Source: Poseidonia sp.
GTDB taxonomy: Archaea; Thermoplasmatota; Poseidoniia; Poseidoniales; Poseidoniaceae
Reading direction: 5' to 3'
Assembly (NCBI GenBank): GCA_049617635.1
Contig: JBMZJQ010000003.1
Location: 237 to 64,236, forward strand
Length of the DNA: 64,000 nt
Below the pieces are notes generated by a model. It searched no databases, was not told where the DNA came from, and saw only the letters and a program-made list of their open reading frames with translations. Numbering within the stretch: the stretch's first letter is position 1; every line of letters begins with the position of its first letter. Positions 1 through 64,000 of this stretch are shown here, in pieces. Both the position numbers and the translations under genes were made by a program.

Positions 1-2
1 CT

Positions 3-1481
3 GTGCCCTCAAAACCCCCCTTCGATGTTCAGCACGCCGAGCGCGAGTTGGAACACCTCCGAAGGTCCTCAACACACGTGGATTGGCACTCGCCTGAAGG
101 GTCCGTGTTTTCCCTCACTGTTCCGCCCACGGTCTACCCGCCTCGAGAAGACACCGATCTTTTGGCGAAGGTCGTTTCTCAGCAAGCCGCAGGGAGAGGT
201 CAACGATGGTTGGAAATCGGGACGGGTAGCGGGGCGCTCAGCGTGTATGCAGCCAGTCGAGGGTACAAGGTGACTGCTTGCGACATCAACCCCTATGCCG
301 TGGCAAGTACCCGGGCGAATTTGTCGCTGCACGGGTTTGTTGGAGAGGTCCACGAAGGAGGGCCTGGACCACGTCTCGACGGTGGAAAACACCAGTGGGG
401 GGGCCATCGTTCGTACGACATCGTTGTGTGGAATTTGCCCTATCTTCCCGCCTCTGAAATGGAAGGTGAGCGCTTGGGTCCCATGGAAGAGGCGGCGTTG
501 GTGGACAACGATGAGGTCGGGTTGTATTCGAGGTTCCTTCAGGAACTCCGTGACGGTTCCTTGTTGGCCCCTGGCGCTCTTGCCCTTGCCGTCGTCTCGT
601 CAAAGAAAGACGGAGATACTGCTTGCGAACAAGCGTGGGTTCAAGGTTTGGCTGCCAGCGTGTGTGCGATCCATGTGTTCGAGAGCGGAGAGGAATTGGC
701 GGTGGTCAAAGTGTGGAAACCCTACGAGCATTCAATGTTGAGGGTTGAAGCGTCGGTCAGCAGCACCAACGAGGTGCTGTTGAATGAAGACTCCAACGAA
801 GGCACCAGCTTACGCGCGCTCGTTCAGCATCAAGGGCGTGGTCAGCGTGGCAGAAGCTGGACGTCGACCGAAGGTGCCCTGCTCGCATCATGGGTGGTGG
901 GTCAGACAGCCGGAAGGTCGTTTGGAACCATGGACCAGGTCAACGTTGGCGCGATGTTAACCCGTTTGCTCCGGTTCCTCGGAAATGGCTCAAGCGAAAC
1001 GGTGTGTCTAAAGTGGCCCAACGACGTGTTTGTGAAGGATGTTGCACACCAACGTTGGCAAAAAACCGGGGGTGTGCTCTTCGAGGGCAAAACCCAAGGC
1101 GACGACACCAGAGTGGTGCTCGGCATTGGCATCAACACGGTTCACGATGCCAGCGCTTCCTTTGGGGGGCTCGATCTTCTCGGTCTCGACGTGCGGCCGA
1201 ACGACCTGCACAAGATGGTTCACGCCATGGTGGCATCCCTTTACGAATCGGCGCAGGGGCGCTCAAACGAATCATCGCTTTCGGTGGCTGTTCTCAACGA
1301 GGAGGTCGAATGCGGAGTGAAGCACCTTGGCCCAGTTTTCTATAGAGGCGTTATGCAATCGGTTGAGGGTCTTGGAAAGGACGGCATCCTTGTGTTGAGC
1401 AAGCCTCGCATCGAGTGTGACGACCCCAATGAATTGCGGTGGTCAAATGTCCAAATCGGCGTCGAGCACATCGTCGATTGA
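3..1481 (+). CDS. Fusion protein: HemK/Mtq2-like class I SAM methyltransferase (N-half) plus biotin--protein ligase catalytic domain (C-half). It may be 5'-truncated by the window edge (GTG at 3).
   Basis: N-half: VYPPREDTDLL, LEIGTGSGALS (SAM motif I), VWNLPY (NPPY-like motif IV). C-half: GRGQRGRSW (BirA GRGRxGRxW loop), KWPNDV, GIGINT. One uninterrupted 492-codon ORF. Confidence 0.8.
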   Translation: MPSKPPFDVQHAERELEHLRRSSTHVDWHSPEGSVFSLTVPPTVYPPREDTDLLAKVVSQQAAGRGQRWLEIGTGSGALSVYAASRGYKVTACDINPYAVASTRANLSLHGFVGEVHEGGPGPRLDGGKHQWGGHRSYDIVVWNLPYLPASEMEGERLGPMEEAALVDNDEVGLYSRFLQELRDGSLLAPGALALAVVSSKKDGDTACEQAWVQGLAASVCAIHVFESGEELAVVKVWKPYEHSMLRVEASVSSTNEVLLNEDSNEGTSLRALVQHQGRGQRGRSWTSTEGALLASWVVGQTAGRSFGTMDQVNVGAMLTRLLRFLGNGSSETVCLKWPNDVFVKDVAHQRWQKTGGVLFEGKTQGDDTRVVLGIGINTVHDASASFGGLDLLGLDVRPNDLHKMVHAMVASLYESAQGRSNESSLSVAVLNEEVECGVKHLGPVFYRGVMQSVEGLGKDGILVLSKPRIECDDPNELRWSNVQIGVEHIVD

Positions 1482-1967
1482 AGGGGCCGTTTTTGTTTCG
1501 TGTTCTTCAGCAATCGCCTGACGTTGATACAACCCAAAAGCAAGCAACAAGGCGCCCACTGGAAACGGGAGGAGGTCGATCATCAGCTTGCGATCGATGT
1601 CGAGATTGAGCGTGGCTTCAACGCCCTTGGTGTCGATCTCATAGGTGTAATAACCGCCTTCGTCCACATCCAGCGTTCGGCTGACCGTCTGGCCTGCGGC
1701 CATGACGATGGACTCTGCGCTGAGGATGGTGTTTTCTTCGTCGTAAAAGACGATGCGCACCGTGGTTTCGTTCTCAACCGTCAACTCGATTTGAAAGGCA
1801 TCCCCGCTCATCATCGAGGCCCCGTTCAAGTAAGGCTCACCGCCCTGTTCAATGGCTACAGGTGTGACCCAGGCTTGCATGAACAACGCACCGAGCAGCA
1901 GCGTCGTTCCTGTCAAGATGAAGACCTCGTTCATCTTCATCTTCGGGGCAGTTCCGCCGGCTCCCAT
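1443..1967 (-). CDS. Hypothetical bitopic membrane protein
   Basis: ORF 1443..2078. Start placed at an internal ATG (MGAGG...) downstream of the Pop5 stop. Hydrophobic segments FILTGTTLLLGALFM and LLPFPVGALLLAFGLY. No family recognised. Confidence 0.45.
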   Translation of the reverse strand: MGAGGTAPKMKMNEVFILTGTTLLLGALFMQAWVTPVAIEQGGEPYLNGASMMSGDAFQIELTVENETTVRIVFYDEENTILSAESIVMAAGQTVSRTLDVDEGGYYTYEIDTKGVEATLNLDIDRKLMIDLLPFPVGALLLAFGLYQRQAIAEEHETKTAPSIDDVLDADLDI

Positions 1968-2046
1968 GGAACGGCGTAACCAACGATACTCTTGAGCCTC
2001 TCGCTGGATTCGGATGCTTCGTTTACTCCATTGTACCCGCCAGTGG

Positions 2047-2436
2047 TCATCGCCGTCGTCTTGGTTTCGGGATTCCAAGGCGCTCGCGAACCAATCGAAT
2101 TTTGCCGCTGGTGCTGAGGCTCACCATGCCGTGGAGGCTCAGGGCTTCGCTGTGTTGGAGGTGTTCTCGAAGTTCGTTAACATGCGTGAGTGGAACTTGC
2201 AAAATGGCCAGTCCACCTTCAAGGTCGTTGGCGAGGGTGTGTTCGTGCTCAACACTTCGTTGGGTGCGTTCGTTCGGAGAGAGGAAATCCATCAGGCGAA
2301 CGGGTTTGATGTCCATGCGTTCGCACAAGGTTGCAACGCAGGCATCAACGTCCTCTCGGGTCGTGAAGGTCGGGTCCACAAGGACGCCGACCCATCTTCG
2401 CTTCCCTCGCAAGGCCTTCGTGAGCCGCTTCGCCAC
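2047..2436 (-). CDS. rnp2: RNase P protein component 2 (Pop5/Rpp14 family)
   Basis: GTG start. N-terminal LRGKRRWVGVLV matches the Pop5 LRxKxRYIxF motif, and C-terminal STSGKIRLVRERL matches the recalled Pyrococcus Pop5 GVSGTIKRLKRKF. About 129 aa, the typical size. Confidence 0.6.
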   Translation of the reverse strand: MAKRLTKALRGKRRWVGVLVDPTFTTREDVDACVATLCERMDIKPVRLMDFLSPNERTQRSVEHEHTLANDLEGGLAILQVPLTHVNELREHLQHSEALSLHGMVSLSTSGKIRLVRERLGIPKPRRRR

Positions 2437-2518
2437 GTAGGGGCCAAGGCCTCACTGTTCAAGAGATTTCACTCTCCCACGACCATACCCTCAAAACGGG
2501 TCGTCGCTACGTCTGGTC

Positions 2519-3925
2519 ATGGAGCCCGAAGGGTTGGACCACCCCGAGGATGAGCGCAATGAAGGCTCCCTTGAAGCGTTCAAACAAGATGGCTCCTCCC
2601 TGCTCGACCTGCTTCGGGTTCTGCTCAGCCCCAAGACCTTTCCTCACGTGGTCTTGCTGGCAGCGATGGGGATTTTCCTCTACTTCATGAGCATCAACGA
2701 CGGTGAAGAATTCGCCGCACAGGGGTACCTCTCGTTGGCGGGGGGTTACATCATCACGGGTTTGCTGAGTCATGTTGAGGCGATTCAACGCTGGACCCAA
2801 CTTCAGGGCGCAGAGGATGACCAACGAGGTTGGCTTCTCAGGATGTTCACCTCCTTTCGAATCTGCCTTTTTCCGGCAGCCATGGCCGGACTGACCTTCG
2901 TTCTCCTCCGTACGCTCATCGGAGAGGGGGGGTTGCTTGGAAACTGGCTTTCGTTCCTGCCGCTGGCGCTTGGTTTCGGCTTCGTTCTTTGGGCGATTGT
3001 CCAAGGATTGGGTGTTGGGCGATGGCTCTCGAGGGTTTCAGCCTCACGCCTTCCCAGCGACGGCGACCGTCTCAACCCTTCCACTCGGTTGAGCAGCGGT
3101 GGAAGTTTTGTTGCGATTGTGCTGCTCACGATTGGATTGTTGATGGGGTTCGAATGGCTTTCATCCGTCGGTCAAGCCCCGGGACTGGGCGAGGTTCTGC
3201 TTGGAAATCCCGCCTTCTTCGTCCTCGTGGTTGGGGTCTTCATCCTCGCTTGGAAGCGAACGGGGAGCCAGCGCTATGAGGCAGCGAAATCGAAGGAACT
3301 CCACTCGTTCGCCGGTCGGTGGATGTTCCTGAGCCAGGTCCTCGTTTCTTGGCATCTGTTCACGGTTTGGAGACACTTGGTCCTATCAGAATACAAAGCG
3401 TGGACCATGGTCGAAGAGGTGTTGTTGATGATGTTCACCATCATCATGGCGATTTGGAGCCTCACCTCTCGCTCGTTTAAGTCCCCGTTCAATTTGCTCA
3501 GCACGACCAATGCGTTGCCCATGGGGTTGGCCTTTGGGTATGCCTATGCGGGGAGCGTTGCCATGGTGTCCGAGGTCTTGGGGGACGTCAAACAGGTGTT
3601 CATCGCCGGTCACATCATCGTTGTCTTGACGCTTTTGTGGATGCAACCACGCGTGTTGGACACGGTGGTCGGACGCAACCACAGGGATTCGGCGATCAAA
3701 GCCATGGTTGAACGGACAGAACCCGCTGAAGACCCCGATGCAGCAACGCCGCCCGCGAGTGAAGATGAAGCCACCCCTGAGGTGGAGATGCAGGCCGTGA
3801 CCGAGGAAAATCTGGCGGGTGACGATGATAGCAACTTCCCTGAGTTTCAAGGCGTGGAATGGAAGGAACCCGAGGTGTTGGCGACCGGCGTGGAGTGGGA
3901 CGACGAGGTCGAACTCGTCGATTAG
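2519..3925 (+). CDS. Hypothetical polytopic membrane protein with acidic C-terminal tail
   Basis: 468-codon ORF with roughly 9-10 hydrophobic helices by eye and a Glu/Asp-rich C-terminus (PAEDPDAATPPASEDEATPEVEMQ...). No family recognised. Confidence 0.6.
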   Translation: MEPEGLDHPEDERNEGSLEAFKQDGSSLLDLLRVLLSPKTFPHVVLLAAMGIFLYFMSINDGEEFAAQGYLSLAGGYIITGLLSHVEAIQRWTQLQGAEDDQRGWLLRMFTSFRICLFPAAMAGLTFVLLRTLIGEGGLLGNWLSFLPLALGFGFVLWAIVQGLGVGRWLSRVSASRLPSDGDRLNPSTRLSSGGSFVAIVLLTIGLLMGFEWLSSVGQAPGLGEVLLGNPAFFVLVVGVFILAWKRTGSQRYEAAKSKELHSFAGRWMFLSQVLVSWHLFTVWRHLVLSEYKAWTMVEEVLLMMFTIIMAIWSLTSRSFKSPFNLLSTTNALPMGLAFGYAYAGSVAMVSEVLGDVKQVFIAGHIIVVLTLLWMQPRVLDTVVGRNHRDSAIKAMVERTEPAEDPDAATPPASEDEATPEVEMQAVTEENLAGDDDSNFPEFQGVEWKEPEVLATGVEWDDEVELVD

Positions 3926-4863
3926 CCGCTTTGAATTCCAGAAAGCAACGTCACCACACGTATCGTATCTTCGAGGTCCTCGCTGACACGTGCTCCAAAA
4001 ATCAACTGAGCGTCATCGTCAACGGCGCTGGTGAACAAGTCGGCCACAGCCGTCACCTGTCCGATGGTCATACCGAGGCCTCCTTCCACTTGGATGAGGC
4101 AACCCTTTGCCCCACTGACGTCCATTTCGGCCAGGGGGGCTTTGAGCGCCGACTCGAGGATGCCTCGCGGGTCGTCAGGGCGGCCGATACCCACCAGCAT
4201 CGTGGCCTCTCCGGTTTGGTTCACGATGGCTCGCAAGTCCATCAAATCGAGGTTGATGAGGCCCATGCGCATGAGGGTACGAACCAAACCATCGACGAGA
4301 TCTTCAATCCACTCAGCACCCATTTGCCAAAGTTGGCCACGCTCTCTGGCTTGGCGGGCCAAGCGTTCGAGCGACAAACGAACCGTGACGTGGGCCGTGT
4401 TTTCTAATCGTGTCAGCCCCTCCATGGCCAACTCGAGCCTCGTGGGCTGTGCTTCAAACGGCAGCCCTGCTACGGCCAACACGATGGCGCCTGATTGCCT
4501 TGCTTGACGAGCGAATTCTTGAGCCGCACCCGTGCCGACACCACCGCCCAAACCCGTGAGCAAAATCACCAATTCGGTGTCGCTCAACAATTTTGAGGTG
4601 AGGGTGCTGAGGCCCCGCATTCGTTGTTCTGCCAACGGCGGAAGGGCGGCACAACCGACGCTGTCGAGGGCATGTCCGAGTCGAAGGTTGTGGATGGACT
4701 CGCCGACATGAAAACTGGCTTCATCGGCGTCGATGAGGGCGAGATGAGCCGCACCTTGGCAGCGTTGGAAGGCTTGATGGGCCCACGCACACCCGATGCC
4801 CCCAACACCAGCGATGAGGATGTTGGAGGCGTCCATGCTCGCCACGGTGCATGGCATCTCCAT
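3922..4863 (-). CDS. Divergent FtsZ/tubulin-superfamily protein with degenerate GTP-binding loops and no C-terminal tail
   Basis: Colinear with FtsZ. ILIAGVGGIGCAWA versus GVGGGGxNA; LLTGLGGGVGTGAA versus GMGGGTGTGAAP; LPFEAQPTR versus KPFxFEGxxR; T7-like INLDLMDLRAIV versus NVDFADVR; GAKGCLIQVEGG versus GAkGvLvnitgg. 313 aa, ending directly after the C-terminal domain. Confidence 0.7.
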   Translation of the reverse strand: MEMPCTVASMDASNILIAGVGGIGCAWAHQAFQRCQGAAHLALIDADEASFHVGESIHNLRLGHALDSVGCAALPPLAEQRMRGLSTLTSKLLSDTELVILLTGLGGGVGTGAAQEFARQARQSGAIVLAVAGLPFEAQPTRLELAMEGLTRLENTAHVTVRLSLERLARQARERGQLWQMGAEWIEDLVDGLVRTLMRMGLINLDLMDLRAIVNQTGEATMLVGIGRPDDPRGILESALKAPLAEMDVSGAKGCLIQVEGGLGMTIGQVTAVADLFTSAVDDDAQLIFGARVSEDLEDTIRVVTLLSGIQSG

Positions 4864-4885
4864 GAACTTTGGTGTCGTTCACGGC

Positions 4886-5185
4886 TCATTCGATGTAGCG
4901 CATGTAACGCCTTCGGGCGTCTCGAGCCCATGCGTTGTCGGGCTCAAGGGCCAGTACCCGGTCGTAGTATTCCACCGCGGTTTCAAATTCCGAGAGGTGG
5001 CGCCCGTACAAGTGACCCAGGTTGGAGAGGACTGGAATGCAATCTTCGTCGGCTTTGAGCATGGAAAGAAGCATTTTTTCTGCCGCACCGAGTGAGCCTT
5101 TGAGCATGAGATCTTCGGCTTCGTCCAACATCTCGAGTTGTTGTTCGGAGAGGTTGTAGGTGTTTTCAAACGGGTGGTTGGACAT
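4886..5185 (-). CDS. Small TPR-repeat protein
   Basis: Start at the internal ATG (MSNHPFEN...). TPR-like LGHLYGRHLSEFETAVEYYDRVLALEPDNAWA. Ends 23 nt upstream of the FtsZ-like gene on the same strand. Confidence 0.55.
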   Translation of the reverse strand: MSNHPFENTYNLSEQQLEMLDEAEDLMLKGSLGAAEKMLLSMLKADEDCIPVLSNLGHLYGRHLSEFETAVEYYDRVLALEPDNAWARDARRRYMRYIE

Positions 5186-5377
5186 GCTGCTCACCGTTGG
5201 GAAAAAACCGAGGAAAATGAACCCTTCTGCCCCCGGACCCCTCCTGTGGTCCAAATTTGAAAGATTGGGGTTAGAAAATCTCTCAAAAAACGCTATACTG
5301 CGCCGCACTTTCTGTGGTGTTTTGCTGACAATGTTTAAGGAGTCCTTCCAAGTCGGAAAGGGTGTAAGGGTGAGGCT

Positions 5378-6223
5378 ATGCACAAATCTGCTTCGACATC
5401 CCGCATTGCGCTCCTCACGCTGGTGGGCGTCTTGCTGCTCCTCCCCACGCTCGCTTCGTCGTATCACGGCGGCATCGGCGGCGCTCAATCCCACCAAGGT
5501 TCAACCGGGCAAGTCGACATCGCCGATGTGGCAAAAACCGGGTGCCTCTGCCACAACGAAGTTGCCGACAACACCGTTCAGGTCATTCTTGACGACGTGC
5601 CCTACGGGTGGGTAGCAGGCGAGACCTACACCTTCCAGCTCCAACTCATCGGTGGCCCCACGTCATCTGGCCCGTACTACGGCGGCTTCTCCATGCGAGT
5701 CTCCCTTGGAACCCTTGCCAGTGCAGAGGGTCAGAACTGGGAAATTGACGGTGCTCTTGACGAACAATCGCTCACTCACACCGAAGCTTCTTCGGCCAAC
5801 GAGGACCGAGCATGGGTCATTGAATGGACGGCTCCTGCAGATGCTGGTGCCGGTGAAGTGAACTTCTGGATCGTCGGCAACTCCGTGAACGGTGACCAAG
5901 TTCCCGGCGTCGAAGACCGATGGAACCAACTGAATTTTGCTCTCTACGAAGGCGATGCATCGACCACCGCCATGGGCACCCGAACCTTGTTTGCCGGTGA
6001 TGGCAATGTGAGCCCTCCCGAGCCTGCCCACCACGGCGTTGACCTGCATCACATGGGTGCCAAACTGCGCGCCCACTGGCTCGGACTGCTCGGGTTTGGA
6101 GCCGTCATTGGCGTGATTATTTTCGCCGGCCTCTTGCTCCGCTACGGCTTTTCAACCTCTTACGAAGGGCGCACCAACCAACTGCGACTTCGCTACAAAC
6201 TCATGCGACGAGGTGATCAATGA
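5378..6223 (+). CDS. Secreted, C-terminally membrane-anchored protein with a CLCH motif and juxtamembrane His cluster; first gene of the Rieske/cytochrome b operon
   Basis: Signal peptide ALLTLVGVLLLLPTLASS. Only two Cys, in TGCLCHN (5543-5554). HHGVDLHHMGAKLRAH lies just before the TM helix LGLLGFGAVIGVIIFAGLLL. GGTGAGG SD-like motif upstream. The stop overlaps the next start (ATGA). Confidence 0.7.
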   Translation: MHKSASTSRIALLTLVGVLLLLPTLASSYHGGIGGAQSHQGSTGQVDIADVAKTGCLCHNEVADNTVQVILDDVPYGWVAGETYTFQLQLIGGPTSSGPYYGGFSMRVSLGTLASAEGQNWEIDGALDEQSLTHTEASSANEDRAWVIEWTAPADAGAGEVNFWIVGNSVNGDQVPGVEDRWNQLNFALYEGDASTTAMGTRTLFAGDGNVSPPEPAHHGVDLHHMGAKLRAHWLGLLGFGAVIGVIIFAGLLLRYGFSTSYEGRTNQLRLRYKLMRRGDQ

Positions 6224-6666
6224 TGGATGACACAATCACCACGCTCTTGCGAGGGGTTGCCGATGGAAGCATCAGCGTCGATGACGCCCGCACTGCGCTT
6301 GAGGGGGCAGAACTCACCGAGGACCAAATGACCTCGGCCATCGACCATGGTGTGTTCAATGTCGCCGAACCTGGGACCATTGTGAGCGCATCCCTTGCAC
6401 CTTCTGGAGGCTCGTACCTCACCATGTTCTTCTTCGCATGGGGCCTGTTCTGGATTTGTTACTGGAGTTTCTCCATGATTTACGGCCTTGCCAACGGATG
6501 GGACCAACAACAACTCTCGTTCCACCTTGCCATGACCTTGACCACCCTCATCATGGTGGGCATCATCTACCTCAAGTACATCCTGCCTGACACCATCATC
6601 GTCAAGCACGCCCAGAACAAATTCATTCCAGAGCACCAGAAAGACTGGCGGGAGTACAAGTGGTGA
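6220..6666 (+). CDS. Small two-helix membrane protein (operon subunit, unknown family)
   Basis: ATGA overlap with the upstream gene. Hydrophobic helices YLTMFFFAWGLFWICYWSFSMIYGL and LAMTLTTLIMVGIIYL. Confidence 0.6.
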   Translation: MMDDTITTLLRGVADGSISVDDARTALEGAELTEDQMTSAIDHGVFNVAEPGTIVSASLAPSGGSYLTMFFFAWGLFWICYWSFSMIYGLANGWDQQQLSFHLAMTLTTLIMVGIIYLKYILPDTIIVKHAQNKFIPEHQKDWREYKW

Positions 6667-6672
6667 TGCACA

Positions 6673-7518
6673 ATGGCACGAGAATACGAACTCAAACCCG
6701 CTCCATCCGACCTTGCAGACGGTGCCGCCGGTGCTGCAACCACCATCAATCGACGCCAATTCCTTCGCTACGGTTTCAACACCGCCGCAGGTGTGTTGAC
6801 CGCCTCTATCGGAATGCTTGGTTTTGCGGCCATTCTGTTGCCTCCGGGCGGCGGAGGCGGAGGTGACCTCGCTGTCCAATTCTGGGCCAAGGGCCGTGAA
6901 GACGAAGCATGGTACGGTGCCAAGCACCTTCAGCCCATGACCAAATCTGACTTCGTGGCCGAGGCGGCCAAGTCCTCCACGGGTACCGCAGGTGCAGCCG
7001 GTGTTTGGAACGGCGTGCCGGTGGTGGTGAATTACGTCGAGCACTCAAAGTATGCGGGAACGCCCGAATCCAACGGAAAAGCCCGCTTCCAATTCATGGA
7101 AGGCTACGACGAGACCGGCAAGTACGTTGGTCATTTCGAAGACCTGGCTGAGGCTGACCCACGCTTGATGCCTTCTGACGACCTCGTGATGGTCTTTGGT
7201 CGATGCACCCACCTGTGTTGCATCCCGGGATGGCAACTGGTGTCGAACTCCTTTACTGAGGACTCGTGGACGCCCGGCGGTGGTGACGACGGTGGTACCA
7301 AGATGTTCTGCATTTGCCATTCCTCTCGCTTTGACCCTACGGCGCTTGAGATGAACACCAACCGTAACCGTTCCAACGGAGCCACGTTCAACTACGTCGG
7401 CATCCGCCGAGCCGGTGGACCTGCGCCTGTGGGCTTGCCGCTGATCCCTATCCAACTCAACGGCGATGTCATTGAAGGCATCACCGATTATGTGGACTGG
7501 TACACGTACTGTGATTGA
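6673..7518 (+). CDS. Rieske [2Fe-2S] iron-sulfur protein with Tat-type signal/anchor
   Basis: Twin-arginine NRRQFLRYG plus a TM helix. Box I CTHLCC (7204-7221) and box II CICHSS (7309-7326). GGTGAT SD-like motif upstream. Confidence 0.9.
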   Translation: MAREYELKPAPSDLADGAAGAATTINRRQFLRYGFNTAAGVLTASIGMLGFAAILLPPGGGGGGDLAVQFWAKGREDEAWYGAKHLQPMTKSDFVAEAAKSSTGTAGAAGVWNGVPVVVNYVEHSKYAGTPESNGKARFQFMEGYDETGKYVGHFEDLAEADPRLMPSDDLVMVFGRCTHLCCIPGWQLVSNSFTEDSWTPGGGDDGGTKMFCICHSSRFDPTALEMNTNRNRSNGATFNYVGIRRAGGPAPVGLPLIPIQLNGDVIEGITDYVDWYTYCD

Positions 7519-7527
7519 GGTGAAGAC

Positions 7528-8394
7528 ATGACGACAATGTTCTGGATTTTGTGGTTCTTCATCGCGTTCCTCGTTCTTATCGTGGCGTTCACGCTGCGTA
7601 AAGAAAACGAGGAGATGCCCCGCCGGGATATTCTTCGGGCCGTGGAATCCACCGGGAAAATGGGCGTCGCTGAACGCTCGTTCCTCTGGGTGTTTTCCTG
7701 GCTCGATACCCGGTTTCGGCTACAGGACTACTGGAACATGTCAAAGGGTGCGTACTACAACATGCACCGCCAAATGCCGCTGACGCACGCCGAGAAGTAC
7801 AAGTTGCGCATCATTTGGTACTGGTACCCTCTCTACTGTTTGGGAGGTATCTCCTTCCTGTCCTTCATCATCCTCGTCATCACGGGAACCGTGCTGGGTA
7901 TCTACTACGTGCCCGGTGGTGAAGGTGACCCCTCCCCGGCTTATGCCAGCATGCAGTACATCATGACCCAGCTTCCGTTCGGCTACATCCTTCGAGCCGT
8001 TCACCACTGGACAACGCACTTCATGGTCGCCAGTGTGTTCCTTCACATGTGTCGCGTCTACTTTACCGGTGCCTACCGCAACCCGCGCGAACTCAACTGG
8101 CTCATCGGTGTGGCACTGATGGCCCTCACCATCGTGTTTGGATACTCCGGGTACCTCTTGCCGTGGGACAGTCTTGCCTACGGTGCTGCCATCATCGGTA
8201 TCAACTTGGCCAACTCCAGCCCGCTGGTGGGCAAGTACATCGCCACCCTCCTGTTTTCTGGTTCGGAATTGACGCCGCTGACGGTCACTCGAATGTACTT
8301 CATTCACGTTTTCATCTTGCCCGTGATCGTGACCACCCTCATCATCATCCATTTGTTCATCGTTTGGGTACAAGGAATTGCGGAGCCGCATTGA
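7528..8394 (+). CDS. petB: Cytochrome b, N-terminal four-helix (b6-like) subunit
   Basis: RAVHHWTTHFMVASVFLHMCRVYFTGAYRNPRELNWLIGV and GYLLPWD. Helix-D His pair in RMYFIHVFILPVIVTTLIIIHL, so four haem-ligand His are present. GAGGTGA SD upstream. Confidence 0.9.
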   Translation: MTTMFWILWFFIAFLVLIVAFTLRKENEEMPRRDILRAVESTGKMGVAERSFLWVFSWLDTRFRLQDYWNMSKGAYYNMHRQMPLTHAEKYKLRIIWYWYPLYCLGGISFLSFIILVITGTVLGIYYVPGGEGDPSPAYASMQYIMTQLPFGYILRAVHHWTTHFMVASVFLHMCRVYFTGAYRNPRELNWLIGVALMALTIVFGYSGYLLPWDSLAYGAAIIGINLANSSPLVGKYIATLLFSGSELTPLTVTRMYFIHVFILPVIVTTLIIIHLFIVWVQGIAEPH

Positions 8395-8409
8395 TACGGA
8401 GGGAATGAC

Positions 8410-11220
8410 ATGGGATTGATTGACAATTTTGGCCGCGTTGCCTCCATGTACATGGAGGAAAAAGCGAACCTTCAGGAAGCCGAGCAAAAGCGCAAGCGTA
8501 CCCGCACCGGTCACGGTTTTTGGCCTCACGAGGTGTTGCGTGACACCATTATTTTCTCCGCCATGTTGGCCATTTTGCTGTTTTACGCATGGCTGATTCC
8601 CCCGCCACTGCACGGTGCAGCCGACCCCTACGCTCAGGCTGGGTTCGTCTTCCCTGACTGGTACGTGCTGTTTTCCTACGGTTACCTGCGATGGGGCGAA
8701 TACCTGCCCCAATTCGTTGTTCCAACCGGCTTCATTGGCGACATCGTAGGCCAACCCATGTTCCCCTGGAACGCTGCTTGGTGGGGCGCTGCTCTGACCG
8801 GCATCCCTGTGGGCATTCTCGCTTTGCCACCTTTCCTTGGAGGCCGTGAAAAGCGACCTGTGGAAGACCCATGGTTTGCTGCAGCAGGTGCTGTGTATCT
8901 CGCCCACATCTGGTTCATCTCCGTGTTCTCCATCAACATCTTCTTGGAATTGTACGGGAAGAATCGTTCTGATTTTTGTAAACTCGATTCGCACGGGGAT
9001 TTGCTGTGTGGTGTACGTGAACCGTGGATAGCCGATGTGTTCAACGCGATACCGTGGGTGATGACCGGTGTGCTGTTGTGGATTTGTATCTACTTCATTG
9101 GCCGTGTTCTGCTCATCAAGGCATGGGGTGCAGGATTCACCGTTGCCAAGAGTCGCCAACTCCTCGTCGGCGCTTTGGTGATTTCCTCTGCCGCCACCGT
9201 GGCCACCTTCGACACCTATGACAACGGGTTCTGGGACGCAAAGGGATTGTTGACCATCAAGGATTACGGCGAACTCGAAGCAATGCGCACCCAACCCACG
9301 GACGTTCACGTCCACGACACCAACGAATTCACGGACGATCGTGGATGGTCGGACAGCGGCGTCGTCCCCACCACGGCGTGGTTGAACTGGAACATTTACC
9401 AGCCTGCCCGGTACATCATCACCGACTTTGCTGACGCCAACGGACATCAAGACCCAAGCAACGGTATCAATGCTGCCGCAGGTGGCACCACCTTCAACGG
9501 TGGTGAAGGCTTCTCAGTTACGGGAACCTTCACCATCACGGAAGACCCGACGCTCTTCCCAGAAGGCCACCCAGAAGAAGTCGAGACACTCACCACCGAC
9601 CTTTCCTGTGAATTCCGTTCCAGTGAGCGTAAAATCAACGACGTTTCAACACAAACCATGGTGGCCACCACCCTCTCAGTGACCGATGCCACCGGCGCCA
9701 CCCTGGTCTCCTTTGCAGACTGTGAAGGCGCCACCGTCGAGATGAAGGTTGGTACGTACAACTACGCCTACGACGTTGTTGTCAGCGGAGCACTGGCGCT
9801 GAACGACAGCATCGCCACGGAGACTGCGTTCAGCATTGCCGCCTATCAACCGCTTTTGGTATGGGACGAAGATGCTCCAGCAGCACTGGCAGGCCACACC
9901 GTGAACCTGAGCAATGCCGAAGAAATGGCGGCTGGCGGAACGGCGTTCTCCTACATTGAAAACCCGACCTACCATCAAAACCCCAAGTCCTTGGATGCAA
10001 AACTCACCTACGCCATGTTCATTCCTTGTGTGACCTTTGGTGCCCTGGTCTTCGTGCTGTTGCGCTACATGGCACGTGGATACGAGTTTGAGATGAACAA
10101 GTGTTACGGTTGCGACTTGTGTGACGATGCCTGTCCAGTTCGCCTGTTCAACGGCGGTGACAAACTCAACATCATCTACAACTCGTGGAACAACGAGGAC
10201 GACGGTGTGCCCCTCTATTCGTGTTTGACCTGTACGGCGTGCACCAATGCCTGTCCCCAACTTGTCAACTACGACTCCTATGTTGATATCCGCCGTAGCT
10301 TGATCGTTGGCGGCCCACAAGCCGAAATTCCTCACACGGTGCTCCAGGCTGTTCTCAACGCTGAAGCCGAAGAAGCTGCTGATGACGATTTCATCGCCAC
10401 AGAGGACTACCCCATCACCTCAAACATCGGGTATTATCCCGGTTGTGTTGACTACCTCGACCAAGAAATGGTGTTCTCCCACGTCAACGAGGGAACCATG
10501 AATTTGGGCGATACCACCACGGCGGCGTTTACGCTGTTCGAGGAAATGGGTACCGACGTGTCCTACCTTGGCCGAGATTTCCTCAAGTGCTGTGGACACG
10601 ACCAAAAGTGGCAAGGTCTGGATGAGGTCTTTGAGAAACTCAAGGCATACAATCAGCGGAAGATCAACGAATCCGGCATCGACACCTTGGTCTCGTCGTG
10701 TGCAGAATGTTTCCGTACCTTTGCTCGAGACTACGAGTTGGAGAACGTGAAGGTCATGCACACCACCGAGTTCTTGATTGAACAGGGCTTTGACATGAAC
10801 CTGAAGTCCGAGGAAACCACGGTGACCTATCACGACCCGTGCAGACTTGGCCGTCAAATGGGCATCTACGATGAACCTCGGGAACTCATCAACGCCGTGG
10901 AAGGTGTCGAAATCGTTGAGATGGAGCACCACGGTGAAGACGCCATGTGCTGCGGTGTCTCCAGCATGATGTCGTGCAACGAGAACGCTCGCTCCCTCCG
11001 TGTCACACGCATGGAAGAAGTTCGTGCCACCGGCGCCGATACCATGCTCACCTCATGTCCGAAGTGTGTCTCTCACTTCGAGTGTTTGAAGTTTGAAGGC
11101 GATGAAGCCTATGCCGATATCGAGATTCTTGATGTCGTGTCCTTCCTCGCTCGACAGGTCAACGAGAAGAAGGGTGCGCTGGCTTCCGAGGCTTCCTCGG
11201 TTGAAAACGTCGAAGCCTGA
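8410..11220 (+). CDS. Fusion: cytochrome b C-terminal (subunit IV-like) domain + extracytoplasmic insert + TM helix + HdrD/GlpC-type 2x[4Fe-4S] / 2xCCG iron-sulfur module
   Basis: N-terminus: HGFWPHEVLRD, Qo-type FPDWYVLFSYGYLRW (PDWY 8653-8664), about 5 helices. Middle: about 270 aa Thr/Ala/Asp-rich segment. Helix YAMFIPCVTFGALVFVLLRYM. C-terminus: CYGCDLCDDACP, CLTCTACTNACP, KCCGHD, YHDPCRLGR, MCCGVS, LTSCPKCVSHF. GGAGG SD 9 nt upstream. Confidence 0.85.
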   Translation: MGLIDNFGRVASMYMEEKANLQEAEQKRKRTRTGHGFWPHEVLRDTIIFSAMLAILLFYAWLIPPPLHGAADPYAQAGFVFPDWYVLFSYGYLRWGEYLPQFVVPTGFIGDIVGQPMFPWNAAWWGAALTGIPVGILALPPFLGGREKRPVEDPWFAAAGAVYLAHIWFISVFSINIFLELYGKNRSDFCKLDSHGDLLCGVREPWIADVFNAIPWVMTGVLLWICIYFIGRVLLIKAWGAGFTVAKSRQLLVGALVISSAATVATFDTYDNGFWDAKGLLTIKDYGELEAMRTQPTDVHVHDTNEFTDDRGWSDSGVVPTTAWLNWNIYQPARYIITDFADANGHQDPSNGINAAAGGTTFNGGEGFSVTGTFTITEDPTLFPEGHPEEVETLTTDLSCEFRSSERKINDVSTQTMVATTLSVTDATGATLVSFADCEGATVEMKVGTYNYAYDVVVSGALALNDSIATETAFSIAAYQPLLVWDEDAPAALAGHTVNLSNAEEMAAGGTAFSYIENPTYHQNPKSLDAKLTYAMFIPCVTFGALVFVLLRYMARGYEFEMNKCYGCDLCDDACPVRLFNGGDKLNIIYNSWNNEDDGVPLYSCLTCTACTNACPQLVNYDSYVDIRRSLIVGGPQAEIPHTVLQAVLNAEAEEAADDDFIATEDYPITSNIGYYPGCVDYLDQEMVFSHVNEGTMNLGDTTTAAFTLFEEMGTDVSYLGRDFLKCCGHDQKWQGLDEVFEKLKAYNQRKINESGIDTLVSSCAECFRTFARDYELENVKVMHTTEFLIEQGFDMNLKSEETTVTYHDPCRLGRQMGIYDEPRELINAVEGVEIVEMEHHGEDAMCCGVSSMMSCNENARSLRVTRMEEVRATGADTMLTSCPKCVSHFECLKFEGDEAYADIEILDVVSFLARQVNEKKGALASEASSVENVEA

Positions 11221-11250
11221 ACGGGCTGGTGAGTGTCGACGCGAAGAGGG

Positions 11251-11535
11251 TCAAGCGCCCTCTTCATCCTCGTCGCCCATGCCCACGATTTCGTAATTCG
11301 AAGGGAAGAGGGCAATGGCCACACCTGCGACCAACGATGCAAAGCCCCAGCCGAAGGACTTCTGAACAAAGAGCAGTTCCAACGCAAGTGCGACCAAGAT
11401 CAACCCTCCGATGTTGGAGGTCCACACCAGGGTCTTGAAGGTTGAAAGGCTCACACCGGTGGTTCCCGGTTTTCGATACGGGCCGAATTCTCCTCCAAAG
11501 CGTTGGGCTGTTGCGTCTTTTCCTTTTTTCGACAT
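11251..11535 (-). CDS. Small two-helix membrane protein
   Basis: 94 aa. Helices IGGLILVALALELLFV and FASLVAGVAIALF, with an acidic tail. Last gene of a minus-strand three-gene set. Confidence 0.5.
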   Translation of the reverse strand: MSKKGKDATAQRFGGEFGPYRKPGTTGVSLSTFKTLVWTSNIGGLILVALALELLFVQKSFGWGFASLVAGVAIALFPSNYEIVGMGDEDEEGA

Positions 11536-11546
11536 GGTGGTTCACC

Positions 11547-11879
11547 TCATCGGTCAATCATCGTGATGGCGTCGGTCGGGCATGCCAAAACACAGAGCCG
11601 GCAGCCCGTGCATGCGTCTCGAAGAATCTTCGCTTTTCTGTTGCTTTCAACCTTCATCAATGGACTGCGAACGTCAACATGGTAGAGTTCAATCGCATCG
11701 TCATCGCACACGATGGTGCATTGGTCGCAACCAATGCATTTCCGCTCTTCCACAAACGCCACCGTGCCTTCACCGCCTTTGGTGTTGGCACGTTGCTCAC
11801 CACGCTGACGATTCAGCGCCGTTCGAATGCGAAGGGCTTCTTCTTCTCGTCGCTTTCGCAACTCGTCCGCCCCCGTCAT
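11547..11879 (-). CDS. 2x[4Fe-4S] ferredoxin-domain protein with basic N-terminal extension
   Basis: CIGCDQCTIVCD and CTGCRLCVLACP motifs. ATGA overlap with the upstream membrane-protein gene. Confidence 0.8.
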   Translation of the reverse strand: MTGADELRKRREEEALRIRTALNRQRGEQRANTKGGEGTVAFVEERKCIGCDQCTIVCDDDAIELYHVDVRSPLMKVESNRKAKILRDACTGCRLCVLACPTDAITMIDR

Positions 11880-12553
11880 GATGTTGCCTCCTGCGGCGGT
11901 TCCCCTTCAAACTTGGCAACGCACAAGTTGACCAACAGGTCGCCAAAACAATAGAACGCTCCGACCAAAAGAGGCGGATTCCAGGCGGTGAAGCCGGTCC
12001 ATGGAACCTCAGACGCCCACGTCCAATTTCCAAGATAGGTGCCCCAGAGTTCCATGGCCAACGCCGCCCATGCCATGGCGGCATAGAGTCGGGGTTGAGG
12101 TCCCCACTTCGTGAACCCGAGAACGAGCAAGAGCAAGATGACACCTGAGGTGTCGCCTCCCGTCCATGCACCGTAGGCGACCAGCGGGACAAAGGGGACC
12201 AGCAACGGCATGGCCCATGTTTCGTCAAGTCTACCAGCTCCTCGACGTCCCAAATCAAAAAGGAAGTAATGGCCCGCTGGGACGAACAACGGCATCAAGT
12301 CACGCTGATACTCATAAATGAGCCACACTTCGGAAAAGAACAGTTCCATGGGTGTTGCCAACGCCACCACCGTGAGCATCTCGATGCGTTCCTTTCGGTC
12401 AGTACGCAGATAGATCCACGCAAAAACACCCCAACACCAGATGTTGACGGGCCATTCTGCCCATGCCTCGCTGAGGAGACCTGCAACACCCGTTGCAGAA
12501 CACCACAATCCAACGGCGATGGTGGTGATGTACAACCAAACACGGCTGCTCAT
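11876..12553 (-). CDS. Hypothetical polytopic membrane protein
   Basis: ORF 11876..12571 starts at GTG; the first ATG (MSSRVWLY...) is at 12553. About 6-7 hydrophobic helices, Trp-rich. Motifs TPMELFF and LAMELWG hint at an internal duplication. Confidence 0.6.
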   Translation of the reverse strand: MSSRVWLYITTIAVGLWCSATGVAGLLSEAWAEWPVNIWCWGVFAWIYLRTDRKERIEMLTVVALATPMELFFSEVWLIYEYQRDLMPLFVPAGHYFLFDLGRRGAGRLDETWAMPLLVPFVPLVAYGAWTGGDTSGVILLLLVLGFTKWGPQPRLYAAMAWAALAMELWGTYLGNWTWASEVPWTGFTAWNPPLLVGAFYCFGDLLVNLCVAKFEGEPPQEATS

Positions 12554-12592
12554 GCGTGTGGGTGGGCCCACCTTGTTTTGATGGTATGGGGG

Positions 12593-14896
12593 TCAATCGT
12601 CACCATGGTACATTCGCCGAGAAAGTTGGATGCTGAGAATCAACGTCAAGAGAGCGATGATGAGTCCAAGGGTGAGATAGATTGCCCGTTCAACATCACT
12701 CGCCTCAACTTGTTCCTCCACTTCCACTTCCTGTTCCGGACAATCTCCACGCATCTCACATGTCGTTTCAACCGGCTCAACTTCTTCCGGCTCAGTTTCG
12801 TTTTCATCAACCTCGGGTTGTGGATAGGTGCAGCTTCCGTCGTCGAGCTCGCTGTTCATATCATAATTGAGAGCTTCCGGGTCGGTACAGCCTTCGACAG
12901 GCTCTTCGACCACTTCCGGGTAAGTGCATGTTGATGCGTTATGTACCTCGGTGCTTGGGTCATAGTTGGTGGCCTCTGCATCGTGGCAACCTTCCGTTGG
13001 TGGTGGGTATTCGCAGCTTCCATCGTCGGCATCAGCCTCCGGGTTGTGGTTCAGAGCCGTTGAATCGGTGCATCCGTAAACAGGAGGTGGCGGTGGGTAT
13101 TCACACAGATCCTCATCGTTCACAGTAGCGTTTTCGTCATAATTGAGGGCCGTATCATCCATGCATCCGACAACATCTGGTGGCGGGTATTCGCAGGTTC
13201 CATCATCAACTTCGGCTTGTGGGTCGTAGTTCAATGCCGTTGAATCCGTGCATCCTAGAATCAGTTCCTCTTCTTCTTCGCATCCTTGTTCGTCAACGGG
13301 AAGTTGAGGCGCTGTTCCCGGGCACCAATCATTGTTGTTGGACACACCGTCTTGGTCGTCATCTTCGATACAACCATCGCCGTTCCAATCCCAGAGCACA
13401 TCGTCACCTCCATCTGGACATATGTCGTCGTAGGACTCAATCACGCCAAACCGAGCAAGAGGTAAGGTTTGCAAGCGTGTGTCGTTCAATGGAAACCATT
13501 CCGCTTTGAAAAAGATCGGAGGGAAATTCCGTTGATTTCGTGAGGCGATTTCGCCTCCAGGGTTGAGCGGTACGTTGTATTCCCAATCGATTTGGCTGTC
13601 GTTTCCGATTTGACCGAGTTTTCCTCGCAGCGAGTGGGAGACCATGAATTGCCCGTTTGGCAACAGGGTCGCTCCAGATTGAAACCTTGGCCCCCAACCT
13701 GCGGGAAGGGTAAATTCGATATCAGGTTGAGCCGGGTCGTACATTCCCGTTGATTTGTTCAAGCGAAAAATGTCACCTTGCCGAGGTGGTGTAAAAATCC
13801 CAATGCTTGAGGGCCCGGAAACATCGTTGGAAAAATAGGAGATGGAACCAGCAAACGGCCGTCCAGGAGGAATGAACTGTGCGTCATGCTGCGTCACCGT
13901 GTATTGGTCCGCGGCAGAACCCATGTCGTAATTCATGGGGTTGCCCCAACGGTAGAGGAGGTCGCCTGCAGAACCGTTACTTTCATCCCACGAGAGGTTG
14001 TGATTGATGATGTACAATTCCTCCGTGTGTCGACAAGAGAGGAGGATGTGCTTGTGAATTGGATCGTAGTCAATTGAATTGCAATGCATCCAATCTGCAT
14101 CATCTGCTCGAATATTCGGGCCAACGGCGTTGATGTTGATTTTTTCTGGGTAATCGGCCGGATTGCCGTAGGTAGGGAGCATGGAGTCTTCGTGCTGAAC
14201 AAGATGGTCTGATGCTCGCCACATCCATACAATTTCGGCACCACCCGTTTCGTTTTTCGCATATTCAATCACCACGTCCGGCCAAAGACCATCGGACGTG
14301 ATCAAGTTGTCTTTACGTCCCATGGATTTACCTGTTGTTTCATCAAAATACTCCCAAGCGATGGCCAAGACATTGCCGTTGGGCAAAAATGTAGCATCAT
14401 GGTGTAAACGGTAATTGTTGGCGTATTCGGTGATTTCCCACATCAGGTTGCTGTTGGCGTCCAAGATTTCGATATGGGTGGAGGCTCCACCGGCTTCCAT
14501 GAGCAGGGGTCCTTCATCAACAGGAAGGTCATTGACAACTTGCAACAAGGTGCCGTTTGGCCCGAGGTCCATGCCGTAACCTGAACCGTTTGGATGGGAT
14601 GTTGTCCACTGGTGGCGGAGTTCGCCTCGGTGATCGATGAGGTAGATGATTTCGTGGGAAGTTCCAGAGAACAGGGTGTATCCCTCCTGTGTCTCGTTGT
14701 TGCAATGAAGCATGCCAGCCTCCGCACCAACATACAATTTGTTGCAGCTTGGAGGAATGGGATCTGTGGGTTGTTGCTGCCGGCCTGTTTCAGCCGCGTT
14801 GACTGCCCATGGCGATGCCACCAAGATAAAGAGCAAAAAAACGGCATAGGTCTGTATTTTGGCCTGCTTTCGTGGATGACTTTCGGAGAAATTCAT
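12593..14896 (-). CDS. Secreted arylsulfotransferase (ASST)-like beta-propeller protein with Ca-binding and Cys repeats and a C-terminal TM anchor
   Basis: Signal peptide. EGYTLFSGTSHEIIYLIDHRGELRHQW, YRLHHDATFLPNGNVLAIAWEY, DWMHCNSIDYDP, LLSCRHTEELYIINH (recalled ASST-family pattern). DWNGDGCIEDDDQDG. Five CxDxxAxNYD modules. TM helix LTLGLIIALLTLILSI. Confidence 0.65.
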   Translation of the reverse strand: MNFSESHPRKQAKIQTYAVFLLFILVASPWAVNAAETGRQQQPTDPIPPSCNKLYVGAEAGMLHCNNETQEGYTLFSGTSHEIIYLIDHRGELRHQWTTSHPNGSGYGMDLGPNGTLLQVVNDLPVDEGPLLMEAGGASTHIEILDANSNLMWEITEYANNYRLHHDATFLPNGNVLAIAWEYFDETTGKSMGRKDNLITSDGLWPDVVIEYAKNETGGAEIVWMWRASDHLVQHEDSMLPTYGNPADYPEKININAVGPNIRADDADWMHCNSIDYDPIHKHILLSCRHTEELYIINHNLSWDESNGSAGDLLYRWGNPMNYDMGSAADQYTVTQHDAQFIPPGRPFAGSISYFSNDVSGPSSIGIFTPPRQGDIFRLNKSTGMYDPAQPDIEFTLPAGWGPRFQSGATLLPNGQFMVSHSLRGKLGQIGNDSQIDWEYNVPLNPGGEIASRNQRNFPPIFFKAEWFPLNDTRLQTLPLARFGVIESYDDICPDGGDDVLWDWNGDGCIEDDDQDGVSNNNDWCPGTAPQLPVDEQGCEEEEELILGCTDSTALNYDPQAEVDDGTCEYPPPDVVGCMDDTALNYDENATVNDEDLCEYPPPPPVYGCTDSTALNHNPEADADDGSCEYPPPTEGCHDAEATNYDPSTEVHNASTCTYPEVVEEPVEGCTDPEALNYDMNSELDDGSCTYPQPEVDENETEPEEVEPVETTCEMRGDCPEQEVEVEEQVEASDVERAIYLTLGLIIALLTLILSIQLSRRMYHGDD
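12815..13255 (-). repeat. In-frame coding tandem repeat: 5 copies of an approximately 30-aa G-C-[TMH]-D-x-x-A-x-N-[YH]-[DN]...D-D-G-[ST]-C-x-Y-P module
   Basis: GCTDSTALNYDPQAEVDDGTCEYPPP / GCMDDTALNYDENATVNDEDLCEYPPPPP / GCTDSTALNHNPEADADDGSCEYPPP / GCHDAEATNYDPSTEVHNASTCTYP / GCTDPEALNYDMNSELDDGSCTYPQP. Confidence 0.85.
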
Positions 14897-15040
14897 GCCT
14901 CCGCCGGCATGCCGTTCTGGATTTAATGATTTTTCTTGATTGCATCCGTTTTGCTCGGAGCGAATTTTTTGTAACGATGCACTGAGAAACCTCGGGGCGA
15001 CGACCCCAATCGTTCTCCAAACTGTACCTTTGTTGATTTT

Positions 15041-16252
15041 TCATTCCGCGGACTGTCGCTGCCAGTTCAGTGATTCATTTCCCATGGCGATCATGCTCAA
15101 CTCCGCCACCAATGCGTGCCAGCCGTGGGCATCGGTGAGGTAGGGGTTCTGGGATTGGTCAAAGTTTTCAAATCGGGCACTTGGGGAGTTCAAATTGTCC
15201 ATGTCGGATTTCTTGGCGTTGATGCGATAAAACCAGGACGCAGCTTCTCCATCCACAAGATAAACAACAGGCTCGAGAGCCTCGCCTTCTTCGGATGTGA
15301 GCGCAGTCGGAATGCCTTCTTGGATGAGGTAGTTCTCAACATCAGTCCCGCCTTTGGCGTAGCGAAGTTTGTTCGCCTTCCGGTTTGAGAGGTTGAGTAT
15401 TTCACTTCCCGATTTCAGCACCATCACGCCCAAACCGTATGTGCCGCTATCGTTCTTGATGACCACCGTCGGTTCACGCTCGATTCCTTTTTCTTCGTAG
15501 GTGGCACGAAGTTTGCTGAGGAAATCGTCAATTTCTGCTGCGAGGCGTATTTTGCAAGCATCCTCTGTAAGGCATTTGTCTTCAGAAACAAACCATTCAG
15601 GCATCAAAAACCAAGGGTCCATGCCCAAGATTTGGGCCATTTCCTCGACGTAGGGTCGAAGCGCCTCGTAGTGTTCGGACTTTCTGCGCCGATACCAACC
15701 CATGTGGGGAGGTGGCGTGATGTTGGGTCCTTCGAGCCCGGGGATGCTGCCCTCGGTCAAATCGTTGTTGAGCAAAATGAGGTCGGGTATCGCACCTGCT
15801 ACGGAAAGGTTGTCTTCATTCATCTCCACACGATCGAGCAACAACGGTCCTGAAAGGCCGTGAAGGGAAGAAAAGTCGTTCAGGGCGACGGAACCGACCG
15901 TGCATCGGAAACCGGCTTGCTCGACGATGGACTTGATGGTGGCGATGTTTTCAACATAGGCTTGGTTTCGGGTATGACTTTCTGGCAACAAATGCACCCA
16001 TTGGCACCCTGGATGCGCACGCTGGAGATGCTCGGCAAACAAGTGAGCAAGTTCCTTCACGCTTTCTTGGGGGACGTTGTTGAATCCAGCAGGAAAATGG
16101 TTGGCATCAACCACACCGACTTTCCATCCAGCATCCCGCACATCAACGCTGCCGTAGATGGGTATGGGTACTTCTGACCTTTTTTTCTTCATCCATGCCT
16201 TGATGGCCTCCCTGTTCTCCTCCAAGGCATCTTGATAGTCTCTCAATTTCAT
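15041..16252 (-). CDS. Probable glutamate--cysteine ligase of the rare GshA (T. ferrooxidans-type) family
   Basis: 403 aa. N-terminal IPIYGSVDVRDAGWKVGVVDANHFPAGFNN matches my recollection of the GshA family (about 400 aa). The assignment is from memory only. The ORF itself is solid. Confidence 0.5.
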   Translation of the reverse strand: MKLRDYQDALEENREAIKAWMKKKRSEVPIPIYGSVDVRDAGWKVGVVDANHFPAGFNNVPQESVKELAHLFAEHLQRAHPGCQWVHLLPESHTRNQAYVENIATIKSIVEQAGFRCTVGSVALNDFSSLHGLSGPLLLDRVEMNEDNLSVAGAIPDLILLNNDLTEGSIPGLEGPNITPPPHMGWYRRRKSEHYEALRPYVEEMAQILGMDPWFLMPEWFVSEDKCLTEDACKIRLAAEIDDFLSKLRATYEEKGIEREPTVVIKNDSGTYGLGVMVLKSGSEILNLSNRKANKLRYAKGGTDVENYLIQEGIPTALTSEEGEALEPVVYLVDGEAASWFYRINAKKSDMDNLNSPSARFENFDQSQNPYLTDAHGWHALVAELSMIAMGNESLNWQRQSAE

Positions 16253-18033
16253 GGTGTCAGCACCTCCGCTACCAAATCGTCAATCGTGGCCTTCGTCTTT
16301 CGATGCCCGTCTTCCCTCAAATGGAGGGCGTCAAACAACCCCAGCCCGAGTGCCAATTCCTCTTGGCCTTTCAGCACCCTCTTCCAAGGTGAATAATGAG
16401 CCAATAACTGCTCAATGTTGCTCACATGGTCGGTGAGGAAGGCGTCCAACATCGTCGGTGAGGTTGCTCTTCCAGCAGGGAGTTTCGGACGGCGAACGAT
16501 GTCTTTTGGAAGTGAGGTTAAGTCTGCTGCTCGGCGTAAAGCTGCTTTTTCTTCTCTCGTGCTCCCACGCTTCCACGCCAACGGTAATTCATTGGACGCT
16601 GTGCGGTGTTCCTTGCCGAGGAACGGCACCCTTACCTCAAGGGAGTGGGCCATTGAGTGTCGGTCAACAAGGCGAAGTTGGAAGTTGCTGAGTTGGCCGT
16701 GTTCGAGTTCAAAATTCAACATGGATTCCAAATCCTCGGTGACCTCGAGTGGATCGTGCTTTGCTTGATACCAACCGTCACCAGCCGTCAGTGTGCCTTG
16801 GAGCAAGGCGTTACGATGAGATTCGGGTAAAGCGTTCATGCGAGCGTGAAGTTCCGTCCCGTGGCGAGCAAGTTCGCCGTACCTTGGGTACCCGCCATGC
16901 AATTCATCCGCCCCTTGGCCGCACAGACCTACCTTGACCTTCTTTGCCATCGCTTCAAACAGAGGATGGAAGAACATCACGGTCACGTCCGTATCCTCTC
17001 CGTGCCATGCCAGTTGGGGGAGGCGGCGTTCAAAAGCATCGGGCTCCAGAATGTGTTGGTGGTGGACGAGGTCATGGTGCGATGCGACGATTTCAGCAGC
17101 AACCCAGTCAGGATTCTCTTCGCTTTCTGCCACGGTCCAACATTCCGGTACCGGCTGATTCGCACGCTGTGAGGCCTCGTGCGCAACGGCACAAACCAAA
17201 CTTGAATCCAAACCACCCGAGAGGACGATACCAACGGGAACATCCGCCATCAATCGCTGCTGAACGCTGTGAACAAACGATTCAAGCAGCCCGGCCGCCT
17301 CGGTGTTAGGGTTCCACGTGCTGCTTGGGACAAGGCGCTGTCGTTCAATCGAGGCGACATCTTCCAACGTCGCCCGGCCTTGGTCATCGAGGCGCCAACA
17401 TTCCACGGTTCCCGAACGAACTTGGTGAACGCCTTGAAGCAGGGTGGTGCCGTCGAGCGGATATTCCCAAACGAGGCGTGCGGCGAGAGCAACCTCATCC
17501 AACATCGGCGAGTACGCTTCATCGGCATGGAATGCCTTCACTTCACTGGCGAACAGGAGGTGGTCTTTCACGGTGGTTCGCACCAGCGGTTTGATCCCGA
17601 GGGGGTCTCTGCCGAGCAGAAGTTGACGATGGCGGGGGTCCCAGAGCGCAAAAGCGTACATCCCATCGAGTTCACCAATCCAGTTGGCGTGTTCGCGAGC
17701 AGAGCACCGGCGTCCAGACGCTGTGGCTGCAGCGTGGAGGGCGAGCAGCGTTTCGCTGTCCCCCGCTGTTTGAAACGGATAGGATGCATGGCGGGCTCGA
17801 AGCGAGCGATGGTTGTAGATCTCTCCGTTGACCACCAACACCGCACCGTGTTCACCCCGCATCGGTTGTTGGCTTGATGCAAGGTCCAGGATAGCCAGTC
17901 GAGCATGGGCAAAGCCAACATCGTCGTCCATCCACACGTCGTTGGCGTCGGGGCCACGGTGGGCTTGAAGCGTGTTCATGCGGTTGAGAATGGACTGGTC
18001 GGGCTGCCCCAACATGCCACCGATGCCGCACAT
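16249..18033 (-). CDS. asnB: Asparagine synthase (glutamine-hydrolysing) family amidotransferase
   Basis: N-terminal MCGIGG (Ntn Cys2), HRGPD, and PP-loop LSGGLDSS. 594 aa. The stop overlaps the start of the downstream GshA-like gene (ATGA at 16249-16252). Confidence 0.85.
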   Translation of the reverse strand: MCGIGGMLGQPDQSILNRMNTLQAHRGPDANDVWMDDDVGFAHARLAILDLASSQQPMRGEHGAVLVVNGEIYNHRSLRARHASYPFQTAGDSETLLALHAAATASGRRCSAREHANWIGELDGMYAFALWDPRHRQLLLGRDPLGIKPLVRTTVKDHLLFASEVKAFHADEAYSPMLDEVALAARLVWEYPLDGTTLLQGVHQVRSGTVECWRLDDQGRATLEDVASIERQRLVPSSTWNPNTEAAGLLESFVHSVQQRLMADVPVGIVLSGGLDSSLVCAVAHEASQRANQPVPECWTVAESEENPDWVAAEIVASHHDLVHHQHILEPDAFERRLPQLAWHGEDTDVTVMFFHPLFEAMAKKVKVGLCGQGADELHGGYPRYGELARHGTELHARMNALPESHRNALLQGTLTAGDGWYQAKHDPLEVTEDLESMLNFELEHGQLSNFQLRLVDRHSMAHSLEVRVPFLGKEHRTASNELPLAWKRGSTREEKAALRRAADLTSLPKDIVRRPKLPAGRATSPTMLDAFLTDHVSNIEQLLAHYSPWKRVLKGQEELALGLGLFDALHLREDGHRKTKATIDDLVAEVLTP

Positions 18034-18274
18034 ATGCCTTGGACAAGCCGCGCCCTTTTGAAGAGATGTTCAAAATCAGCGTAAAAAATTCACCAAAGTG
18101 GATAACGGAACATGGTGACGGCCAAAAGAATGATGGCGAGTGCAAATCCAACTTGGTAAGCGATTTGAGGTGGGTCGGTGCTGTGGGAATCATCGGCCAT
18201 GTTCTTCACCTGCTTCCAACGACTGGAAACCCCCATTTGAACATATTGAGGGAAGCGGGTGAAACTTGCCGAAC

Positions 18275-18901
18275 TCACGCCATCATACCGGCAAAGGGTT
18301 CGAGCAACAAAACAAGGGCGAGCGGGATAAGGACCATCGTGGCGTTGTCATCGATGTAACGAAGTCGTGGCCATTCTGAAATCATGCAAACAGGAGCCAG
18401 GAGAAACGCCATCCAAACAGGTGTGCCAAACAGGGCACTTGACGCCAACCAGATGGCCCACAGGGCGGCGGTTGAGTACACCATGACGTTCCTCGAGGAG
18501 ATGCCTTTTCTTCGAAGCTCACCCATGAGAGGGTCGCCGAGTGCCAAGGAGAGGATGAGCGGGTAAGCATAGGCTTCATGCGGTGCCAAGAGGAGGACAA
18601 AACCAACACCGACGGCACCCCAGGCGAGTGCTGAGACCTGCTTTGCTTCGTAATCACGTTGTCCAAACACGGTGATGCCAAGTTTGAGTCGGATGCCTTC
18701 AGCCACCAAAGCGAAGAGAACCACGCCAGCAACCACTTGTTGCAGTTCCCAGCCGATGCTGTCCGCCACGGATTCGCCGTAGGTGAAGTAGACAAACGGC
18801 AACGCGGCCATGCTCAGGTGAATACCTCTCCGCAGAAGGTGGCCGCGCATTCCACCCACCGAGGTTTCAACGGGGTTGGTCAACTCAACCTGTTCGCTCA
18901 T
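18275..18901 (-). CDS. Polytopic membrane protein, possibly dolichol/polyprenol kinase family (COG0170-like)
   Basis: Start at the internal ATG (MSEQVELT...). RGHLLRRGIHLSMAALPF and LALGDPLMGELRRKG resemble the kinase-family RKxxH and GDxxAxxxG motifs. Weak assignment. Confidence 0.4.
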   Translation of the reverse strand: MSEQVELTNPVETSVGGMRGHLLRRGIHLSMAALPFVYFTYGESVADSIGWELQQVVAGVVLFALVAEGIRLKLGITVFGQRDYEAKQVSALAWGAVGVGFVLLLAPHEAYAYPLILSLALGDPLMGELRRKGISSRNVMVYSTAALWAIWLASSALFGTPVWMAFLLAPVCMISEWPRLRYIDDNATMVLIPLALVLLLEPFAGMMA

Positions 18902-19808
18902 GGGTGTCGCCTTGAAGTTCAGCCAACGCCTCTTGAATATCAAGGGTGCCCTCGCAAAGCCCGTCCAAGACCGCATTGTAACGTGGATGGTGCAACAGCC
19001 GTCGCTCGTGTTGAGCAAGAAGCCGTTCTCGCATCCGAGCACGGGTTGCTCTTCCTGTGCTGTTGAGATTCAGCAACGCCTCGGCTGCGTTCTCGATGCC
19101 ATCGCCTCTCAATCCTGAGGTGAGGTAGACGTCGGGCGCATCGTCGCCGTCAAGTGCGAAGGATTCCCTCAACTCACCGGCATGGCGGTCGGCACCCTCG
19201 AGGTCCGATTTGTTGACGAGAACCACATCGGCCAACTCAAGCAAACCTGCCTTTTCAGCCTGAATGCCATCGCCGCGGGCGGGCCCTTCTACGACCACGA
19301 TGCGGTCTGCAACAGCAGCACATCGCAACTCTGCCTGCCCTGCTCCGACGGTTTCAATGAGCACGCGCTGCCATCCACAGGCCAACAGGAAGGAGGCCAT
19401 GTCTTCGACGATGAGCGGAACGCTTCCCGAAGAGGCCCTTGTCGCAAGAGAGCGAACGTAGACGCGTTCATTCAATGCCGGATTGTCCACCGAAGACATT
19501 CTCACGCGGTCACCCAAGAGCGCCCCGCCACTTCGAGGAGAACTCGGGTCAACGGCGAGAAGAGCGACCCTCAACCCGTTGCTGGCCCAGGTGGTGATGA
19601 TCGCATCCAACAGGACCGACTTCCCCACCCCGGGGGCCCCGGTTACCGCCATGGTTTGCCAGCCCTCAGATTCTATAGAAGGCGGCTCTCCGAGGATTTT
19701 CTCCACGTTGACGGTGCCGTTTTCAATGGCCGAGAGCATCCGGGCAAGGGCGCGCCGATCGCCATCAAGAGCGCGTTGAAGTTCATCGGCCATGCTTGCC
19801 GCCTCCAT
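18885..19808 (-). CDS. meaB: Methylmalonyl-CoA mutase-associated G-protein chaperone MeaB/ArgK
   Basis: P-loop GAPGVGKSVLL, LAVDPSSPRSGGALLGDRVRM, and NKxD as VNKSDL. The ORF-track start at 19826 is TTG. The ATG at 19808 overlaps the upstream stop as TGATG. Confidence 0.85.
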   Translation of the reverse strand: MEAASMADELQRALDGDRRALARMLSAIENGTVNVEKILGEPPSIESEGWQTMAVTGAPGVGKSVLLDAIITTWASNGLRVALLAVDPSSPRSGGALLGDRVRMSSVDNPALNERVYVRSLATRASSGSVPLIVEDMASFLLACGWQRVLIETVGAGQAELRCAAVADRIVVVEGPARGDGIQAEKAGLLELADVVLVNKSDLEGADRHAGELRESFALDGDDAPDVYLTSGLRGDGIENAAEALLNLNSTGRATRARMRERLLAQHERRLLHHPRYNAVLDGLCEGTLDIQEALAELQGDTHERTG

Positions 19809-20254
19809 CACGCCGAGGATTCCCAATGCCAGTCGCTCGATTGGCCAACACCGGCATCGTCCATGGCCGAGGCGGTTTGAATGAATTCCAAGATTTCGCT
19901 TGTGGGGGTGCCCGGCCCAAACACGGCACGAATCCCCACAGCGTGCAGTGCAGGGCGGTCATCGTTGGGAATGATGCCCCCGCCAAAGACGATGACATCG
20001 TCGAGGCCGGCCTCTCGGAGTTTGTCACAGACTTGTGGGAACAGATGAGCGTGGGCGCCAGAGAGCGAGGAAAGCCCGAGGAAGCGGGCGTCTTCGTCTC
20101 GAACGGTGTCCACGATTTGTTGCGAAGTCCGTCGCAGGCCGGTGTAGATGACCTCGTGACCGGCGTCCCGAAGGGCACGTGCGACCACTTTGGCTCCACG
20201 GTCATGACCGTCAAGTCCGGGCTTGGCCACCACGATGCGCAACGGCTGGTCCAT
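19808..20254 (-). CDS. Methylmalonyl-CoA mutase, B12-binding small subunit/domain
   Basis: RIVVAKPGLDGHDRGAKVVARALRDAGHEVIYTG and GLSSLSGAH (DxHxxG-type cobalamin-binding region). Start taken at MDQPLRIVV. Confidence 0.85.
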   Translation of the reverse strand: MDQPLRIVVAKPGLDGHDRGAKVVARALRDAGHEVIYTGLRRTSQQIVDTVRDEDARFLGLSSLSGAHAHLFPQVCDKLREAGLDDVIVFGGGIIPNDDRPALHAVGIRAVFGPGTPTSEILEFIQTASAMDDAGVGQSSDWHWESSA

Positions 20255-20369
20255 GATGAGTGGACGAGACGCTTCCCTATCAACGCAACCCCACAGAAGG
20301 GTCGAGGTTGGCATTTTCCAAGAGCAAGCAATAAGGGCGGCTTAGGGCGAGAAGTTGCCGGGGAACCCC

Positions 20370-21923
20370 ATGTCAAGCACGGAAGAGCGACTCAAGGATT
20401 TGCGAAACCGCAAATCTCGAAGTGAGGCCGGCGGAGGCCAAGCCCGCGTCGAGGCACAACACAACCGGGGCAAGATGACGGCGCGTGAGCGCCTTGAACT
20501 GCTTCTTGACGACGGTAGTTTCCAAGAAATCGACGCTTTGGTAGAACATCGCTGTCGAGATTTTGACATGGACAAGAATGTCATTCCCGGCGACGGTGTT
20601 GTGACCGGTCACGGCACCATCAACGGACGAGAAGTCTTCGCCTTTGCTCAGGATTTCACCGTGTACGGTGGTTCATTGGGTGAAATGCACGGTCTGAAAA
20701 TTTGCAAGGTGCTCGACATGGCCCTCAAAACGGGCCGGCCCGTCATCGGCATGAACGACTCTGGTGGCGCTCGCATCCAAGAAGGCGTGGCATCGCTCGG
20801 TTCCTACGCTGAAATTTTCTTCCGCAATGTGCGAGCCTCCGGGGTCGTCCCCCAAATCTCGGTCATCATGGGGCCCTGTGCGGGTGGGGCGGTGTACTCG
20901 CCTGCGATCACTGATTTTGTCATCATGGTGGACCAAACGGCCCACATGTTCATCACCGGTCCGGAGGTCATCAAGACCGTCACCAATGAAGTGGTCAGTT
21001 TCGAGGACTTGGGCGGTGCTGCAACACACGGTTCCAAGTCAGGGGTGTCCCACTTCACGGCCAGCGACGACGAGCACGCGATTCAAATGGCACGAGACCT
21101 GTGTGACTTGTTGCCTCCCAACAACCTTGAACGCCCGCCGATGAAGAAAACCAGCGACAGCAAAAACCGTTCCTGCGACGCATTGGACAGCATCATCCCC
21201 GACGACCCTGCAAAGCCCTACGATGTCGTGGACGTCATTTCAGAGGTGCTTGATGACGGTGGCTTCATGGAGGTTCAAGCAGAATGGGCACAAAACATCG
21301 TCGTTGGCTTTGGTCACCTTGGCGGCCACACCGTGGGCGTGGTGGCCAACCAACCGAAAGTGTTGGCAGGATGTTTGGACATCGACGCCAGCGATAAAGC
21401 AGCTCGATTTGTTCGGTTTTGCGATGCGTTCAACATCCCGCTGATCACCTTTGAAGATGTCCCTGGTTTCCTTCCAGGGACCAATCAGGAATGGGGTGGC
21501 ATCATCCGTCACGGCGCAAAACTCCTCTACGCCTTTGCCGAAGCAACCGTTCCCAAGCTCACGGTCATTCTTCGCAAGGCCTATGGAGGCGCGTACGACG
21601 TGATGTCAAGCAAGCATATTCGCGGCGATTACAACGTCGCTTGGCCATCCGCTGAGCTCGCCGTTATGGGGGCCGACGGAGCGGTGGAGATCATCCACCG
21701 ACGTCGTATCGCCCACGCACGTAATCCTGAACAGGAACGTGAGCGCTTGACCGAGGACTTCAAAGAAACCTTTGCCAATCCGTACAAGGCGGCGGCGATG
21801 GGTTATCTCGACGATGTCATCGAACCCAACCAAACCCGACAACGTCTGTGCAGGGCGCTTGAAATGCTCATCGACAAAGAAGAATTGCGTCCAGCACGAA
21901 AGCATGGGAACATACCGCTGTGA
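20370..21923 (+). CDS. pccB: Acyl-CoA carboxylase carboxyltransferase subunit (propionyl-CoA carboxylase beta / methylmalonyl-CoA carboxyltransferase 12S family)
   Basis: [35 protein letters not shown] and [10 protein letters not shown]. The ORF-track start at 20355 is TTG; the first ATG is 20370. Confidence 0.9.
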
Positions 21924-21926
21924 GGG

Positions 21927-22124
21927 ATGAGCATGACGAACAAGGTATCCGAACCGATGATGGCAGCGATGGCTGCGGTCATTGCAGCCACGCTTGCCGA
22001 GGGCGACGACCCTTCTCTCATCGCTCGCCAATTGGGTGCTTCTTGGTCACAAGATCACCGTCGCCAGATGACGGGTCAACGGTCGTTGATGAACGCCCGC
22101 GCAGGGCGCTCTCCTTGGAGGTGA
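21927..22124 (+). CDS. Small subunit candidate (OadG/MmdD-like Ala-rich motif), hypothetical
   Basis: 65 aa packed between the carboxyltransferase (4-nt gap) and BCCP (4-nt gap). EPMMAAMAAVIAATLA resembles the Ala-rich motif of decarboxylase gamma/delta small subunits. Weak. Confidence 0.35.
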   Translation: MSMTNKVSEPMMAAMAAVIAATLAEGDDPSLIARQLGASWSQDHRRQMTGQRSLMNARAGRSPWR

Positions 22125-22128
22125 ATGG

Positions 22129-22536
22129 ATGACAGAGAAGCGAAAAGTAATCGTCAACGGAACCGAATATGAAGTCGAGTTGGAACTTGACGGGTCGGTT
22201 TGGAACGCCACCGTAGCAGGAGAGACCTTCGCCATCGAAATGCCCGATGTCGAAAGCGTATCCAAGCCAAAGCGTTCCGGTGGGCGCAAGAAGAAGAAAT
22301 CTGGAACCGTTTCTGCAAACATTCCCGGCAAAGTCGTGACGGTTGAAGTGAGCGAAGGGCAACGGGTGAACGAAGGGCAAGTGATCTTGATTCTTGAAGC
22401 CATGAAAATGCAAAATGAAATCCAGGCTCCCGTCACTGGAACCGTGGTGACCGTTCATTGCAGCGAAGGTGAAGCCATCGAGGCCAACGTACCGTTGGTG
22501 GTGATTGAACCAGATGCAACCGACGATGAGGACTGA
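22129..22536 (+). CDS. Biotin carboxyl carrier protein (biotinyl domain)
   Basis: Biotinylation motif LEAMKMQNEI and Lys/Pro-rich linker KPKRSGGRKKKKSG. GGAGGTGA SD upstream. Confidence 0.85.
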   Translation: MTEKRKVIVNGTEYEVELELDGSVWNATVAGETFAIEMPDVESVSKPKRSGGRKKKKSGTVSANIPGKVVTVEVSEGQRVNEGQVILILEAMKMQNEIQAPVTGTVVTVHCSEGEAIEANVPLVVIEPDATDDED

Positions 22537-22590
22537 TGTTTACCTAGGTTTGAGCAAGGGTTAATGTAGCGTCGGAGGTGATGGTTGCTT

Positions 22591-22830
22591 ATGGACGAGA
22601 AACCTGTGTGCGACCTTCCGGGATGTGGTGAAGAGGGTACCATCGTTTCTCGCCTCTCGCCCGAGGGGTATCTTGTTGCTACCGGGAAAAAGGCCTACTC
22701 GTTTCGAGAAGCATACCGTCGGTTCCACTATTGTCAAACGCACCACGATGAGTTGATGGGAGGCGTTTGGTCTCGTGTCCGCCAACCCGACGACAAAGGG
22801 GATGGGCACGTGGCCCCAACCGCTATTTGA
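22591..22830 (+). CDS. Small Cys/His-rich hypothetical protein (possible zinc binder)
   Basis: ATG at 22591 is preceded by GGAGGTGAT (22571-22579). CDLPGC ... HYCQTHH. 79 aa. No family recognised. Confidence 0.4.
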   Translation: MDEKPVCDLPGCGEEGTIVSRLSPEGYLVATGKKAYSFREAYRRFHYCQTHHDELMGGVWSRVRQPDDKGDGHVAPTAI

Positions 22831-22847
22831 GCCCGTTCGGGGTAGGT

Positions 22848-22856
22848 GTGATATAC
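22848..22856 (+). promoter_or_regulatory. TATA-box-like element about 25 nt upstream of the ATG at 22877 (suggests a leaderless transcript)
   Basis: ATATACTAT centred about 25 nt upstream of the start codon of the 1356-aa surface-protein gene. Spacing is typical for archaeal TATA-to-TSS. Confidence 0.3.
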
Positions 22857-22876
22857 TATCCAACATTGGTTTGGTC

Positions 22877-25800
22877 ATGCGCCATGTTGCAGCCACAAAG
22901 CAAGCCAAAGCGAGCTCCCTCGTCTTGATGCTGGTCCTTGCCTCTCTTCTCGCTATGTTCACACCCGGCGTGCAAGCCGTTGGACCTAACCAAAACGACC
23001 TCAACAGTAGCGGTGATTTGCCCGACAACATGACGGTCAACATCACGAATTACATCTTCAGCAGCACCTACTCAGGAACGGGTGAACTCGATTGGGGGGA
23101 CGATGATGACTTCATTCGAGTAGCTCTCACAAGCACCCAAGGCCTTGCCGCCACCCTCTCCTTCGCCAACACCACCACGTTTTCGAACGGAACCACGGTC
23201 TCCAATGATTTCGACCTGGCCTTTTACGACAGCTCGATGAACATGATGACGATGTCGTGGAACAGCAATCCTGAATCGGTCACGACCAACGGGAGCACCT
23301 CCGGTCACGGTGGCATGGTCTATGTTGGAATTTCGCGCTGGACCGGTTCGGGTGCTTGGACGTTGAACCTCTACAAATTCACGGTCAGCAGTACCGGTGG
23401 AAACGGAACGGGTGGGCCAGGCGGCGGGACCATCACAAACTGCACGGGCAACAACACCCTCGCTTCAGACATCTTGGAGCCCAACGACAGTACCGCCACG
23501 GCTTCACCCGCCAACATGTTGCCGTTAACCTGCACCGGGCTTTCGATCCATTCCACTTCGGACATTGATTTCTTCGAAGTCTACATGATTGCAGGAACCA
23601 CTTACTACGCCAACATCACCTTCTTGCATGCCAACGGCGACATCGATGTCAGCTGGCAGACGTCTCTTGGTGGCTTCCTTGACAGCGGGGGTTCCGTCAC
23701 CGACGATGAGACCATGCAGGTGACGGCCAGTGTCAATCAAACAACCTACATTGAAGTCTTCGGGTACAGCGGCGCTACCAACACCTATGGCATCGACATC
23801 ACAACGGACAATCCCGGAGGAGGCCAAACCTTCGAAACGGTCACGGTCAACATGGTCAATACCTCGTTCTCGACCCTATCGTTCAGCGGTCTTACCAACG
23901 GCACGACCTATCAGTACAACCATTCGTACGGGCACGAGTACCTCGACGGGAATTTTACATGGAGCACCTCCGTCACAGGCAATTTCACGGCCAACGGCAC
24001 GACACACGCCATGAACATCACCACCCAAGCAGCCTCTGGCGAGGGTGAGATGTACGTGATGGCCTCCTTGCTTTCGGCCACTGGAACCTACCTCCATGCA
24101 GACATCGATACCACCTACATCGAGTCGGTTGAAGCAGCCGTCACCTCGTCAACTTCGGGTGACATCAGCGTCACGAACCTCTCCACCTCAACCACGTACA
24201 CCTTGGAATGGGTCACCCTTGATTACGACGAGTGGATGACCAATTATTCAGTCTCCAACGATGTCCATGCCGCCATCAACGCCTCCATGATCGACAGCGA
24301 TTCCTGGAGCATTTCCAACACCGCCTCGGTGAGTTACCAAGTCAATTGGACGGGCCCGACCACAATGAACGACCATCTGTTCCTTGCCTACATCTATTTG
24401 CCTGGCACGGTTCCGGATTTGGACACCAACGAAAACCTCACTGGACTCCATTTTGATGAGTTCATTCCACAACTTCCCGCCCTTGTCCTGAATGGCTATT
24501 CGACCAGTTCAACGGCGAGCACCAACAACGTGCAAGCCAAGGGTGCCGATTTGGTGGTGGGCGACAGCTACCAGTACCAATATCGAGTGACCGATGCTTC
24601 CGGGGCCAACTTGGCCACGTCTTCCATGACCTCGTTTACCGCCACGGCGCAAAACATGAGCATCACCTCGTGGAGTTACACCACGCCCACCTCATCGGGC
24701 ACCTACTGCGTCCACATCGACCTGTATTCCAACGTCTCGGTGCAGTTGATCGGCGACGACGATTGTTTCCAAATCACCATCGATGACGACAACGACGGTG
24801 TGGCCAACGAGGCCGACCAATGCCCCAACACCGCTACGGGGGCCATCGTTGACCAGTACGGTTGTGCCCTCGCTCAGAAGGACACCGACGGCGACGGCTA
24901 CAACGATGCTGTTGATGCCTTCCCCACCGACGCCACCCAATGGTCCGATATGGACGGAGATGGTTACGGGGACAACGCCAGTGGCAACAACCCCGATGCC
25001 TTCCCAACCGACGGAAGCCAGTGGTCCGATGCCGATGGTGACGGCTACGGTGATAACGCCAGCGGGAACATGCCGGATGCCTTCCCCATGGACCCCACGC
25101 AGTGGTCGGACGCTGACGGCGACGGCTACGGTGACAACGCCAGTGGCAACAACCCCGATGCATGGCCCTCGGACAGTACGCAATGGGCTGACAGCGACGG
25201 CGATGGCTACGGTGATAACCCAACCGGAACCAACGGTGACGCCTTCCCCACCGACCCCACGCAGTGGTCCGATGCAGACGGCGATGGCTACGGCGACAAT
25301 CCAAACGGAACCACACCAGATGCGTTCCCCAACGACGGTACACAATGGGCCGACGGTGATGGCGACGGTTACGGTGACAATCCCAACGGCAACAACGGGG
25401 ACGATTTCCCCAACGACCCAAGCCAGTGGAGCGATGCGGACGGTGACGGCTACGGTGACAATCAAGCAGGAACCAGTCCTGATGCCTTCCCATCTGATTC
25501 AACCCAGTGGAACGACACGGACGGTGACGGATACGGCGATAACGCAGCGGGGCTCAACGCTGATGCCTTCCCGAACGACTCGACGCAATGGCGAGACGCC
25601 GATGGCGACGGTTACGGCGACAATGCCAACGGGAACAACCCCGATCTTTGTCTAAACACACCTTCCGGTGAAGCCGTTGATGAAAACGGCTGTTCGGCCT
25701 CTCAACTCGACGCTGACATGGACGGTGTGAGCGATTCGCTCGATGCCTGCCCCGATACGCCAGCCGGCGAACCTGTTGACAATGTTGGATGCTCAAGCAG

Positions 25801-26947
25801 TCAAGAGGATGCGGACAACGACGGTGTCATGGATGCCTTTGATGCATGTGCAAACACCCCACTTGGTGCGGTTGTCGATGCTGCAGGATGTGCTCAAAGC
25901 CAGTTGGACACCGACGGTGATACCATCACCGACGACCGAGACCAATGCCCGACGACCACTGCAGGCACGCCGGTCAACGGCGTTGGTTGTGCAGCAACGG
26001 AACGTGACACGGACGCTGACGGTGTCGTTGATGCAAGCGATGTGTGCGACGCCACCCCGTTGAGTGAAGTCGCCGATGCACAGGGGTGCTCGCCATCCCA
26101 GAAAGACAGCGATGGAGACGGCATCAGCGATGACGTCGACAATTGCCCTGGAACCGATAACGACCTTCCAGTGGACCTGCTTGGCTGTGCAACCAACCAA
26201 CGTGACACCGACAGCGACATGATTTCAGACGCCGAAGACGCTTGTCAGGCAACGCCTGCTGGCGAACAGGTGGATGCGCAAGGATGTTCGGATTCGCAAA
26301 AGGACACCGACAACGACGGCGTGACCAACGATGTTGACCTCTGCCCCGACACCGGCAATTCCCAAAACGTCGATGTTGATGGATGTTCCCAGCAGCAGAA
26401 GGATGACGACAAAGACGGCATCAAGAACCATCTTGACAACTGTCCCAACACCCCGGTTGACGAACTCATCGATCCGGTGGGCTGTGCCCTTTCGCAATTG
26501 GATTCCGATGGCGATGGTGTGAATGATGCCGAGGATGCGTTCAAGTTTGATGCCAACGAATCCGTCGACACCGACGGTGATGGTGTTGCTGACCGTTGGG
26601 ATGCCTATCCAGAAGACGCTTCTCGTTCCCAGGCAGAAGCTGAGGAGTCCGGAAACGGTATCTTGTACGCCGTCATCGTCCTTCTCTTGTTGGCCCTCAT
26701 TGGTGGGGGAGGATACATCTACACTCGCAAACCGGAATTGTCCTCAAGTCCCTTTGCACAAGCGGCTGCTTCGATGGACGCCGCTACTGAGCAGTACATG
26801 GGCCAAACGGAAAGCAAAGACCTTCCAAGTCTCCAAGAGGGACCGCATCAATGGGAAGAAAACGGCGTCCATTGGTCCCGAGATGCCAACGGCCAACTCT
26901 CCTACTACGATGCTCAGTCGGGTGCTTGGGTCGCTTACCAGCCGTGA
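22877..26947 (+). CDS. Giant secreted surface protein: pre-peptidase-C-terminal-like domains, thrombospondin type 3-like Ca-binding repeats, C-terminal TM anchor and cytoplasmic tail
   Basis: Start at MRHVAATKQ... with signal peptide LVLMLVLASLLAMF. LEPNDSTATASP...DIDFFEV (PPC-like). Nine DADGDGYGDN units, then about ten DxDxDGVxDxxDxCP units. TM helix ILYAVIVLLLLALIGGGGYIY. Confidence 0.85.
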   Translation: MRHVAATKQAKASSLVLMLVLASLLAMFTPGVQAVGPNQNDLNSSGDLPDNMTVNITNYIFSSTYSGTGELDWGDDDDFIRVALTSTQGLAATLSFANTTTFSNGTTVSNDFDLAFYDSSMNMMTMSWNSNPESVTTNGSTSGHGGMVYVGISRWTGSGAWTLNLYKFTVSSTGGNGTGGPGGGTITNCTGNNTLASDILEPNDSTATASPANMLPLTCTGLSIHSTSDIDFFEVYMIAGTTYYANITFLHANGDIDVSWQTSLGGFLDSGGSVTDDETMQVTASVNQTTYIEVFGYSGATNTYGIDITTDNPGGGQTFETVTVNMVNTSFSTLSFSGLTNGTTYQYNHSYGHEYLDGNFTWSTSVTGNFTANGTTHAMNITTQAASGEGEMYVMASLLSATGTYLHADIDTTYIESVEAAVTSSTSGDISVTNLSTSTTYTLEWVTLDYDEWMTNYSVSNDVHAAINASMIDSDSWSISNTASVSYQVNWTGPTTMNDHLFLAYIYLPGTVPDLDTNENLTGLHFDEFIPQLPALVLNGYSTSSTASTNNVQAKGADLVVGDSYQYQYRVTDASGANLATSSMTSFTATAQNMSITSWSYTTPTSSGTYCVHIDLYSNVSVQLIGDDDCFQITIDDDNDGVANEADQCPNTATGAIVDQYGCALAQKDTDGDGYNDAVDAFPTDATQWSDMDGDGYGDNASGNNPDAFPTDGSQWSDADGDGYGDNASGNMPDAFPMDPTQWSDADGDGYGDNASGNNPDAWPSDSTQWADSDGDGYGDNPTGTNGDAFPTDPTQWSDADGDGYGDNPNGTTPDAFPNDGTQWADGDGDGYGDNPNGNNGDDFPNDPSQWSDADGDGYGDNQAGTSPDAFPSDSTQWNDTDGDGYGDNAAGLNADAFPNDSTQWRDADGDGYGDNANGNNPDLCLNTPSGEAVDENGCSASQLDADMDGVSDSLDACPDTPAGEPVDNVGCSSSQEDADNDGVMDAFDACANTPLGAVVDAAGCAQSQLDTDGDTITDDRDQCPTTTAGTPVNGVGCAATERDTDADGVVDASDVCDATPLSEVADAQGCSPSQKDSDGDGISDDVDNCPGTDNDLPVDLLGCATNQRDTDSDMISDAEDACQATPAGEQVDAQGCSDSQKDTDNDGVTNDVDLCPDTGNSQNVDVDGCSQQQKDDDKDGIKNHLDNCPNTPVDELIDPVGCALSQLDSDGDGVNDAEDAFKFDANESVDTDGDGVADRWDAYPEDASRSQAEAEESGNGILYAVIVLLLLALIGGGGYIYTRKPELSSSPFAQAAASMDAATEQYMGQTESKDLPSLQEGPHQWEENGVHWSRDANGQLSYYDAQSGAWVAYQP
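24914..25642 (+). repeat. Nine tandem 81-bp (27-aa) in-frame repeats: DAFPxDxxQWxDxDGDGYGDNxxGxxP
   Basis: Read directly from the translation: DAFPTDATQWSDMDGDGYGDNASGNNP ... DAFPNDSTQWRDADGDGYGDNANGNNP. Nucleotide similarity between units is high by eye. Confidence 0.9.
25643..26542 (+). repeat. About ten tandem approximately 31-aa Cys-containing thrombospondin type 3-like repeats
   Basis: Units of the form D-x-D-x-D-G-[VI]-x-D-x-x-D-x-C-P-x-T-x-x-G-x-x-V-D-x-x-G-C-x-x-S-Q. Confidence 0.8.
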
Positions 26948-26980
26948 AGAACCACGGTTGTTGGTCGGTTCCAGTGGCGT

Positions 26981-28153
26981 TCACGTCAAGACTTCGAGCA
27001 GGCGATCTTGCTCGGCAGCCATACGCAACTCCATGGCGATTCTACGCCCGCTTGACATGGGCTTCCGCCAGGTCGCGTTGCCGTAGGGGTGGCCAACACT
27101 GACGTGGACGTTCGTGCCGCCCCCGAGACGAGGAGCGACATCGTAGATGTAGTAGTTCATATCCTTGTCAATGCAGGTCTGAAGACAAAACGGACCAATG
27201 ATGCCCGGGTCGTAGTGTTCCTTGCTGGCGTTGATGAATTTCTCTCCGAGTTCAAATGCTTTCTCGAGAAGGGATTCTCGGATGGTGGCCGTGTTGTGGC
27301 CAACCACGGTCATCTCGGGGATTTGCTGGTGAATCGGCATGGTCATTTGTTGAGGTGCTGGGAGGCGAACATGCCCGTCGAGCGAGGACTCAAATCGCCA
27401 ATCAACGCCAAGCAATTCCAGACGCTCGCCTTCTTCAGCGAGAGGGCTGTAGAAGAAATTGAGGTTGAACACGGGGCCGATGACGTAGCGCTCAATTCGT
27501 GCACCGTCAAGGGAGGCTTGGTCGATGACCCCTTCTGCGAGAAGTGCAGCGGACTTCTCTTGGTATTCTTTGTAGGAAGCGCAGGTGAAGAAGCCGCGCT
27601 CGAGTTTCTTTTGGGCGTGATGAAGTTTCACGATAACGAGGCAATCAATGTCCTCTGGATTGTCAATTTTTTCGGGGTAGGGCAGACCGGCCTTTTCCAA
27701 GATCCAGTAGTAGTCTTGGTCTTCGGTTCGCTCTTCCATTCGCAACATGTTTCGAGACCCGAACATGGGAACATGGAAGTTGTTCTCAATATCGCCGATG
27801 GAGGAGTACGAAGTAAACGAGCGGTTTGGGATGTAAATGACGTTTCGCTTGCGCATTTCTTCCTGCATTTCTGGAGCGAGGACATCGTTGAAATCGTTGA
27901 GCACGATGGCCTTGTCAACCATGCCACGAACAACTCGACCGGATGAACTGCGTTGTGTTTTGAAATAATTCGCATAGGTTTTGTGACGGCCTTCTTTGCA
28001 GTAAGCCACGGTTGGAAACCCTTCCTCGATGGCTCCATCACAGATGTCCAAGGCAGAGTGGGAGGCCGTCATTCCGATGCGAAGTTTGAGGCGGTCGTAT
28101 TCTTCAACGATGGCTGCGATGTCGGATTTCCCAATCATGAACCTCACGTCCAT
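26981..28153 (-). CDS. purP: 5-formaminoimidazole-4-carboxamide ribonucleotide (FAICAR) synthetase PurP (archaeal ATP-grasp)
   Basis: IGMTASHSALDICDGAIEEGFPTVAYC at the N-terminus, GPFCLQ, and ATP-grasp-like layout. 390 aa. Matches the recalled PurP pattern (GSHSALxIxxGAKxEGF). Confidence 0.75.
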   Translation of the reverse strand: MDVRFMIGKSDIAAIVEEYDRLKLRIGMTASHSALDICDGAIEEGFPTVAYCKEGRHKTYANYFKTQRSSSGRVVRGMVDKAIVLNDFNDVLAPEMQEEMRKRNVIYIPNRSFTSYSSIGDIENNFHVPMFGSRNMLRMEERTEDQDYYWILEKAGLPYPEKIDNPEDIDCLVIVKLHHAQKKLERGFFTCASYKEYQEKSAALLAEGVIDQASLDGARIERYVIGPVFNLNFFYSPLAEEGERLELLGVDWRFESSLDGHVRLPAPQQMTMPIHQQIPEMTVVGHNTATIRESLLEKAFELGEKFINASKEHYDPGIIGPFCLQTCIDKDMNYYIYDVAPRLGGGTNVHVSVGHPYGNATWRKPMSSGRRIAMELRMAAEQDRLLEVLT

Positions 28154-28200
28154 CCGGTGGCCTGTGTTGAGGGTCTTTGATGTGTTCGCCGTTGTTTTCT

Positions 28201-29076
28201 TCAGTCAAATCGCTGCAGTTGCATCAATTCGTCGGTTGACAACGTCTCTCCCGAGAGCAGTTTGGCCATCAAATTCTGTGTCTCATCGCTGGCTGCAGGA
28301 CGCTGACCTTCACCGGCACTGGCACCTCGCATAGCACGGAGGATGTCTTGGATGGAATGCAAACATCGTAGCGAGACGATGTAGAGGCTGTGCTCTTTGT
28401 CGGCCTCCTTTTTCGAGGTTCGCAGCTTTCGGTGAGCAGATTCGGCCTTTTCTCGCTGACGATCGACTTCGGTGTTCCATTCAATCATCAAATCATGAGC
28501 GCTTTGTGCGGCCTCTGCTGCTTCTTTCACGGCGTTGTGGGCTGCTTCCTGAGCAGCGACAGCGGTCCGTAGTTCCGTACTTCCTTCAGCACCTTCAACG
28601 GCTGATTGGGACTCTTTGAGCGCTTTGCGCTTTGCGCTCAATTCCTTCATTTTCTTGAAGTACTTGCGCTCGTTTTTTCCTTGGTGTTTTCCCTGCTCGA
28701 ATTCGCGTTCAAGGCGTTCCATCGTTCGGGTCAGGGACTGGACGGTGTCGGGCCGAACAGGTCGGCCTCGTCTGTCAAATTGTTGGGGTTGTTCGGGGAG
28801 CGTTGATCGGATGGCATCTTTCGCCTCTCGGACCAAATTGTTGGCATCTTCACGCTCTTTTTTCTTCTCACGAACCATTTCGTTCATTTGGTCTCGCAAG
28901 TCTCGTTGTTCGCGAACCTGAACAATGAGTTCTCGAACTTCGTTGTTGAGCTCGTTTCGTGTGGTGGTGTATTCTTTGGTTTTCTCGTTCCAATCGTCTC
29001 GAATTTCTCGGTGCTGTGTTGCTTTTTTGTCAACCATTTTCCTTCGCTCTTCAAGAAGATCTTTGAGTTCCGCCAT
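28201..29076 (-). CDS. Archaeal coiled-coil protein (COG1340-type)
   Basis: 291 aa, heptad-rich and Arg/Glu/Lys-rich. N-terminal repeats ELNNEVRELIVQVREQRD and a central MERLEREFEQGK..NERKYFKKMKEL block. Paralogous in layout to 36226..37224. Confidence 0.6.
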   Translation of the reverse strand: MAELKDLLEERRKMVDKKATQHREIRDDWNEKTKEYTTTRNELNNEVRELIVQVREQRDLRDQMNEMVREKKKEREDANNLVREAKDAIRSTLPEQPQQFDRRGRPVRPDTVQSLTRTMERLEREFEQGKHQGKNERKYFKKMKELSAKRKALKESQSAVEGAEGSTELRTAVAAQEAAHNAVKEAAEAAQSAHDLMIEWNTEVDRQREKAESAHRKLRTSKKEADKEHSLYIVSLRCLHSIQDILRAMRGASAGEGQRPAASDETQNLMAKLLSGETLSTDELMQLQRFD

Positions 29077-29182
29077 CGTTCATCTCACCTGGTCCGGGGA
29101 AGATTCCCATCCTCCCGCAGGCTTGCGACCCACCACCCCCATTTAATCCTTCACGGACGATTCAGCGAACCGAGGAGGTGGT

Positions 29183-29533
29183 TCACTCCAAGGCTTTGCG
29201 AACTTCGCTGAGGGTTTTGCGAACCGCTCCGAGGTTGCACGTTCGCTCTGCAGCGACGAGCAAGATGCCGATGTTCACCTGCTGAAGCAGCACGTACCCG
29301 CCCTGTTGCACCATCGTCACCGCTGCGGAGGTGTCCCCCTCAGGTAACAAGGCTTGGAACACATGAAGGGGTTCATGGTTGATTTCAGACGGACCTCCGT
29401 GTTCGTAGAGTACAAACCCGTCCGATTCAAACACCACCACTCGCTGAACGCCGCGGAGTTCGTGAAGAGGGGCGAGGAGGCGTTCCAGCACGAGATTACC
29501 TACGCCTTGGGGTGAATAATGCTTAGCCTTCAT
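29183..29533 (-). CDS. Roadblock/LC7 (MglB-like) domain protein
   Basis: 116 aa. LHELRGVQRVVVFESDGFVLYEHG ... GYVLLQQVNIGILLVAAERTCNLGAVR fits the Roadblock/LC7 alpha-beta-alpha pattern. Overlaps the GNAT gene by 11 nt. Confidence 0.65.
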   Translation of the reverse strand: MKAKHYSPQGVGNLVLERLLAPLHELRGVQRVVVFESDGFVLYEHGGPSEINHEPLHVFQALLPEGDTSAAVTMVQQGGYVLLQQVNIGILLVAAERTCNLGAVRKTLSEVRKALE

Positions 29534-30014
29534 GTGTTCTGGGAAGCAATCCTTTCATCATGTAACCGAGTCCAGATTGGTAGTATCCTTCCAAGCGTTG
29601 TTGAATTCGAAGGCCACGCCTTTCGTAAAATCGTTGGGCTCCAACGTTGGTGGCTTTGACCTCAAGTTGAACATGGGTGTACCCCCCATCAACGGCTGCT
29701 TGATGAAACATGTTCCATGCTTGACCGCCATGCCCCTGGCCCTGATGGTTGGTTCGAAGAGCAAAGGCTGCCACTCTGACGATACCGTCCTTAAACGGTG
29801 TCGCCCAAAAAACACCGTGAATGGTTCTCGGCTCGGGTTGTTCCAAGTCAATATACACCAAGTTACCGCCCCATTCAGGAATGGGGAGACTCATGAGCGA
29901 AGCTTCAGCATATACTTCGCCAGTTTCATGAAGGAACAATTCGATAACGTCCCTCATTTGGTCAGATGACAGCGCTTTGGGTGTCGGGCCTCGCACCCAT
30001 GCCATGCTCGGCAT
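29523..30014 (-). CDS. GNAT family N-acetyltransferase (RimI-like)
   Basis: HQGQGHGGQAWNMFHQAAVDGGYTHVQLEVKATNVGAQRFYERRGLR (acetyl-CoA motif A, Q/RxxGxG/A). Start placed at MPSMAWV, 4 nt after the upstream stop. The ORF extends to 30131. Confidence 0.75.
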   Translation of the reverse strand: MPSMAWVRGPTPKALSSDQMRDVIELFLHETGEVYAEASLMSLPIPEWGGNLVYIDLEQPEPRTIHGVFWATPFKDGIVRVAAFALRTNHQGQGHGGQAWNMFHQAAVDGGYTHVQLEVKATNVGAQRFYERRGLRIQQRLEGYYQSGLGYMMKGLLPRTHEG

Positions 30015-30018
30015 GTTC

Positions 30019-30870
30019 TCAACTCCGACGATGACGCGATGTGCTAACGTCACCTCGTTTGGCTTGTGTTCGGCGCCGTCCGTTGGATGTTCGTTGCTTC
30101 TTTTCTCGCTTGATGTCTTGGTCAAGGTCAAGTTCCGTCAACCCGCCGTGCTCAAGCATGGCTGAAAACTCCTCCAAGGTCAACGCCTCGCCTGCAGCAA
30201 GCCGCTGGGCAAAGTCTTCCTTCGGTTCAGGTATGTCTTTGCCTGAGGCTCTGTTCCTGGATTCAAGGTAGGCTTTGAGCCGACCAGCTTCCCTTCGGCG
30301 AGCTCTTGAGACCTCGCTGTTCTTGGTGAGGAGCTGAACATACTTTCTGTCTTCACGGTTGATGGTTTTCACATTCTCAAGCAGCGACTTTCGCAAGGTG
30401 TTGATCTCGGAGAGCATGGTGCTGTGTTCTTGATACACTTCGAGCATGGCTTGCATTTCAAAGAATCTTGAAAACAATTCCATTTCAGATGCCAGTGAAG
30501 CAGAATCGGCATGATGGGAGCGGGTGGTCAAACGCTGATAGGCGTCGCCCATCGCTTGCACAAGACGGTGCCGGGGTACTGCGAGTCGAACGACGAGAAC
30601 ATCTCGCTCCTGCAGGAGTTGGTCGAATTCCTTCTTCTGCAGAATGGCCGTTTTCAACAATTCATCGGACTTGACATCGTTTTCTGCCGGTGGGTTTTCC
30701 AGCTTGTTGACAGCGTATTTGATGACGTCTGAATGAAGTTTTTTCTGGACAAAAAGGTCTTGCCGTTGTGCGTCCAAGGTTTCAATCTCGAGAACAATAC
30801 CGCCGTAGCGCTCTTCAATTGCATTGAGGTCAATGCCTCTCAAATCCTCAAAAAGGTCGGCTTTGTTCAC
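30019..30870 (-). CDS. Hypothetical alpha-helical/coiled-coil protein with a strongly basic C-terminal tail
   Basis: GTG start overlapping the upstream stop (GTGA). Helical, Glu/Lys/Leu-rich. Tail KREKKQRTSNGRRRTQAKRGDVSTSRHRRS. No family recognised. Confidence 0.55.
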   Translation of the reverse strand: MNKADLFEDLRGIDLNAIEERYGGIVLEIETLDAQRQDLFVQKKLHSDVIKYAVNKLENPPAENDVKSDELLKTAILQKKEFDQLLQERDVLVVRLAVPRHRLVQAMGDAYQRLTTRSHHADSASLASEMELFSRFFEMQAMLEVYQEHSTMLSEINTLRKSLLENVKTINREDRKYVQLLTKNSEVSRARRREAGRLKAYLESRNRASGKDIPEPKEDFAQRLAAGEALTLEEFSAMLEHGGLTELDLDQDIKREKKQRTSNGRRRTQAKRGDVSTSRHRRS

Positions 30871-31313
30871 GAGGAAGCACCCCCTCCTTGCTCTTTGTTG
30901 ATGGCATAACTCGAGAGGCCGCCGTTTTTGACGCGTTCAGCATCTTCCAAGAGGTGGCCCCATGTTCCGTTGATCAACTCCTTCCAGAACGCCGTGGCTT
31001 CGCCGTGATCATTGATGGCGTATTCCACAAGTTGCAATCGAGATACGGTCCGGCGTCGGAAGGTTTCACTCTCCTCAAAAGCATGCTTTGCTTTTTGCAA
31101 GCGTTCCATGTACTCCTCACTTGATTCTGGCTGGTCTTCAAGGGCAGCGAGTGCTTCCTTGTCTTGTTTTGCACGTTCATGGGCACGGTCGTATTCTTCC
31201 CGCCGTTGAACGAGCTCCTTGGGGAGTGATGCACCGCTTTGTTCCCTTCGCTTCAAGATAGCGGCAATCAATGCCTCGGGAGTGACGGCCAAGAGTTCGT
31301 TTGGCTGCATCGA
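30867..31313 (-). CDS. Hypothetical helical protein (first gene of the Roadblock operon)
   Basis: ORF extends to 31478. Start placed at MQPNELL (31313) so that it does not overlap the divergent gene starting at 31402. ATGs at 31403 and 31478 are alternatives. Confidence 0.45.
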   Translation of the reverse strand, partial: SMQPNELLAVTPEALIAAILKRREQSGASLPKELVQRREEYDRAHERAKQDKEALAALEDQPESSEEYMERLQKAKHAFEESETFRRRTVSRLQLVEYAINDHGEATAFWKELINGTWGHLLEDAERVKNGGLSSYAINKEQGGGASS

Positions 31314-31401
31314 TTTGGCGGTCGCCTTCAATGTAAAAGAAACAACCCCTCCGCCCCTCTTTGAACGCGAAGGTGAAGAACCATGTGATTTACGCCGTTC
31401 C

Positions 31402-33933
31402 ATGGGAGATGAACGGGGTCGCTCCACCCTTGGTTCGGTTCTCCTCGCTTTGTTGATGGCCACCTCGCTCCTTTCCACCGTTCAGGCCCAAAGTGGGTCG
31501 GTGTTGATTGATGAAGAATCGGTCAGTCTTCAGAATGCGTCAACCTTCGAGGGCTCCACGCTTTTCTTTTCATTGGAGATTCACGAAACAGGGGGGCAAC
31601 AAGCCAATGTTTCAGCACGTTTGGTGGTCCAATCCCTCGAAGGTAGCGAATTGAACAACTCCAGCGTTTCCGTTGCCCCACTTTCCATCTTTGAACAACG
31701 GAACATTTCGTTTTCAATCGATGACCTACCGTTTGGTTTCAGCCAGGTCACGGTGATCCTCGAGGGTGATGTTGGCACCAATTCCACCGGATATGTGACG
31801 TCCGTTTCGAGAACTGTACAACGCCTTCGTCCACTGAACATTTCCTTTGGTGGACCAGCAAGTGTTACGGTTGAAGGTCTGGATGGTTCAGGAATCACCA
31901 CGGGAAACATGACCCTTCACGACGGCGACTTTGTTCGATTTGCATTTCCCGTGCTCAACCAAGGTGATGTTCACTGGTCGGGCAACATCACCCTCGCCCT
32001 TCAGAACGGCGAGAACAACGAATCGGTGAGCCTTTCAGGGGTGTCCGTCAACGCAAGCAATGCGCTCACCCTCACGGTTGAACCATCCATTCGCCTTACG
32101 GAGGGTGCTCTTCTTTGGTCGCTTCACCTTGATGGAAACCTTTCGACCGCCTCCGGGATTCATTCACTTTCTGGCGAATTTAGCGTCTTGCCCCCACCCC
32201 TGCCCTTGATCGCCATTGAGATTGGGTCAAACGCTGCCGAGGTGAATGCAGGAGAACAACTCGACGTGCAGCTCACTGTTTGGAACAACGGCTCTGCTGC
32301 TTTTTCGGGGTACATCGTTTGCCAGGCTGACGGTGTAGAACGGTTGAACGCCACCACACCCCTCTCCGTTCTGGGCTCTGCCAACCTTACCTTCTCCATG
32401 TCCGCAAAACCGACGACTGTTGCGTGCACAGCAGGAGGTAGTCGCTTGGATGCATCCTCATTGCTTCCTTCATCCCTCAACATCGACATGGCATCCGCCG
32501 TGTTTGAAGCGGCCGGAACACCATCACCAACCTACTCCGGTGGCCCCTGGCACAAGGGGGACACGCTTCACGCCAACATGCTCCTGCGAAACACCGGTGA
32601 CCTCGACGGTCGTGTTCGCTTGGTGCTCGAATCAGGTGGTACGGTCTCTTCCGGCGAATGGACCGAATTGAAAGGGGGTTCAGCGGGCGAGGTTGCCACA
32701 ACACTTCAGTTGTTTACCGAAGGAGACGTGGATGTTTCTTGGACGCTTGAAAGCGATAACGGTCTGGTCGAGGGGGTCATCTCGGGTTCGACGAGTTTCA
32801 CCGTCCTCGCTCAACAATCGGTTGCACTTGGAATTCAGGAGGTGACTCGAAACGAAGTGGGCCATGTGACCTTCACCGTGTCGCTGGACCTCGATGAAGG
32901 GCGAGGGCGGGACATTCAACTCCAGATTGGATACGATACCGGTGATTCGACCATCTTCCTTCGTGAGCAACTCCTTTCCCTCCAAGCGGGAGTGTATGAG
33001 GAAGAAGTTGACTTGGGTGAACTTGACGGGGAACGCGTCGTTGTTCAAATCGCTGCTGAGAACTGGGTCATCGGCCCGGGTCCATTGAGCATCACGTCAA
33101 GTATTCCCAACGAAGCCACCGTGTTCTGGATGGACTTTGGAGCAACGACCTCACCTCTTCGACCGCTTCAAGATGATTCGGTTTCTGTTTCGTTGGTGTT
33201 TCAACAATCCGGGCCAGTCAGTACATCGGTTGGAGAGGTTTGGGTCATGGATGCTTACGGTGCGATACTTGGGAAGGCAACTTCTCCCGACTGGGGCGGA
33301 GAACGTTCGGCTCAGATGGAAGTTGACGTGACCTGGCCGAAGGGTTCGACGGTGGCGTTAAGGGCGCTGTGGCACGTTGACGGGTTGGTTGTGTCAGAAG
33401 AGACCAGTTATGTCTCTGGTGAAGTCGTTGTTGACAACTCGTTTGAATGGCCGCTGGGTGCCATCGCATGGGGCATGGTTCTGGGGGCTGCCCTTATCCT
33501 TGGCGTACGGTTAAAGAATCGAACAACGAGCGAGCCATCAAGTCCTCAGCCAACCAAGAAAACACCAACTCCACCATCGTCCAAAGCGGACACCGCCGCC
33601 GAAAAGCGTGAGATTTCATGTCCTGAATGCGACCGTCGCCTCCGTGTTCCTGTGACCTACACCGGTTCAGTAGGATGTCCCGATTGCGCCACGAAGTTCC
33701 ATGTCGAAGCCGAGCAACAAGAAACCGACGGTCAAAAGGAGGAAGTGGTGGATGATCTCGATCCTGAACCGATGGTCTCCAAAGCCCCGGTTGCTCAGGA
33801 CGGCAAACTCGAGATCGCCTGTCCCGATTGCGCTCAATCCTTGCGTATTCCTGCATCCTACAACGGCTCGGTTCGTTGCCCTGCTTGCACAAAAATATTC
33901 AAAGCAAACGAAGGCGTAACCATCCTTGAGTAG
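31402..33933 (+). CDS. Large secreted CARDB-like multi-domain surface protein with TM anchor and a cytoplasmic tail carrying two zinc ribbons
   Basis: Signal peptide VLLALLMATSLLSTVQA. Repeated NQGD/WNNG/RNTGD strands (CARDB-like). TM helix AIAWGMVLGAALILGV. Tail has CPECDRRLRVPVTYTGSVGCPDCATKF and CPDCAQSLRIPASYNGSVRCPACTKIF. Confidence 0.75.
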   Translation: MGDERGRSTLGSVLLALLMATSLLSTVQAQSGSVLIDEESVSLQNASTFEGSTLFFSLEIHETGGQQANVSARLVVQSLEGSELNNSSVSVAPLSIFEQRNISFSIDDLPFGFSQVTVILEGDVGTNSTGYVTSVSRTVQRLRPLNISFGGPASVTVEGLDGSGITTGNMTLHDGDFVRFAFPVLNQGDVHWSGNITLALQNGENNESVSLSGVSVNASNALTLTVEPSIRLTEGALLWSLHLDGNLSTASGIHSLSGEFSVLPPPLPLIAIEIGSNAAEVNAGEQLDVQLTVWNNGSAAFSGYIVCQADGVERLNATTPLSVLGSANLTFSMSAKPTTVACTAGGSRLDASSLLPSSLNIDMASAVFEAAGTPSPTYSGGPWHKGDTLHANMLLRNTGDLDGRVRLVLESGGTVSSGEWTELKGGSAGEVATTLQLFTEGDVDVSWTLESDNGLVEGVISGSTSFTVLAQQSVALGIQEVTRNEVGHVTFTVSLDLDEGRGRDIQLQIGYDTGDSTIFLREQLLSLQAGVYEEEVDLGELDGERVVVQIAAENWVIGPGPLSITSSIPNEATVFWMDFGATTSPLRPLQDDSVSVSLVFQQSGPVSTSVGEVWVMDAYGAILGKATSPDWGGERSAQMEVDVTWPKGSTVALRALWHVDGLVVSEETSYVSGEVVVDNSFEWPLGAIAWGMVLGAALILGVRLKNRTTSEPSSPQPTKKTPTPPSSKADTAAEKREISCPECDRRLRVPVTYTGSVGCPDCATKFHVEAEQQETDGQKEEVVDDLDPEPMVSKAPVAQDGKLEIACPDCAQSLRIPASYNGSVRCPACTKIFKANEGVTILE

Positions 33934-33941
33934 GTGGCAAG

Positions 33942-34610
33942 ATGGTTGGTCATTTTCAAGAATTTGAAGATGAATACCTCGAGACCATGTATGAGTTTCA
34001 CGAGCATGAACCCCTCGGTTTGGTCCGAACAGGAGAGTTGGCGAGTCGACTGGGTGTGAGCCCAGCTTCAGCCACCGAAATGGTCCAGCGTCTTGCATCC
34101 CGAGGGTTGTTGGAATACGTCCCCTACAAGGGGGCACGTCTGACGTCTGAAGGCTTGGTTCACGGTCAAAAAATGAAGCGTCGGCACCGGCTTGCTGAAG
34201 TCCTTCTTGACCTTCTGCCCTACGATGGTGATGCACACGAAACGGCCTGCCGATTGGAGCACGCCATTGACGATGACATGGAGGTCGCTCTGTCACGCCT
34301 CATCAGTCCGACGACAACGGACCCCAGCGGTCGACCTATCCCCGCCCCGACCAGTGACATCGCCAAGCGATTGCTCGATGACCTTCAACCAAAAACCGTT
34401 GAACAACTCACGATAGGCGAACAAGGCGTTGTGGCCGGCTCGATTTTGCCTACACAGACGCTCGAACAACTTGCATCAAACGGGTTCAGCACCGGCGTAC
34501 GCATCACCCGGATTGAAGAAGGCCTTCTGATGGCTGATGGAAAAGTCCTCCAACTTTCGGACGATTGGATGCGATGTGTTTTTGTGGACGTTCACAAGAA
34601 TTCAGCGTGA
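33942..34610 (+). CDS. DtxR/MntR-family metal-dependent transcriptional repressor with C-terminal FeoA/SH3-like domain
   Basis: wHTH LASRLGVSPASATEMVQRLASRGLL, YKGARLTSEGL, KRRHRLAEVLL, and C-terminal LTIGEQGVVAGSI. AGGTGG SD upstream. Confidence 0.85.
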   Translation: MVGHFQEFEDEYLETMYEFHEHEPLGLVRTGELASRLGVSPASATEMVQRLASRGLLEYVPYKGARLTSEGLVHGQKMKRRHRLAEVLLDLLPYDGDAHETACRLEHAIDDDMEVALSRLISPTTTDPSGRPIPAPTSDIAKRLLDDLQPKTVEQLTIGEQGVVAGSILPTQTLEQLASNGFSTGVRITRIEEGLLMADGKVLQLSDDWMRCVFVDVHKNSA

Positions 34611-34642
34611 ACCCTTTAGAAGTGAGGTTTTCATCCCATTCC

Positions 34643-36169
34643 ATGCCAGACTCAACCGAAGAGGTGGCGGAGGCTTCCCCGACACCCCCTGGAGGCGGTT
34701 TTGGTTTCCGTCTTTCTGAATCCATTATCCATGCAATTGACCGGCAGATCATCAGCTCTGGCTTGCGTTTGATCATGTTCTTGCCGGCATTTGCAGGCCT
34801 CACGTACTTTGCAAGTTGGGCCTTTTCACAATCGTCTCCTACATTTTGGCTCAACAACATTGAACCAAACCTCGGAATGGGCTTTTCCACGTTTATGGCA
34901 GGCCTCTCCTTCGTGGTGGTTTTGGGTTACATTTTGGCCGTGGGCTTTCACCGCTACCGCGTGAGTATCTCTCTCAAGGCGTTCCATGACCGGGTGGAAA
35001 AGTCAAACAACGAACACCGTTCTGTTCAATCGCTTCAGGGTTATGATGGCCTTCTGTATCAACTTCAAACATCCATGGCCCATCACACGAAATCGCTTGG
35101 CTTCGCCATGCTGGCTGTGGTCATGCTGGTGGCTGTGCTCTGGTACGGAACCGGTACCGTTTACGGCAACCTCTTCCTCCTCACCTCCGCATCGTTGGTC
35201 TTGCTGTCCGTGGGTCAACACCTGCCTACCCGGTCGACACCGTTCAACATGGTGGAACAAACCGGCTTGTTGCCTGCCTATATTCCGCCGGTTCATCCGT
35301 CCACGTTGAACATGGTGTTTAACGACCTCATCAAGACCCACATGGACCCGCTTCTCCGGTCTCAATACGATGAGTACACCAAGGAGTTGGAGAGCGGCTT
35401 CAAGCGGGGCATCAACCGACATTTTGCCCATGAGAAGTTCTTGATGACCCTTTACAGGCACGCAACAGGACTGGACAGAAAGACCCTCGAGTCCGAAATG
35501 TCAGAGATTTTGACAAAGAAAGGCATGGATTTTGTCTTCGCACACGAGGTCTTCACCCTCGAATCTTGGTTGGTGTTGCTTGGCCTCATCAACCAACGCT
35601 GCCCTGCGTTTTTCCGCATGGTCGATCGGTTGAAGCAGGACTTGGAAAGCGGGAGGCCACCGGCCATGAACGACCTGATCTTTGAGGTGGACATGGAAAA
35701 TGTTGTCACCAACAAGGCCAACCTGTTCACGTTGTTTCACAACCTCTCCAACAAAACACGAACCGTTGTGTTTCGTGTCCAAACGCCGAATTTTGAACCC
35801 AAAGACCTTGCTTTGACCTATCGTTTGGAACCTGGAGAGCAATTTTGGTGGTCCAAGGAGGCCCTTCCCCTCGCCGCAGAAGGTGACGAGGATGTCCTCG
35901 GGAAGATGTCGGGATTGCTCAAGGACAGCACTGTTTCCTGGCAAACGCTCATTCCATCAACCAAGGGAGACGCCACGGTTTCCGTTCGACTTGAGGAAAC
36001 GAACGGGGAACTGCTTCTCGGTCGCCAAATCAATGTCCGGGTCCGTTCCGAATTTGCACACTGGTTGAGAACGACAGGTTCCTACGTTGCCTACTTGTTC
36101 GGTGGCTTTGGTGTCTTCCTGTCCATCATGCTGATTCTCGTCGAAGTTTTTGGCGGTGCAGCGGTCTGA
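34643..36169 (+). CDS. Hypothetical membrane protein (4 N-terminal helices, approximately 290-aa soluble region, C-terminal helix)
   Basis: Start at MPDSTEEV, downstream of the DtxR stop. No family recognised. Confidence 0.55.
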   Translation: MPDSTEEVAEASPTPPGGGFGFRLSESIIHAIDRQIISSGLRLIMFLPAFAGLTYFASWAFSQSSPTFWLNNIEPNLGMGFSTFMAGLSFVVVLGYILAVGFHRYRVSISLKAFHDRVEKSNNEHRSVQSLQGYDGLLYQLQTSMAHHTKSLGFAMLAVVMLVAVLWYGTGTVYGNLFLLTSASLVLLSVGQHLPTRSTPFNMVEQTGLLPAYIPPVHPSTLNMVFNDLIKTHMDPLLRSQYDEYTKELESGFKRGINRHFAHEKFLMTLYRHATGLDRKTLESEMSEILTKKGMDFVFAHEVFTLESWLVLLGLINQRCPAFFRMVDRLKQDLESGRPPAMNDLIFEVDMENVVTNKANLFTLFHNLSNKTRTVVFRVQTPNFEPKDLALTYRLEPGEQFWWSKEALPLAAEGDEDVLGKMSGLLKDSTVSWQTLIPSTKGDATVSVRLEETNGELLLGRQINVRVRSEFAHWLRTTGSYVAYLFGGFGVFLSIMLILVEVFGGAAV

Positions 36170-36225
36170 CGTGGCCTCAACAAGCCAGCCATAGACTTGA
36201 AATGGTGTAGGTGGTGGAGCAGACC

Positions 36226-37224
36226 ATGCGCGGATTCCCAAGGGACGCCGAGAAGAACCCCGATGCGGAGCTCCGCGATGAGCTCCAATCCATGGAAGCC
36301 AAGGTTCGAAAGATGCGTGAGAACCGGAACAATTTCCGTGAACAAGCACGTGCAGTTGCAAAAAAGCGGGATGCCGTCCAAGAGCAATACAAAGAACATC
36401 GTACCAAGCTGCAAGAGATGAAGACGGAACTTGACGCCATACAGGCCGAGCGCAACCTCCACAGGGCCAAGCGGGATGCCATCAACGCCCAACTAAAGGA
36501 CCTCTTTTCCCAAGCAAAAGGACGCCGTGGAGAACACGGAGAGCGGAAGTCTGCGTCCGCTGAATACGCGCATTTGATGGGCCAAATCAACAACCTCGAA
36601 GAGCAATTCCAGACCACTTCGTCGAGCACGAAGAAGGAAAAAGAAACCATGGAACGCATCAAGCGCATGAAGAGTCGCGTTCGCGAACTCGAGCCCGATG
36701 TTGAAAAATTCGAAATGGTCGCTGTTGATCTTTCCAACATTGACGAAGCCATTGCTACACTCAAGGCCGAATCTGACGACGCACACAAGTTGTTTGTCGA
36801 AGCCATGCAGCGTGCAGATGAAAAATGGGCCGAGTACAAGGAACAATTGGAGCACCGAGATTTCCTCAAGGCAGAGGGCGACCGTCACCACAGTGAATCT
36901 GTAGAGCTTCACGAAAAGGCCAACGGCATGCATGAAAAAATCGACGAACTCATGGTTGATGTCAACAAAGCACGTGAGCAACTCAACATGGCTATTGAGG
37001 AGCGCAAGTCGTGGATGTCCGACCACAACAAAGCCGTCAAGGCTGAGATGAAAACCGGGGCCGAATCCGATGAAGTCGCCGATATGCTGGTCAATTCCCT
37101 TCTCAATGACGGAAATTTGGTGTTCGGTGGCATCGGCAAGGAGGATGGCAACGCTTCCTCCCGTGGCAAGGGCTCCTCCAAAAAGAAGAACATGCGTCGT
37201 GTCGGGCCAGTTCGTCGTCGCTGA
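36226..37224 (+). CDS. Archaeal coiled-coil protein (COG1340-type), second paralogue
   Basis: ATG at 36226 preceded by GGTGGTGGAG. The ORF-track GTG is at 36211. Heptad-rich; INNLEEQFQTTSSSTKKEKETMERIKRMK block; basic tail KKKNMRRVGPVRRR. Confidence 0.6.
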   Translation: MRGFPRDAEKNPDAELRDELQSMEAKVRKMRENRNNFREQARAVAKKRDAVQEQYKEHRTKLQEMKTELDAIQAERNLHRAKRDAINAQLKDLFSQAKGRRGEHGERKSASAEYAHLMGQINNLEEQFQTTSSSTKKEKETMERIKRMKSRVRELEPDVEKFEMVAVDLSNIDEAIATLKAESDDAHKLFVEAMQRADEKWAEYKEQLEHRDFLKAEGDRHHSESVELHEKANGMHEKIDELMVDVNKAREQLNMAIEERKSWMSDHNKAVKAEMKTGAESDEVADMLVNSLLNDGNLVFGGIGKEDGNASSRGKGSSKKKNMRRVGPVRRR

Positions 37225-37233
37225 GGGCGTACG

Positions 37234-38313
37234 ATGTTGGGCATCATCATGGCTGGTGGCCAAGGTTCCCGATTGATGCCGTTGACATTGACCAGGCCAA
37301 AACCAATGGTCGAAGTTCTCGGCCGTCCAGTAATCGATTACGTCAAGGACGCCATGGTGGAGGCAGGTATCTGCGATATCGTGGTCACCACGGGATACCG
37401 TGGTGAACAATTGGACCTGCACGTGCAATCTTGGAACGGTGTACGAAAGGATGGACGGTCCATCAACGCTCGTATCAATCAAGAAGCAACACCGATGGGC
37501 ACGGCCGGCAGCGTGGGGCTCTTACGAGACCATATCGCAGAAACGTGCGTTGTGGGTTCAGGCGATGCAGTTGCCTCGTTTGACATTCAAGCCTTGTTCG
37601 AGGTTCATCGTGCGAGCCAAGCCAAGGTGACCATGGCGTTGTGGGAGGTTGATGATCCGTCTCCCTTTGGTATCGTGGGCCTTTCTTCCGCTCAAGAAGG
37701 TCCGATTGATGGCGAGCTGCGAGAGGGGTACATCCGACAATTTTTGGAAAAGCCCACCCCCGAGGAAGCCTTCAGTAAGGTCATTAACGCTGGATTATAC
37801 ATTCTTGAGCCTGAAGTGTTTGAACACATTCCGCAAGGCGAGAAATTTGACTTCAGCAAGCAATTGTTTCCCAAGTTGCTCTCCCTCGGTTGGCCGATGT
37901 ATGCCAAAACCATTGACGGGGTGTGGTTCGATGTTGGTCAACCGTTTGAGTTGTTGCAGGCACAGCAGACGCTGATGGAGGAATACGATTCCCTGCCGTT
38001 TACCTACCCCGAAGGTTATGTTTTGAAGGATGATTCGTTGTTGGCATCCACCGCGAAAGTCAATGGCGAGGTTGAGCGTTCTGTGATTGGAAGGGGGTGT
38101 GAACTCTCGCTCGGTACGCAGGTCGTTTCGTCGATATTGATGGACGGTTGTTCGGTTGCTGAAGGTGCAGTGATCAACGGCAGTGTTCTCGGTCGTCATG
38201 TGGTGGTCGGAAAAGGCTGTACCTTGGAAGGATGTGTTATCGGAGACAACGTGGTTCTTGATTCGGCCCAACTTCACCTCAACGAGCGGATTCCTTCGAA
38301 GGATGATGCTTGA
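37234..38313 (+). CDS. Sugar-1-phosphate nucleotidyltransferase with C-terminal left-handed beta-helix domain
   Basis: N-terminal GIIMAGGQGSRLMPLTLTRPKPMV signature and C-terminal hexapeptide-like repeats (VIGRGCEL..., VLGRHVVVGKGCTLEGCVIGDNVV). Confidence 0.8.
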   Translation: MLGIIMAGGQGSRLMPLTLTRPKPMVEVLGRPVIDYVKDAMVEAGICDIVVTTGYRGEQLDLHVQSWNGVRKDGRSINARINQEATPMGTAGSVGLLRDHIAETCVVGSGDAVASFDIQALFEVHRASQAKVTMALWEVDDPSPFGIVGLSSAQEGPIDGELREGYIRQFLEKPTPEEAFSKVINAGLYILEPEVFEHIPQGEKFDFSKQLFPKLLSLGWPMYAKTIDGVWFDVGQPFELLQAQQTLMEEYDSLPFTYPEGYVLKDDSLLASTAKVNGEVERSVIGRGCELSLGTQVVSSILMDGCSVAEGAVINGSVLGRHVVVGKGCTLEGCVIGDNVVLDSAQLHLNERIPSKDDA

Positions 38314-38360
38314 CGGGCGAGAGGATATTAAGGGTGGGCTCTCGCCAGCCCAATGATACC

Positions 38361-38594
38361 ATGAGCACGACTCCAAAGCGAAGCTACGATCGAACATGGG
38401 AAGAAATTGAAGAGATGCTCGGCCAAGCCACGGTGAAAATGAACCAGTGGAAAGAATGGTACGACGCTTGCAAAGAGCAAGACGACAAAGAAGGGATGAA
38501 GGAAGCCGCCCGAAACCACAAGGCGCTTCAGGGCGTTGTGAAGACCCTCAAGTGGACACTCGGGGAAGAAGGCATTGCCGACCCGCTCAACTGA
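38361..38594 (+). CDS. Small helical hypothetical protein
   Basis: The ORF-track start at 38310 is TTG; the first ATG is at 38361 (MSTTPKRSYD...). No family recognised. Confidence 0.35.
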   Translation: MSTTPKRSYDRTWEEIEEMLGQATVKMNQWKEWYDACKEQDDKEGMKEAARNHKALQGVVKTLKWTLGEEGIADPLN

Positions 38595-39584
38595 TTACCA
38601 GCCACGCTGGTCAAGACGGACCTCGAGCGTTTCCAGTTCGTCCCCTTTCATCGGGTCACCTTGCATCATCGCCATGGCTTCAGCCACTTTTGAAGCGTCG
38701 TCATAATGAGCCGTGGCCATGACGATGGCGTCTGCCATGGTTTTTGGATCGGAGGACTTGAAGATACCCGACCCTACGAATATACCGTCCATTCCCATGC
38801 GCATCATCAACGAGGCATCGGCAGGTGTCGCAATGCCGCCGGCAGAGAAGGTCACAACTGGGAGACGGCCGAGTCGGTGGACATCGTCCAAGACCGAGCG
38901 AATACCAGCGTGCATCTCGTCGTCAATGGCACCAAACGGGGTGTGAAGGTGGGTGCCTGGAAGAACAGACTGGGAGGAGAGGACTCGGTATCGCTCCATG
39001 ATGCTCTCGGTCGCCACATCGAGGCCTTGGTCGTCCAGCGATTGAATTTGGTTGATTTCTTGGTCAATCAGCCGAGCATGGGTGACGGCTGCGACAACGT
39101 TACCGGTTCCAGCCTCGCCTTTGGTTCGAATCATGGCCGCACCTTCCCAGATTCTTCGCACGGCTTCACCTAGACCGGTTGCACCGCAAACAAACGGAAT
39201 GTCGTACTCGTGTTTGTTGATGTGGAAATAGGGGTCGGCTGGTGTCAGGACCTCGCTTTCATCGACCATGTCAACGCCCATTGCTTCGAGGATACGGGCT
39301 TCTCCATCGTGACCGATACGTGACTTGGCCATTACTGGAATGGAGGTGCAGTCGAGGATGCCTTGAATCATGTCCGGATGGCTCATGCGGGCGACGCCAC
39401 CGGCTTTTCTGATGTCAGCAGGAACACGTTCGAGGGCCATGACGGCCACAGCGCCGGCGTCTTCTGCTACGGCTGCCTGTTCGGGGTTGACGACGTCCAT
39501 GATGACGCCACCTTGTTGCATACGAGCAAAGCCTCGCTTCACCAAATCGCTGCCTTTTCGGAATTGTGAAATATCGGTGTTCAT
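38595..39584 (-). CDS. pdxS: Pyridoxal 5'-phosphate synthase lyase subunit PdxS
   Basis: [46 protein letters not shown] and [10 protein letters not shown]. The ORF-track start at 39593 is GTG; the ATG is at 39584. Confidence 0.9.
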
Positions 39585-39643
39585 GCGGTTCACACTTCCA
39601 TTTTTGGCTTCGTATTTGAAGCCGGGTTTTAGGCCATCTAGCC

Positions 39644-39922
39644 TCAGTCGGATGCCAAAACTGGAGAGTCACCTTCGGCGATTTCGGCATCGACCGATTC
39701 TTCTGCGTTCCGGTCAATCCATGCTTCTTCACCTTCGGGCACATCGGTGTCGGCAAAGATAGCGTCAACAGGGCATTCAGGGATGCAAGCGCCACAATCG
39801 ATGCACTCGTCAGGGTCGATCACCAAGTAGGTTTCAGCCTCGCGAAAGGCTTCGACGGGGCAGACAGCAACGCATTCCTGGTATTTGTGGTCGACGCAAG
39901 CAGATGTAACGACGTGTGGCAT
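39644..39922 (-). CDS. Ferredoxin, 7Fe ([3Fe-4S][4Fe-4S]) FdxA-like
   Basis: [25 protein letters not shown] and [16 protein letters not shown], with an acidic C-terminus. Confidence 0.85.
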
Positions 39923-40042
39923 GGGATTTCCTCCATTCTCTTCTGGGTTGAAGGCCTACTTAATTGCTTGTCATCTGAAAAACGGAGAGGTCTTCGAGGG
40001 ACATCTTGGATTTCTTCATACCACCGAACGAGGGTATCCCCG

Positions 40043-42256
40043 TCATGGGTCTTCTTCTTCGACCGGAACGAACACTTTGTTGAGCGCAACAGTGCGTTCA
40101 CCTCTCTTCTGTCGCAACATCAACCACACGACACCCACCGTTCCAAGGACGACGGACAAGCCAAGAACAAGGAGGGTTTGCCTTCCTAAGCTACTGGAGT
40201 CAAGGGTTTCCTCATCAATTTCATCGGATTGGTTCACCGTTTGGTTGGTGGTTGTTGATGCGTTGGTCACTCCGTTGGGTGTGGTATCACAGGCATCGGG
40301 GAGGCCGTCTTGGTCGGCATCCAATGCATCGTCTGCGTTCGGGCAGATGTCCATGGTGTCCGCCACACCGTCTCCGTCGCTGTCGATCAGGTCGTCACAG
40401 GCGTCCGGTATGCCGTCGCTGTCGTTATCCTGGTTGTCGTTTTCTCCCGGGCACAGGTCATCGTTGTTCCCCACCCCGTCGCCATCATCATCGATGAGTG
40501 GGTCGCAACCGTCAGGAATTCCATCCTGGTCTTGGTCTTCAGCATCGTCGTGGCCTTGACAGATATCCAAAGCGTCTTCGACGCCGTCTGCGTCCCAATC
40601 AACGAACCCATCACAGGCATCGGGCACGCCATCGCTGTCAACATCGACATTGTCATCACCGAGCAGACACCGGTCAAACGGATCGAGCACAGCATCACCA
40701 TCGGTGTCATCAACGCAGCCGTCACCGTTGCGATCCCAACCCCAAGCTTCCTCCGTTGGGCAGAGGTCCGTCCAATGCTCAAGATAGTCTCCGGGTATCA
40801 ACGTCCTCCCGTTGAGTGACGGGTGACTCGCAGGGATGTGGGTTGCTTTGAAAATTTGATTCAAGGTTGTTCCAGCCCGCATTCCGTCGGGTATGGTCTG
40901 GCTTTGATTGTATGCGCCGTTCGAACCGGTTGGATTGATGTACGTCCAAACAACATTCCCGTTTTCGTCCACTTCGTACAAGGTTCCCTTGGTTCCGTGC
41001 GTCACCAAGAGATGGCCGTTACTCAAGGCATCCACGCCAGAAATGGAACCGGAATACATCGCTTCACCCATGTCCCACGTCCATGAGGATGTTGAGGGTC
41101 CGAACGTCCCGTTTTCTTCGAGCACGTAGGTGTCGTTAACGGTGGGTGGAACGATGATTTCAACCGAAGAGTAGGATGGATAGCGGCCGTTTCCGTTGTT
41201 GAAGATGGACAAGGCTCCCGCCATCGGGTGCCCGTCTTGAATCCAATTGACATCATGCTGACCGAACAACTGCTGGTCTGATGAGAGGCCTTTTCCGTAC
41301 ACTTGGGGGTTGCCCCAACGGTAGAGAATGTCGCCCCCCTTGCCCCATCGACCACCTGAATGTCCTGCGGCTTCTTCAATGGTGGTGCTGTGGTCAATGA
41401 TGTAGATTTCATGCATGCTCCTGCAGGAGATGGCGATTTGGTCAAGGTCAGCGTTGTAATCGATGCCGTTGCAGTGCATCCAGTCTGCACGGCCAGCAGC
41501 GTTTCCTGAGCCACCTACGTAGTTGATGTTGAGCCGTTCGGGGTGGTCGGCCACAACACCGTAGTTGTCTTTGCTCGGGTCGTAATCTTGGATGAGGTGA
41601 TCCCAAGCATGCCACTTCCAAACGATGTTGGCATCGTCGTTGCCGACCGGTTCAATCTCGATGATGTGGTCAGGCCAAACGTGCCATTCTTCACCGGGAG
41701 AGTCGCTGGCAATTTCTGGATTCCTTCCTGCTTGAATGGACTCTTCTTGGGTTCGCTCTTCCCACGCAATCAACAGAATGTTCCCGTTGGGCATGGGTTC
41801 GATATCGTGGTGGCTGATATGAGTGGCTCCGTTGTATTCCCACGACCATTCAAGGGTGCCGTCCCAAGAGATTCGCTCCAATTTCCCACTCGTCCCTCCT
41901 CCCGAAAAATTCCCCACAGCGGTGCTTGCCGTGTTGGCCGTCCGCAGCAGGGAGCCATCGGAGAGCAAGTATGCGGAAAGGGCCGGTCGATGGTTTCCAG
42001 GCGACACCCATTCGTGTATCCAGCGTCCCTCGTGATCGATGAGATAAGTGGTGTTTCCCGGCATGGGGGCGAACAGTGTGTAGCCCGTCGTGGCGTTGCC
42101 GTTGCAGAAAACGACTCCCATCGTCCAATTCACGCGGTCGGCACTGCACGAGGGTGGCGTGTTGATGGATTCGTCCGGTTCGGTACCCGTGGTAGCGGGA
42201 AGGACAGAGATGAACATGAGCGTGGCCAAGAACACCGCAATGTGTGGGGGTCGCAT
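40043..42256 (-). CDS. Secreted ASST-like beta-propeller protein with thrombospondin type 3-like repeats and TM anchor (paralogue of 12593..14896)
   Basis: TGYTLFAPMPGNTTYLIDHEGRWIHEW, HISHHDIEPMPNGNILLIAWEE, DWMHCNGIDYNADLDQIAISCRSMHEIYIIDH. Colinear with the 767-aa paralogue. TM helix LLVLGLSVVLGTVGVVWLML. Confidence 0.65.
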   Translation of the reverse strand: MRPPHIAVFLATLMFISVLPATTGTEPDESINTPPSCSADRVNWTMGVVFCNGNATTGYTLFAPMPGNTTYLIDHEGRWIHEWVSPGNHRPALSAYLLSDGSLLRTANTASTAVGNFSGGGTSGKLERISWDGTLEWSWEYNGATHISHHDIEPMPNGNILLIAWEERTQEESIQAGRNPEIASDSPGEEWHVWPDHIIEIEPVGNDDANIVWKWHAWDHLIQDYDPSKDNYGVVADHPERLNINYVGGSGNAAGRADWMHCNGIDYNADLDQIAISCRSMHEIYIIDHSTTIEEAAGHSGGRWGKGGDILYRWGNPQVYGKGLSSDQQLFGQHDVNWIQDGHPMAGALSIFNNGNGRYPSYSSVEIIVPPTVNDTYVLEENGTFGPSTSSWTWDMGEAMYSGSISGVDALSNGHLLVTHGTKGTLYEVDENGNVVWTYINPTGSNGAYNQSQTIPDGMRAGTTLNQIFKATHIPASHPSLNGRTLIPGDYLEHWTDLCPTEEAWGWDRNGDGCVDDTDGDAVLDPFDRCLLGDDNVDVDSDGVPDACDGFVDWDADGVEDALDICQGHDDAEDQDQDGIPDGCDPLIDDDGDGVGNNDDLCPGENDNQDNDSDGIPDACDDLIDSDGDGVADTMDICPNADDALDADQDGLPDACDTTPNGVTNASTTTNQTVNQSDEIDEETLDSSSLGRQTLLVLGLSVVLGTVGVVWLMLRQKRGERTVALNKVFVPVEEEDP
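40286..40738 (-). repeat. In-frame thrombospondin type 3-like Asp-rich Ca-binding repeats (about 151 aa)
   Basis: DSDGVPDACD, DADGVEDALDIC, DQDGIPDGCD, DGDGVGNNDDLCP, DSDGIPDACD, DGDGVADTMDICP, DQDGLPDACD. Confidence 0.8.
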
Positions 42257-42262
42257 GCTCGG

Positions 42263-42736
42263 TCACTCCTCAGCGTGTGCGAGACCGATGGCCTGTTGAA
42301 TGGTTTCAGTGATTTGTTCCAATGCTGGTTTGCCGGGGTAGACTTCGAATTTCGCCTGTCCCTTGACATGGCCCGTTCCACTCCCTTTGGCCAGCACAAT
42401 CTCTCCGTTCACCAGGTTGTCGAGAACCAATCGAAAATGAACGACATGGTCCTCGTCGAGTCGCTCGGGTAGTGTTTCCAAAACGGTGTTGAGTGCGTCA
42501 CTGCCCAAGCGAGCGAGCGAGGAAAGCGCCTTCCGTTTCTTGCTGGTCTTGGCCTCGACGAGCATCAGAACGGGGCCGTGGTACGAAGTGCTTTGATCCA
42601 GTTGCACATCCTCCTCGTCCCCAATCAGCCACGCCATCGCATCAGCGATGGCATCGGTGTTTGAGAGGGCGCTGCCGGTCGCCCGCCATGTGATTCGATG
42701 GAGCCCCACGGTACAGGCCTCGCGTCTTTGGGTCAT
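42263..42736 (-). CDS. Hypothetical protein, possibly DUF54/COG1325-type RNA-binding (predicted exosome-associated) family
   Basis: Start at MTQRREA. SYHGPVLMLVEAKTSKK and VHFRLVLDNLVNGEIVL resemble recalled DUF54 motifs (GhyGNpI..., lylRlDKQ...). Weak. Confidence 0.35.
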   Translation of the reverse strand: MTQRREACTVGLHRITWRATGSALSNTDAIADAMAWLIGDEEDVQLDQSTSYHGPVLMLVEAKTSKKRKALSSLARLGSDALNTVLETLPERLDEDHVVHFRLVLDNLVNGEIVLAKGSGTGHVKGQAKFEVYPGKPALEQITETIQQAIGLAHAEE

Positions 42737-42855
42737 GAGGTTGCCGAAAACGCATCTTGGCCTTCCAACTTTCAATGAGGCTCCTTCAAATAGGGGAGGT
42801 TTGTCGCAAGTCTACTGGTGGGGTAGTCCCCTCAAGACACACCGAGTGGATTGAC

Positions 42856-43794
42856 ATGGCGAAGAAAGTGAGTGCAAAGGCACGCGCAGCAGCGCGTAAA
42901 CAACGTGACAAGTGGAAGATGAAGCGATGGTACGCCATCCGTGCTCCCCGTCACCCGTGGAACTTCAAACGCATTGGCGAGACCATCGGTGAGACCGATG
43001 AGCATATCATCGGTCGCGTCTACGAAATGACCCAACAACAATTTGACGGCAACTTCTCCAAGATGCATGTCGTCATGCGCTTCCGAGTGACGGAGTGCGT
43101 AGGACAAGATGCTTTGACCGTGTTCATCGGCCATCACCATCAGACCGACCACATCCGACGTCAAATTCGTCGGTACCGTGGAAAGATCGACGATGTGGTC
43201 GATGTGGTGACCACCGACGGTTACCTCGTTCGAATGAAGCCGTTGATCATCACTCAACAGCGCGTGCAGACCTCGGTCAAGAAGGACATGCGAGGGCGCG
43301 CTCGAGAAATCATCGTCGCCTTTGCTGCGAAGAACACCTACGCCGACGTGCAAATGGCCCTTCTCGACGGCAAGCTCGAGGAATCCATCGAAAAGGGTGT
43401 CAAATCCATCTATCCGGTCCGCTCGGTGGCCATTCGCAAGAGCCAATTGCTGCAAGAGGGTGTTGTTCCGTCCTTTGGGCCAACCCTGGATGAGATTCAC
43501 GCTGAAGAAGCCCGTGTCGCTGCAGAATTGAAGGCCAAGAAGAAGGCTGCTCTCGAAGCAGCCATGGCTGAAGAAGCTGCAGAAGAAGCAGATATCGCTC
43601 AGGCCGACGATGATGAAACCGAAGTATTCGACGCAGGCGAGGCAAGTCAAGAAGAGGTTGCCGAAGAGGAAATCTCACTTGATGAGGTTGATTATGCATC
43701 CATGACTGTGGCCGAACTGAAGGAACTCCTGAAGGCCGCCGGCAAGCCGGTGTCCGGAAAGAAAGACGACCTGATCGCACGCCTGCAGGAATAG
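42856..43794 (+). CDS. rps3ae: 30S ribosomal protein eS1 (S3Ae) with C-terminal acidic linker and SAP domain
   Basis: MAKKVSAKARAAARKQRDKWKMKRWYAIRAPRHPWNFKRIGETIG (eS1 N-terminus). About 110 extra residues follow: Ala/Glu-rich linker, then MTVAELKELLKAAGKPVSGKKDDLIARLQE (SAP-like helix-extended-helix). Confidence 0.85.
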   Translation: MAKKVSAKARAAARKQRDKWKMKRWYAIRAPRHPWNFKRIGETIGETDEHIIGRVYEMTQQQFDGNFSKMHVVMRFRVTECVGQDALTVFIGHHHQTDHIRRQIRRYRGKIDDVVDVVTTDGYLVRMKPLIITQQRVQTSVKKDMRGRAREIIVAFAAKNTYADVQMALLDGKLEESIEKGVKSIYPVRSVAIRKSQLLQEGVVPSFGPTLDEIHAEEARVAAELKAKKKAALEAAMAEEAAEEADIAQADDDETEVFDAGEASQEEVAEEEISLDEVDYASMTVAELKELLKAAGKPVSGKKDDLIARLQE

Positions 43795-43843
43795 ATGCCT
43801 CAGCGACCATCGCATTGATGGTTCCCTCCCGACAGGCGGTGCC

Positions 43844-44788
43844 ATGAGCACGCGTTCTGCGGTTGTCCTCGTGCTCTGCATGTTGCTGACGGGGTGCACC
43901 TCACCCGGTAGGGAGGACACTTTTGTTGTTGAGCAAGAGGTGGATGATGGGTTGCTGTGCAATGGTTTGTCGGTCTTGTGTGATCGGTCCTACGATAACG
44001 TGACCTTCCCCGAAACACACAACGCTTTTGCAACCCACGAGGACGGTATTTTCTACCCTGCCAGCAATCACCGGACAGGGTTGGATGCACAATGGGAGGC
44101 AGGCATTCGTGCGTTCATGCTCGACACGCACTACCTTGATTCGTCAAATCCAAGTTCAAGCGGGGTTCGATTTTGTCACGGGAATGGTGGCGGGGCCATC
44201 AGTCCTTGTGTCTATGGGAGTGTGAACGCAGTGACATGGCTGAGCGAGCTCAATCAACACATGGCTGAAGCACCATCGGACGTCGTCACGTTGCTGATTG
44301 AAAACTATGTTGAAGCCGACGATTTGGTCGCTGTTTTGGAAGAGGCAGGTCTTATGGAAATGGCGTATGTACACACGTTGAATGAACCCTGGCCAACCCT
44401 TCGTGAACTCGTCGAACAGAACCAACGAATGGTGTTGTTCTGGGAGCAGGCAGGCGATACCGGTCATCCGTACTTTCATGACTTCCTAACATTCAGTTGG
44501 ACAACCGACTATGCTGAGGAGAGCAAAGAGGAGATGGATTGTGCTCCTCACCGTGGCGATGCAACACAAGTTGTCTTTCACATGAATAACTGGCTGAGTG
44601 GGCCGTTGGGATTGTCGAGTCCAAACAACGCTGAGGAGACAAACGACCCCGCTTTTCTCATCGAACGAGCAACCGAATGCTTCGACATGCACGGCAAGCG
44701 CCCCACGTTCATCGCCGTTGATTGGTGGGAGGATGGCGATGTCGTTGCTGCTGCCTTGGCCGTGAATCAATTGGAATTATCTCTCTGA
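43844..44788 (+). CDS. Lipoprotein, PLC-like phosphodiesterase (PI-PLC X-domain-like) family
   Basis: Lipobox LLTGC. CDRSYDNVTFPETHNAFA ... SNHRTGLDAQWEAGIRAFMLDTHY ... VRFCHGNGG ... VVTLLIENY matches the recalled PI-PLC-X-like pattern. Confidence 0.55.
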   Translation: MSTRSAVVLVLCMLLTGCTSPGREDTFVVEQEVDDGLLCNGLSVLCDRSYDNVTFPETHNAFATHEDGIFYPASNHRTGLDAQWEAGIRAFMLDTHYLDSSNPSSSGVRFCHGNGGGAISPCVYGSVNAVTWLSELNQHMAEAPSDVVTLLIENYVEADDLVAVLEEAGLMEMAYVHTLNEPWPTLRELVEQNQRMVLFWEQAGDTGHPYFHDFLTFSWTTDYAEESKEEMDCAPHRGDATQVVFHMNNWLSGPLGLSSPNNAEETNDPAFLIERATECFDMHGKRPTFIAVDWWEDGDVVAAALAVNQLELSL

Positions 44789-44838
44789 CGCGCGAAATCG
44801 CCGCAGAATTGACATGCAGACCAAGCGAGGGATGTTCC

Positions 44839-45621
44839 ATGCGGCTCGGCGTCATCGGGGGCACAGGTCTCATCCAAATGGATCTCGGTGTGCGTCTTGA
44901 AACGGTTGATGGTACCTTGTTGCGAACATCCGACGTGACGGTAGAGACACCGTACGGGCCCGTCCCTCTCCGCTGCTTCACGTGTGAGGTCGGCGGCCGG
45001 GACGTCGAACTGATTTTCCTTCAGCGTCATCACAGCGCATCAGGCCACGGTTGCCCGCCTCATGCCATCAATCACCGTGCCAACATGACGGCATTGAACG
45101 GTGCTGATGTGGACGCCATTGTTTCGGTGTGCTCGGTTGGAGCTGTGGCGGCTACGTTCCCGCCAGGGAAGGTCGGATTGGCCGAGCAATACATCGATTT
45201 TACCGGGGTTGCCACGACCTTTCACGACCAAGAATCCGTGTTTACTTCGGTCACCGAACCGTTTGATGAGGCCTTGAACGAGCGCCTTGAAGACGTGCTT
45301 CGAGCAGCACAAGGGTTTGATGGAAACGAACCCATGAGGTACACCTACTGGTTGACCCAAGGACCTCAATTTGAAACTGGGGCTGAAGTTGATGCCATCG
45401 AACGGCTGGGCGGCGATATGTTGGGAATGACCATGCCCCGTGAGGCGAAACTCGCACGGGAATTGGACATCCCGTACGCCGCCGTGTGTATTTCTTCCAA
45501 CTGGGCCGCAGGGCGAGACCCCGAAGACGGCTCCAAGGACTTGGATCACGCTTCCGTTTCAGCCCAAGCCAACGACCGGCTTGAACCTGTTTGGGCCTGC
45601 ATCGTGTCCCTCATGTCGTAG
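44839..45621 (+). CDS. mtnP: S-methyl-5'-thioadenosine phosphorylase / purine nucleoside phosphorylase family
   Basis: RLGVIGGTGL, TPYGP, IFLQRHH, AINHRANMTAL, GPQFETGAE, GMTMPREAKLARE. Confidence 0.8.
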   Translation: MRLGVIGGTGLIQMDLGVRLETVDGTLLRTSDVTVETPYGPVPLRCFTCEVGGRDVELIFLQRHHSASGHGCPPHAINHRANMTALNGADVDAIVSVCSVGAVAATFPPGKVGLAEQYIDFTGVATTFHDQESVFTSVTEPFDEALNERLEDVLRAAQGFDGNEPMRYTYWLTQGPQFETGAEVDAIERLGGDMLGMTMPREAKLARELDIPYAAVCISSNWAAGRDPEDGSKDLDHASVSAQANDRLEPVWACIVSLMS

Positions 45622-45657
45622 GCCAAATCTCATGTGCTTCGGTGTTGAGCCGTTGCT

Positions 45658-46026
45658 ATGAAAGGCCGCTCCGTTGACGATTGGGTGGAATGCGAACCCC
45701 AGAATGAGTGGGAGTCGATGATGAAGAAAATTGCTTTGTTCCACGACAAGCATGATTTTGCAGGCCAAAACGGACACGACATGGGTTACCGACTGGCCCT
45801 CACCATCGAAGAACTGGGGGAACTCGCTGCTGCGGTCACCAAGGGCAAGCCGCTGGAGGAATGTGCCGAAGAGATGGCCGATGTGTTGATTCTCTTAATG
45901 GGCCATAGTCTGGCGATGGAACTTGATTTGAAAGCGGCTTTCGAAGCCAAGTACGAGCGCATCATGAAGAGAGAAGCACGCCAGGGGCGGTTGGGCGTTC
46001 GGGTAACGGAATACAAGCCGGAGTGA
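45658..46026 (+). CDS. MazG-like nucleotide pyrophosphohydrolase
   Basis: LALTIEELGELAAAV ... EEMADVLILLMGHSLAMELDL ... KYERIMKR (EExxE/EExxD helices of the all-alpha NTP-PPase fold). Confidence 0.65.
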   Translation: MKGRSVDDWVECEPQNEWESMMKKIALFHDKHDFAGQNGHDMGYRLALTIEELGELAAAVTKGKPLEECAEEMADVLILLMGHSLAMELDLKAAFEAKYERIMKREARQGRLGVRVTEYKPE

Positions 46027-46503
46027 TCAAACAATCCAGTGTTGAAACGTCATGGGGTGGTCGTCGTGTTCACCAGCCTCAACGTGACGCTCTGATATCA
46101 GGTAGAATCCGAGGTGTTCAAACTCAGGAGCATGGGCGTCTGCCCCGTCAACTTGCGTATGAATGACGGTCCGGTGGAGTTCTTTGGTGTGTTCCAAGAA
46201 GAGCGCGTAAATTTCTCCCCCGCCGATGACCATCACGTCTTCATGTTGACTCAGTTCAAGCACCTCGTCAAAGGTCATGGTTTCAATGCCCTCTGGAGGG
46301 GTCTGCCTTGTCATTACCACATTCCGGCGATTGGGCAGCGGCCGCCCGATGCTTTCCCATGTCTTTCTGCCCATCACCACCGTTTTGTTGAGGGTGATGC
46401 GTTTGAAATGTTGCAGGTCGGTGGATTGACGCCATGGCAGTTCACCTTCTCGCCCGATGGCGCCGTGTTCATCGGAAGCGAAAATCATGGAGAGCATGAA
46501 CAT
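46027..46503 (-). CDS. folA: Dihydrofolate reductase
   Basis: MIFASDEHGAIGREGELPW, TVVMGRKTWESIGRPLPNRRNVVMT, MVIGGGEIY. Confidence 0.85.
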   Translation of the reverse strand: MFMLSMIFASDEHGAIGREGELPWRQSTDLQHFKRITLNKTVVMGRKTWESIGRPLPNRRNVVMTRQTPPEGIETMTFDEVLELSQHEDVMVIGGGEIYALFLEHTKELHRTVIHTQVDGADAHAPEFEHLGFYLISERHVEAGEHDDHPMTFQHWIV

Positions 46504-46506
46504 CCC

Positions 46507-47313
46507 TCAGACAGAAATGGGGGCCTTGATGTGCTCGTGATGTTGATAGTCGATGACGCGAATGTCCTCGTAGGTGAAGTCATCGATGTTGCGAATGTCC
46601 GGATTGAGTTCCAGTTTTGGTAGGGGGAGAGGTTCACGCGTGATTTGCAAACGAGCTTGTTCCAAATGGTTGTTGTAGAGGTGGGCATCTCCCAGCGTGT
46701 GGACAAAGGTCCCCGCTTCAAGGTCACAAACTTGGGCCATCATGTGGGTTAACAACGCGTACGAGGCGATGTTGAATGGCACGCCAAGAAACACATCGGC
46801 ACTTCGTTGGTAGAGTTGGCAGTTCAGTTTTCCCTCAGCGACATGGAATTGGAAAAAAGCATGACAGGGCATCAACGCCATGTCCTCAAGTTCACCGACA
46901 TTCCAGGCTGAAACGATGATTCGGCGGCTGTTGGGGTTGGTTTTGATCGCCTCAATGGCTTGTTGCACTTGGTCGATGATTCGGCCGTCTTTCGTTTCCC
47001 ATCGGCGCCATTGTTTTCCATAGACAGGACCCAAATCACCGTTTTCATCGGCCCACTCGTTCCATATTCGCACGCCGTTTTCTTGGAGGTAACCCACATT
47101 GGTTTCTCCCTTCAAAAACCAAAGGAGTTCGTGGACGATGGAGGGAAGGTGCAGTTTTTTGGTCGTGACCATTGGGAATCCTTCGGACAGATCAAATCGC
47201 ATTTGATAGCCAAAAACGGATTTCGTGCCTGTTCCTGTCCGGTCGCCTTTGTCAGCACCCTCCGCAAGGATGTGCCTCATCAAGTCAAGGTACGTTTGCA
47301 CGATTCCACCCAA
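46507..47313 (-). CDS. thyA: Thymidylate synthase ThyA
   Basis: [55 protein letters not shown]. Non-ATG start: TTG at 47313 or GTG at 47301. Confidence 0.95.
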
Positions 47314-47346
47314 CGGAAGCCAGCAGAGAAGGCACTTAGGGGTTGT

Positions 47347-47979
47347 TCACGCTTCCACGGAAAAATCCGGAAGGAACATCAGGTCACTGGGTGTGCTCGG
47401 ATGGAGCGTGTAGGCGGCGATGTCTTTGGGGTCAAATTGGTCGATAAGCGGTTGAATGTGGGTGTTGACCTCATCAACCTCCATGCCCTTGCAGGCGTAA
47501 CAACGGCGTGCAAAACAACAGAGCATATCGATGGCGGCATGCGCCATCCCCAAATTCAATGCTTCTTGAATATCCTTGATTTCTTGAACGTCCTCCAAGG
47601 TCAAATCGATAATACCGAGTTTGTAACGTTGAGCGATTCGCTCCGATGCTGCAACCGATGCAAACTCCCACAGCGTCTTCGGCGTTGCTGCTTCCGGCCA
47701 ATTTGCTTCGCCAAGCAACACCAACGAGACGATGGCGTCGGTGATGGCACAGCCGGGGTGATTGTTGTTGTAGAGGATGCAAATGGGTTCAACCGTCCCC
47801 ACCGTTCGGTTTCGACCGCGGTAAAGGTGGACCTGAATGTGCGGGTCGTGGTCCTTGAGGAAGGCGTTGATCGTTCCGATGACATCGATTCTCAACTCAA
47901 AACCGTCGGTCTCTGTGACCAACTGGGTGTCGCCGGACTTGACACACAAGTGCCTTCCCCAGCTTGGTGCGCTGGTCAA
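47347..47979 (-). CDS. Hypothetical Cys-rich protein upstream of thyA-folA
   Basis: TTG start preceded by CTGGAGGAT SD. 210 aa. NNNHPGCAITDAI and LCCFARRCYACKG motifs. 33-nt gap to thyA on the same strand. No family recognised. Confidence 0.5.
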   Translation of the reverse strand: MTSAPSWGRHLCVKSGDTQLVTETDGFELRIDVIGTINAFLKDHDPHIQVHLYRGRNRTVGTVEPICILYNNNHPGCAITDAIVSLVLLGEANWPEAATPKTLWEFASVAASERIAQRYKLGIIDLTLEDVQEIKDIQEALNLGMAHAAIDMLCCFARRCYACKGMEVDEVNTHIQPLIDQFDPKDIAAYTLHPSTPSDLMFLPDFSVEA

Positions 47980-48125
47980 GACATCCTCCAGAAGTTGAAG
48001 CCCCCGAACTTCTGCGGCGAGTCATTGAGCTTCGATGTGGTTGAGGCTACCGTCTCCATTGAGGGCGCCGAACGGCGTGGTGTACACTGGCACAACGGAC
48101 TTATCATCCGACTCTATTTCTAGTC

Positions 48126-48965
48126 TTAAGGCGCTCCAAGTGCTGCGAGTGAACCCATCAATTGGTCGGTAAATTTCCGGTAGAGGCCTGCCAGGCGACT
48201 CCTCACTTCGTGTTCATCCTCCGATGACCAACGGCCAAGGGTTTCGGCAGTCATGTTTCCACCTTCGGGGTGGCCGAGCCATTCCAACCACGTGACCCCT
48301 GTGCCTGCATGAACGCTGAACGGTTTGAGAAGGCGTGGCCACTTGTGATAGGAAGGCCGCATGATCTCTCGGGTTCCAACCAAAGCCACCGGCACCACCA
48401 CGGCTTCAGGATAGGCAGCCGCGAGGCGTGCAACACCCGTTTTCCCGGGTAACAAGTAGGGCGCCTCATCTCTTTTCGACCGTGTTCCCTCCGGAAAAAT
48501 TCCGAGTGCCTTTCCTTCAGCCAAGATGTTCGCAGCACTCGAAAGCGCTTCATTCCCGCCTTGTTCTCGCTGCGTTTCGATTTGGCCTGTGGCACGCATC
48601 ACGAACCGAGTCCATGGATTGGTGAAGTGACCGTCTTTGGCGAGGTAGTGGGTGGTTCTACGGGCGGCTGCGATCACAGCGATTGGGTCGACGTGTGAGA
48701 GATGGTTTGCTGCGAGGATGGTAGCGCCTGTGCGAGGTATTCGATGTGATCCTCGAATCCTCCAGCGAAGAAGGGGTCGGAGTGCAGGCGAGAGGAACAT
48801 ACGCAACGCGCTGTAGACCGGTGTGGCCGGAAGGGGCGCAGCATGAGGTTGAATCTCCCAATGGGGTCGGATGGCTTCCCACGCTTGCTTTAACGACGGG
48901 CTGTCGGCCATGGTGCTTCTCTGCAGCAGGGTGTTTTCATGTTTCTTCCATTCAATGGGATTCAT
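48126..48965 (-). CDS. plsC: 1-acyl-sn-glycerol-3-phosphate (lysophospholipid) acyltransferase, PlsC family
   Basis: HX4D motif ANHLSHVDP; FPEGTRS; VVPVAL block. Confidence 0.8.
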   Translation of the reverse strand: MNPIEWKKHENTLLQRSTMADSPSLKQAWEAIRPHWEIQPHAAPLPATPVYSALRMFLSPALRPLLRWRIRGSHRIPRTGATILAANHLSHVDPIAVIAAARRTTHYLAKDGHFTNPWTRFVMRATGQIETQREQGGNEALSSAANILAEGKALGIFPEGTRSKRDEAPYLLPGKTGVARLAAAYPEAVVVPVALVGTREIMRPSYHKWPRLLKPFSVHAGTGVTWLEWLGHPEGGNMTAETLGRWSSEDEHEVRSRLAGLYRKFTDQLMGSLAALGAP

Positions 48966-49036
48966 CGGCAGTTTTCACGATTGTTTCAAACGGGCCAAAG
49001 GACAAGCGTCAAAGAGGGCGGTCGGGAGCCAAGAAC

Positions 49037-50332
49037 ATGAGCGACGGTGGTACGCATTCGGCGCTCCATGTCCTCTTGGCCTCCACCTTGGTTCTTGTCA
49101 CCGTTCACCCCGTGGTGTTGGCTGAATCGGCGTGGGAGGAAGACGGCTGGCTGAGAACCTCGTATGGTCAGGACCGTCTCAACGCAGGCGATGAATTTGG
49201 TTGCTACGGCATTCCCGGATTGGCTTGGTCAAACGACCCCGGGGCGGTGGCTCAGGCCTGCCAAGAATACATCACGCAACGTATCAATGCCAGTCAATGG
49301 GGCGCCAACCCGCTTTCCATCTATACGCCCAACACCCTCACGATGGCCGACCATCAGAAGATTTCGACACAAGGCTTTGTCGTCCACGGCGATGAAACGG
49401 GCCTGGCCGACACGGCATGGCACGACGGGGAGGACGAACCTGTGGACCTTTGGGAATGGTACAACCTCGGCCGACGAGGAGGAAGCCTCGAGAAAGGTGT
49501 TGCGTCCCTCGAACAACTCTCACAGGCCATCAACGAAGGTGGGCTGGTGAACATGTATTGGATCGGCCGTGTCAACGATGCTACCGTCCGGCACGACGCC
49601 GATGTTTTGGCTTACCTGGACGAGCATCCAAGTGTTTGGTTGACCACCTGGGGTGAAGCGTGGTCGCTCTGGTCGGCCAAACGCTGCTACGAGCATGCGC
49701 ACACCCTCCAATCTTCGGAGGAGAACAGCACCCTGTTGTTTGAATCCTTGATCACGGAAGCCTGCTTGGGCGTTTCCGAGGGGCTGCCGTGGAACGTGCC
49801 CCTCACGTGGCGAATTGATACGGGCGGTGCCGTGGTGGTTGCGGTTGAGGGTGCCAGCGGAGCGTTGCTCTCTATAGAAGGCGAAAAAACATCGCAAGAG
49901 GGCTGGTGGCAACAAGATGACGGAATTCTTCTGCTCTCCGTGGTCAACGGCCACAGCGTTTCCATCCATTTTGATCAACCCGATGTTGAATACGACATAC
50001 TCGGCCAGACTCAATTTTTCAACAACCATTCGGCAGCTGTAACGGTTGCAGGTCACGAAACCACAGACCTCTTCAAATGGTCGAAGCGGTTTTTGGAGGA
50101 CACCGATGTACGCTTCACGTGGTTGGTTCAACCACGGCCTGCCGAAGGAGCACACGCATGGATACCCTACGCCGTTCTTGGGGTTGGCTTTTGCACCGTG
50201 GTGCTGATGCTTGGCGTGCTTGGTCGAGAGGGCATTGGTCCACTCGCAGGCTTGACCGTTCCAGAACCCGGCACAAAACACGACCCGTTGACCAAAATTG
50301 AGCGAAGCCTTGATGCCGAAGAGGCCGAGTAG
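49037..50332 (+). CDS. Hypothetical secreted protein with N-terminal signal/anchor and C-terminal TM helix
   Basis: Start at MSDGGTHSALHVLLASTLVLVTV. C-terminal helix WIPYAVLGVGFCTVVLMLGVL. No family recognised. Confidence 0.55.
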   Translation: MSDGGTHSALHVLLASTLVLVTVHPVVLAESAWEEDGWLRTSYGQDRLNAGDEFGCYGIPGLAWSNDPGAVAQACQEYITQRINASQWGANPLSIYTPNTLTMADHQKISTQGFVVHGDETGLADTAWHDGEDEPVDLWEWYNLGRRGGSLEKGVASLEQLSQAINEGGLVNMYWIGRVNDATVRHDADVLAYLDEHPSVWLTTWGEAWSLWSAKRCYEHAHTLQSSEENSTLLFESLITEACLGVSEGLPWNVPLTWRIDTGGAVVVAVEGASGALLSIEGEKTSQEGWWQQDDGILLLSVVNGHSVSIHFDQPDVEYDILGQTQFFNNHSAAVTVAGHETTDLFKWSKRFLEDTDVRFTWLVQPRPAEGAHAWIPYAVLGVGFCTVVLMLGVLGREGIGPLAGLTVPEPGTKHDPLTKIERSLDAEEAE

Positions 50333-51737
50333 ATTTGTTGGAGGGCGTGCTGTGGCAAACGAAGATGTGGTCATTGACCCATGGGGCAGTGCGCAATCCA
50401 CGGATTACGAACGCATCATCCAACAGTTTGGGTTAACGCCGCTTGACGGTTCCTCGCTCCCTTCGCCATCAAAGTTGCACCGAAGGGGCATTGTGTTCGC
50501 CCATCGTGATGTGGACCAGATCCTCGAAGCACATCGAACCGGAGGTGGTTTCGGCGTCCTCACAGGACTCATGCCCAGCGGACAGATGCACCTCGGGCAT
50601 TCCATGGTGGTTGAACAGGCCAAATGGTTTCAGCAATTGGGTGGCGATGTGACCATCGCCGTTGCTGACCTTGAAAGTCAAGCGACGCGGGGCGTTTCGC
50701 TCGCCAAGGGAAGAGAGGTGGCTCTGCAGGAATACATCGCCCATTACGCCGCCCTTGGTTTGGACCCCGAAAAGACCAGTGTTTACTTTCAGTCGACACG
50801 ACCGGTGGTTCAACGCCTCGGTTTCCAACTTGGAAAGCGAACCAATCTCACGGAGTTTGAAGCTATTTACGGCTTTAATGGAGAGACCAATCTTGCCCAT
50901 GTTCAAGCCCCTCTCGTCCAAGTAGGCGATATCTTACATCCTCAAATGGACGAACATGGCGGGCTTCGACCCATCGTTGTCCCTGTTGGTGTCGACCAGG
51001 ACCCGCACCTACGCCTCACCCGAGGCTTGGCTTCGAAAACCAACTGGTTCAACCTCAAAGACGCCTCATCGAGTGGGGTGTTGATCAGCCTCTCCATCCA
51101 CGACGAAAACGCTGAGGTGTTCGGCCAACTTCCAAACGGAAGAATTGACCGAGACCGAGTTGCATCTGTGTTCGACCGTGTGGTCCAAGCCGTTGCAAGC
51201 CTCGGGTTTTCCGATATCATGTCGAGTCCGAAACAGGGGCACGTGCATGTTCCTTCGGCCACGTCCAGAGATAAGCACGGTCTTCGCATGGCTTTGCTGA
51301 AACTGGAGCGTGAGCTTGGTGGTCTTGGTTTACTGGCGCCATCATCGACATATCACCACTTCGCTGTGGGGATGACCGGAGATAAAATGAGCAGCAGCCA
51401 GCCCAAAACAACGTTGTTTTTGAGGGACGATTTAGCGACGGTTGAGAAGAAAATCAAGCGCGCTTTTTCGGGCGGTCAAGCCACCGTTGAGGAACATCGC
51501 CGCCTCGGAGGAAACCCCGACATCGACGTCGCCTATCAGTACATGATGTACTTCTTTGAGGAAGACGATGCGGTGATGTCAGAACTCAATGCATCGTTCA
51601 GGTCCGGGGCCTTGTTGGCTGGAGAAATGAAGCAGCATTGCATCGATGCAGCAACCATTTGGATGAAGAACCTGCACGAAATGCGCGACCAGACTGCCCA
51701 TCTTGTTGATGATTTCCTCGCAGAAGATTCACGATGA
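50313..51737 (+). CDS. trpS: Tryptophan--tRNA ligase (archaeal/eukaryotic type) with a large insertion before KMSKS
   Basis: VIDPWGSAQSTDYERIIQQFG (TrpRS N-terminal signature), HIGH as PSGQMHLGH, DQDPHLRLTRGLA, KMSKS as DKMSSSQP. The ORF-track start at 50298 is TTG. Confidence 0.8.
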   Translation: MPKRPSRFVGGRAVANEDVVIDPWGSAQSTDYERIIQQFGLTPLDGSSLPSPSKLHRRGIVFAHRDVDQILEAHRTGGGFGVLTGLMPSGQMHLGHSMVVEQAKWFQQLGGDVTIAVADLESQATRGVSLAKGREVALQEYIAHYAALGLDPEKTSVYFQSTRPVVQRLGFQLGKRTNLTEFEAIYGFNGETNLAHVQAPLVQVGDILHPQMDEHGGLRPIVVPVGVDQDPHLRLTRGLASKTNWFNLKDASSSGVLISLSIHDENAEVFGQLPNGRIDRDRVASVFDRVVQAVASLGFSDIMSSPKQGHVHVPSATSRDKHGLRMALLKLERELGGLGLLAPSSTYHHFAVGMTGDKMSSSQPKTTLFLRDDLATVEKKIKRAFSGGQATVEEHRRLGGNPDIDVAYQYMMYFFEEDDAVMSELNASFRSGALLAGEMKQHCIDAATIWMKNLHEMRDQTAHLVDDFLAEDSR

Positions 51738-52370
51738 GTCGTTGAGATCGTCGGTCGAAAACACCGCAGGATCGGGGCCAACCGGGAGCAACTCGAGTTC
51801 CTCAACAGTGAGGTCCCGTTCAACCGCCTCCGGATGAATGATCATGGAGTGGCCGTGAGGGTCGAGCAATTCAAGGGTGAGCGGTGCAGCACCTGCCTGT
51901 CCGAGTTCACCCATCACCAATGTCATGTTTTGAAGCGATGCCATGTGTTCCATGATGGTCTCCCGTTCCTCTTCGGGCGCTCCCTCGAATTGGGCAACCA
52001 GGTCTCGGTTCACCATGTTGATGATCTCGAGAAAACGGTTCAACACACCTTCGACGTTTGACACATAACCTGTTGAACTGCTGCCGGGATTCACTTGGAG
52101 GTCGAGTTCCGGCAGAACGACGGTGCAGGAAGATGAACGAACAACCCTCGCCCGCAACTTCTCTTCGCTGTCCAGAATCAACGACCAACCTCCGGCCTTT
52201 TTCCCTTCAGCAGGGATGAAATCGGTTTGGCGCCAACCGCAGTCATCGCAAAGCAACGTCACTTGTGTGTGTTCGCCGAAATACGGAATTTCGTCAATGT
52301 GGGCGATCATGTTAACCTTGCCGACAGAGGCGCACACCGGACAAGGGATGTCGATGGGTTGTTCGTTCAT
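51729..52370 (-). CDS. ZPR1-type zinc-finger protein (COG1779)
   Basis: CPVCASVGKVNMIAHIDEIPYFGEHTQVTLLCDDCGWRQTDF. ATGA overlap with the upstream SepF-like gene. Confidence 0.75.
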   Translation of the reverse strand: MNEQPIDIPCPVCASVGKVNMIAHIDEIPYFGEHTQVTLLCDDCGWRQTDFIPAEGKKAGGWSLILDSEEKLRARVVRSSSCTVVLPELDLQVNPGSSSTGYVSNVEGVLNRFLEIINMVNRDLVAQFEGAPEEERETIMEHMASLQNMTLVMGELGQAGAAPLTLELLDPHGHSMIIHPEAVERDLTVEELELLPVGPDPAVFSTDDLNDSS

Positions 52371-52999
52371 GAATACACGTCCGAAAGGTCGTCAGGTGAA
52401 ACGGCGAAGCCTTCCATTTCTGTGCCTCGAATGCCTCGACAGCCCTGCGGCAACAGCAGGAGTCGGGTGTCGGTGATGCGGATGATCTGTCCCTGTACGT
52501 CGCCCTCTACAAATTCATTGAGCATGCTCAAGGCTTGGTTGAATTCGGTTTTACGCTTCATCATCCGCTTCATCTCAACGATGCAACCGTGACCTTCCGA
52601 GACCCAATCCATAAGCGTTCCACAACCGGTCAAATCCAACAATGTGGAGTTGTGAAGGACCATTTCACCTTCGAACAGCGGGACGGGGGCGTTTGGGTAC
52701 AGGACGGCCAAGTCGTGGTACGTGGCGGTCGTGGAAGGAAGTGGACGGGGAGCATCGTTTTGCGCACTTGGCATGGAAAACGACCTTGGTCCCCGGTGCT
52801 CGTCAACAGTGACTGGGGCAGAGGTTACCGGCTTGACATGACCGTCCACTTTGGCTTCGGCCGCCTCAAGAATGTCCAAATCGGGCATGGCGGGGACGAT
52901 CGGTTCCTCTTCGGGGCTCTCCCCTTGAGATGGGGCTCCCGTGAATCGGTCGAGGGAAGACTGCGATTCGTCCACTCTCGCTCGTCGTCTTCGCCGCAT
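52367..52999 (-). CDS. SepF-like (DUF552) protein with long Arg/Pro-rich N-terminal extension
   Basis: The C-terminal approximately 90 aa (VLHNSTLLDLTGCGTLMDWVSEGHGCIVEMKRM...GQIIRITDTRLLLLPQGC) are colinear with the recalled haloarchaeal SepF. Start uncertain: ATGs at 52999, 53062 and 53122. Confidence 0.5.
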   Translation of the reverse strand: MRRRRRARVDESQSSLDRFTGAPSQGESPEEEPIVPAMPDLDILEAAEAKVDGHVKPVTSAPVTVDEHRGPRSFSMPSAQNDAPRPLPSTTATYHDLAVLYPNAPVPLFEGEMVLHNSTLLDLTGCGTLMDWVSEGHGCIVEMKRMMKRKTEFNQALSMLNEFVEGDVQGQIIRITDTRLLLLPQGCRGIRGTEMEGFAVSPDDLSDVYS

Positions 53000-53154
53000 G
53001 GCACAACCATCACGGCGAGGATTCTTCAACACTCCCCTTGGTTCTCGGCACACTTCGTCCATTCCCGGCCCTTGGTTGATTCTCCGGTCTGGATGTTGTC
53101 CCGCAATTCCAGTCTGCCTCAAGGTTCAAGAAGTGTCGGGGTGGAGAGGGTATC

Positions 53155-53775
53155 ATGTCAGAACAACAGCATGTCATGAAGACCGGTACAAGCACCGTTG
53201 GTATCACGTTCAAAGGTGGCGTCGTTGTTGGTGCGGACCACCGAGCCACCATGGGCCACTTCATCGCCAACAAGAGCGTTCAGAAGTTGTTCAAAATTGG
53301 TGACAACTTGGCGCTGACCACCGCTGGACTCGTCGGTCACGCACAATCCCTCTCCCGAACGTTGGCTGCAGAAGTCGCCCTGTTTGAACTTCGCCGTCAA
53401 CAACCCATGACCGTCAAAGGAGCTGCAACGCTCACTGCCAACATCCTCTCGGGACGTCCGCATTGGGTTCAACTGCTGATCGTTGGCGTTGATGACGACG
53501 GCAGCCATGTCTACTCCATCGACTCTGCCGGGGGTTCAATCCCCGATGTCTACTGCGCCACAGGTTCCGGTTCGCCTTACATGTACGGTGTGTTGGAAGA
53601 CGGTTTCAAAGAAAACATGAGCGAAGCGGAGGCCTTAAAATTGGCAGCACGAGCCCTCCATGCATCGGGACAGCGTGATGCGGCCTCCGGCAACGGCATG
53701 GATTTGGCCGTCATCACGCCCGGTTCCGGCTACCAACAAGTTTCACAAGAAGAGATTTCGAAACTCCTCAAGTGA
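53155..53775 (+). CDS. psmB: Proteasome subunit beta
   Basis: Propeptide followed by TSTVGITFKGGVVVGADHRATMG. GSGSPY. Confidence 0.9.
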   Translation: MSEQQHVMKTGTSTVGITFKGGVVVGADHRATMGHFIANKSVQKLFKIGDNLALTTAGLVGHAQSLSRTLAAEVALFELRRQQPMTVKGAATLTANILSGRPHWVQLLIVGVDDDGSHVYSIDSAGGSIPDVYCATGSGSPYMYGVLEDGFKENMSEAEALKLAARALHASGQRDAASGNGMDLAVITPGSGYQQVSQEEISKLLK

Positions 53776-53859
53776 GCGTTCAATTCCCGCGGCTGAGCCG
53801 CACTACGCCTCGGCGTATCGTGGTAACAACCATGAGCGGGAGCACCAAAGGTGAACATC

Positions 53860-55764
53860 ATGCAGATGACCTACAGAGAACTGAAAGACGAGATTGCCAA
53901 GATCATCCCCCGTTCCATCGAGTACGAAATTGATCTTGAGGCGGGCAACATCGCCATCATTACCAGCGAAATGAAGCCCTTTACGGGCCCCGACGGTTTG
54001 ATTGGCAAAATAGCCAAACGCATCAAGCGAAAGATTGTGCTTCGCTCCCCACTTGATTCAATCATGGACATGAACGATGCCAAAGACAAGATTCACGACA
54101 TCGTTCCAGCAGAGGCAGAAATTACTGAACTCTACTTTGATCCCTGCTACCGAGAGGTAACCATCCAGTGCAAGCAGCCTGGGACAGCGATTGGTCGCAA
54201 AGGCGAGAACAATTTCAGAATTCGCGACGAAACCGGATGGTCGGTCAAAGTTGAGCGGACCCCTCCACTGTTCTCAAAAACCGTTCATGACATTCGCATG
54301 TACCGCCAAACCAACGGCGAAGAACGACGAAAGTTGCTGAAGGATTTCGGTCTCAACATCCACCGCCCAACTCGGCCTGGTGGAACATGGGCCCGCGTGA
54401 CGGCTCTCGGTTCCTACCGTGAAGTGGGTCGTGCATGTCATTATGTGACGACGAACGAATCAAGAATCATGATCGATGTCGGCGTCAACATTGCATCAGA
54501 TACCGACCCGATGCCGTTTTTCAACGCCCCAGAGGCCCTTCCTCTCGAAAAACTGGATGCCGTCGTGCTGACCCACTCCCACCTTGACCACGCAGGTATG
54601 CTTCCTGTGCTCTTCAAGTACGGCTACCGTGGACCAGTGTACTGCACCCCACCCACCCGGGATTTGATGCTGCTGCTCCAGACCGACTACCTCAAGGTCG
54701 GTGGTGCTGAAGGCAAGCGTGCACCCTACGACATGGAAGACATCCGCATGTGCATGAAGCACGTGGTTGACGTCGATTGGGATTCAACCACCGACATCGC
54801 CCCCGATGTCAAGCTCACGTTTTCCAACGCAGGGCACATCTTGGGTTCCTCTGCCGTGCATCTGAACATCGCAGACGGCAAGCATAACATCGTGTTCAGC
54901 GGCGACCAAAAATACGAGAAATCGTGGTTGTTTGACGCCGCCAACACCCGCTTCCCTCGCGTTGAAACCCTCGTGATTGAATCAACATACGGTGCTTCAG
55001 GAGACTACCAACCCTCCAGACAGGAAGCCAATCAAGAGCTTCAGGACATCGTTTCACGCACCCTTTTGCGCGGTGGAAAGATGATTTGTCCTGTGTTTGC
55101 CGTCGGGCGAAGTCAAGAAGTGATGATCGCCATCGATGAACTGTTCCGTTCAGGCACCGTGAAGCCGGTGCCGGTTTGGTTGGACGGTATGATCCAGGAA
55201 GCAACAGCGATTCATGCATCCCACCCAAATTACCTCACCAAGGCACTGAGCAAATCCTTGCTCAAGGACGACGGTGAGAATCCGTTCACGAGTGAATGGT
55301 TCCGCCCCGTCAAGGGTCGAGAACTTCGAGAGAGCATCATCATGGACAACTCTCCATGCATCGTTTTGGCCACCTCTGGTATGCTGAACGGTGGGCCGGT
55401 CATGGAGTACTTCAAGAACTGGGCCCACGAAGACCGGAACTCACTTTGTTTTGTGGGCTACCAAGCCGAAGGTACCTTGGGTCGCCGGTTGCAAAAGGGC
55501 TTTGGTGAGGTTCCGATGCTCATCAACGGGAAGACCGAGATTGTGAAAATCGGGTGTGAAATGGTCACCATCGACGGTTTTTCAGGTCACTCCGACCGCC
55601 GGCAGTTGCTTGATTTCGTTGACCGCATCAACCCGCCACCAAAGAACATCATCTGCCACCACGGTGATTACCAAAAGTGCAACGAACTCGGTCTCACCCT
55701 ACGTGAGCGATACAACTGTCTGACGTTTGCGCCAAGCAACCTCGAAACGGTTCGTTTGTTCTGA
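53860..55764 (+). CDS. aCPSF1-type beta-CASP ribonuclease (KH domains + metallo-beta-lactamase + beta-CASP)
   Basis: About 635 aa. N-terminal KH-like region, HSHLDHAG (HxHxDH), ESTYG, GFSGHSD. AGGTGA SD 7 nt upstream of the ATG at 53860 (ORF-track GTG is at 53851). Confidence 0.9.
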   Translation: MQMTYRELKDEIAKIIPRSIEYEIDLEAGNIAIITSEMKPFTGPDGLIGKIAKRIKRKIVLRSPLDSIMDMNDAKDKIHDIVPAEAEITELYFDPCYREVTIQCKQPGTAIGRKGENNFRIRDETGWSVKVERTPPLFSKTVHDIRMYRQTNGEERRKLLKDFGLNIHRPTRPGGTWARVTALGSYREVGRACHYVTTNESRIMIDVGVNIASDTDPMPFFNAPEALPLEKLDAVVLTHSHLDHAGMLPVLFKYGYRGPVYCTPPTRDLMLLLQTDYLKVGGAEGKRAPYDMEDIRMCMKHVVDVDWDSTTDIAPDVKLTFSNAGHILGSSAVHLNIADGKHNIVFSGDQKYEKSWLFDAANTRFPRVETLVIESTYGASGDYQPSRQEANQELQDIVSRTLLRGGKMICPVFAVGRSQEVMIAIDELFRSGTVKPVPVWLDGMIQEATAIHASHPNYLTKALSKSLLKDDGENPFTSEWFRPVKGRELRESIIMDNSPCIVLATSGMLNGGPVMEYFKNWAHEDRNSLCFVGYQAEGTLGRRLQKGFGEVPMLINGKTEIVKIGCEMVTIDGFSGHSDRRQLLDFVDRINPPPKNIICHHGDYQKCNELGLTLRERYNCLTFAPSNLETVRLF

Positions 55765-56049
55765 TCACAACGGTCGGTCAAGGCCGATGCTCAGCGGGTC
55801 GGGTAAGGATTCTCCTGCGTAAGGCGTTTCACTGCTTCCACCATCGTTCACAGGAACGAGAGATGCTTCAATTTTTGAACCGATTTGTTGGGACGGTTTC
55901 ATGAGCATGACAAGGCCAATTCCAGTTGCAAACAAGCCTCCAAGGGCTAAAGTTAGCGTAAACTCACTTGAGGTGAATCCTGCGAAAAGAACGATGAGCA
56001 ACCCGAGGACAAGGCTGGTGAGCATCACCGGTCGAGTGCCACCTGCCAT
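55765..56049 (-). CDS. Small two-helix membrane protein
   Basis: Start at the internal ATG (MAGGTRPVMLTSLVLGLLIVLFAG...). Second helix LALGGLFATGIGLVMLM. Confidence 0.4.
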   Translation of the reverse strand: MAGGTRPVMLTSLVLGLLIVLFAGFTSSEFTLTLALGGLFATGIGLVMLMKPSQQIGSKIEASLVPVNDGGSSETPYAGESLPDPLSIGLDRPL

Positions 56050-56139
56050 GCAAGGCTTAGGACCACGGTGTTCATGAACCCGTTGTGTGTGTGTTTGTTC
56101 ATGCAAGCAGCACGTGGACCAGCATGCCCAGGATGGTTG

Positions 56140-56742
56140 ATGACCGCTGTGGCGCCTTGGGGCGAAAATGCTGAAGATGCTTTCGACCAAGGATTGGTTG
56201 AATTGGGGTTGGGCGATGTACGCCTTATCCAAGCACAGGGTGCGATGCTGCCCCTTGGCTTTGGTGTGACGCCACCGCGCCCCCTCCCGATGGGGTCCTT
56301 GGTGGAGTGCCACTTGGCGACCGCCTATGCCTGGAACGGTTCCTCTGCATCAGCAGGTGTGGCTTGGGCGTCGTGTGTGACGCCTGAAGGGGATGAGTGC
56401 GCTGTGGTTGCCACCATCACCACCGACCGTGACTACGAGGAAACGGTGTTGCTGCTTCGTCGAAACTTGCAACGGCGCCTCGCGAGTCGAGATTTGGAAG
56501 TGATTGAATTTGATGTCGCCGTTGACGAAGTCACCGCTGGTCCCGATCACCACGGCGTGGCTGTGGCGGCGCTTATCCTGCCCGATTCGTTGTCGCTTGG
56601 TGCACGAACCAAGACAGGTCCAGTCCGAGGCGCACTGACGCGAACGGCAGAGGAACCCAAGAAGCGGGTCGATACCAAGGCGCCTGCTGCACCCGCTCGA
56701 CGGCCTGGCCAGCCTCAAAACAAACATGATTTCAGCCTCTGA
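56140..56742 (+). CDS. PdaD (pyruvoyl-dependent arginine decarboxylase)-like protein lacking the self-processing Ser; basic C-terminal tail
   Basis: GENAEDAFDQGLVELGLGDVRLIQAQGAMLP...RPLPMGSLV compared with recalled M. jannaschii PdaD [31 protein letters not shown]...KLPMGALV. Start at MTAVAPW. Confidence 0.5.
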   Translation: MTAVAPWGENAEDAFDQGLVELGLGDVRLIQAQGAMLPLGFGVTPPRPLPMGSLVECHLATAYAWNGSSASAGVAWASCVTPEGDECAVVATITTDRDYEETVLLLRRNLQRRLASRDLEVIEFDVAVDEVTAGPDHHGVAVAALILPDSLSLGARTKTGPVRGALTRTAEEPKKRVDTKAPAAPARRPGQPQNKHDFSL

Positions 56743-56751
56743 GGGTGCTTC

Positions 56752-57189
56752 ATGAGCGAGGCAAGCTGGTTGGTCTTGCGTTGTTCTGGCTGTCAGCAAT
56801 GCTCCGGCCATCGTCACCAGAAAGGTCGCTGTCCCCACTGTGGTCAAGCGTTGGGGCGAGAAAGTGAGTTGGTCAAGACCGTGCTGAACGCCAATGATTT
56901 GCACATGGAAGTGGCCTTGGCCAACACGCCCGAGTCGTTGAGGGAGGACCTTCGTGCACGCATGACGGAAGGCGGCCTCCAAACGAACCAAAGCCCTCCT
57001 TCACGGTCAACCCTCTTGCAAAAACTTCGTTCTGCAGCCGATGAAGACGGTGCCATCTCAGCGCACGCCGTTCAACGTGTTTTGCGCGAATTGAGTATCG
57101 AAGAACACGTGGATTCCGTCATGGAACACGCCGAGGTCGAAGGCTTGGTCATTCGGGCTGGCCATGGGCGGTGGAGTTTTCTTGAGTGA
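56752..57189 (+). CDS. Hypothetical protein: N-terminal zinc ribbon + C-terminal winged-helix-like domain
   Basis: CSGCQQC...RCPHCG. C-terminal VLRELSIEEHVDSVMEHAEVEGLVIRAGHGRWSF. GAGGGTG SD upstream. Confidence 0.5.
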   Translation: MSEASWLVLRCSGCQQCSGHRHQKGRCPHCGQALGRESELVKTVLNANDLHMEVALANTPESLREDLRARMTEGGLQTNQSPPSRSTLLQKLRSAADEDGAISAHAVQRVLRELSIEEHVDSVMEHAEVEGLVIRAGHGRWSFLE

Positions 57190-57222
57190 AGTTCATAGGT
57201 GAGACCTCGTGGCAAAGGCCAA

Positions 57223-57300
57223 GGGCGTATGGGTTAGTTTGGCCTATACTCGGGCGTTTGGGACGCTTGGACCCAAGTTCAAATCTTGGTACGCCCACCA
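57223..57300 (+). tRNA. tRNA-Pro (anticodon UGG), genomically encoded CCA
   Basis: Folded by hand. Acceptor GGGCGTA/TACGCCC (7 bp). T-arm CCAAG-TTCAAAT-CTTGG. Anticodon arm GGGCG-TTTGGGA-CGCTT (two G.U pairs). D-arm has a 13:22 mismatch. Discriminator A followed by CCA. The 3' end overlaps the last 22 nt of the opposite-strand parvulin ORF. Confidence 0.65.
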
Positions 57301-57632
57301 TTGTCATCCGGTAGCGTGACGCTGTGCACCCAAATCAGATGGTAGCCAAATTGGGTTTTGAAAAATGCGGATGGCGGTGTTTCGAGGTCGGCGACCCACA
57401 CAGCGTCTTCAAAATCCTGTGACATCTGACCTTCAACAAATTCGCCGAGGTCGCCCCCTTTACTCCCGCTAGGGCAATTTGAGAACTTCTTTGCACATTT
57501 CTTGAACACCTTGAACGGCTTTTTCGAGGCTTGAATCTCTTCGAGAATGGTTTTCGCATCCGGTTTCGTTGCGACGAGGATGTGACGAACATGCGCCTTC
57601 CTTGGCTTTCGTCTTCGGTCATGTCTTCGCAT
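57279..57632 (-). CDS. Parvulin-type peptidyl-prolyl cis-trans isomerase (PpiC)
   Basis: HVRHILV..., CPSGSKGGDLGEF..., TQFGYHLIWV. Basic N-terminal extension. Confidence 0.8.
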   Translation of the reverse strand: MRRHDRRRKPRKAHVRHILVATKPDAKTILEEIQASKKPFKVFKKCAKKFSNCPSGSKGGDLGEFVEGQMSQDFEDAVWVADLETPPSAFFKTQFGYHLIWVHSVTLPDDNGGRTKI

Positions 57633-58560
57633 TCAACCTCAACTCCATCCGTGTACGCACGGCCAATCGGTCAAAAAGGTGCGCCATGCTCCAACACACC
57701 AAGGCCAACAGCAGCATGGGAATGCCTCGGGAGCCGAGTTCGGCTTCGAGATCGTTCGTGAACATCGGCAAAAGTGCTGACCAACCGAGGAGGTAGGCGA
57801 ACAAGGCGAACAGCGTGTGGGGCAAGAGGTTGGGTGGTTTCAGCCATGCCAGGTTTCGACGATGATGCTCACGTGCCATCATCCACCCCACCGAGACAAA
57901 GAAACGTCCACGTTTAATTCCGCTTGTTTCACTTCTATAGATTGATTGCACCGGTTTTTCCTCAATTCGCCAACCGGCTTTTGACAGATTGATGAGCCAA
58001 AAATTGGGGTAGCCATACCCTTTCCAAGAGCGCTTCCAGGGCCAATGGTTGAGCACTTCGGAAGACGTCGCCGTGTACCCGCATTGAGGGTCTTGGATGC
58101 GTTGTCCAGAGGCGAGTGTGGTGAAGAAGGCCAACAAAGACGAGGCCAACTGGCGAACGACGGGCATCCGATTGTATCCCTCTGGGTGGGATTTCCGGTT
58201 GCCTTTGACATGGTCAGCTCGACCGGCAAGAATCGGTTCGATCAGGTTCTCCATATCGTTCGGATTCATTTGACCGTCGCCAGCCATCACCACGCTCACA
58301 AAGGGTTGCCTGAGGTGTCCAAGCAGGTACTGGTGGCCTGCGTCAATAGCGGCACCAACGCCCTCGCCAGGTCCGCTGAGAACGATGACTTCACACGGTG
58401 CATCTGCGTTTCTTGCCACCGATGCGGTGTCGTCGGTCGAACGGTCGTCAACGACAACCGCCAAATCGACATCTTTTGGGAGGTGAAGCAACACATCACC
58501 AATGTGGAGCGCTTCGTTCTTGGCGGGGATCACCACGCCAACGCTCCATTTCTGGTCCAT
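57619..58560 (-). CDS. Family 2 glycosyltransferase with C-terminal TM helices (dolichyl-phosphate sugar synthase-like)
   Basis: VVIPAKNEALHIGDVL, AVVVDDRSTDDT, MAGDGQM (DxD-type), C-terminal hydrophobic helices. Confidence 0.8.
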   Translation of the reverse strand: MDQKWSVGVVIPAKNEALHIGDVLLHLPKDVDLAVVVDDRSTDDTASVARNADAPCEVIVLSGPGEGVGAAIDAGHQYLLGHLRQPFVSVVMAGDGQMNPNDMENLIEPILAGRADHVKGNRKSHPEGYNRMPVVRQLASSLLAFFTTLASGQRIQDPQCGYTATSSEVLNHWPWKRSWKGYGYPNFWLINLSKAGWRIEEKPVQSIYRSETSGIKRGRFFVSVGWMMAREHHRRNLAWLKPPNLLPHTLFALFAYLLGWSALLPMFTNDLEAELGSRGIPMLLLALVCWSMAHLFDRLAVRTRMELRLNAKT

Positions 58561-58655
58561 GGTTCGCCGAACGGTTCCGCCAAAATCAACCTATGCGTGA
58601 ACCACCGTCTTGGTTCCAATTTGGGAATAGGATTGATAGTCTCGTTCGTGAGGGC

Positions 58656-59495
58656 ATGGCCGTGAGTGAAGGTCTTCAGCGCATTGTGCTGGTAGGGCGC
58701 AACATCGAATTGAGGATTGTGTCCATCATCGTGCGAAGTCGAGAAGTCGCCTCAGAGGTGATGTTGTTTGACACAGGCTCCAACGACGAAACCGTTGAAC
58801 TCGCTCAGGAAGTCGGATGCAAGGTGGTGCACTTTCGCCAAGCGGTTTCGCTGCAGAGCTTGTGCAGTGCTTTGGACGAAGAAGGAGCCAACGGGGGAAG
58901 GACACTCTTTCTCCCCATCACGGCTGCATGGAAATTATCGGAACTCCCCCTCAGCGTCAACCGTGCTCGAGAAGAATGGGATGTTCACTATGTCTTCCAC
59001 CATGACGGCATCAAACAAGAGGACGTAGATGGCATGGTGTTTTCGGACACCAGCGTTGGCCATCTCATCGTTAGCGAATCAGGTTGTCGTGCCATGCTTG
59101 ACTTGGATGAAACATCAACACCTGCTTCGCTTGACCAGGGTCTTCGGGTGCGTCTGGTCAAAGCCGACAAACCCATTCAACTTCCTCAGCGACAATCGCT
59201 GGCGACGGCTTCCCGTTTTGCACAACTGTTCTATTGGATGCTCGAATCAAAGCATCCACTCCTGTTGTTTGGGATTCCTGGTGTCGTGCTGTTTGTTTTG
59301 GGCTACCGGCTCTCTGGTGACCTTGCGACCATGTTTACCGAATTGAATTCCACGTCAATCGGCGTGACCTTGGTCACCATTGCCATGACGCTGGTCGGTC
59401 TGTTTGCGATGATGGTGGCCTTAATTTTGTACATCATGGGGAAGCAGGTTGCTCGTGTGCAGAACCAATACAACTGGCCGAAAGGCAACCTCTGA
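58656..59495 (+). CDS. GT2-like protein with degenerate catalytic motifs and two C-terminal TM helices
   Basis: Start at MAVSEGL. VSIIVRSREVASEVMLFDTGSNDETVELAQEVGCKVVHF resembles a GT-A N-terminus. C-terminal LLLFGIPGVVLFVLGY and TLVGLFAMMVALILYIMG. Confidence 0.45.
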   Translation: MAVSEGLQRIVLVGRNIELRIVSIIVRSREVASEVMLFDTGSNDETVELAQEVGCKVVHFRQAVSLQSLCSALDEEGANGGRTLFLPITAAWKLSELPLSVNRAREEWDVHYVFHHDGIKQEDVDGMVFSDTSVGHLIVSESGCRAMLDLDETSTPASLDQGLRVRLVKADKPIQLPQRQSLATASRFAQLFYWMLESKHPLLLFGIPGVVLFVLGYRLSGDLATMFTELNSTSIGVTLVTIAMTLVGLFAMMVALILYIMGKQVARVQNQYNWPKGNL

Positions 59496-59504
59496 GGTGG
59501 CGGT

Positions 59505-60266
59505 GTGGGCGAGTATCTGGTATGTTTGGACATGGACCGTGTCCTTGTGGACCATCTCTCCACCTGGCAGTATGTCTACGACAAACTTGGTATTTCCAAT
59601 GATGAATCCTTTGAACTCTACAATCAAGGTCTGTTGGATGAATGGGCTTGGATAAAACTTGACCTTGCACTCATCAAGTCCTCTTCCGACCAGCCCATCA
59701 GCGACGAACGTTTGCGAGGATTGATGGAGGGCATGCCGATGATGAAGGGTTGGAAGACACTCATCGGCCATTTGCTTGACCTCGGCGTTCATGTGGCTAT
59801 CGTCAGCGGTGGATTGCAAAAGACAGCGAGGGACATCGCCGCATGCTTTCCATCCAACCAAACGTGGAGACGCCGATGGGGAGGCATTGATCGGCACACA
59901 GCACGAGAACAAATCGGGGGCAAGGACACAAAGCTCCACGTGTTTACCAACGGCTGGCTGAGGGACCAACCCCTCGGCGATGGTGAACATGGCATCGGAG
60001 ATTTTGGTCGATACCAAGTCCAAATGGACGGGAAGGGTGCCATCGTCAACATGCTTCAGCGGCGACTCGGTGTTGAGAAAGCACAGACGGCATCTGTTGG
60101 CGATTCAATGGGCGATGTGGGCATGTTCCAACAAAGCGCATGTGCAGTGTTGTTCAACCCATGGGACGACCGCCCACGACCCTACGCTACCCACGTTATC
60201 GAAGAGCGAGACCTTGGGCTTGTGTTGGAGCATATTTGCGATACATTCGAACTCCCAAAACCTTGA
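59505..60266 (+). CDS. HAD-superfamily phosphatase (phosphoserine phosphatase-like)
   Basis: GTG start 5 nt after GAGGTGG. Motif I LDMDRVL, VSGGL, motif IV GDSMGDVGMF. Confidence 0.7.
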   Translation: MGEYLVCLDMDRVLVDHLSTWQYVYDKLGISNDESFELYNQGLLDEWAWIKLDLALIKSSSDQPISDERLRGLMEGMPMMKGWKTLIGHLLDLGVHVAIVSGGLQKTARDIAACFPSNQTWRRRWGGIDRHTAREQIGGKDTKLHVFTNGWLRDQPLGDGEHGIGDFGRYQVQMDGKGAIVNMLQRRLGVEKAQTASVGDSMGDVGMFQQSACAVLFNPWDDRPRPYATHVIEERDLGLVLEHICDTFELPKP

Positions 60267-60291
60267 TGTTCGAGTCAGTCAACCACGACGC

Positions 60292-60399
60292 ATGGTGGTT
60301 GATGATTTTCTGACGTCGATTTGCACGCACTGTGGCTTTTTGTTGGGGGCCTTTGTCCCCGGAATGCCTTGTCCGCAATGCGGTGAGTTGCTGCTCTAA
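60292..60399 (+). CDS. Possible 35-aa zinc-ribbon miniprotein
   Basis: MVVDDFLTSICTHCGFLLGAFVPGMPCPQCGELLL (CxxC...CxxC) in the gap between the HAD gene and asnS. No SD seen. Confidence 0.2.
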   Translation: MVVDDFLTSICTHCGFLLGAFVPGMPCPQCGELLL

Positions 60400-61769
60400 G
60401 GCGTGACTCGGCGAGATGTCCGTGGAAACGGGATGACCTCGCGGATGTGGGTGGCTCCTGCAAGCCAACTCACCACTCGGTCAACCCCGAGGCCGAACCC
60501 ACCATGTGGGACGCCACCGTAGGATCGCACATCGATGTAGAATTGGTAAGGTTCACGAGGTGTTCCCTCTTCGTCAATTCTCTGGAGAATTTCCTCCTCC
60601 GACCATGTGCGCTCGCCACCACCAATGATTTCGCCGTACCCTTCGGGGGCCAGCAAATCATGGCAAAGAACGTATTTTTCATCTTCAGGGTCAACCCGGT
60701 GGTAGAAGGGCTTCGCCACCTTCGGGTAGTGTGTCAGGAAATGAGGGACGTCAAAATCTTGCGTCAACACCTTTTCTTTTGAGTAATCCAGATCTTGGCC
60801 CCATTCAACTTGAACACCCTTGCCCTGCAGGATCTCAATGGCCTCGTCATACCGCATACGCGGATACGGGTTGTCGGCGTAACGCTCAAGGAGATTCATG
60901 TCCCGCTCGAGGTAAGTAAGTTCTTCTTCACGTTCATCCAACAGGGTTCGTGCGATATGGCGAACCACACCCTCGCCGTGAGCCATGATGTCGTTGTTGG
61001 TCGCCCAGGCCATTTCCATTTCAGCGTGCCAGAATTCGGTCAAGTGGCGGCGCGTACGCGATTTTTCGGCCCTGAAAGAAGGGGCGATGGTGTAGAGCCG
61101 CTCAAGCGCAGGCATGGCGGCTTCGGCGTAGAGCTGCCAAGATTGCGTGAGGTAGGCTTGCTTCCCAAAATAGGGTACTTCGAACAAGGTTGAACCCCCT
61201 TCAACCGCCCCTGCGACGAAGTTCGGGGCTTGGTATTCGAGGAAATCATGATTCCTGAAGTAGTTGTGAATGGCGCCAAACGCTGAACTGCGGAGTTTGA
61301 GCATCGTGGTTGCTCGTGTGGTTCGCAGGTAGAGATGGCGATGGTTCAGGGTGTGTTCGGTTCCACCGTAAGTGAGTTCTCCGTCTTCGTCCTCCACCAA
61401 CATATCCGCTTCCGTGATCGGAAACGGTCGCTCGGAGTTGACCGCTCCAACGAGTTCAACGCCGGTGATGCTCAATTCATGCCCGCCATCAGCACGGTCG
61501 TCAACTCGCACCTCTCCGGTGAGCACGGCGCTTGTTTCGATGATCATGCTGCACAGCACGTCAAAGGCTTCATCGCCAAGAACGTCCCGCTTTCCGACGC
61601 ATTGCAAGGTGCCAGTGGAATCTCGGAGCACGACGAACCAAATGTTGTTGTTGCCTCGTGCACGCTTCACCCAACCTTTGAGTTCAACCGATTGACCGTC
61701 ATGTTGACCTTGACGCACATCGCCTATCCACGTGGTCTTGACCATGCTCTCACCGTTCCTTGGCACCAT
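60396..61769 (-). CDS. asnS: Asparagine--tRNA ligase (class IIb)
   Basis: OB-fold GWVKRARGNNNIWFVVLRDSTGTLQ. Motif 2 FRAEKSRTRRHLTEFWHAEMEMAW (AsnRS-type TRRHL-EFW). Motif 3 GGFGLGVDRVVSWL. An alternative ATG is at 61745. Confidence 0.75.
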   Translation of the reverse strand: MVPRNGESMVKTTWIGDVRQGQHDGQSVELKGWVKRARGNNNIWFVVLRDSTGTLQCVGKRDVLGDEAFDVLCSMIIETSAVLTGEVRVDDRADGGHELSITGVELVGAVNSERPFPITEADMLVEDEDGELTYGGTEHTLNHRHLYLRTTRATTMLKLRSSAFGAIHNYFRNHDFLEYQAPNFVAGAVEGGSTLFEVPYFGKQAYLTQSWQLYAEAAMPALERLYTIAPSFRAEKSRTRRHLTEFWHAEMEMAWATNNDIMAHGEGVVRHIARTLLDEREEELTYLERDMNLLERYADNPYPRMRYDEAIEILQGKGVQVEWGQDLDYSKEKVLTQDFDVPHFLTHYPKVAKPFYHRVDPEDEKYVLCHDLLAPEGYGEIIGGGERTWSEEEILQRIDEEGTPREPYQFYIDVRSYGGVPHGGFGLGVDRVVSWLAGATHIREVIPFPRTSRRVTP

Positions 61770-61783
61770 CCTTGCCTATGTGA

Positions 61784-62785
61784 ATGTCTCCCTTGAACAA
61801 CCTGCGAAACCGCATTGGCATGGACGCAGGCCATGCAAACCCTCAAAGCGAACAGAATCCACTTCTGTTTGTGCGTAGGTTGGCAGTCTATGCGTTGGGG
61901 GGCAATGCGCTGGCCCCGCCAACCGGTGATGGGAAAGGCGCAGCCACCGTTCTCGCCAAGGTCATGAGCGACATCATCGACCTCCTCGAGATGGATTGGA
62001 GGGTGGTCATCACGCACGGAAACGGTCCTCAAGTCGGCCACCTTCTTTCCCTCGATGAGGAATTGACCCATCGATTGGATGAATGGGTTGCGGCAACACA
62101 GGGCATGATCGGTCACGAACTTTCAACCAACCTGCAGGCGATTCTTCGTCGTCGGCGGAGGCCTGAACGTACCGCCGTCGTGTTGACGAGAGTTGAGGTT
62201 GATGCAGCAGATGAGGCCTTTGCTTGGCCAACCAAACCCGTGGGGCCGGTCCTGGATGCCAAAACCGTGATGTCAGCCGACTGGGACATTGCACAAACCG
62301 TTCACGGTCCGAGGCGCGTGGTGGCAAGCCCTGCTCCTCTCCGGGTGCTGGAAATCGATGTGATTCGTCAGTTGGTTGAACTGCAAGCTGTCGTCATCTG
62401 CGGAGGTGGAGGCGGCATTCCCGTTGCGATGGTTGATGGTGTTGAAATTGGCATGCCTGCCGTGGTCGACAAAGACCTGTTCTCCTCCTCTCTTGCTCAC
62501 GGCTTGGGTGCAGATGCGTTGATCATCAGCACCGAAGCGGACGCCATCTATTCCAACTTTGGTACTCCATCGGCAACCCCCCATCACCACCTTACTCCAG
62601 AGCAAATCGAACGCATGGACGACGAAGGTCAGTTTCCCCCGGGTTCAATGGGTCCAAAGGCAAAGGCCCTGCGCGAGTTTGTTTTCCATTCACCTCAAGG
62701 CAAAGCGTTGTTGTGCCAACCGGGTGATGTGCTTGCAGCCTTGAGGGGTGAAGCAGGAACCACCGTCGCCGCGTCCCAGCCTTAG
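61784..62785 (+). CDS. arcC: Carbamate kinase
   Basis: AVYALGGNAL ... VVITHGNGPQVG signature; GGGGIPV; amino-acid kinase fold length. Confidence 0.8.
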   Translation: MSPLNNLRNRIGMDAGHANPQSEQNPLLFVRRLAVYALGGNALAPPTGDGKGAATVLAKVMSDIIDLLEMDWRVVITHGNGPQVGHLLSLDEELTHRLDEWVAATQGMIGHELSTNLQAILRRRRRPERTAVVLTRVEVDAADEAFAWPTKPVGPVLDAKTVMSADWDIAQTVHGPRRVVASPAPLRVLEIDVIRQLVELQAVVICGGGGGIPVAMVDGVEIGMPAVVDKDLFSSSLAHGLGADALIISTEADAIYSNFGTPSATPHHHLTPEQIERMDDEGQFPPGSMGPKAKALREFVFHSPQGKALLCQPGDVLAALRGEAGTTVAASQP

Positions 62786-62824
62786 GGCCAAAGAATCATG
62801 TTCATATGGTTGCGGCCCTTGGCG

Positions 62825-63271
62825 ATGTCCATGAAGACCCCAATTGTTGCCGAAGCCCACTGTGACGGACCCTGTGGCGTGTACGACCCTGCGAGTGCTC
62901 GTATCGCCGCTGAAGCCGTCCAATCGATGACCAAGAAGATGCTTGCTCTCTCGCCTCCTGATTCCAGTGACGGTGAAGCCATGGCCGCTTACATCAACAC
63001 CATGGCACGTTACGCTGCCATCAAAGAAGAAGAAGCCCAGACCTGCAAGGACGAACTGCTCGTTCTCTGGACCGACTTCTTCAAGCCCCAGCATCTCGAA
63101 GCCAACCCGGACTTGCACGACACGTTTTGGCACGCTGCGAAACTCTGTTCGGCGTGCAAAGTCGAGGTTTCAGCTGACCACGCCCAGGAGTTGATGGATG
63201 CCTGCGAGGCCATTCACACCATGTTCTGGTCGGTGAAAGGCCGCGACGTCCCTTGGGTCCGTGCCTCTTGA
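62825..63271 (+). CDS. sodN: Nickel superoxide dismutase precursor (NiSOD)
   Basis: Ni-hook HCDGPCGVYDP directly follows a short leader (...PIVAEA|HCDG). The ORF begins at 62798; ATGs at 62825 and 62831 give a leader of typical length. Confidence 0.85.
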   Translation: MSMKTPIVAEAHCDGPCGVYDPASARIAAEAVQSMTKKMLALSPPDSSDGEAMAAYINTMARYAAIKEEEAQTCKDELLVLWTDFFKPQHLEANPDLHDTFWHAAKLCSACKVEVSADHAQELMDACEAIHTMFWSVKGRDVPWVRAS

Positions 63272-63280
63272 GGCGCTGGT

Positions 63281-63592
63281 ATGCCCAACCAGGTTGAAGT
63301 GATTCTCCTTGGCGACAGCATGTGGCCCACGTTCTGTGACGGCGACTCCCTGACTTTCGAGGTTGAGATTGACCCCTGCGAAGTGGTGCCTGGCGACGTG
63401 GTGCTTGCAAGTCACCCGTTCAAACTGGACGTGAAGATGGTGAAGCGAGTCCGCTCCATCAACGATGAGGGCCGCTTCTTCCTCGTTGGTGATCATCCCG
63501 ACCCAACCTCGAGCGAAGATTCACACAACTTTGGCCATCTTGACACCACGGCCATCTTGGGAAGATGGACCGGTGAAGTGAAGCGGGCCTGA
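63281..63592 (+). CDS. sodX: S26-family signal-peptidase-like NiSOD maturation protease (SodX)
   Basis: GDSMWPT (catalytic Ser box) and KMVKRV (Lys box). 103 aa, immediately downstream of sodN. Confidence 0.75.
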   Translation: MPNQVEVILLGDSMWPTFCDGDSLTFEVEIDPCEVVPGDVVLASHPFKLDVKMVKRVRSINDEGRFFLVGDHPDPTSSEDSHNFGHLDTTAILGRWTGEVKRA

Positions 63593-63657
63593 CGGGGTTC
63601 GAACCCGCGACCGATGGATTAAGAGTCCATCGCTCTACCTGACTAAGCTACAGGCCC
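63584..63657 (-). tRNA. tRNA-Lys (anticodon CUU), CCA not encoded
   Basis: Reverse complement: GGGCCTG-TA-GCTT-AGTCAGGTA-GAGC-G-ATGGA-CTCTTAA-TCCAT-CGGTC-GCGGG-TTCGAAC-CCCGT-CAGGCCC-G. Overlaps the sodX stop by 9 nt. Confidence 0.85.
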
Positions 63658-63678
63658 ACCTCGGCCTCCTGACGGCTC

Positions 63679-63686
63679 TATTTAAT
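63679..63686 (-). promoter_or_regulatory. TATA-box-like element about 25 nt upstream of tRNA-Lys
   Basis: Minus-strand ATTAAATA, centred about 25 nt upstream of the tRNA 5' end at 63657. Confidence 0.35.
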
Positions 63687-63716
63687 GATTCATGCCTCGG
63701 TGTTCCCGCGAATCGC

Positions 63717-64000
63717 TCAATCCTCTTTGGTCAGCACCTGGACACCATCGTCCGAAGCGAGGATGACGACGTTGCACATTCCGTTGAACAGCCCGACCTG
63801 AACCACGCCGGCAATGTTGAGCAACCGACGTTCTGTCTCGATGGGGTCGACGATGGTTGCTCCGGTTTGGGCGTCGATGATGTGGTTGCCATTGTCGGTC
63901 AACAACGCCTCACCGTTGGTCATTCGCAATGAAGATGAACAGCCCAAGGTTGCTTCGATGGCTCGTTGTGTTGTGCCGCTGGAAAAGGGCGTGACTTCGA
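63717..64000 (-). CDS. rpiA: Ribose-5-phosphate isomerase A, C-terminal part (gene continues beyond the window)
   Basis: EVTPFSSG...LRMTNGEALLTDNGNHIIDAQ...IAGVVQVGLF. The frame stays open to position 64000, and the ORF-track start at 63947 is only a TTG. Confidence 0.75.
   Translation of the reverse strand, partial: EVTPFSSGTTQRAIEATLGCSSSLRMTNGEALLTDNGNHIIDAQTGATIVDPIETERRLLNIAGVVQVGLFNGMCNVVILASDDGVQVLTKED

Follow-up and report, generated by a model that had tools for sequence, protein, structure and literature searches.

Ferredoxin-dependent reduction of quinone has long been proposed for cyclic electron flow through the cytochrome b6f complex, with ferredoxin delivering its electrons on the n-side of the membrane, near heme cn. 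A precedent for moving electrons across Fe-S clusters towards quinone is EtfD, which couples beta-oxidation to menaquinone along a path that runs from D1 to D2 to D3 to D4, then to heme b and finally to menaquinone (PMC13083937). In anammox bacteria, Fe-S clusters in an n-side subunit of the Rieske/cytochrome b complex trace a route from hemes bN/cN to a cytoplasmic redox site, and diversion of the low-potential electron has been proposed (PMC12954380). Among archaea, hdrD-like and rnfB-like genes near complex III in Ca. Angelarchaeales were suggested, in one sentence, to mark a point of ferredoxin entry (Diamond 2022, PMC9038741), and the Poseidoniales (Marine Group II, MGII) were described as possessing an "MGII-specific complex III" together with an unexplained orphan RnfB (Tully 2019, PMC6336850).

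Here we consider a locus of Poseidonia sp., which belongs to MGII, archaea that are abundant in the sea; several of these elements come together in it. The window (the whole stretch of DNA analysed, 64,000 nucleotides) contains an operon that runs from a secreted protein through DUF7318, Rieske and b6-type cytochrome b genes to a fusion gene, which is the last in the series and is followed by a ferredoxin gene. The features are as follows.

5378..6223, + strand: secreted protein, operon gene 1 (NCBIfam "choice-of-anchor V domain", 87 bits, cutoff 42)
6220..6666, + strand: small DUF7318-like membrane protein, operon gene 2 (weak Pfam DUF7318 match, 0.003)
6673..7518, + strand: divergent Rieske [2Fe-2S] protein (twin-arginine signal RRQFLRYG, boxes CTHLCC and CICHSS)
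7528..8394, + strand: b6-type four-helix cytochrome b with an extra N-terminal TM helix (Pfam Cytochrome_B 1e-40)
8410..11220, + strand: fusion gene, a single uninterrupted 936-codon ORF with a 936-aa product
8410..9138, + strand: subunit IV module, fusion residues 1-243 (profile against PDB, distant homologues against PF00032, hydropathy)
9160..10068, + strand: MGII-specific hairpin insertion, with TM5 at 251-269, ectodomain at 270-531 and TM6 at 532-553
10069..10419, + strand: 2x[4Fe-4S] ferredoxin-type domain, residues 554-670 (Pfam Fer4_8/9/10, about 3e-07)
10420..11220, + strand: two CCG domains, residues about 671-915, then a C-terminal tail (Pfam CCG 8.9e-24, two stretches)
11547..11879, - strand: soluble 110-aa 2x[4Fe-4S] ferredoxin, the orphan "RnfB" of MGII (Pfam Fer4_21 2.8e-14)

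The fusion gene and its operon

Judged by its sequence and its genomic company, the product of 8410..11220 is subunit IV, the cytochrome b C-terminal component, of a Poseidoniales Rieske/cytochrome b complex of b6 type. It consists of four parts, namely the cytochrome b C-terminal/subunit IV module, helix 5 with an ectodomain, helix 6, and a cytoplasmic 2x[4Fe-4S] plus CCG portion. The sequence-only reading had described the same single four-part ORF, and its account holds: the gene is intact, and the motifs lie where they had been placed (KCCGHD at residues 726-731, HDPC at 808-811, MCCG at 846-849, CPKC at 883-886, and PDWY as given below).

A gene of such unusual construction invites the suspicion that a subunit IV-like membrane gene and an HdrD-like gene were merged by misassembly or sequencing error around 9190-10100, for which a blank in Pfam over residues 1-560 is the sole supporting point. 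Searches returned 486 homologues of the fusion, of which the best 120 are mostly 915-942 aa, full length, 61-94% identical and drawn from many independent assemblies. More than 100 full-length orthologues are spread across the Poseidoniales (ENA, JGI, NCBI, Tara and Logan assemblies), the fusion is present in 50+ GTDB species genomes, and an uninterrupted ORF occurs in AG-422-I22 (L041), a record named like a single-cell genome. Because every orthologue remains full length, indels in the middle region preserve the reading frame. This independent recurrence, the confident beta-sandwich that AF2 predicts for the middle region, and the direct joining of the same two modules by short fusions in other phyla together refute the artefact.

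The company that the fusion keeps is equally stable, as the order Rieske, b6-type cytochrome b, fusion is retained in MGIIa, MGIIb and GTDB species loci and in the AG-422-I22 record. The cytochrome b encoded directly upstream finds cytochrome b6 as its best PDB match (4.5e-43) and carries the heme-cn motif YCLGG at residues 103-107, whose CLGG aligns on the CLGG motif of b6; the His pairs, as read from the sequence, are 13 residues apart in helix B and 14 in helix D. C[LF]GG is found in 63 of the 65 loci that have cytochrome b directly upstream of the fusion, and the protein is best classed as b6 type with a predicted heme cn. The Rieske protein has no Pfam match and falls below the NCBIfam cutoff (Rieske_proteo, 1.7e-08), and it aligns across both boxes with 7yr9_A in the PDB (E 0.02); its motifs RR.F, C.HLCC and C.CH.S are conserved in 52 loci. 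At the head of the operon, the secreted protein comprises an N-terminal signal/TM segment, a beta-rich ectodomain, a conserved C-terminal TM anchor and a basic tail. Pfam and PDB searches with this protein gave no match. Its G-C-x-C-H motif (residues 55-59) is invariant, motif and C-terminal region being conserved in 30-44 orthologues, and the gene holds the same position in MGIIa and MGIIb operons, making its product a candidate p-side partner of the Rieske protein. A DUF7318 gene likewise occupies the second place in MGIIb loci and, outside MGII, in that of P0151.

Topology and modules of the fused protein

Hydropathy delineates six TM segments in the fusion (46-64, 126-144, 157-179, 218-240, 251-269 and 532-550), and the K/R-rich loops lie on the side of both termini, which supports an N-in/C-in arrangement with the Fe-S/CCG module in the cytoplasm. 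The helix parity of 5+1 from which the same placement had been argued is thereby borne out.

The subunit IV module begins with an n-side motif, GHGFWPHEVLRD, followed by helix E (46-64), the ef loop, and helices F (126-144), G (157-179) and H (218-240). The ef loop bears the invariant PDWY at residues 82-85 (nt 8653-8664), and both C190 and C200, in the p-side GH loop, are also invariant. Profile searches had been proposed as a check on the module assignments and gave a divided answer: Pfam recognises CCG and Fer4, but Cytochrom_B_C fails when run directly on the fusion protein, with no match even at E<=10. The sequence alone likewise matches subunit IV weakly (E 0.16). The cytochrome b C-terminal identity emerges instead from the N-terminal family profile (A4), which finds residues 229-410, the C-terminal half, of the bacterial cytochrome b 2yiu_A (E 4.3e-15) and b6f subunit IV 2e74_B (E 1.8e-12), and from distant homologues of the module, which pass Pfam PF00032. 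Together with the Rieske and cytochrome b genes upstream, these results uphold the subunit IV-like identity that had been claimed.

Residues 270-531 are modelled as a p-side, acidic and variable beta-sandwich ectodomain, from which TM6 would return the chain to the cytoplasm. Rich in T/A/D/G, this region has Cys at just two positions, C400, which is invariant, and C438, which does not vary among 20 orthologues, in agreement with the earlier description of a Thr/Ala/Asp-rich, apparently extracytoplasmic middle. AF2 assigns the ectodomain a pLDDT of 80-93, with beta-strands at 355-485, in a model whose TM and Fe-S parts are of low confidence; Foldseek returned only generic beta-sandwich matches for it (GOLD domain, phage lambda tail fibre gpJ, viral capsids). 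Across MGII orthologues it averages 50% identity, compared with 79-89% in the modules on either side, it harbours most of the indels, and the hairpin is absent from the short fusions P0166, P0149, P0164 and P0151. A structural or docking role at the outer face is probable.

The last 380 residues, by their motifs and matches, form a predicted cytoplasmic HdrD/EtfD-type module with two cubane [4Fe-4S] clusters and two complete CCG sites. The HdrD/GlpC-type Fe-S/CCG module of the sequence-only reading is confirmed to this extent by Pfam. The cubane motifs are C565-x2-C-x2-C-x3-CP (CYGCDLCDDACP, residues 565-576) and C605-x2-C-x2-C-x3-CP (CLTCTACTNACP, residues 605-616), the second of which aligns to C412/415/418/422 of EtfD. 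CCG-1 comprises C679, C727, C728, C764 and C767, and CCG-2 comprises C811, C847, C848, C883 and C886. All 18 cluster-binding Cys, the eight cubane Cys included, are invariant among 20 orthologues; among 67 orthologues 17 are invariant (all ten CCG Cys and seven cubane Cys), and C565 is conserved in at least 90%. The ferredoxin-type domain is the most conserved region of the fusion (89% mean identity), and the Fe-S module as a whole, at 86-89% against the 50% of the ectodomain, is its most strongly selected part.

Comparison against solved structures placed EtfD foremost, both by sequence (9ojn_A, 1.2e-25, with residues 51-379 of the 386-aa C-terminal query aligned) and by fold (Foldseek 2.8e-10, alongside a LutA model at TM 0.75 and HdrB at 1e-07). 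No NCBIfam equivalog cutoff was approached by the module: TfrB was best (2.9e-33, 115 bits, cutoff 385), DsrK reached 42 bits against a cutoff of 400, and LdhH, GlpC and GlcF were far below theirs. The nearest relatives of the module are HdrD-like genes that precede hdrCBA in Methanoperedens and ANME-2.

Candidate electron partners of the Fe-S module

Downstream of the fusion, an orthologue of the RnfB-like ferredoxin was present in 50 of 50 MGII species loci, counting only those with at least 1 kb of flank. In 45 of these 50 the gap is within 400 nt, often 0-100 nt on the same strand, and in the AG-422-I22 record it is 25 nt. Orientation is less constant, with 28 of 50 co-directional and 22 of 50 convergent, the gene having turned round in part of MGIIa. 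At the present locus it converges on the operon, and in many MGII genomes it is a co-directional sixth gene. The protein has a charged N-terminal extension of about 40 aa, and NCBIfam places it closest to the rnfB subfamily, at 6.8e-14 and short of the cutoff. The fusion and this constant neighbour suggest that the complex may exchange electrons directly with the ferredoxin pool of the cell. A survey of related archaea had been advised, and it recovered the same fusion across the Poseidoniales and shorter versions, which do not include the ectodomain, in other archaeal phyla. Downstream of these short fusions lie HdrC/HdrB/HdrA/FlpD in one context, a split HdrA-like protein with a Fer4 protein and FlpD in another, and FrhB-like plus double HdrA in a third; MvhD-like genes are also among the neighbours, and in the P0151 lineage a polyferredoxin starts 1 nt past the fusion gene. 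To judge from these gene contexts, the predicted cytoplasmic partners of short fusions are always low-potential Fe-S or flavoprotein carriers.

Our preferred reading, to which we would assign a probability of roughly 0.45, is that the fusion provides an n-side electron port between ferredoxin and hemes bn/cn with their quinone site, most likely operating from ferredoxin to quinone. The fused module would constitute a chain of Fe-S clusters beneath the n-side of the complex, with a dedicated soluble RnfB-like ferredoxin, the product of the adjacent gene, at one end and hemes bn/cn with the quinone site of the n-side at the other. In these aerobic heterotrophs the likeliest direction would be inward: ferredoxin reduced by, for example, 2-oxoacid:ferredoxin oxidoreductases would feed electrons into the CCG and cubane clusters and on to heme bn/cn, quinone would be reduced at Qn, and the quinol would then be re-oxidised at Qo of the same complex through the Rieske protein. 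If true, this would be a hard-wired ferredoxin:quinone reductase built onto complex III. Given the ferredoxin, HdrA-, MvhD- and FrhB-like neighbours, the CxGG motif and the role of EtfD as a wire, a ferredoxin port, probably for input, fits better than quinol-driven disulfide reduction; by analogy, EtfD may serve as a precedent for CCG clusters that act in an aerobe as a wire and not as a disulfide catalyst. Against this stand several points. Gene adjacency is circumstantial, as 22 of 50 ferredoxin genes are convergent and not co-transcribed with the operon. The two CCG sites retain all five Cys each, as catalytic HdrB/HdrD do, and do not have the two substitutions (T539 and H583) that render the EtfD clusters non-catalytic. 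The best family model (thiol:fumarate reductase TfrB) and the relatives beside HdrCBA both hint at thiol/disulfide chemistry.

The same port could run outward, with quinol oxidation at Qo bifurcated, the high-potential electron passing via Rieske toward oxygen and the low-potential electron leaving via bp, bn/cn and the fused Fe-S chain for a cytoplasmic acceptor. The ferredoxin encoded nearby would take these electrons, either replacing the Qn quinone as acceptor or sharing the role with it, and respiration would make low-potential reductant. Architecture and ferredoxin adjacency accommodate this direction equally, and anaerobic relatives have genes for HdrA-type bifurcating flavoproteins next to the fusion, but an aerobic heterotroph that reduces ferredoxin from 2-oxoacids has greater need to oxidise ferredoxin than to reduce it, and the diversion would cost the Q cycle proton-motive yield. 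The anammox analogue, whose n-side Fe-S/FAD subunits would take electrons from bn/cn to NAD(P)H, is only proposed (PMC12954380), and sequence sets no direction; we think outward flow unlikely. Quite unlikely, in our estimation, is a thiol/disulfide oxidoreductase of the HdrD/TfrB/DsrK type, in which the CCG clusters would be a catalytic site that reduces a cytoplasmic disulfide or oxidises thiols and that, like HdrDE or DsrMK, trades electrons with the quinone pool and the b hemes. Its substrate could be a thiol of low molecular weight or a carrier protein of the DsrC, TusA or lipoate type. The full five-Cys sets in both CCG sites, with the second Cys of CCG-1 that EtfD has lost retained and EtfD His583 lacking, mean that a substrate-converting site is still conceivable, and in MGIIa a glutamate-cysteine ligase gene lies 4 kb away. 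Complete CCG motifs, however, also occur in the non-thiol enzymes LutA, GlpC and type E succinate dehydrogenase SdhE, of which LutA is a fold match here; the TfrB and DsrK scores are far from their cutoffs, GshA is missing from the MGIIb neighbourhood, and the operon adjoins no conserved thiol-carrier or disulfide-related gene. Moreover, MGII are described as obligate aerobic heterotrophs (PMC6336850), not methanogens. The sequence-only proposal of a Rieske/cytochrome b complex wired to a cytoplasmic CCG module survives in its architecture and topology, but nothing specific favours its inference that quinol oxidation at Qo could drive reduction of a cytoplasmic disulfide at a catalytic CCG site; the conserved neighbour is a ferredoxin.

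The affinity to EtfD raises another donor, a flavoprotein dehydrogenase that would dock on the module in place of ferredoxin and feed the quinone pool via cytochrome b; ETF from fatty-acid or amino-acid oxidation (EtfD/EMO-like) and lactate, glycolate or glycerol-3-phosphate dehydrogenase (LutA-, GlcF-, GlpC-like) are the options. This agrees with the EtfD and LutA matches, with the demonstrated coupling of beta-oxidation to menaquinone by EtfD (PMC13083937) and with the reported degradation of fatty acids and proteins by MGII (PMC6336850). We nonetheless hold it improbable: neither the MGIIa and MGIIb loci, out to about 10 kb from the fusion, nor the scanned large ORFs of the window at 22-42 kb showed an ETF, acyl-CoA dehydrogenase or Lut/Glc/Glp gene, the EtfD-specific cluster substitutions are not shared, and the LdhH, GlpC and GlcF scores point away from it.

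Comparison with known systems

The b6f complexes of cyanobacteria, chloroplasts and Firmicutes share with this locus a split cytochrome b with a four-helix b6 bearing CxGG and 13/14 His spacing, a distinct subunit IV whose Qo motif is P(E/D)WY, and a Tat-targeted Rieske protein, and (F)WP(H)E(V)L, the motif on the n-side of MGII subunit IV, is similar to b6f PAWPNDLL. Unlike in b6f, MGII subunit IV includes a fourth helix (H), in the manner of bc1, and bears both the two-helix hairpin with its 260-aa ectodomain and the fused 380-aa Fe-S/CCG module; the operon offers the GCxCH secreted protein and DUF7318 protein instead of cytochrome f or c1, and the Rieske protein is too divergent for Pfam. 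The heterodisulfide reductase HdrDE and its relatives DsrMK, TmcBC and HmcEF, in which an HdrD-like subunit is anchored by a NarI-type b-cytochrome, have the domain order of the fused module, first 2x[4Fe-4S] and then a pair of CCG domains (5+5 Cys), and likewise place it at the cytoplasmic side of a membrane protein with b heme that communicates with the quinone pool (PMC13083937). The anchor of the fusion, however, is a Rieske-type cytochrome b C-terminal half that lacks its own heme ligands and not a NarI/HdrE-type dihaem cytochrome, the module is covalently fused, the CoM/CoB and DsrC context is lacking, and NCBIfam scores lie far below all equivalog cutoffs.

Mycobacterial EtfD (Rv0338c/MSMEG homologue, PDB 9ojn), grouped here with the ETF:menaquinone oxidoreductases of syntrophs, similarly joins a TM domain to 2x[4Fe-4S] and two CCG domains in one polypeptide and works in an aerobe as an electron wire to b heme and quinone. 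The fusion differs in that the EtfD membrane domain consists of five NarI-type helices with their own heme b, in that it carries C728 and E766 at the positions of EtfD T539, which goes with a linear [3Fe-4S] cluster, and H583, which caps a noncubane cluster, and in having no etf genes nearby. Anammox (Kuenenia) complexes likewise combine a b6-type Rieske core, with heme cN in published models, and an extra cytoplasm-side subunit (PMC12954380), but theirs is a separate FAD/NAD(P)-binding Fe-S flavoprotein accompanied by p-side multihaem cytochromes, whereas the MGII operon encodes no flavoprotein and an aerobic archaeon here has an HdrD-like CCG module fused to subunit IV beside a ferredoxin gene. 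As the sequence-only reading had supposed, no characterised example of such a fusion turned up in the literature searched. The hdrD-like genes of Angelarchaeales and the complex III and RnfB genes reported in MGII probably represent the same gene family with the same RnfB-like ferredoxin association. In those accounts hdrD is a gene nearby and RnfB stands by itself as an orphan (PMC9038741; PMC6336850); they do not mention that the hdrD-like part is joined to subunit IV, how the product is arranged in the membrane, the heme-cn motif, the inserted ectodomain or how widely the family is spread.

The fusion gene and its operon

Described here is a Rieske/cytochrome b complex of the b6 type. Its subunit IV bears a cytoplasmic four-cluster module, and its genes are always accompanied by those of partners that are low-potential Fe-S proteins or flavoproteins. 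In the window, the gene for this fused subunit is the last of a five-gene operon that is kept in both subgroups of Marine Group II (MGII, the Poseidoniales), MGIIa and MGIIb.

Genes of the operon and the neighboring ferredoxin gene
5378-6223, + strand: secreted protein, operon gene 1 (NCBIfam "choice-of-anchor V domain")
6220-6666, + strand: DUF7318-like small membrane protein, operon gene 2, conserved in MGIIa and MGIIb
6673-7518, + strand: divergent Rieske protein, with signal RRQFL and boxes CTHLCC and CICHSS
7528-8394, + strand: cytochrome b, b6 type
8410-11220, + strand: fusion of subunit IV with the Fe-S/CCG module, 936 aa
11547-11879, - strand: soluble 2x[4Fe-4S] ferredoxin, 110 aa, downstream of the fusion; best match rnfB subfamily

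The fusion ORF is one uninterrupted frame of 936 codons, and every motif that the sequence-only reading had reported in it lies at the position given there.

Motifs of the fusion ORF (+ strand)
Residues 82-85 (nt 8653-8664): PDWY
Residues 565-576: CYGCDLCDDACP, first cluster motif
Residues 605-616: CLTCTACTNACP, second cluster motif
Residues 726-731: KCCGHD
Residues 808-811: HDPC
Residues 846-849: MCCG
Residues 883-886: CPKC

In all, 486 homologues of the fusion were found. The best 120 share 61-94% identity and are for the most part full length (915-942 aa); they derive from ENA, JGI, NCBI, Tara and Logan assemblies, and several bear the name Poseidoniaceae or Thalassarchaeaceae. With each GTDB species represented by a single genome, over 50 Poseidoniales loci were recovered, and the same ORF, again uninterrupted, is present in AG-422-I22, a record named like a single-cell genome. 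Because independent assemblies carry the same full-length ORF, the earlier premise of a single gene stands, and a merged gene or misassembly is hardly conceivable. The window is closest to Poseidonia (MGIIa), and the cytochrome b that it encodes is 99.3% identical to that of the homologous locus L081; the exact window protein is absent from the contig index, and flanks were read from orthologues 83% and 61% identical to it. The cytochrome b and fusion genes (7528-8409, +) share a reading frame and are separated by a stop codon and five codons. A 569-codon antisense ORF (7741-9450, -) overlaps both genes without support and is taken to be a chance ORF and a gene-caller trap. Elsewhere in the window, two genes (12593-14896, -, and 40043-42256, -) encode large arylsulfotransferase-like proteins that contain thrombospondin type 3 repeats, and another (22775-26947, +) encodes a 1390-aa protein with TSP_3 repeats. 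Compared with the syntenic MGIIa locus L083, the gene at 12593-14896 is an insertion in the window.

In its core features, the complex is a member of the Rieske/cytochrome b family, b6f type, without a recognizable c1/f subunit. Cytochrome b matches Pfam Cytochrome_B (1e-40) and, among PDB entries, cytochrome b6 best (4.5e-43); its four-helix core carries two bis-His heme sites, read from the sequence as H-x13-H and H-x14-H. The YCLGG stretch aligns exactly on YCLGG of b6, which includes the heme-cn-binding Cys, and C[LF]GG recurs in 63 of 65 loci, marking the CxGG Cys of helix A as a putative site of covalent heme cn attachment. An extra N-terminal transmembrane helix (residues 1-25) precedes the b6 core. 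The Rieske protein has no Pfam match and reaches NCBIfam Rieske_proteo only below cutoff (1.7e-08), and its assignment is therefore based on context and on motifs (CxHxxC, CxCH and a Tat signal); the boxes and RRQFL are conserved in 52 loci and align to Rieske 7yr9_A. For a high-potential cytochrome on the p-side, or outer face (c1, f or dihaem c), the operon offers neither a c1/f-like gene nor a CxxCH protein. The slot expected for a c1/f-type acceptor is filled by the secreted protein, which has an invariant G-C-x-C-H (residues 55-59) and a C-terminal membrane anchor whose helix and basic tail are highly conserved; it has no Pfam match and no PDB match, profile search included, and its single-sequence structure model (pLDDT 47) is unusable. 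The DUF7318 gene is found also outside MGII, at the locus of the shorter fusion P0151 (with a Reeler-domain protein, a weak match, encoded upstream of it), and its product may be a previously unrecognized small subunit of these archaeal Rieske/cytochrome b complexes.

The membrane half and its topology

The sequence-only reading had identified the N-terminal part of the fusion as a cytochrome b C-terminal module. A direct Pfam check did not bear this out on the window protein, where residues 1-297 give no match to Cytochrom_B_C even at E<=10, and a single-sequence PDB search returned a marginal match to b6f subunit IV (E 0.16) over the PEWY region, so that more sensitive tests were needed. Searching residues 1-267 against 1.84 billion representatives with phmmer gave 123 matches, and ten of these (34-43% identity, E 1e-21 to 1e-13) were scanned; PF00032 was present in all ten, nine above the gathering score and one just below it. 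A family profile built from 20 such N-terminal modules (A4) matched bacterial cytochrome b over its C-terminal half (2yiu_A residues 229-380, E 4.3e-15) as well as subunit IV of b6f (2e74_B, E 1.8e-12), and it is by these two routes that the identification holds. PDWY, G91, P141 and R149 are invariant across the module family, and the n-side (cytoplasmic) stretch GHGFWPHEVLRD, ahead of helix E, matches the WPNDLL stretch of subunit IV. Judged by sequence, then, this half is a subunit IV/cytochrome b C-terminal domain with the P(E/D)W(Y/F) motif of the Qo site.

Hydrophobic segments of the fusion (hydropathy)
Residues 46-64: helix E
Residues 126-144: helix F
Residues 157-179: helix G
Residues 218-240: helix H
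Residues 251-269: TM5
Residues 532-550: TM6

Lysine and arginine are concentrated in loops 1-45, 145-156 and 244-250 and beyond residue 551, while loop 270-531 has 11 K/R against 39 D/E. Six segments with this charge distribution place both termini in the cytoplasm, as insertion of Fe-S clusters without an export signal also requires, and the helix-parity argument previously made for a cytoplasmic Fe-S module is thus borne out. An AF2 model from 67 sequences (mean pLDDT 66.6) is confident over residues about 200-550 (pLDDT 80-93), where the ectodomain is modeled as a beta-sandwich, and reaches 70-86 in the CCG region; the transmembrane N-terminus and Fe-S domain are poor (<50), for which reason the full-length model was left out of the geometry. 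In Foldseek searches against the PDB, the ectodomain found only generic beta-sandwiches (GOLD domains, lambda gpJ, viral capsids; E ~1e-4 to 1e-3), and orthologue alignments revealed no conserved Cu or heme ligand set, with only C400, C438 and two semi-conserved His standing out. A redox domain (cupredoxin, cytochrome or DOMON-like) in place of cytochrome c1/f found no support and was rejected.

Shorter fusions lacking the hairpin and ectodomain, with Cytochrom_B_C, Fer4 and two CCG domains, are encoded in Thermoplasmata, Bathyarchaeia and Geothermarchaeales. All full-length examples have a cytochrome b gene directly upstream, and the P0166 locus also has an annotated Rieske gene upstream. In P0166 and P0164, four hydrophobic segments are followed within 15-40 residues by the first cluster motif, which makes the MGII form a short fusion that carries an inserted TM5-ectodomain-TM6 hairpin.

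Short fusions and the genes downstream of them
P0166, 543 aa: HdrC, HdrB, 1010-aa HdrA and FlpD
P0149, 583 aa
P0164, 626 aa
P0151, 789 aa: polyferredoxin
Other short-fusion loci: split HdrA-like flavoprotein, Fer4 protein and FlpD
Geothermarchaeales: FrhB-like protein and double HdrA

Among related archaea, the N-terminal subunit of cytochrome b is in places fused to a Big_5 Ig-like ectodomain (L003 898-3174 and L086 5426-7924; 758 and 832 aa), and a Laminin_G_3 domain is joined to one subunit IV homologue (P0161, 577 aa). The recurrence of p-side beta-sandwich ectodomains on different subunits suggests a shared need at the outer face.

The cytoplasmic module and the neighboring ferredoxin

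Pfam detects both of the domain types that had been proposed for the C-terminal half, namely CCG, present twice (8.9e-24), and the dicluster type, through the models Fer4_8/9/10. Two CxxCxxCxxxCP motifs precede the two CCG domains, each Cx(n)CCGx(m)CxxC, as in HdrD. In a set of 20 orthologues none of the 18 cluster Cys varies; in one of 67, 17 are invariant, and C565 is at least 90% conserved. From the mean identities it follows that the cytoplasmic module is the most constrained part of the protein.

Mean identity per domain among 66 fusion orthologues
Cytochrome b C module: 79%
TM5: 41%
Ectodomain: 50%, with most indels located here
Fe-S domain: 89%
CCG domains: 86%

The module nonetheless falls outside the named families with which it was compared, reaching none of the NCBIfam equivalog cutoffs in the HdrD/TfrB/DsrK/GlpC/GlcF/LdhH set.

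NCBIfam scores of the module against family cutoffs
TfrB: 115 vs 385
LdhH: 84 vs 800
GlpC: 46.5 vs 278
DsrK: 41.6 vs 400
GlcF: 33 vs 333

The partner features of HdrDE are likewise lacking, in that the anchor is a Rieske-type cytochrome b rather than HdrE, a NarI-type dihaem b cytochrome. The only strong solved match by sequence (1.2e-25) is EtfD, the mycobacterial ETF:menaquinone oxidoreductase (PDB 9ojn), which is also found by Foldseek with the CCG part (2.8e-10, 28% identity), along with HdrB (1e-07) and a LutA model (TM 0.75). EtfD uses its CCG clusters as a shielded wire, ETF -> D1 -> D2 -> D3 -> D4 -> heme b -> menaquinone; its CCG-1 has Thr where the second Cys would be, and its second cluster has a His cap (PMC13083937). 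Where EtfD has T539 and H583, however, the fusion has C728 and E766, so that a linear [3Fe-4S] site and a His-capped noncubane cluster in the former contrast with complete HdrB/HdrD-like ligand sets in the latter. EtfD, moreover, has an N-terminal five-helix NarI-like heme-b domain instead of a cytochrome b C-terminal domain, and depends on etfAB, whereas the flanks of the fusion are without ETF genes; the fusion is thus set apart from ETF:menaquinone oxidoreductases by anchor, diagnostic residues and gene context. On primary structure, the module is of HdrD architecture and is separated from HdrDE, EtfD and the NCBIfam equivalogs by anchor type, diagnostic residues and scores. Taken alone, its nearest relatives are soluble HdrD-like genes ahead of hdrC-hdrB-hdrA in Methanoperedens and ANME-2. 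Their products are 323 aa long and have only one ferredoxin half-motif, and the genes lie directly upstream of hdrC, hdrB and a 1017-aa hdrA, as in the Ca. Methanoperedens nitroreducens locus L014 8046-13499.

Wherever an MGII species locus has a flank of at least 1 kb, an orthologue of the 110-aa ferredoxin lies downstream of the fusion (50 of 50 loci). In 45 loci it begins or ends within 400 nt of the fusion; 28 loci have it co-directional, often 0-100 nt away, and the other 22 have it convergent. Its rnfB subfamily score (51.8) is below the cutoff (68.7). From its sequence, it is without a hydrophobic segment and so lacks the N-terminal membrane anchor expected of RnfB, and MGII lack RnfACDEG (PMC6336850). 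It is presumably the "orphan RnfB" reported for MGII (PMC6336850).

Proposed direction of electron flow and comparison with known systems

We propose that the module would serve as an n-side electron port, exchanging electrons between cytoplasmic partners and hemes bn/cn and the Qn site, and that the partner in MGII would be the RnfB-like ferredoxin. Flow from ferredoxin to quinone is favored, with a probability of about 45% that covers port and direction together, because MGII are described as obligate aerobic heterotrophs (PMC6336850), because EtfD is a precedent for CCG clusters as an input wire, and because the same idea has been raised for Angelarchaeales (PMC9038741). Output, by which the low-potential Qo electron would leave to ferredoxin, seems unlikely; the analogous n-side output proposed for anammox complexes is itself unproven. 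More improbable still is a specific outward version, an obligatorily ferredoxin-coupled Rieske/cytochrome b6 complex in which the HdrD-like chain and dedicated ferredoxin would form an n-side port to the low-potential pool, and oxygen-pulled bifurcation at Qo would push the second electron from quinol uphill, bp -> bn/cn -> Fe-S chain -> ferredoxin. If true, this would be a "reverse Rnf" of respiration that pumps no ions, and its carriers would be an archaeal group among the most abundant in surface seawater.

Genuine thiol/disulfide catalysis at the CCG sites, which are intact and have TfrB and Hdr affinities, is also quite improbable. A GshA pair near the operon hints at a gamma-glutamylcysteine-type thiol: the GshA gene (glutamate-cysteine ligase, 1.7e-102; 15041-16252, -) overlaps an asparagine-synthase-like amidotransferase gene (16249-18033, -) ~4 kb from the operon, and the pair is present in MGIIa locus L083 and absent from MGIIb locus L084. 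Docking of ETF or another dehydrogenase is very improbable, since a link through neighboring genes was sought and rejected, no etf or acyl-CoA dehydrogenase gene appearing in the MGIIa or MGIIb flanks or among the large ORFs scanned at 22-42 kb of the window; the literature on Poseidoniales and ETF was uninformative.

MGII rank with the most abundant planktonic archaea and, to our knowledge, lack a cultured representative. Beyond two passing remarks, on gene proximity and on the orphan RnfB, we found no explicit description of the fusion in the literature; it is not mentioned by Dibrova 2017 or Baymann 2012, and the earlier statement that no characterized example was known holds. Genome papers called complex III "MGII-specific" and left the orphan "RnfB" without explanation (PMC6336850), and the locus joins the two by placing a ferredoxin gene beside a complex III with an Fe-S/CCG-bearing subunit IV. 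Automated annotation names homologues "HdrD" or "Fe-S oxidoreductase" and overlooks their cytochrome b half, which can mislead metabolic reconstructions. If the module is a port, it would provide a testable route for ferredoxin electrons into the respiratory chain of aerobic MGII, and possibly of other Thermoplasmatota, and would be a case in which HdrD-type CCG modules have joined a Q-cycle enzyme instead of an anchor of NarI type. The complex, with its predicted function, is of interest to bioenergetics and marine microbiology alike.

Whether electrons are exchanged on the n-side is a decades-old debate in the case of ferredoxin-dependent cyclic flow in b6f and a more recent one in that of anammox complexes; a port would be a natural, covalently wired case of such exchange with a b6-type complex. 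HdrDE acts on CoM-S-S-CoB in methanogens and methanotrophs, whereas the host of the fusion is a Poseidoniales archaeon, by description an obligate aerobic heterotroph (PMC6336850). In its working, the closest analogy to the complex would be EtfD or HdrDE mounted on complex III; conceptually, it is akin to the anammox complexes and to the ferredoxin-quinone reductase activity proposed for b6f.
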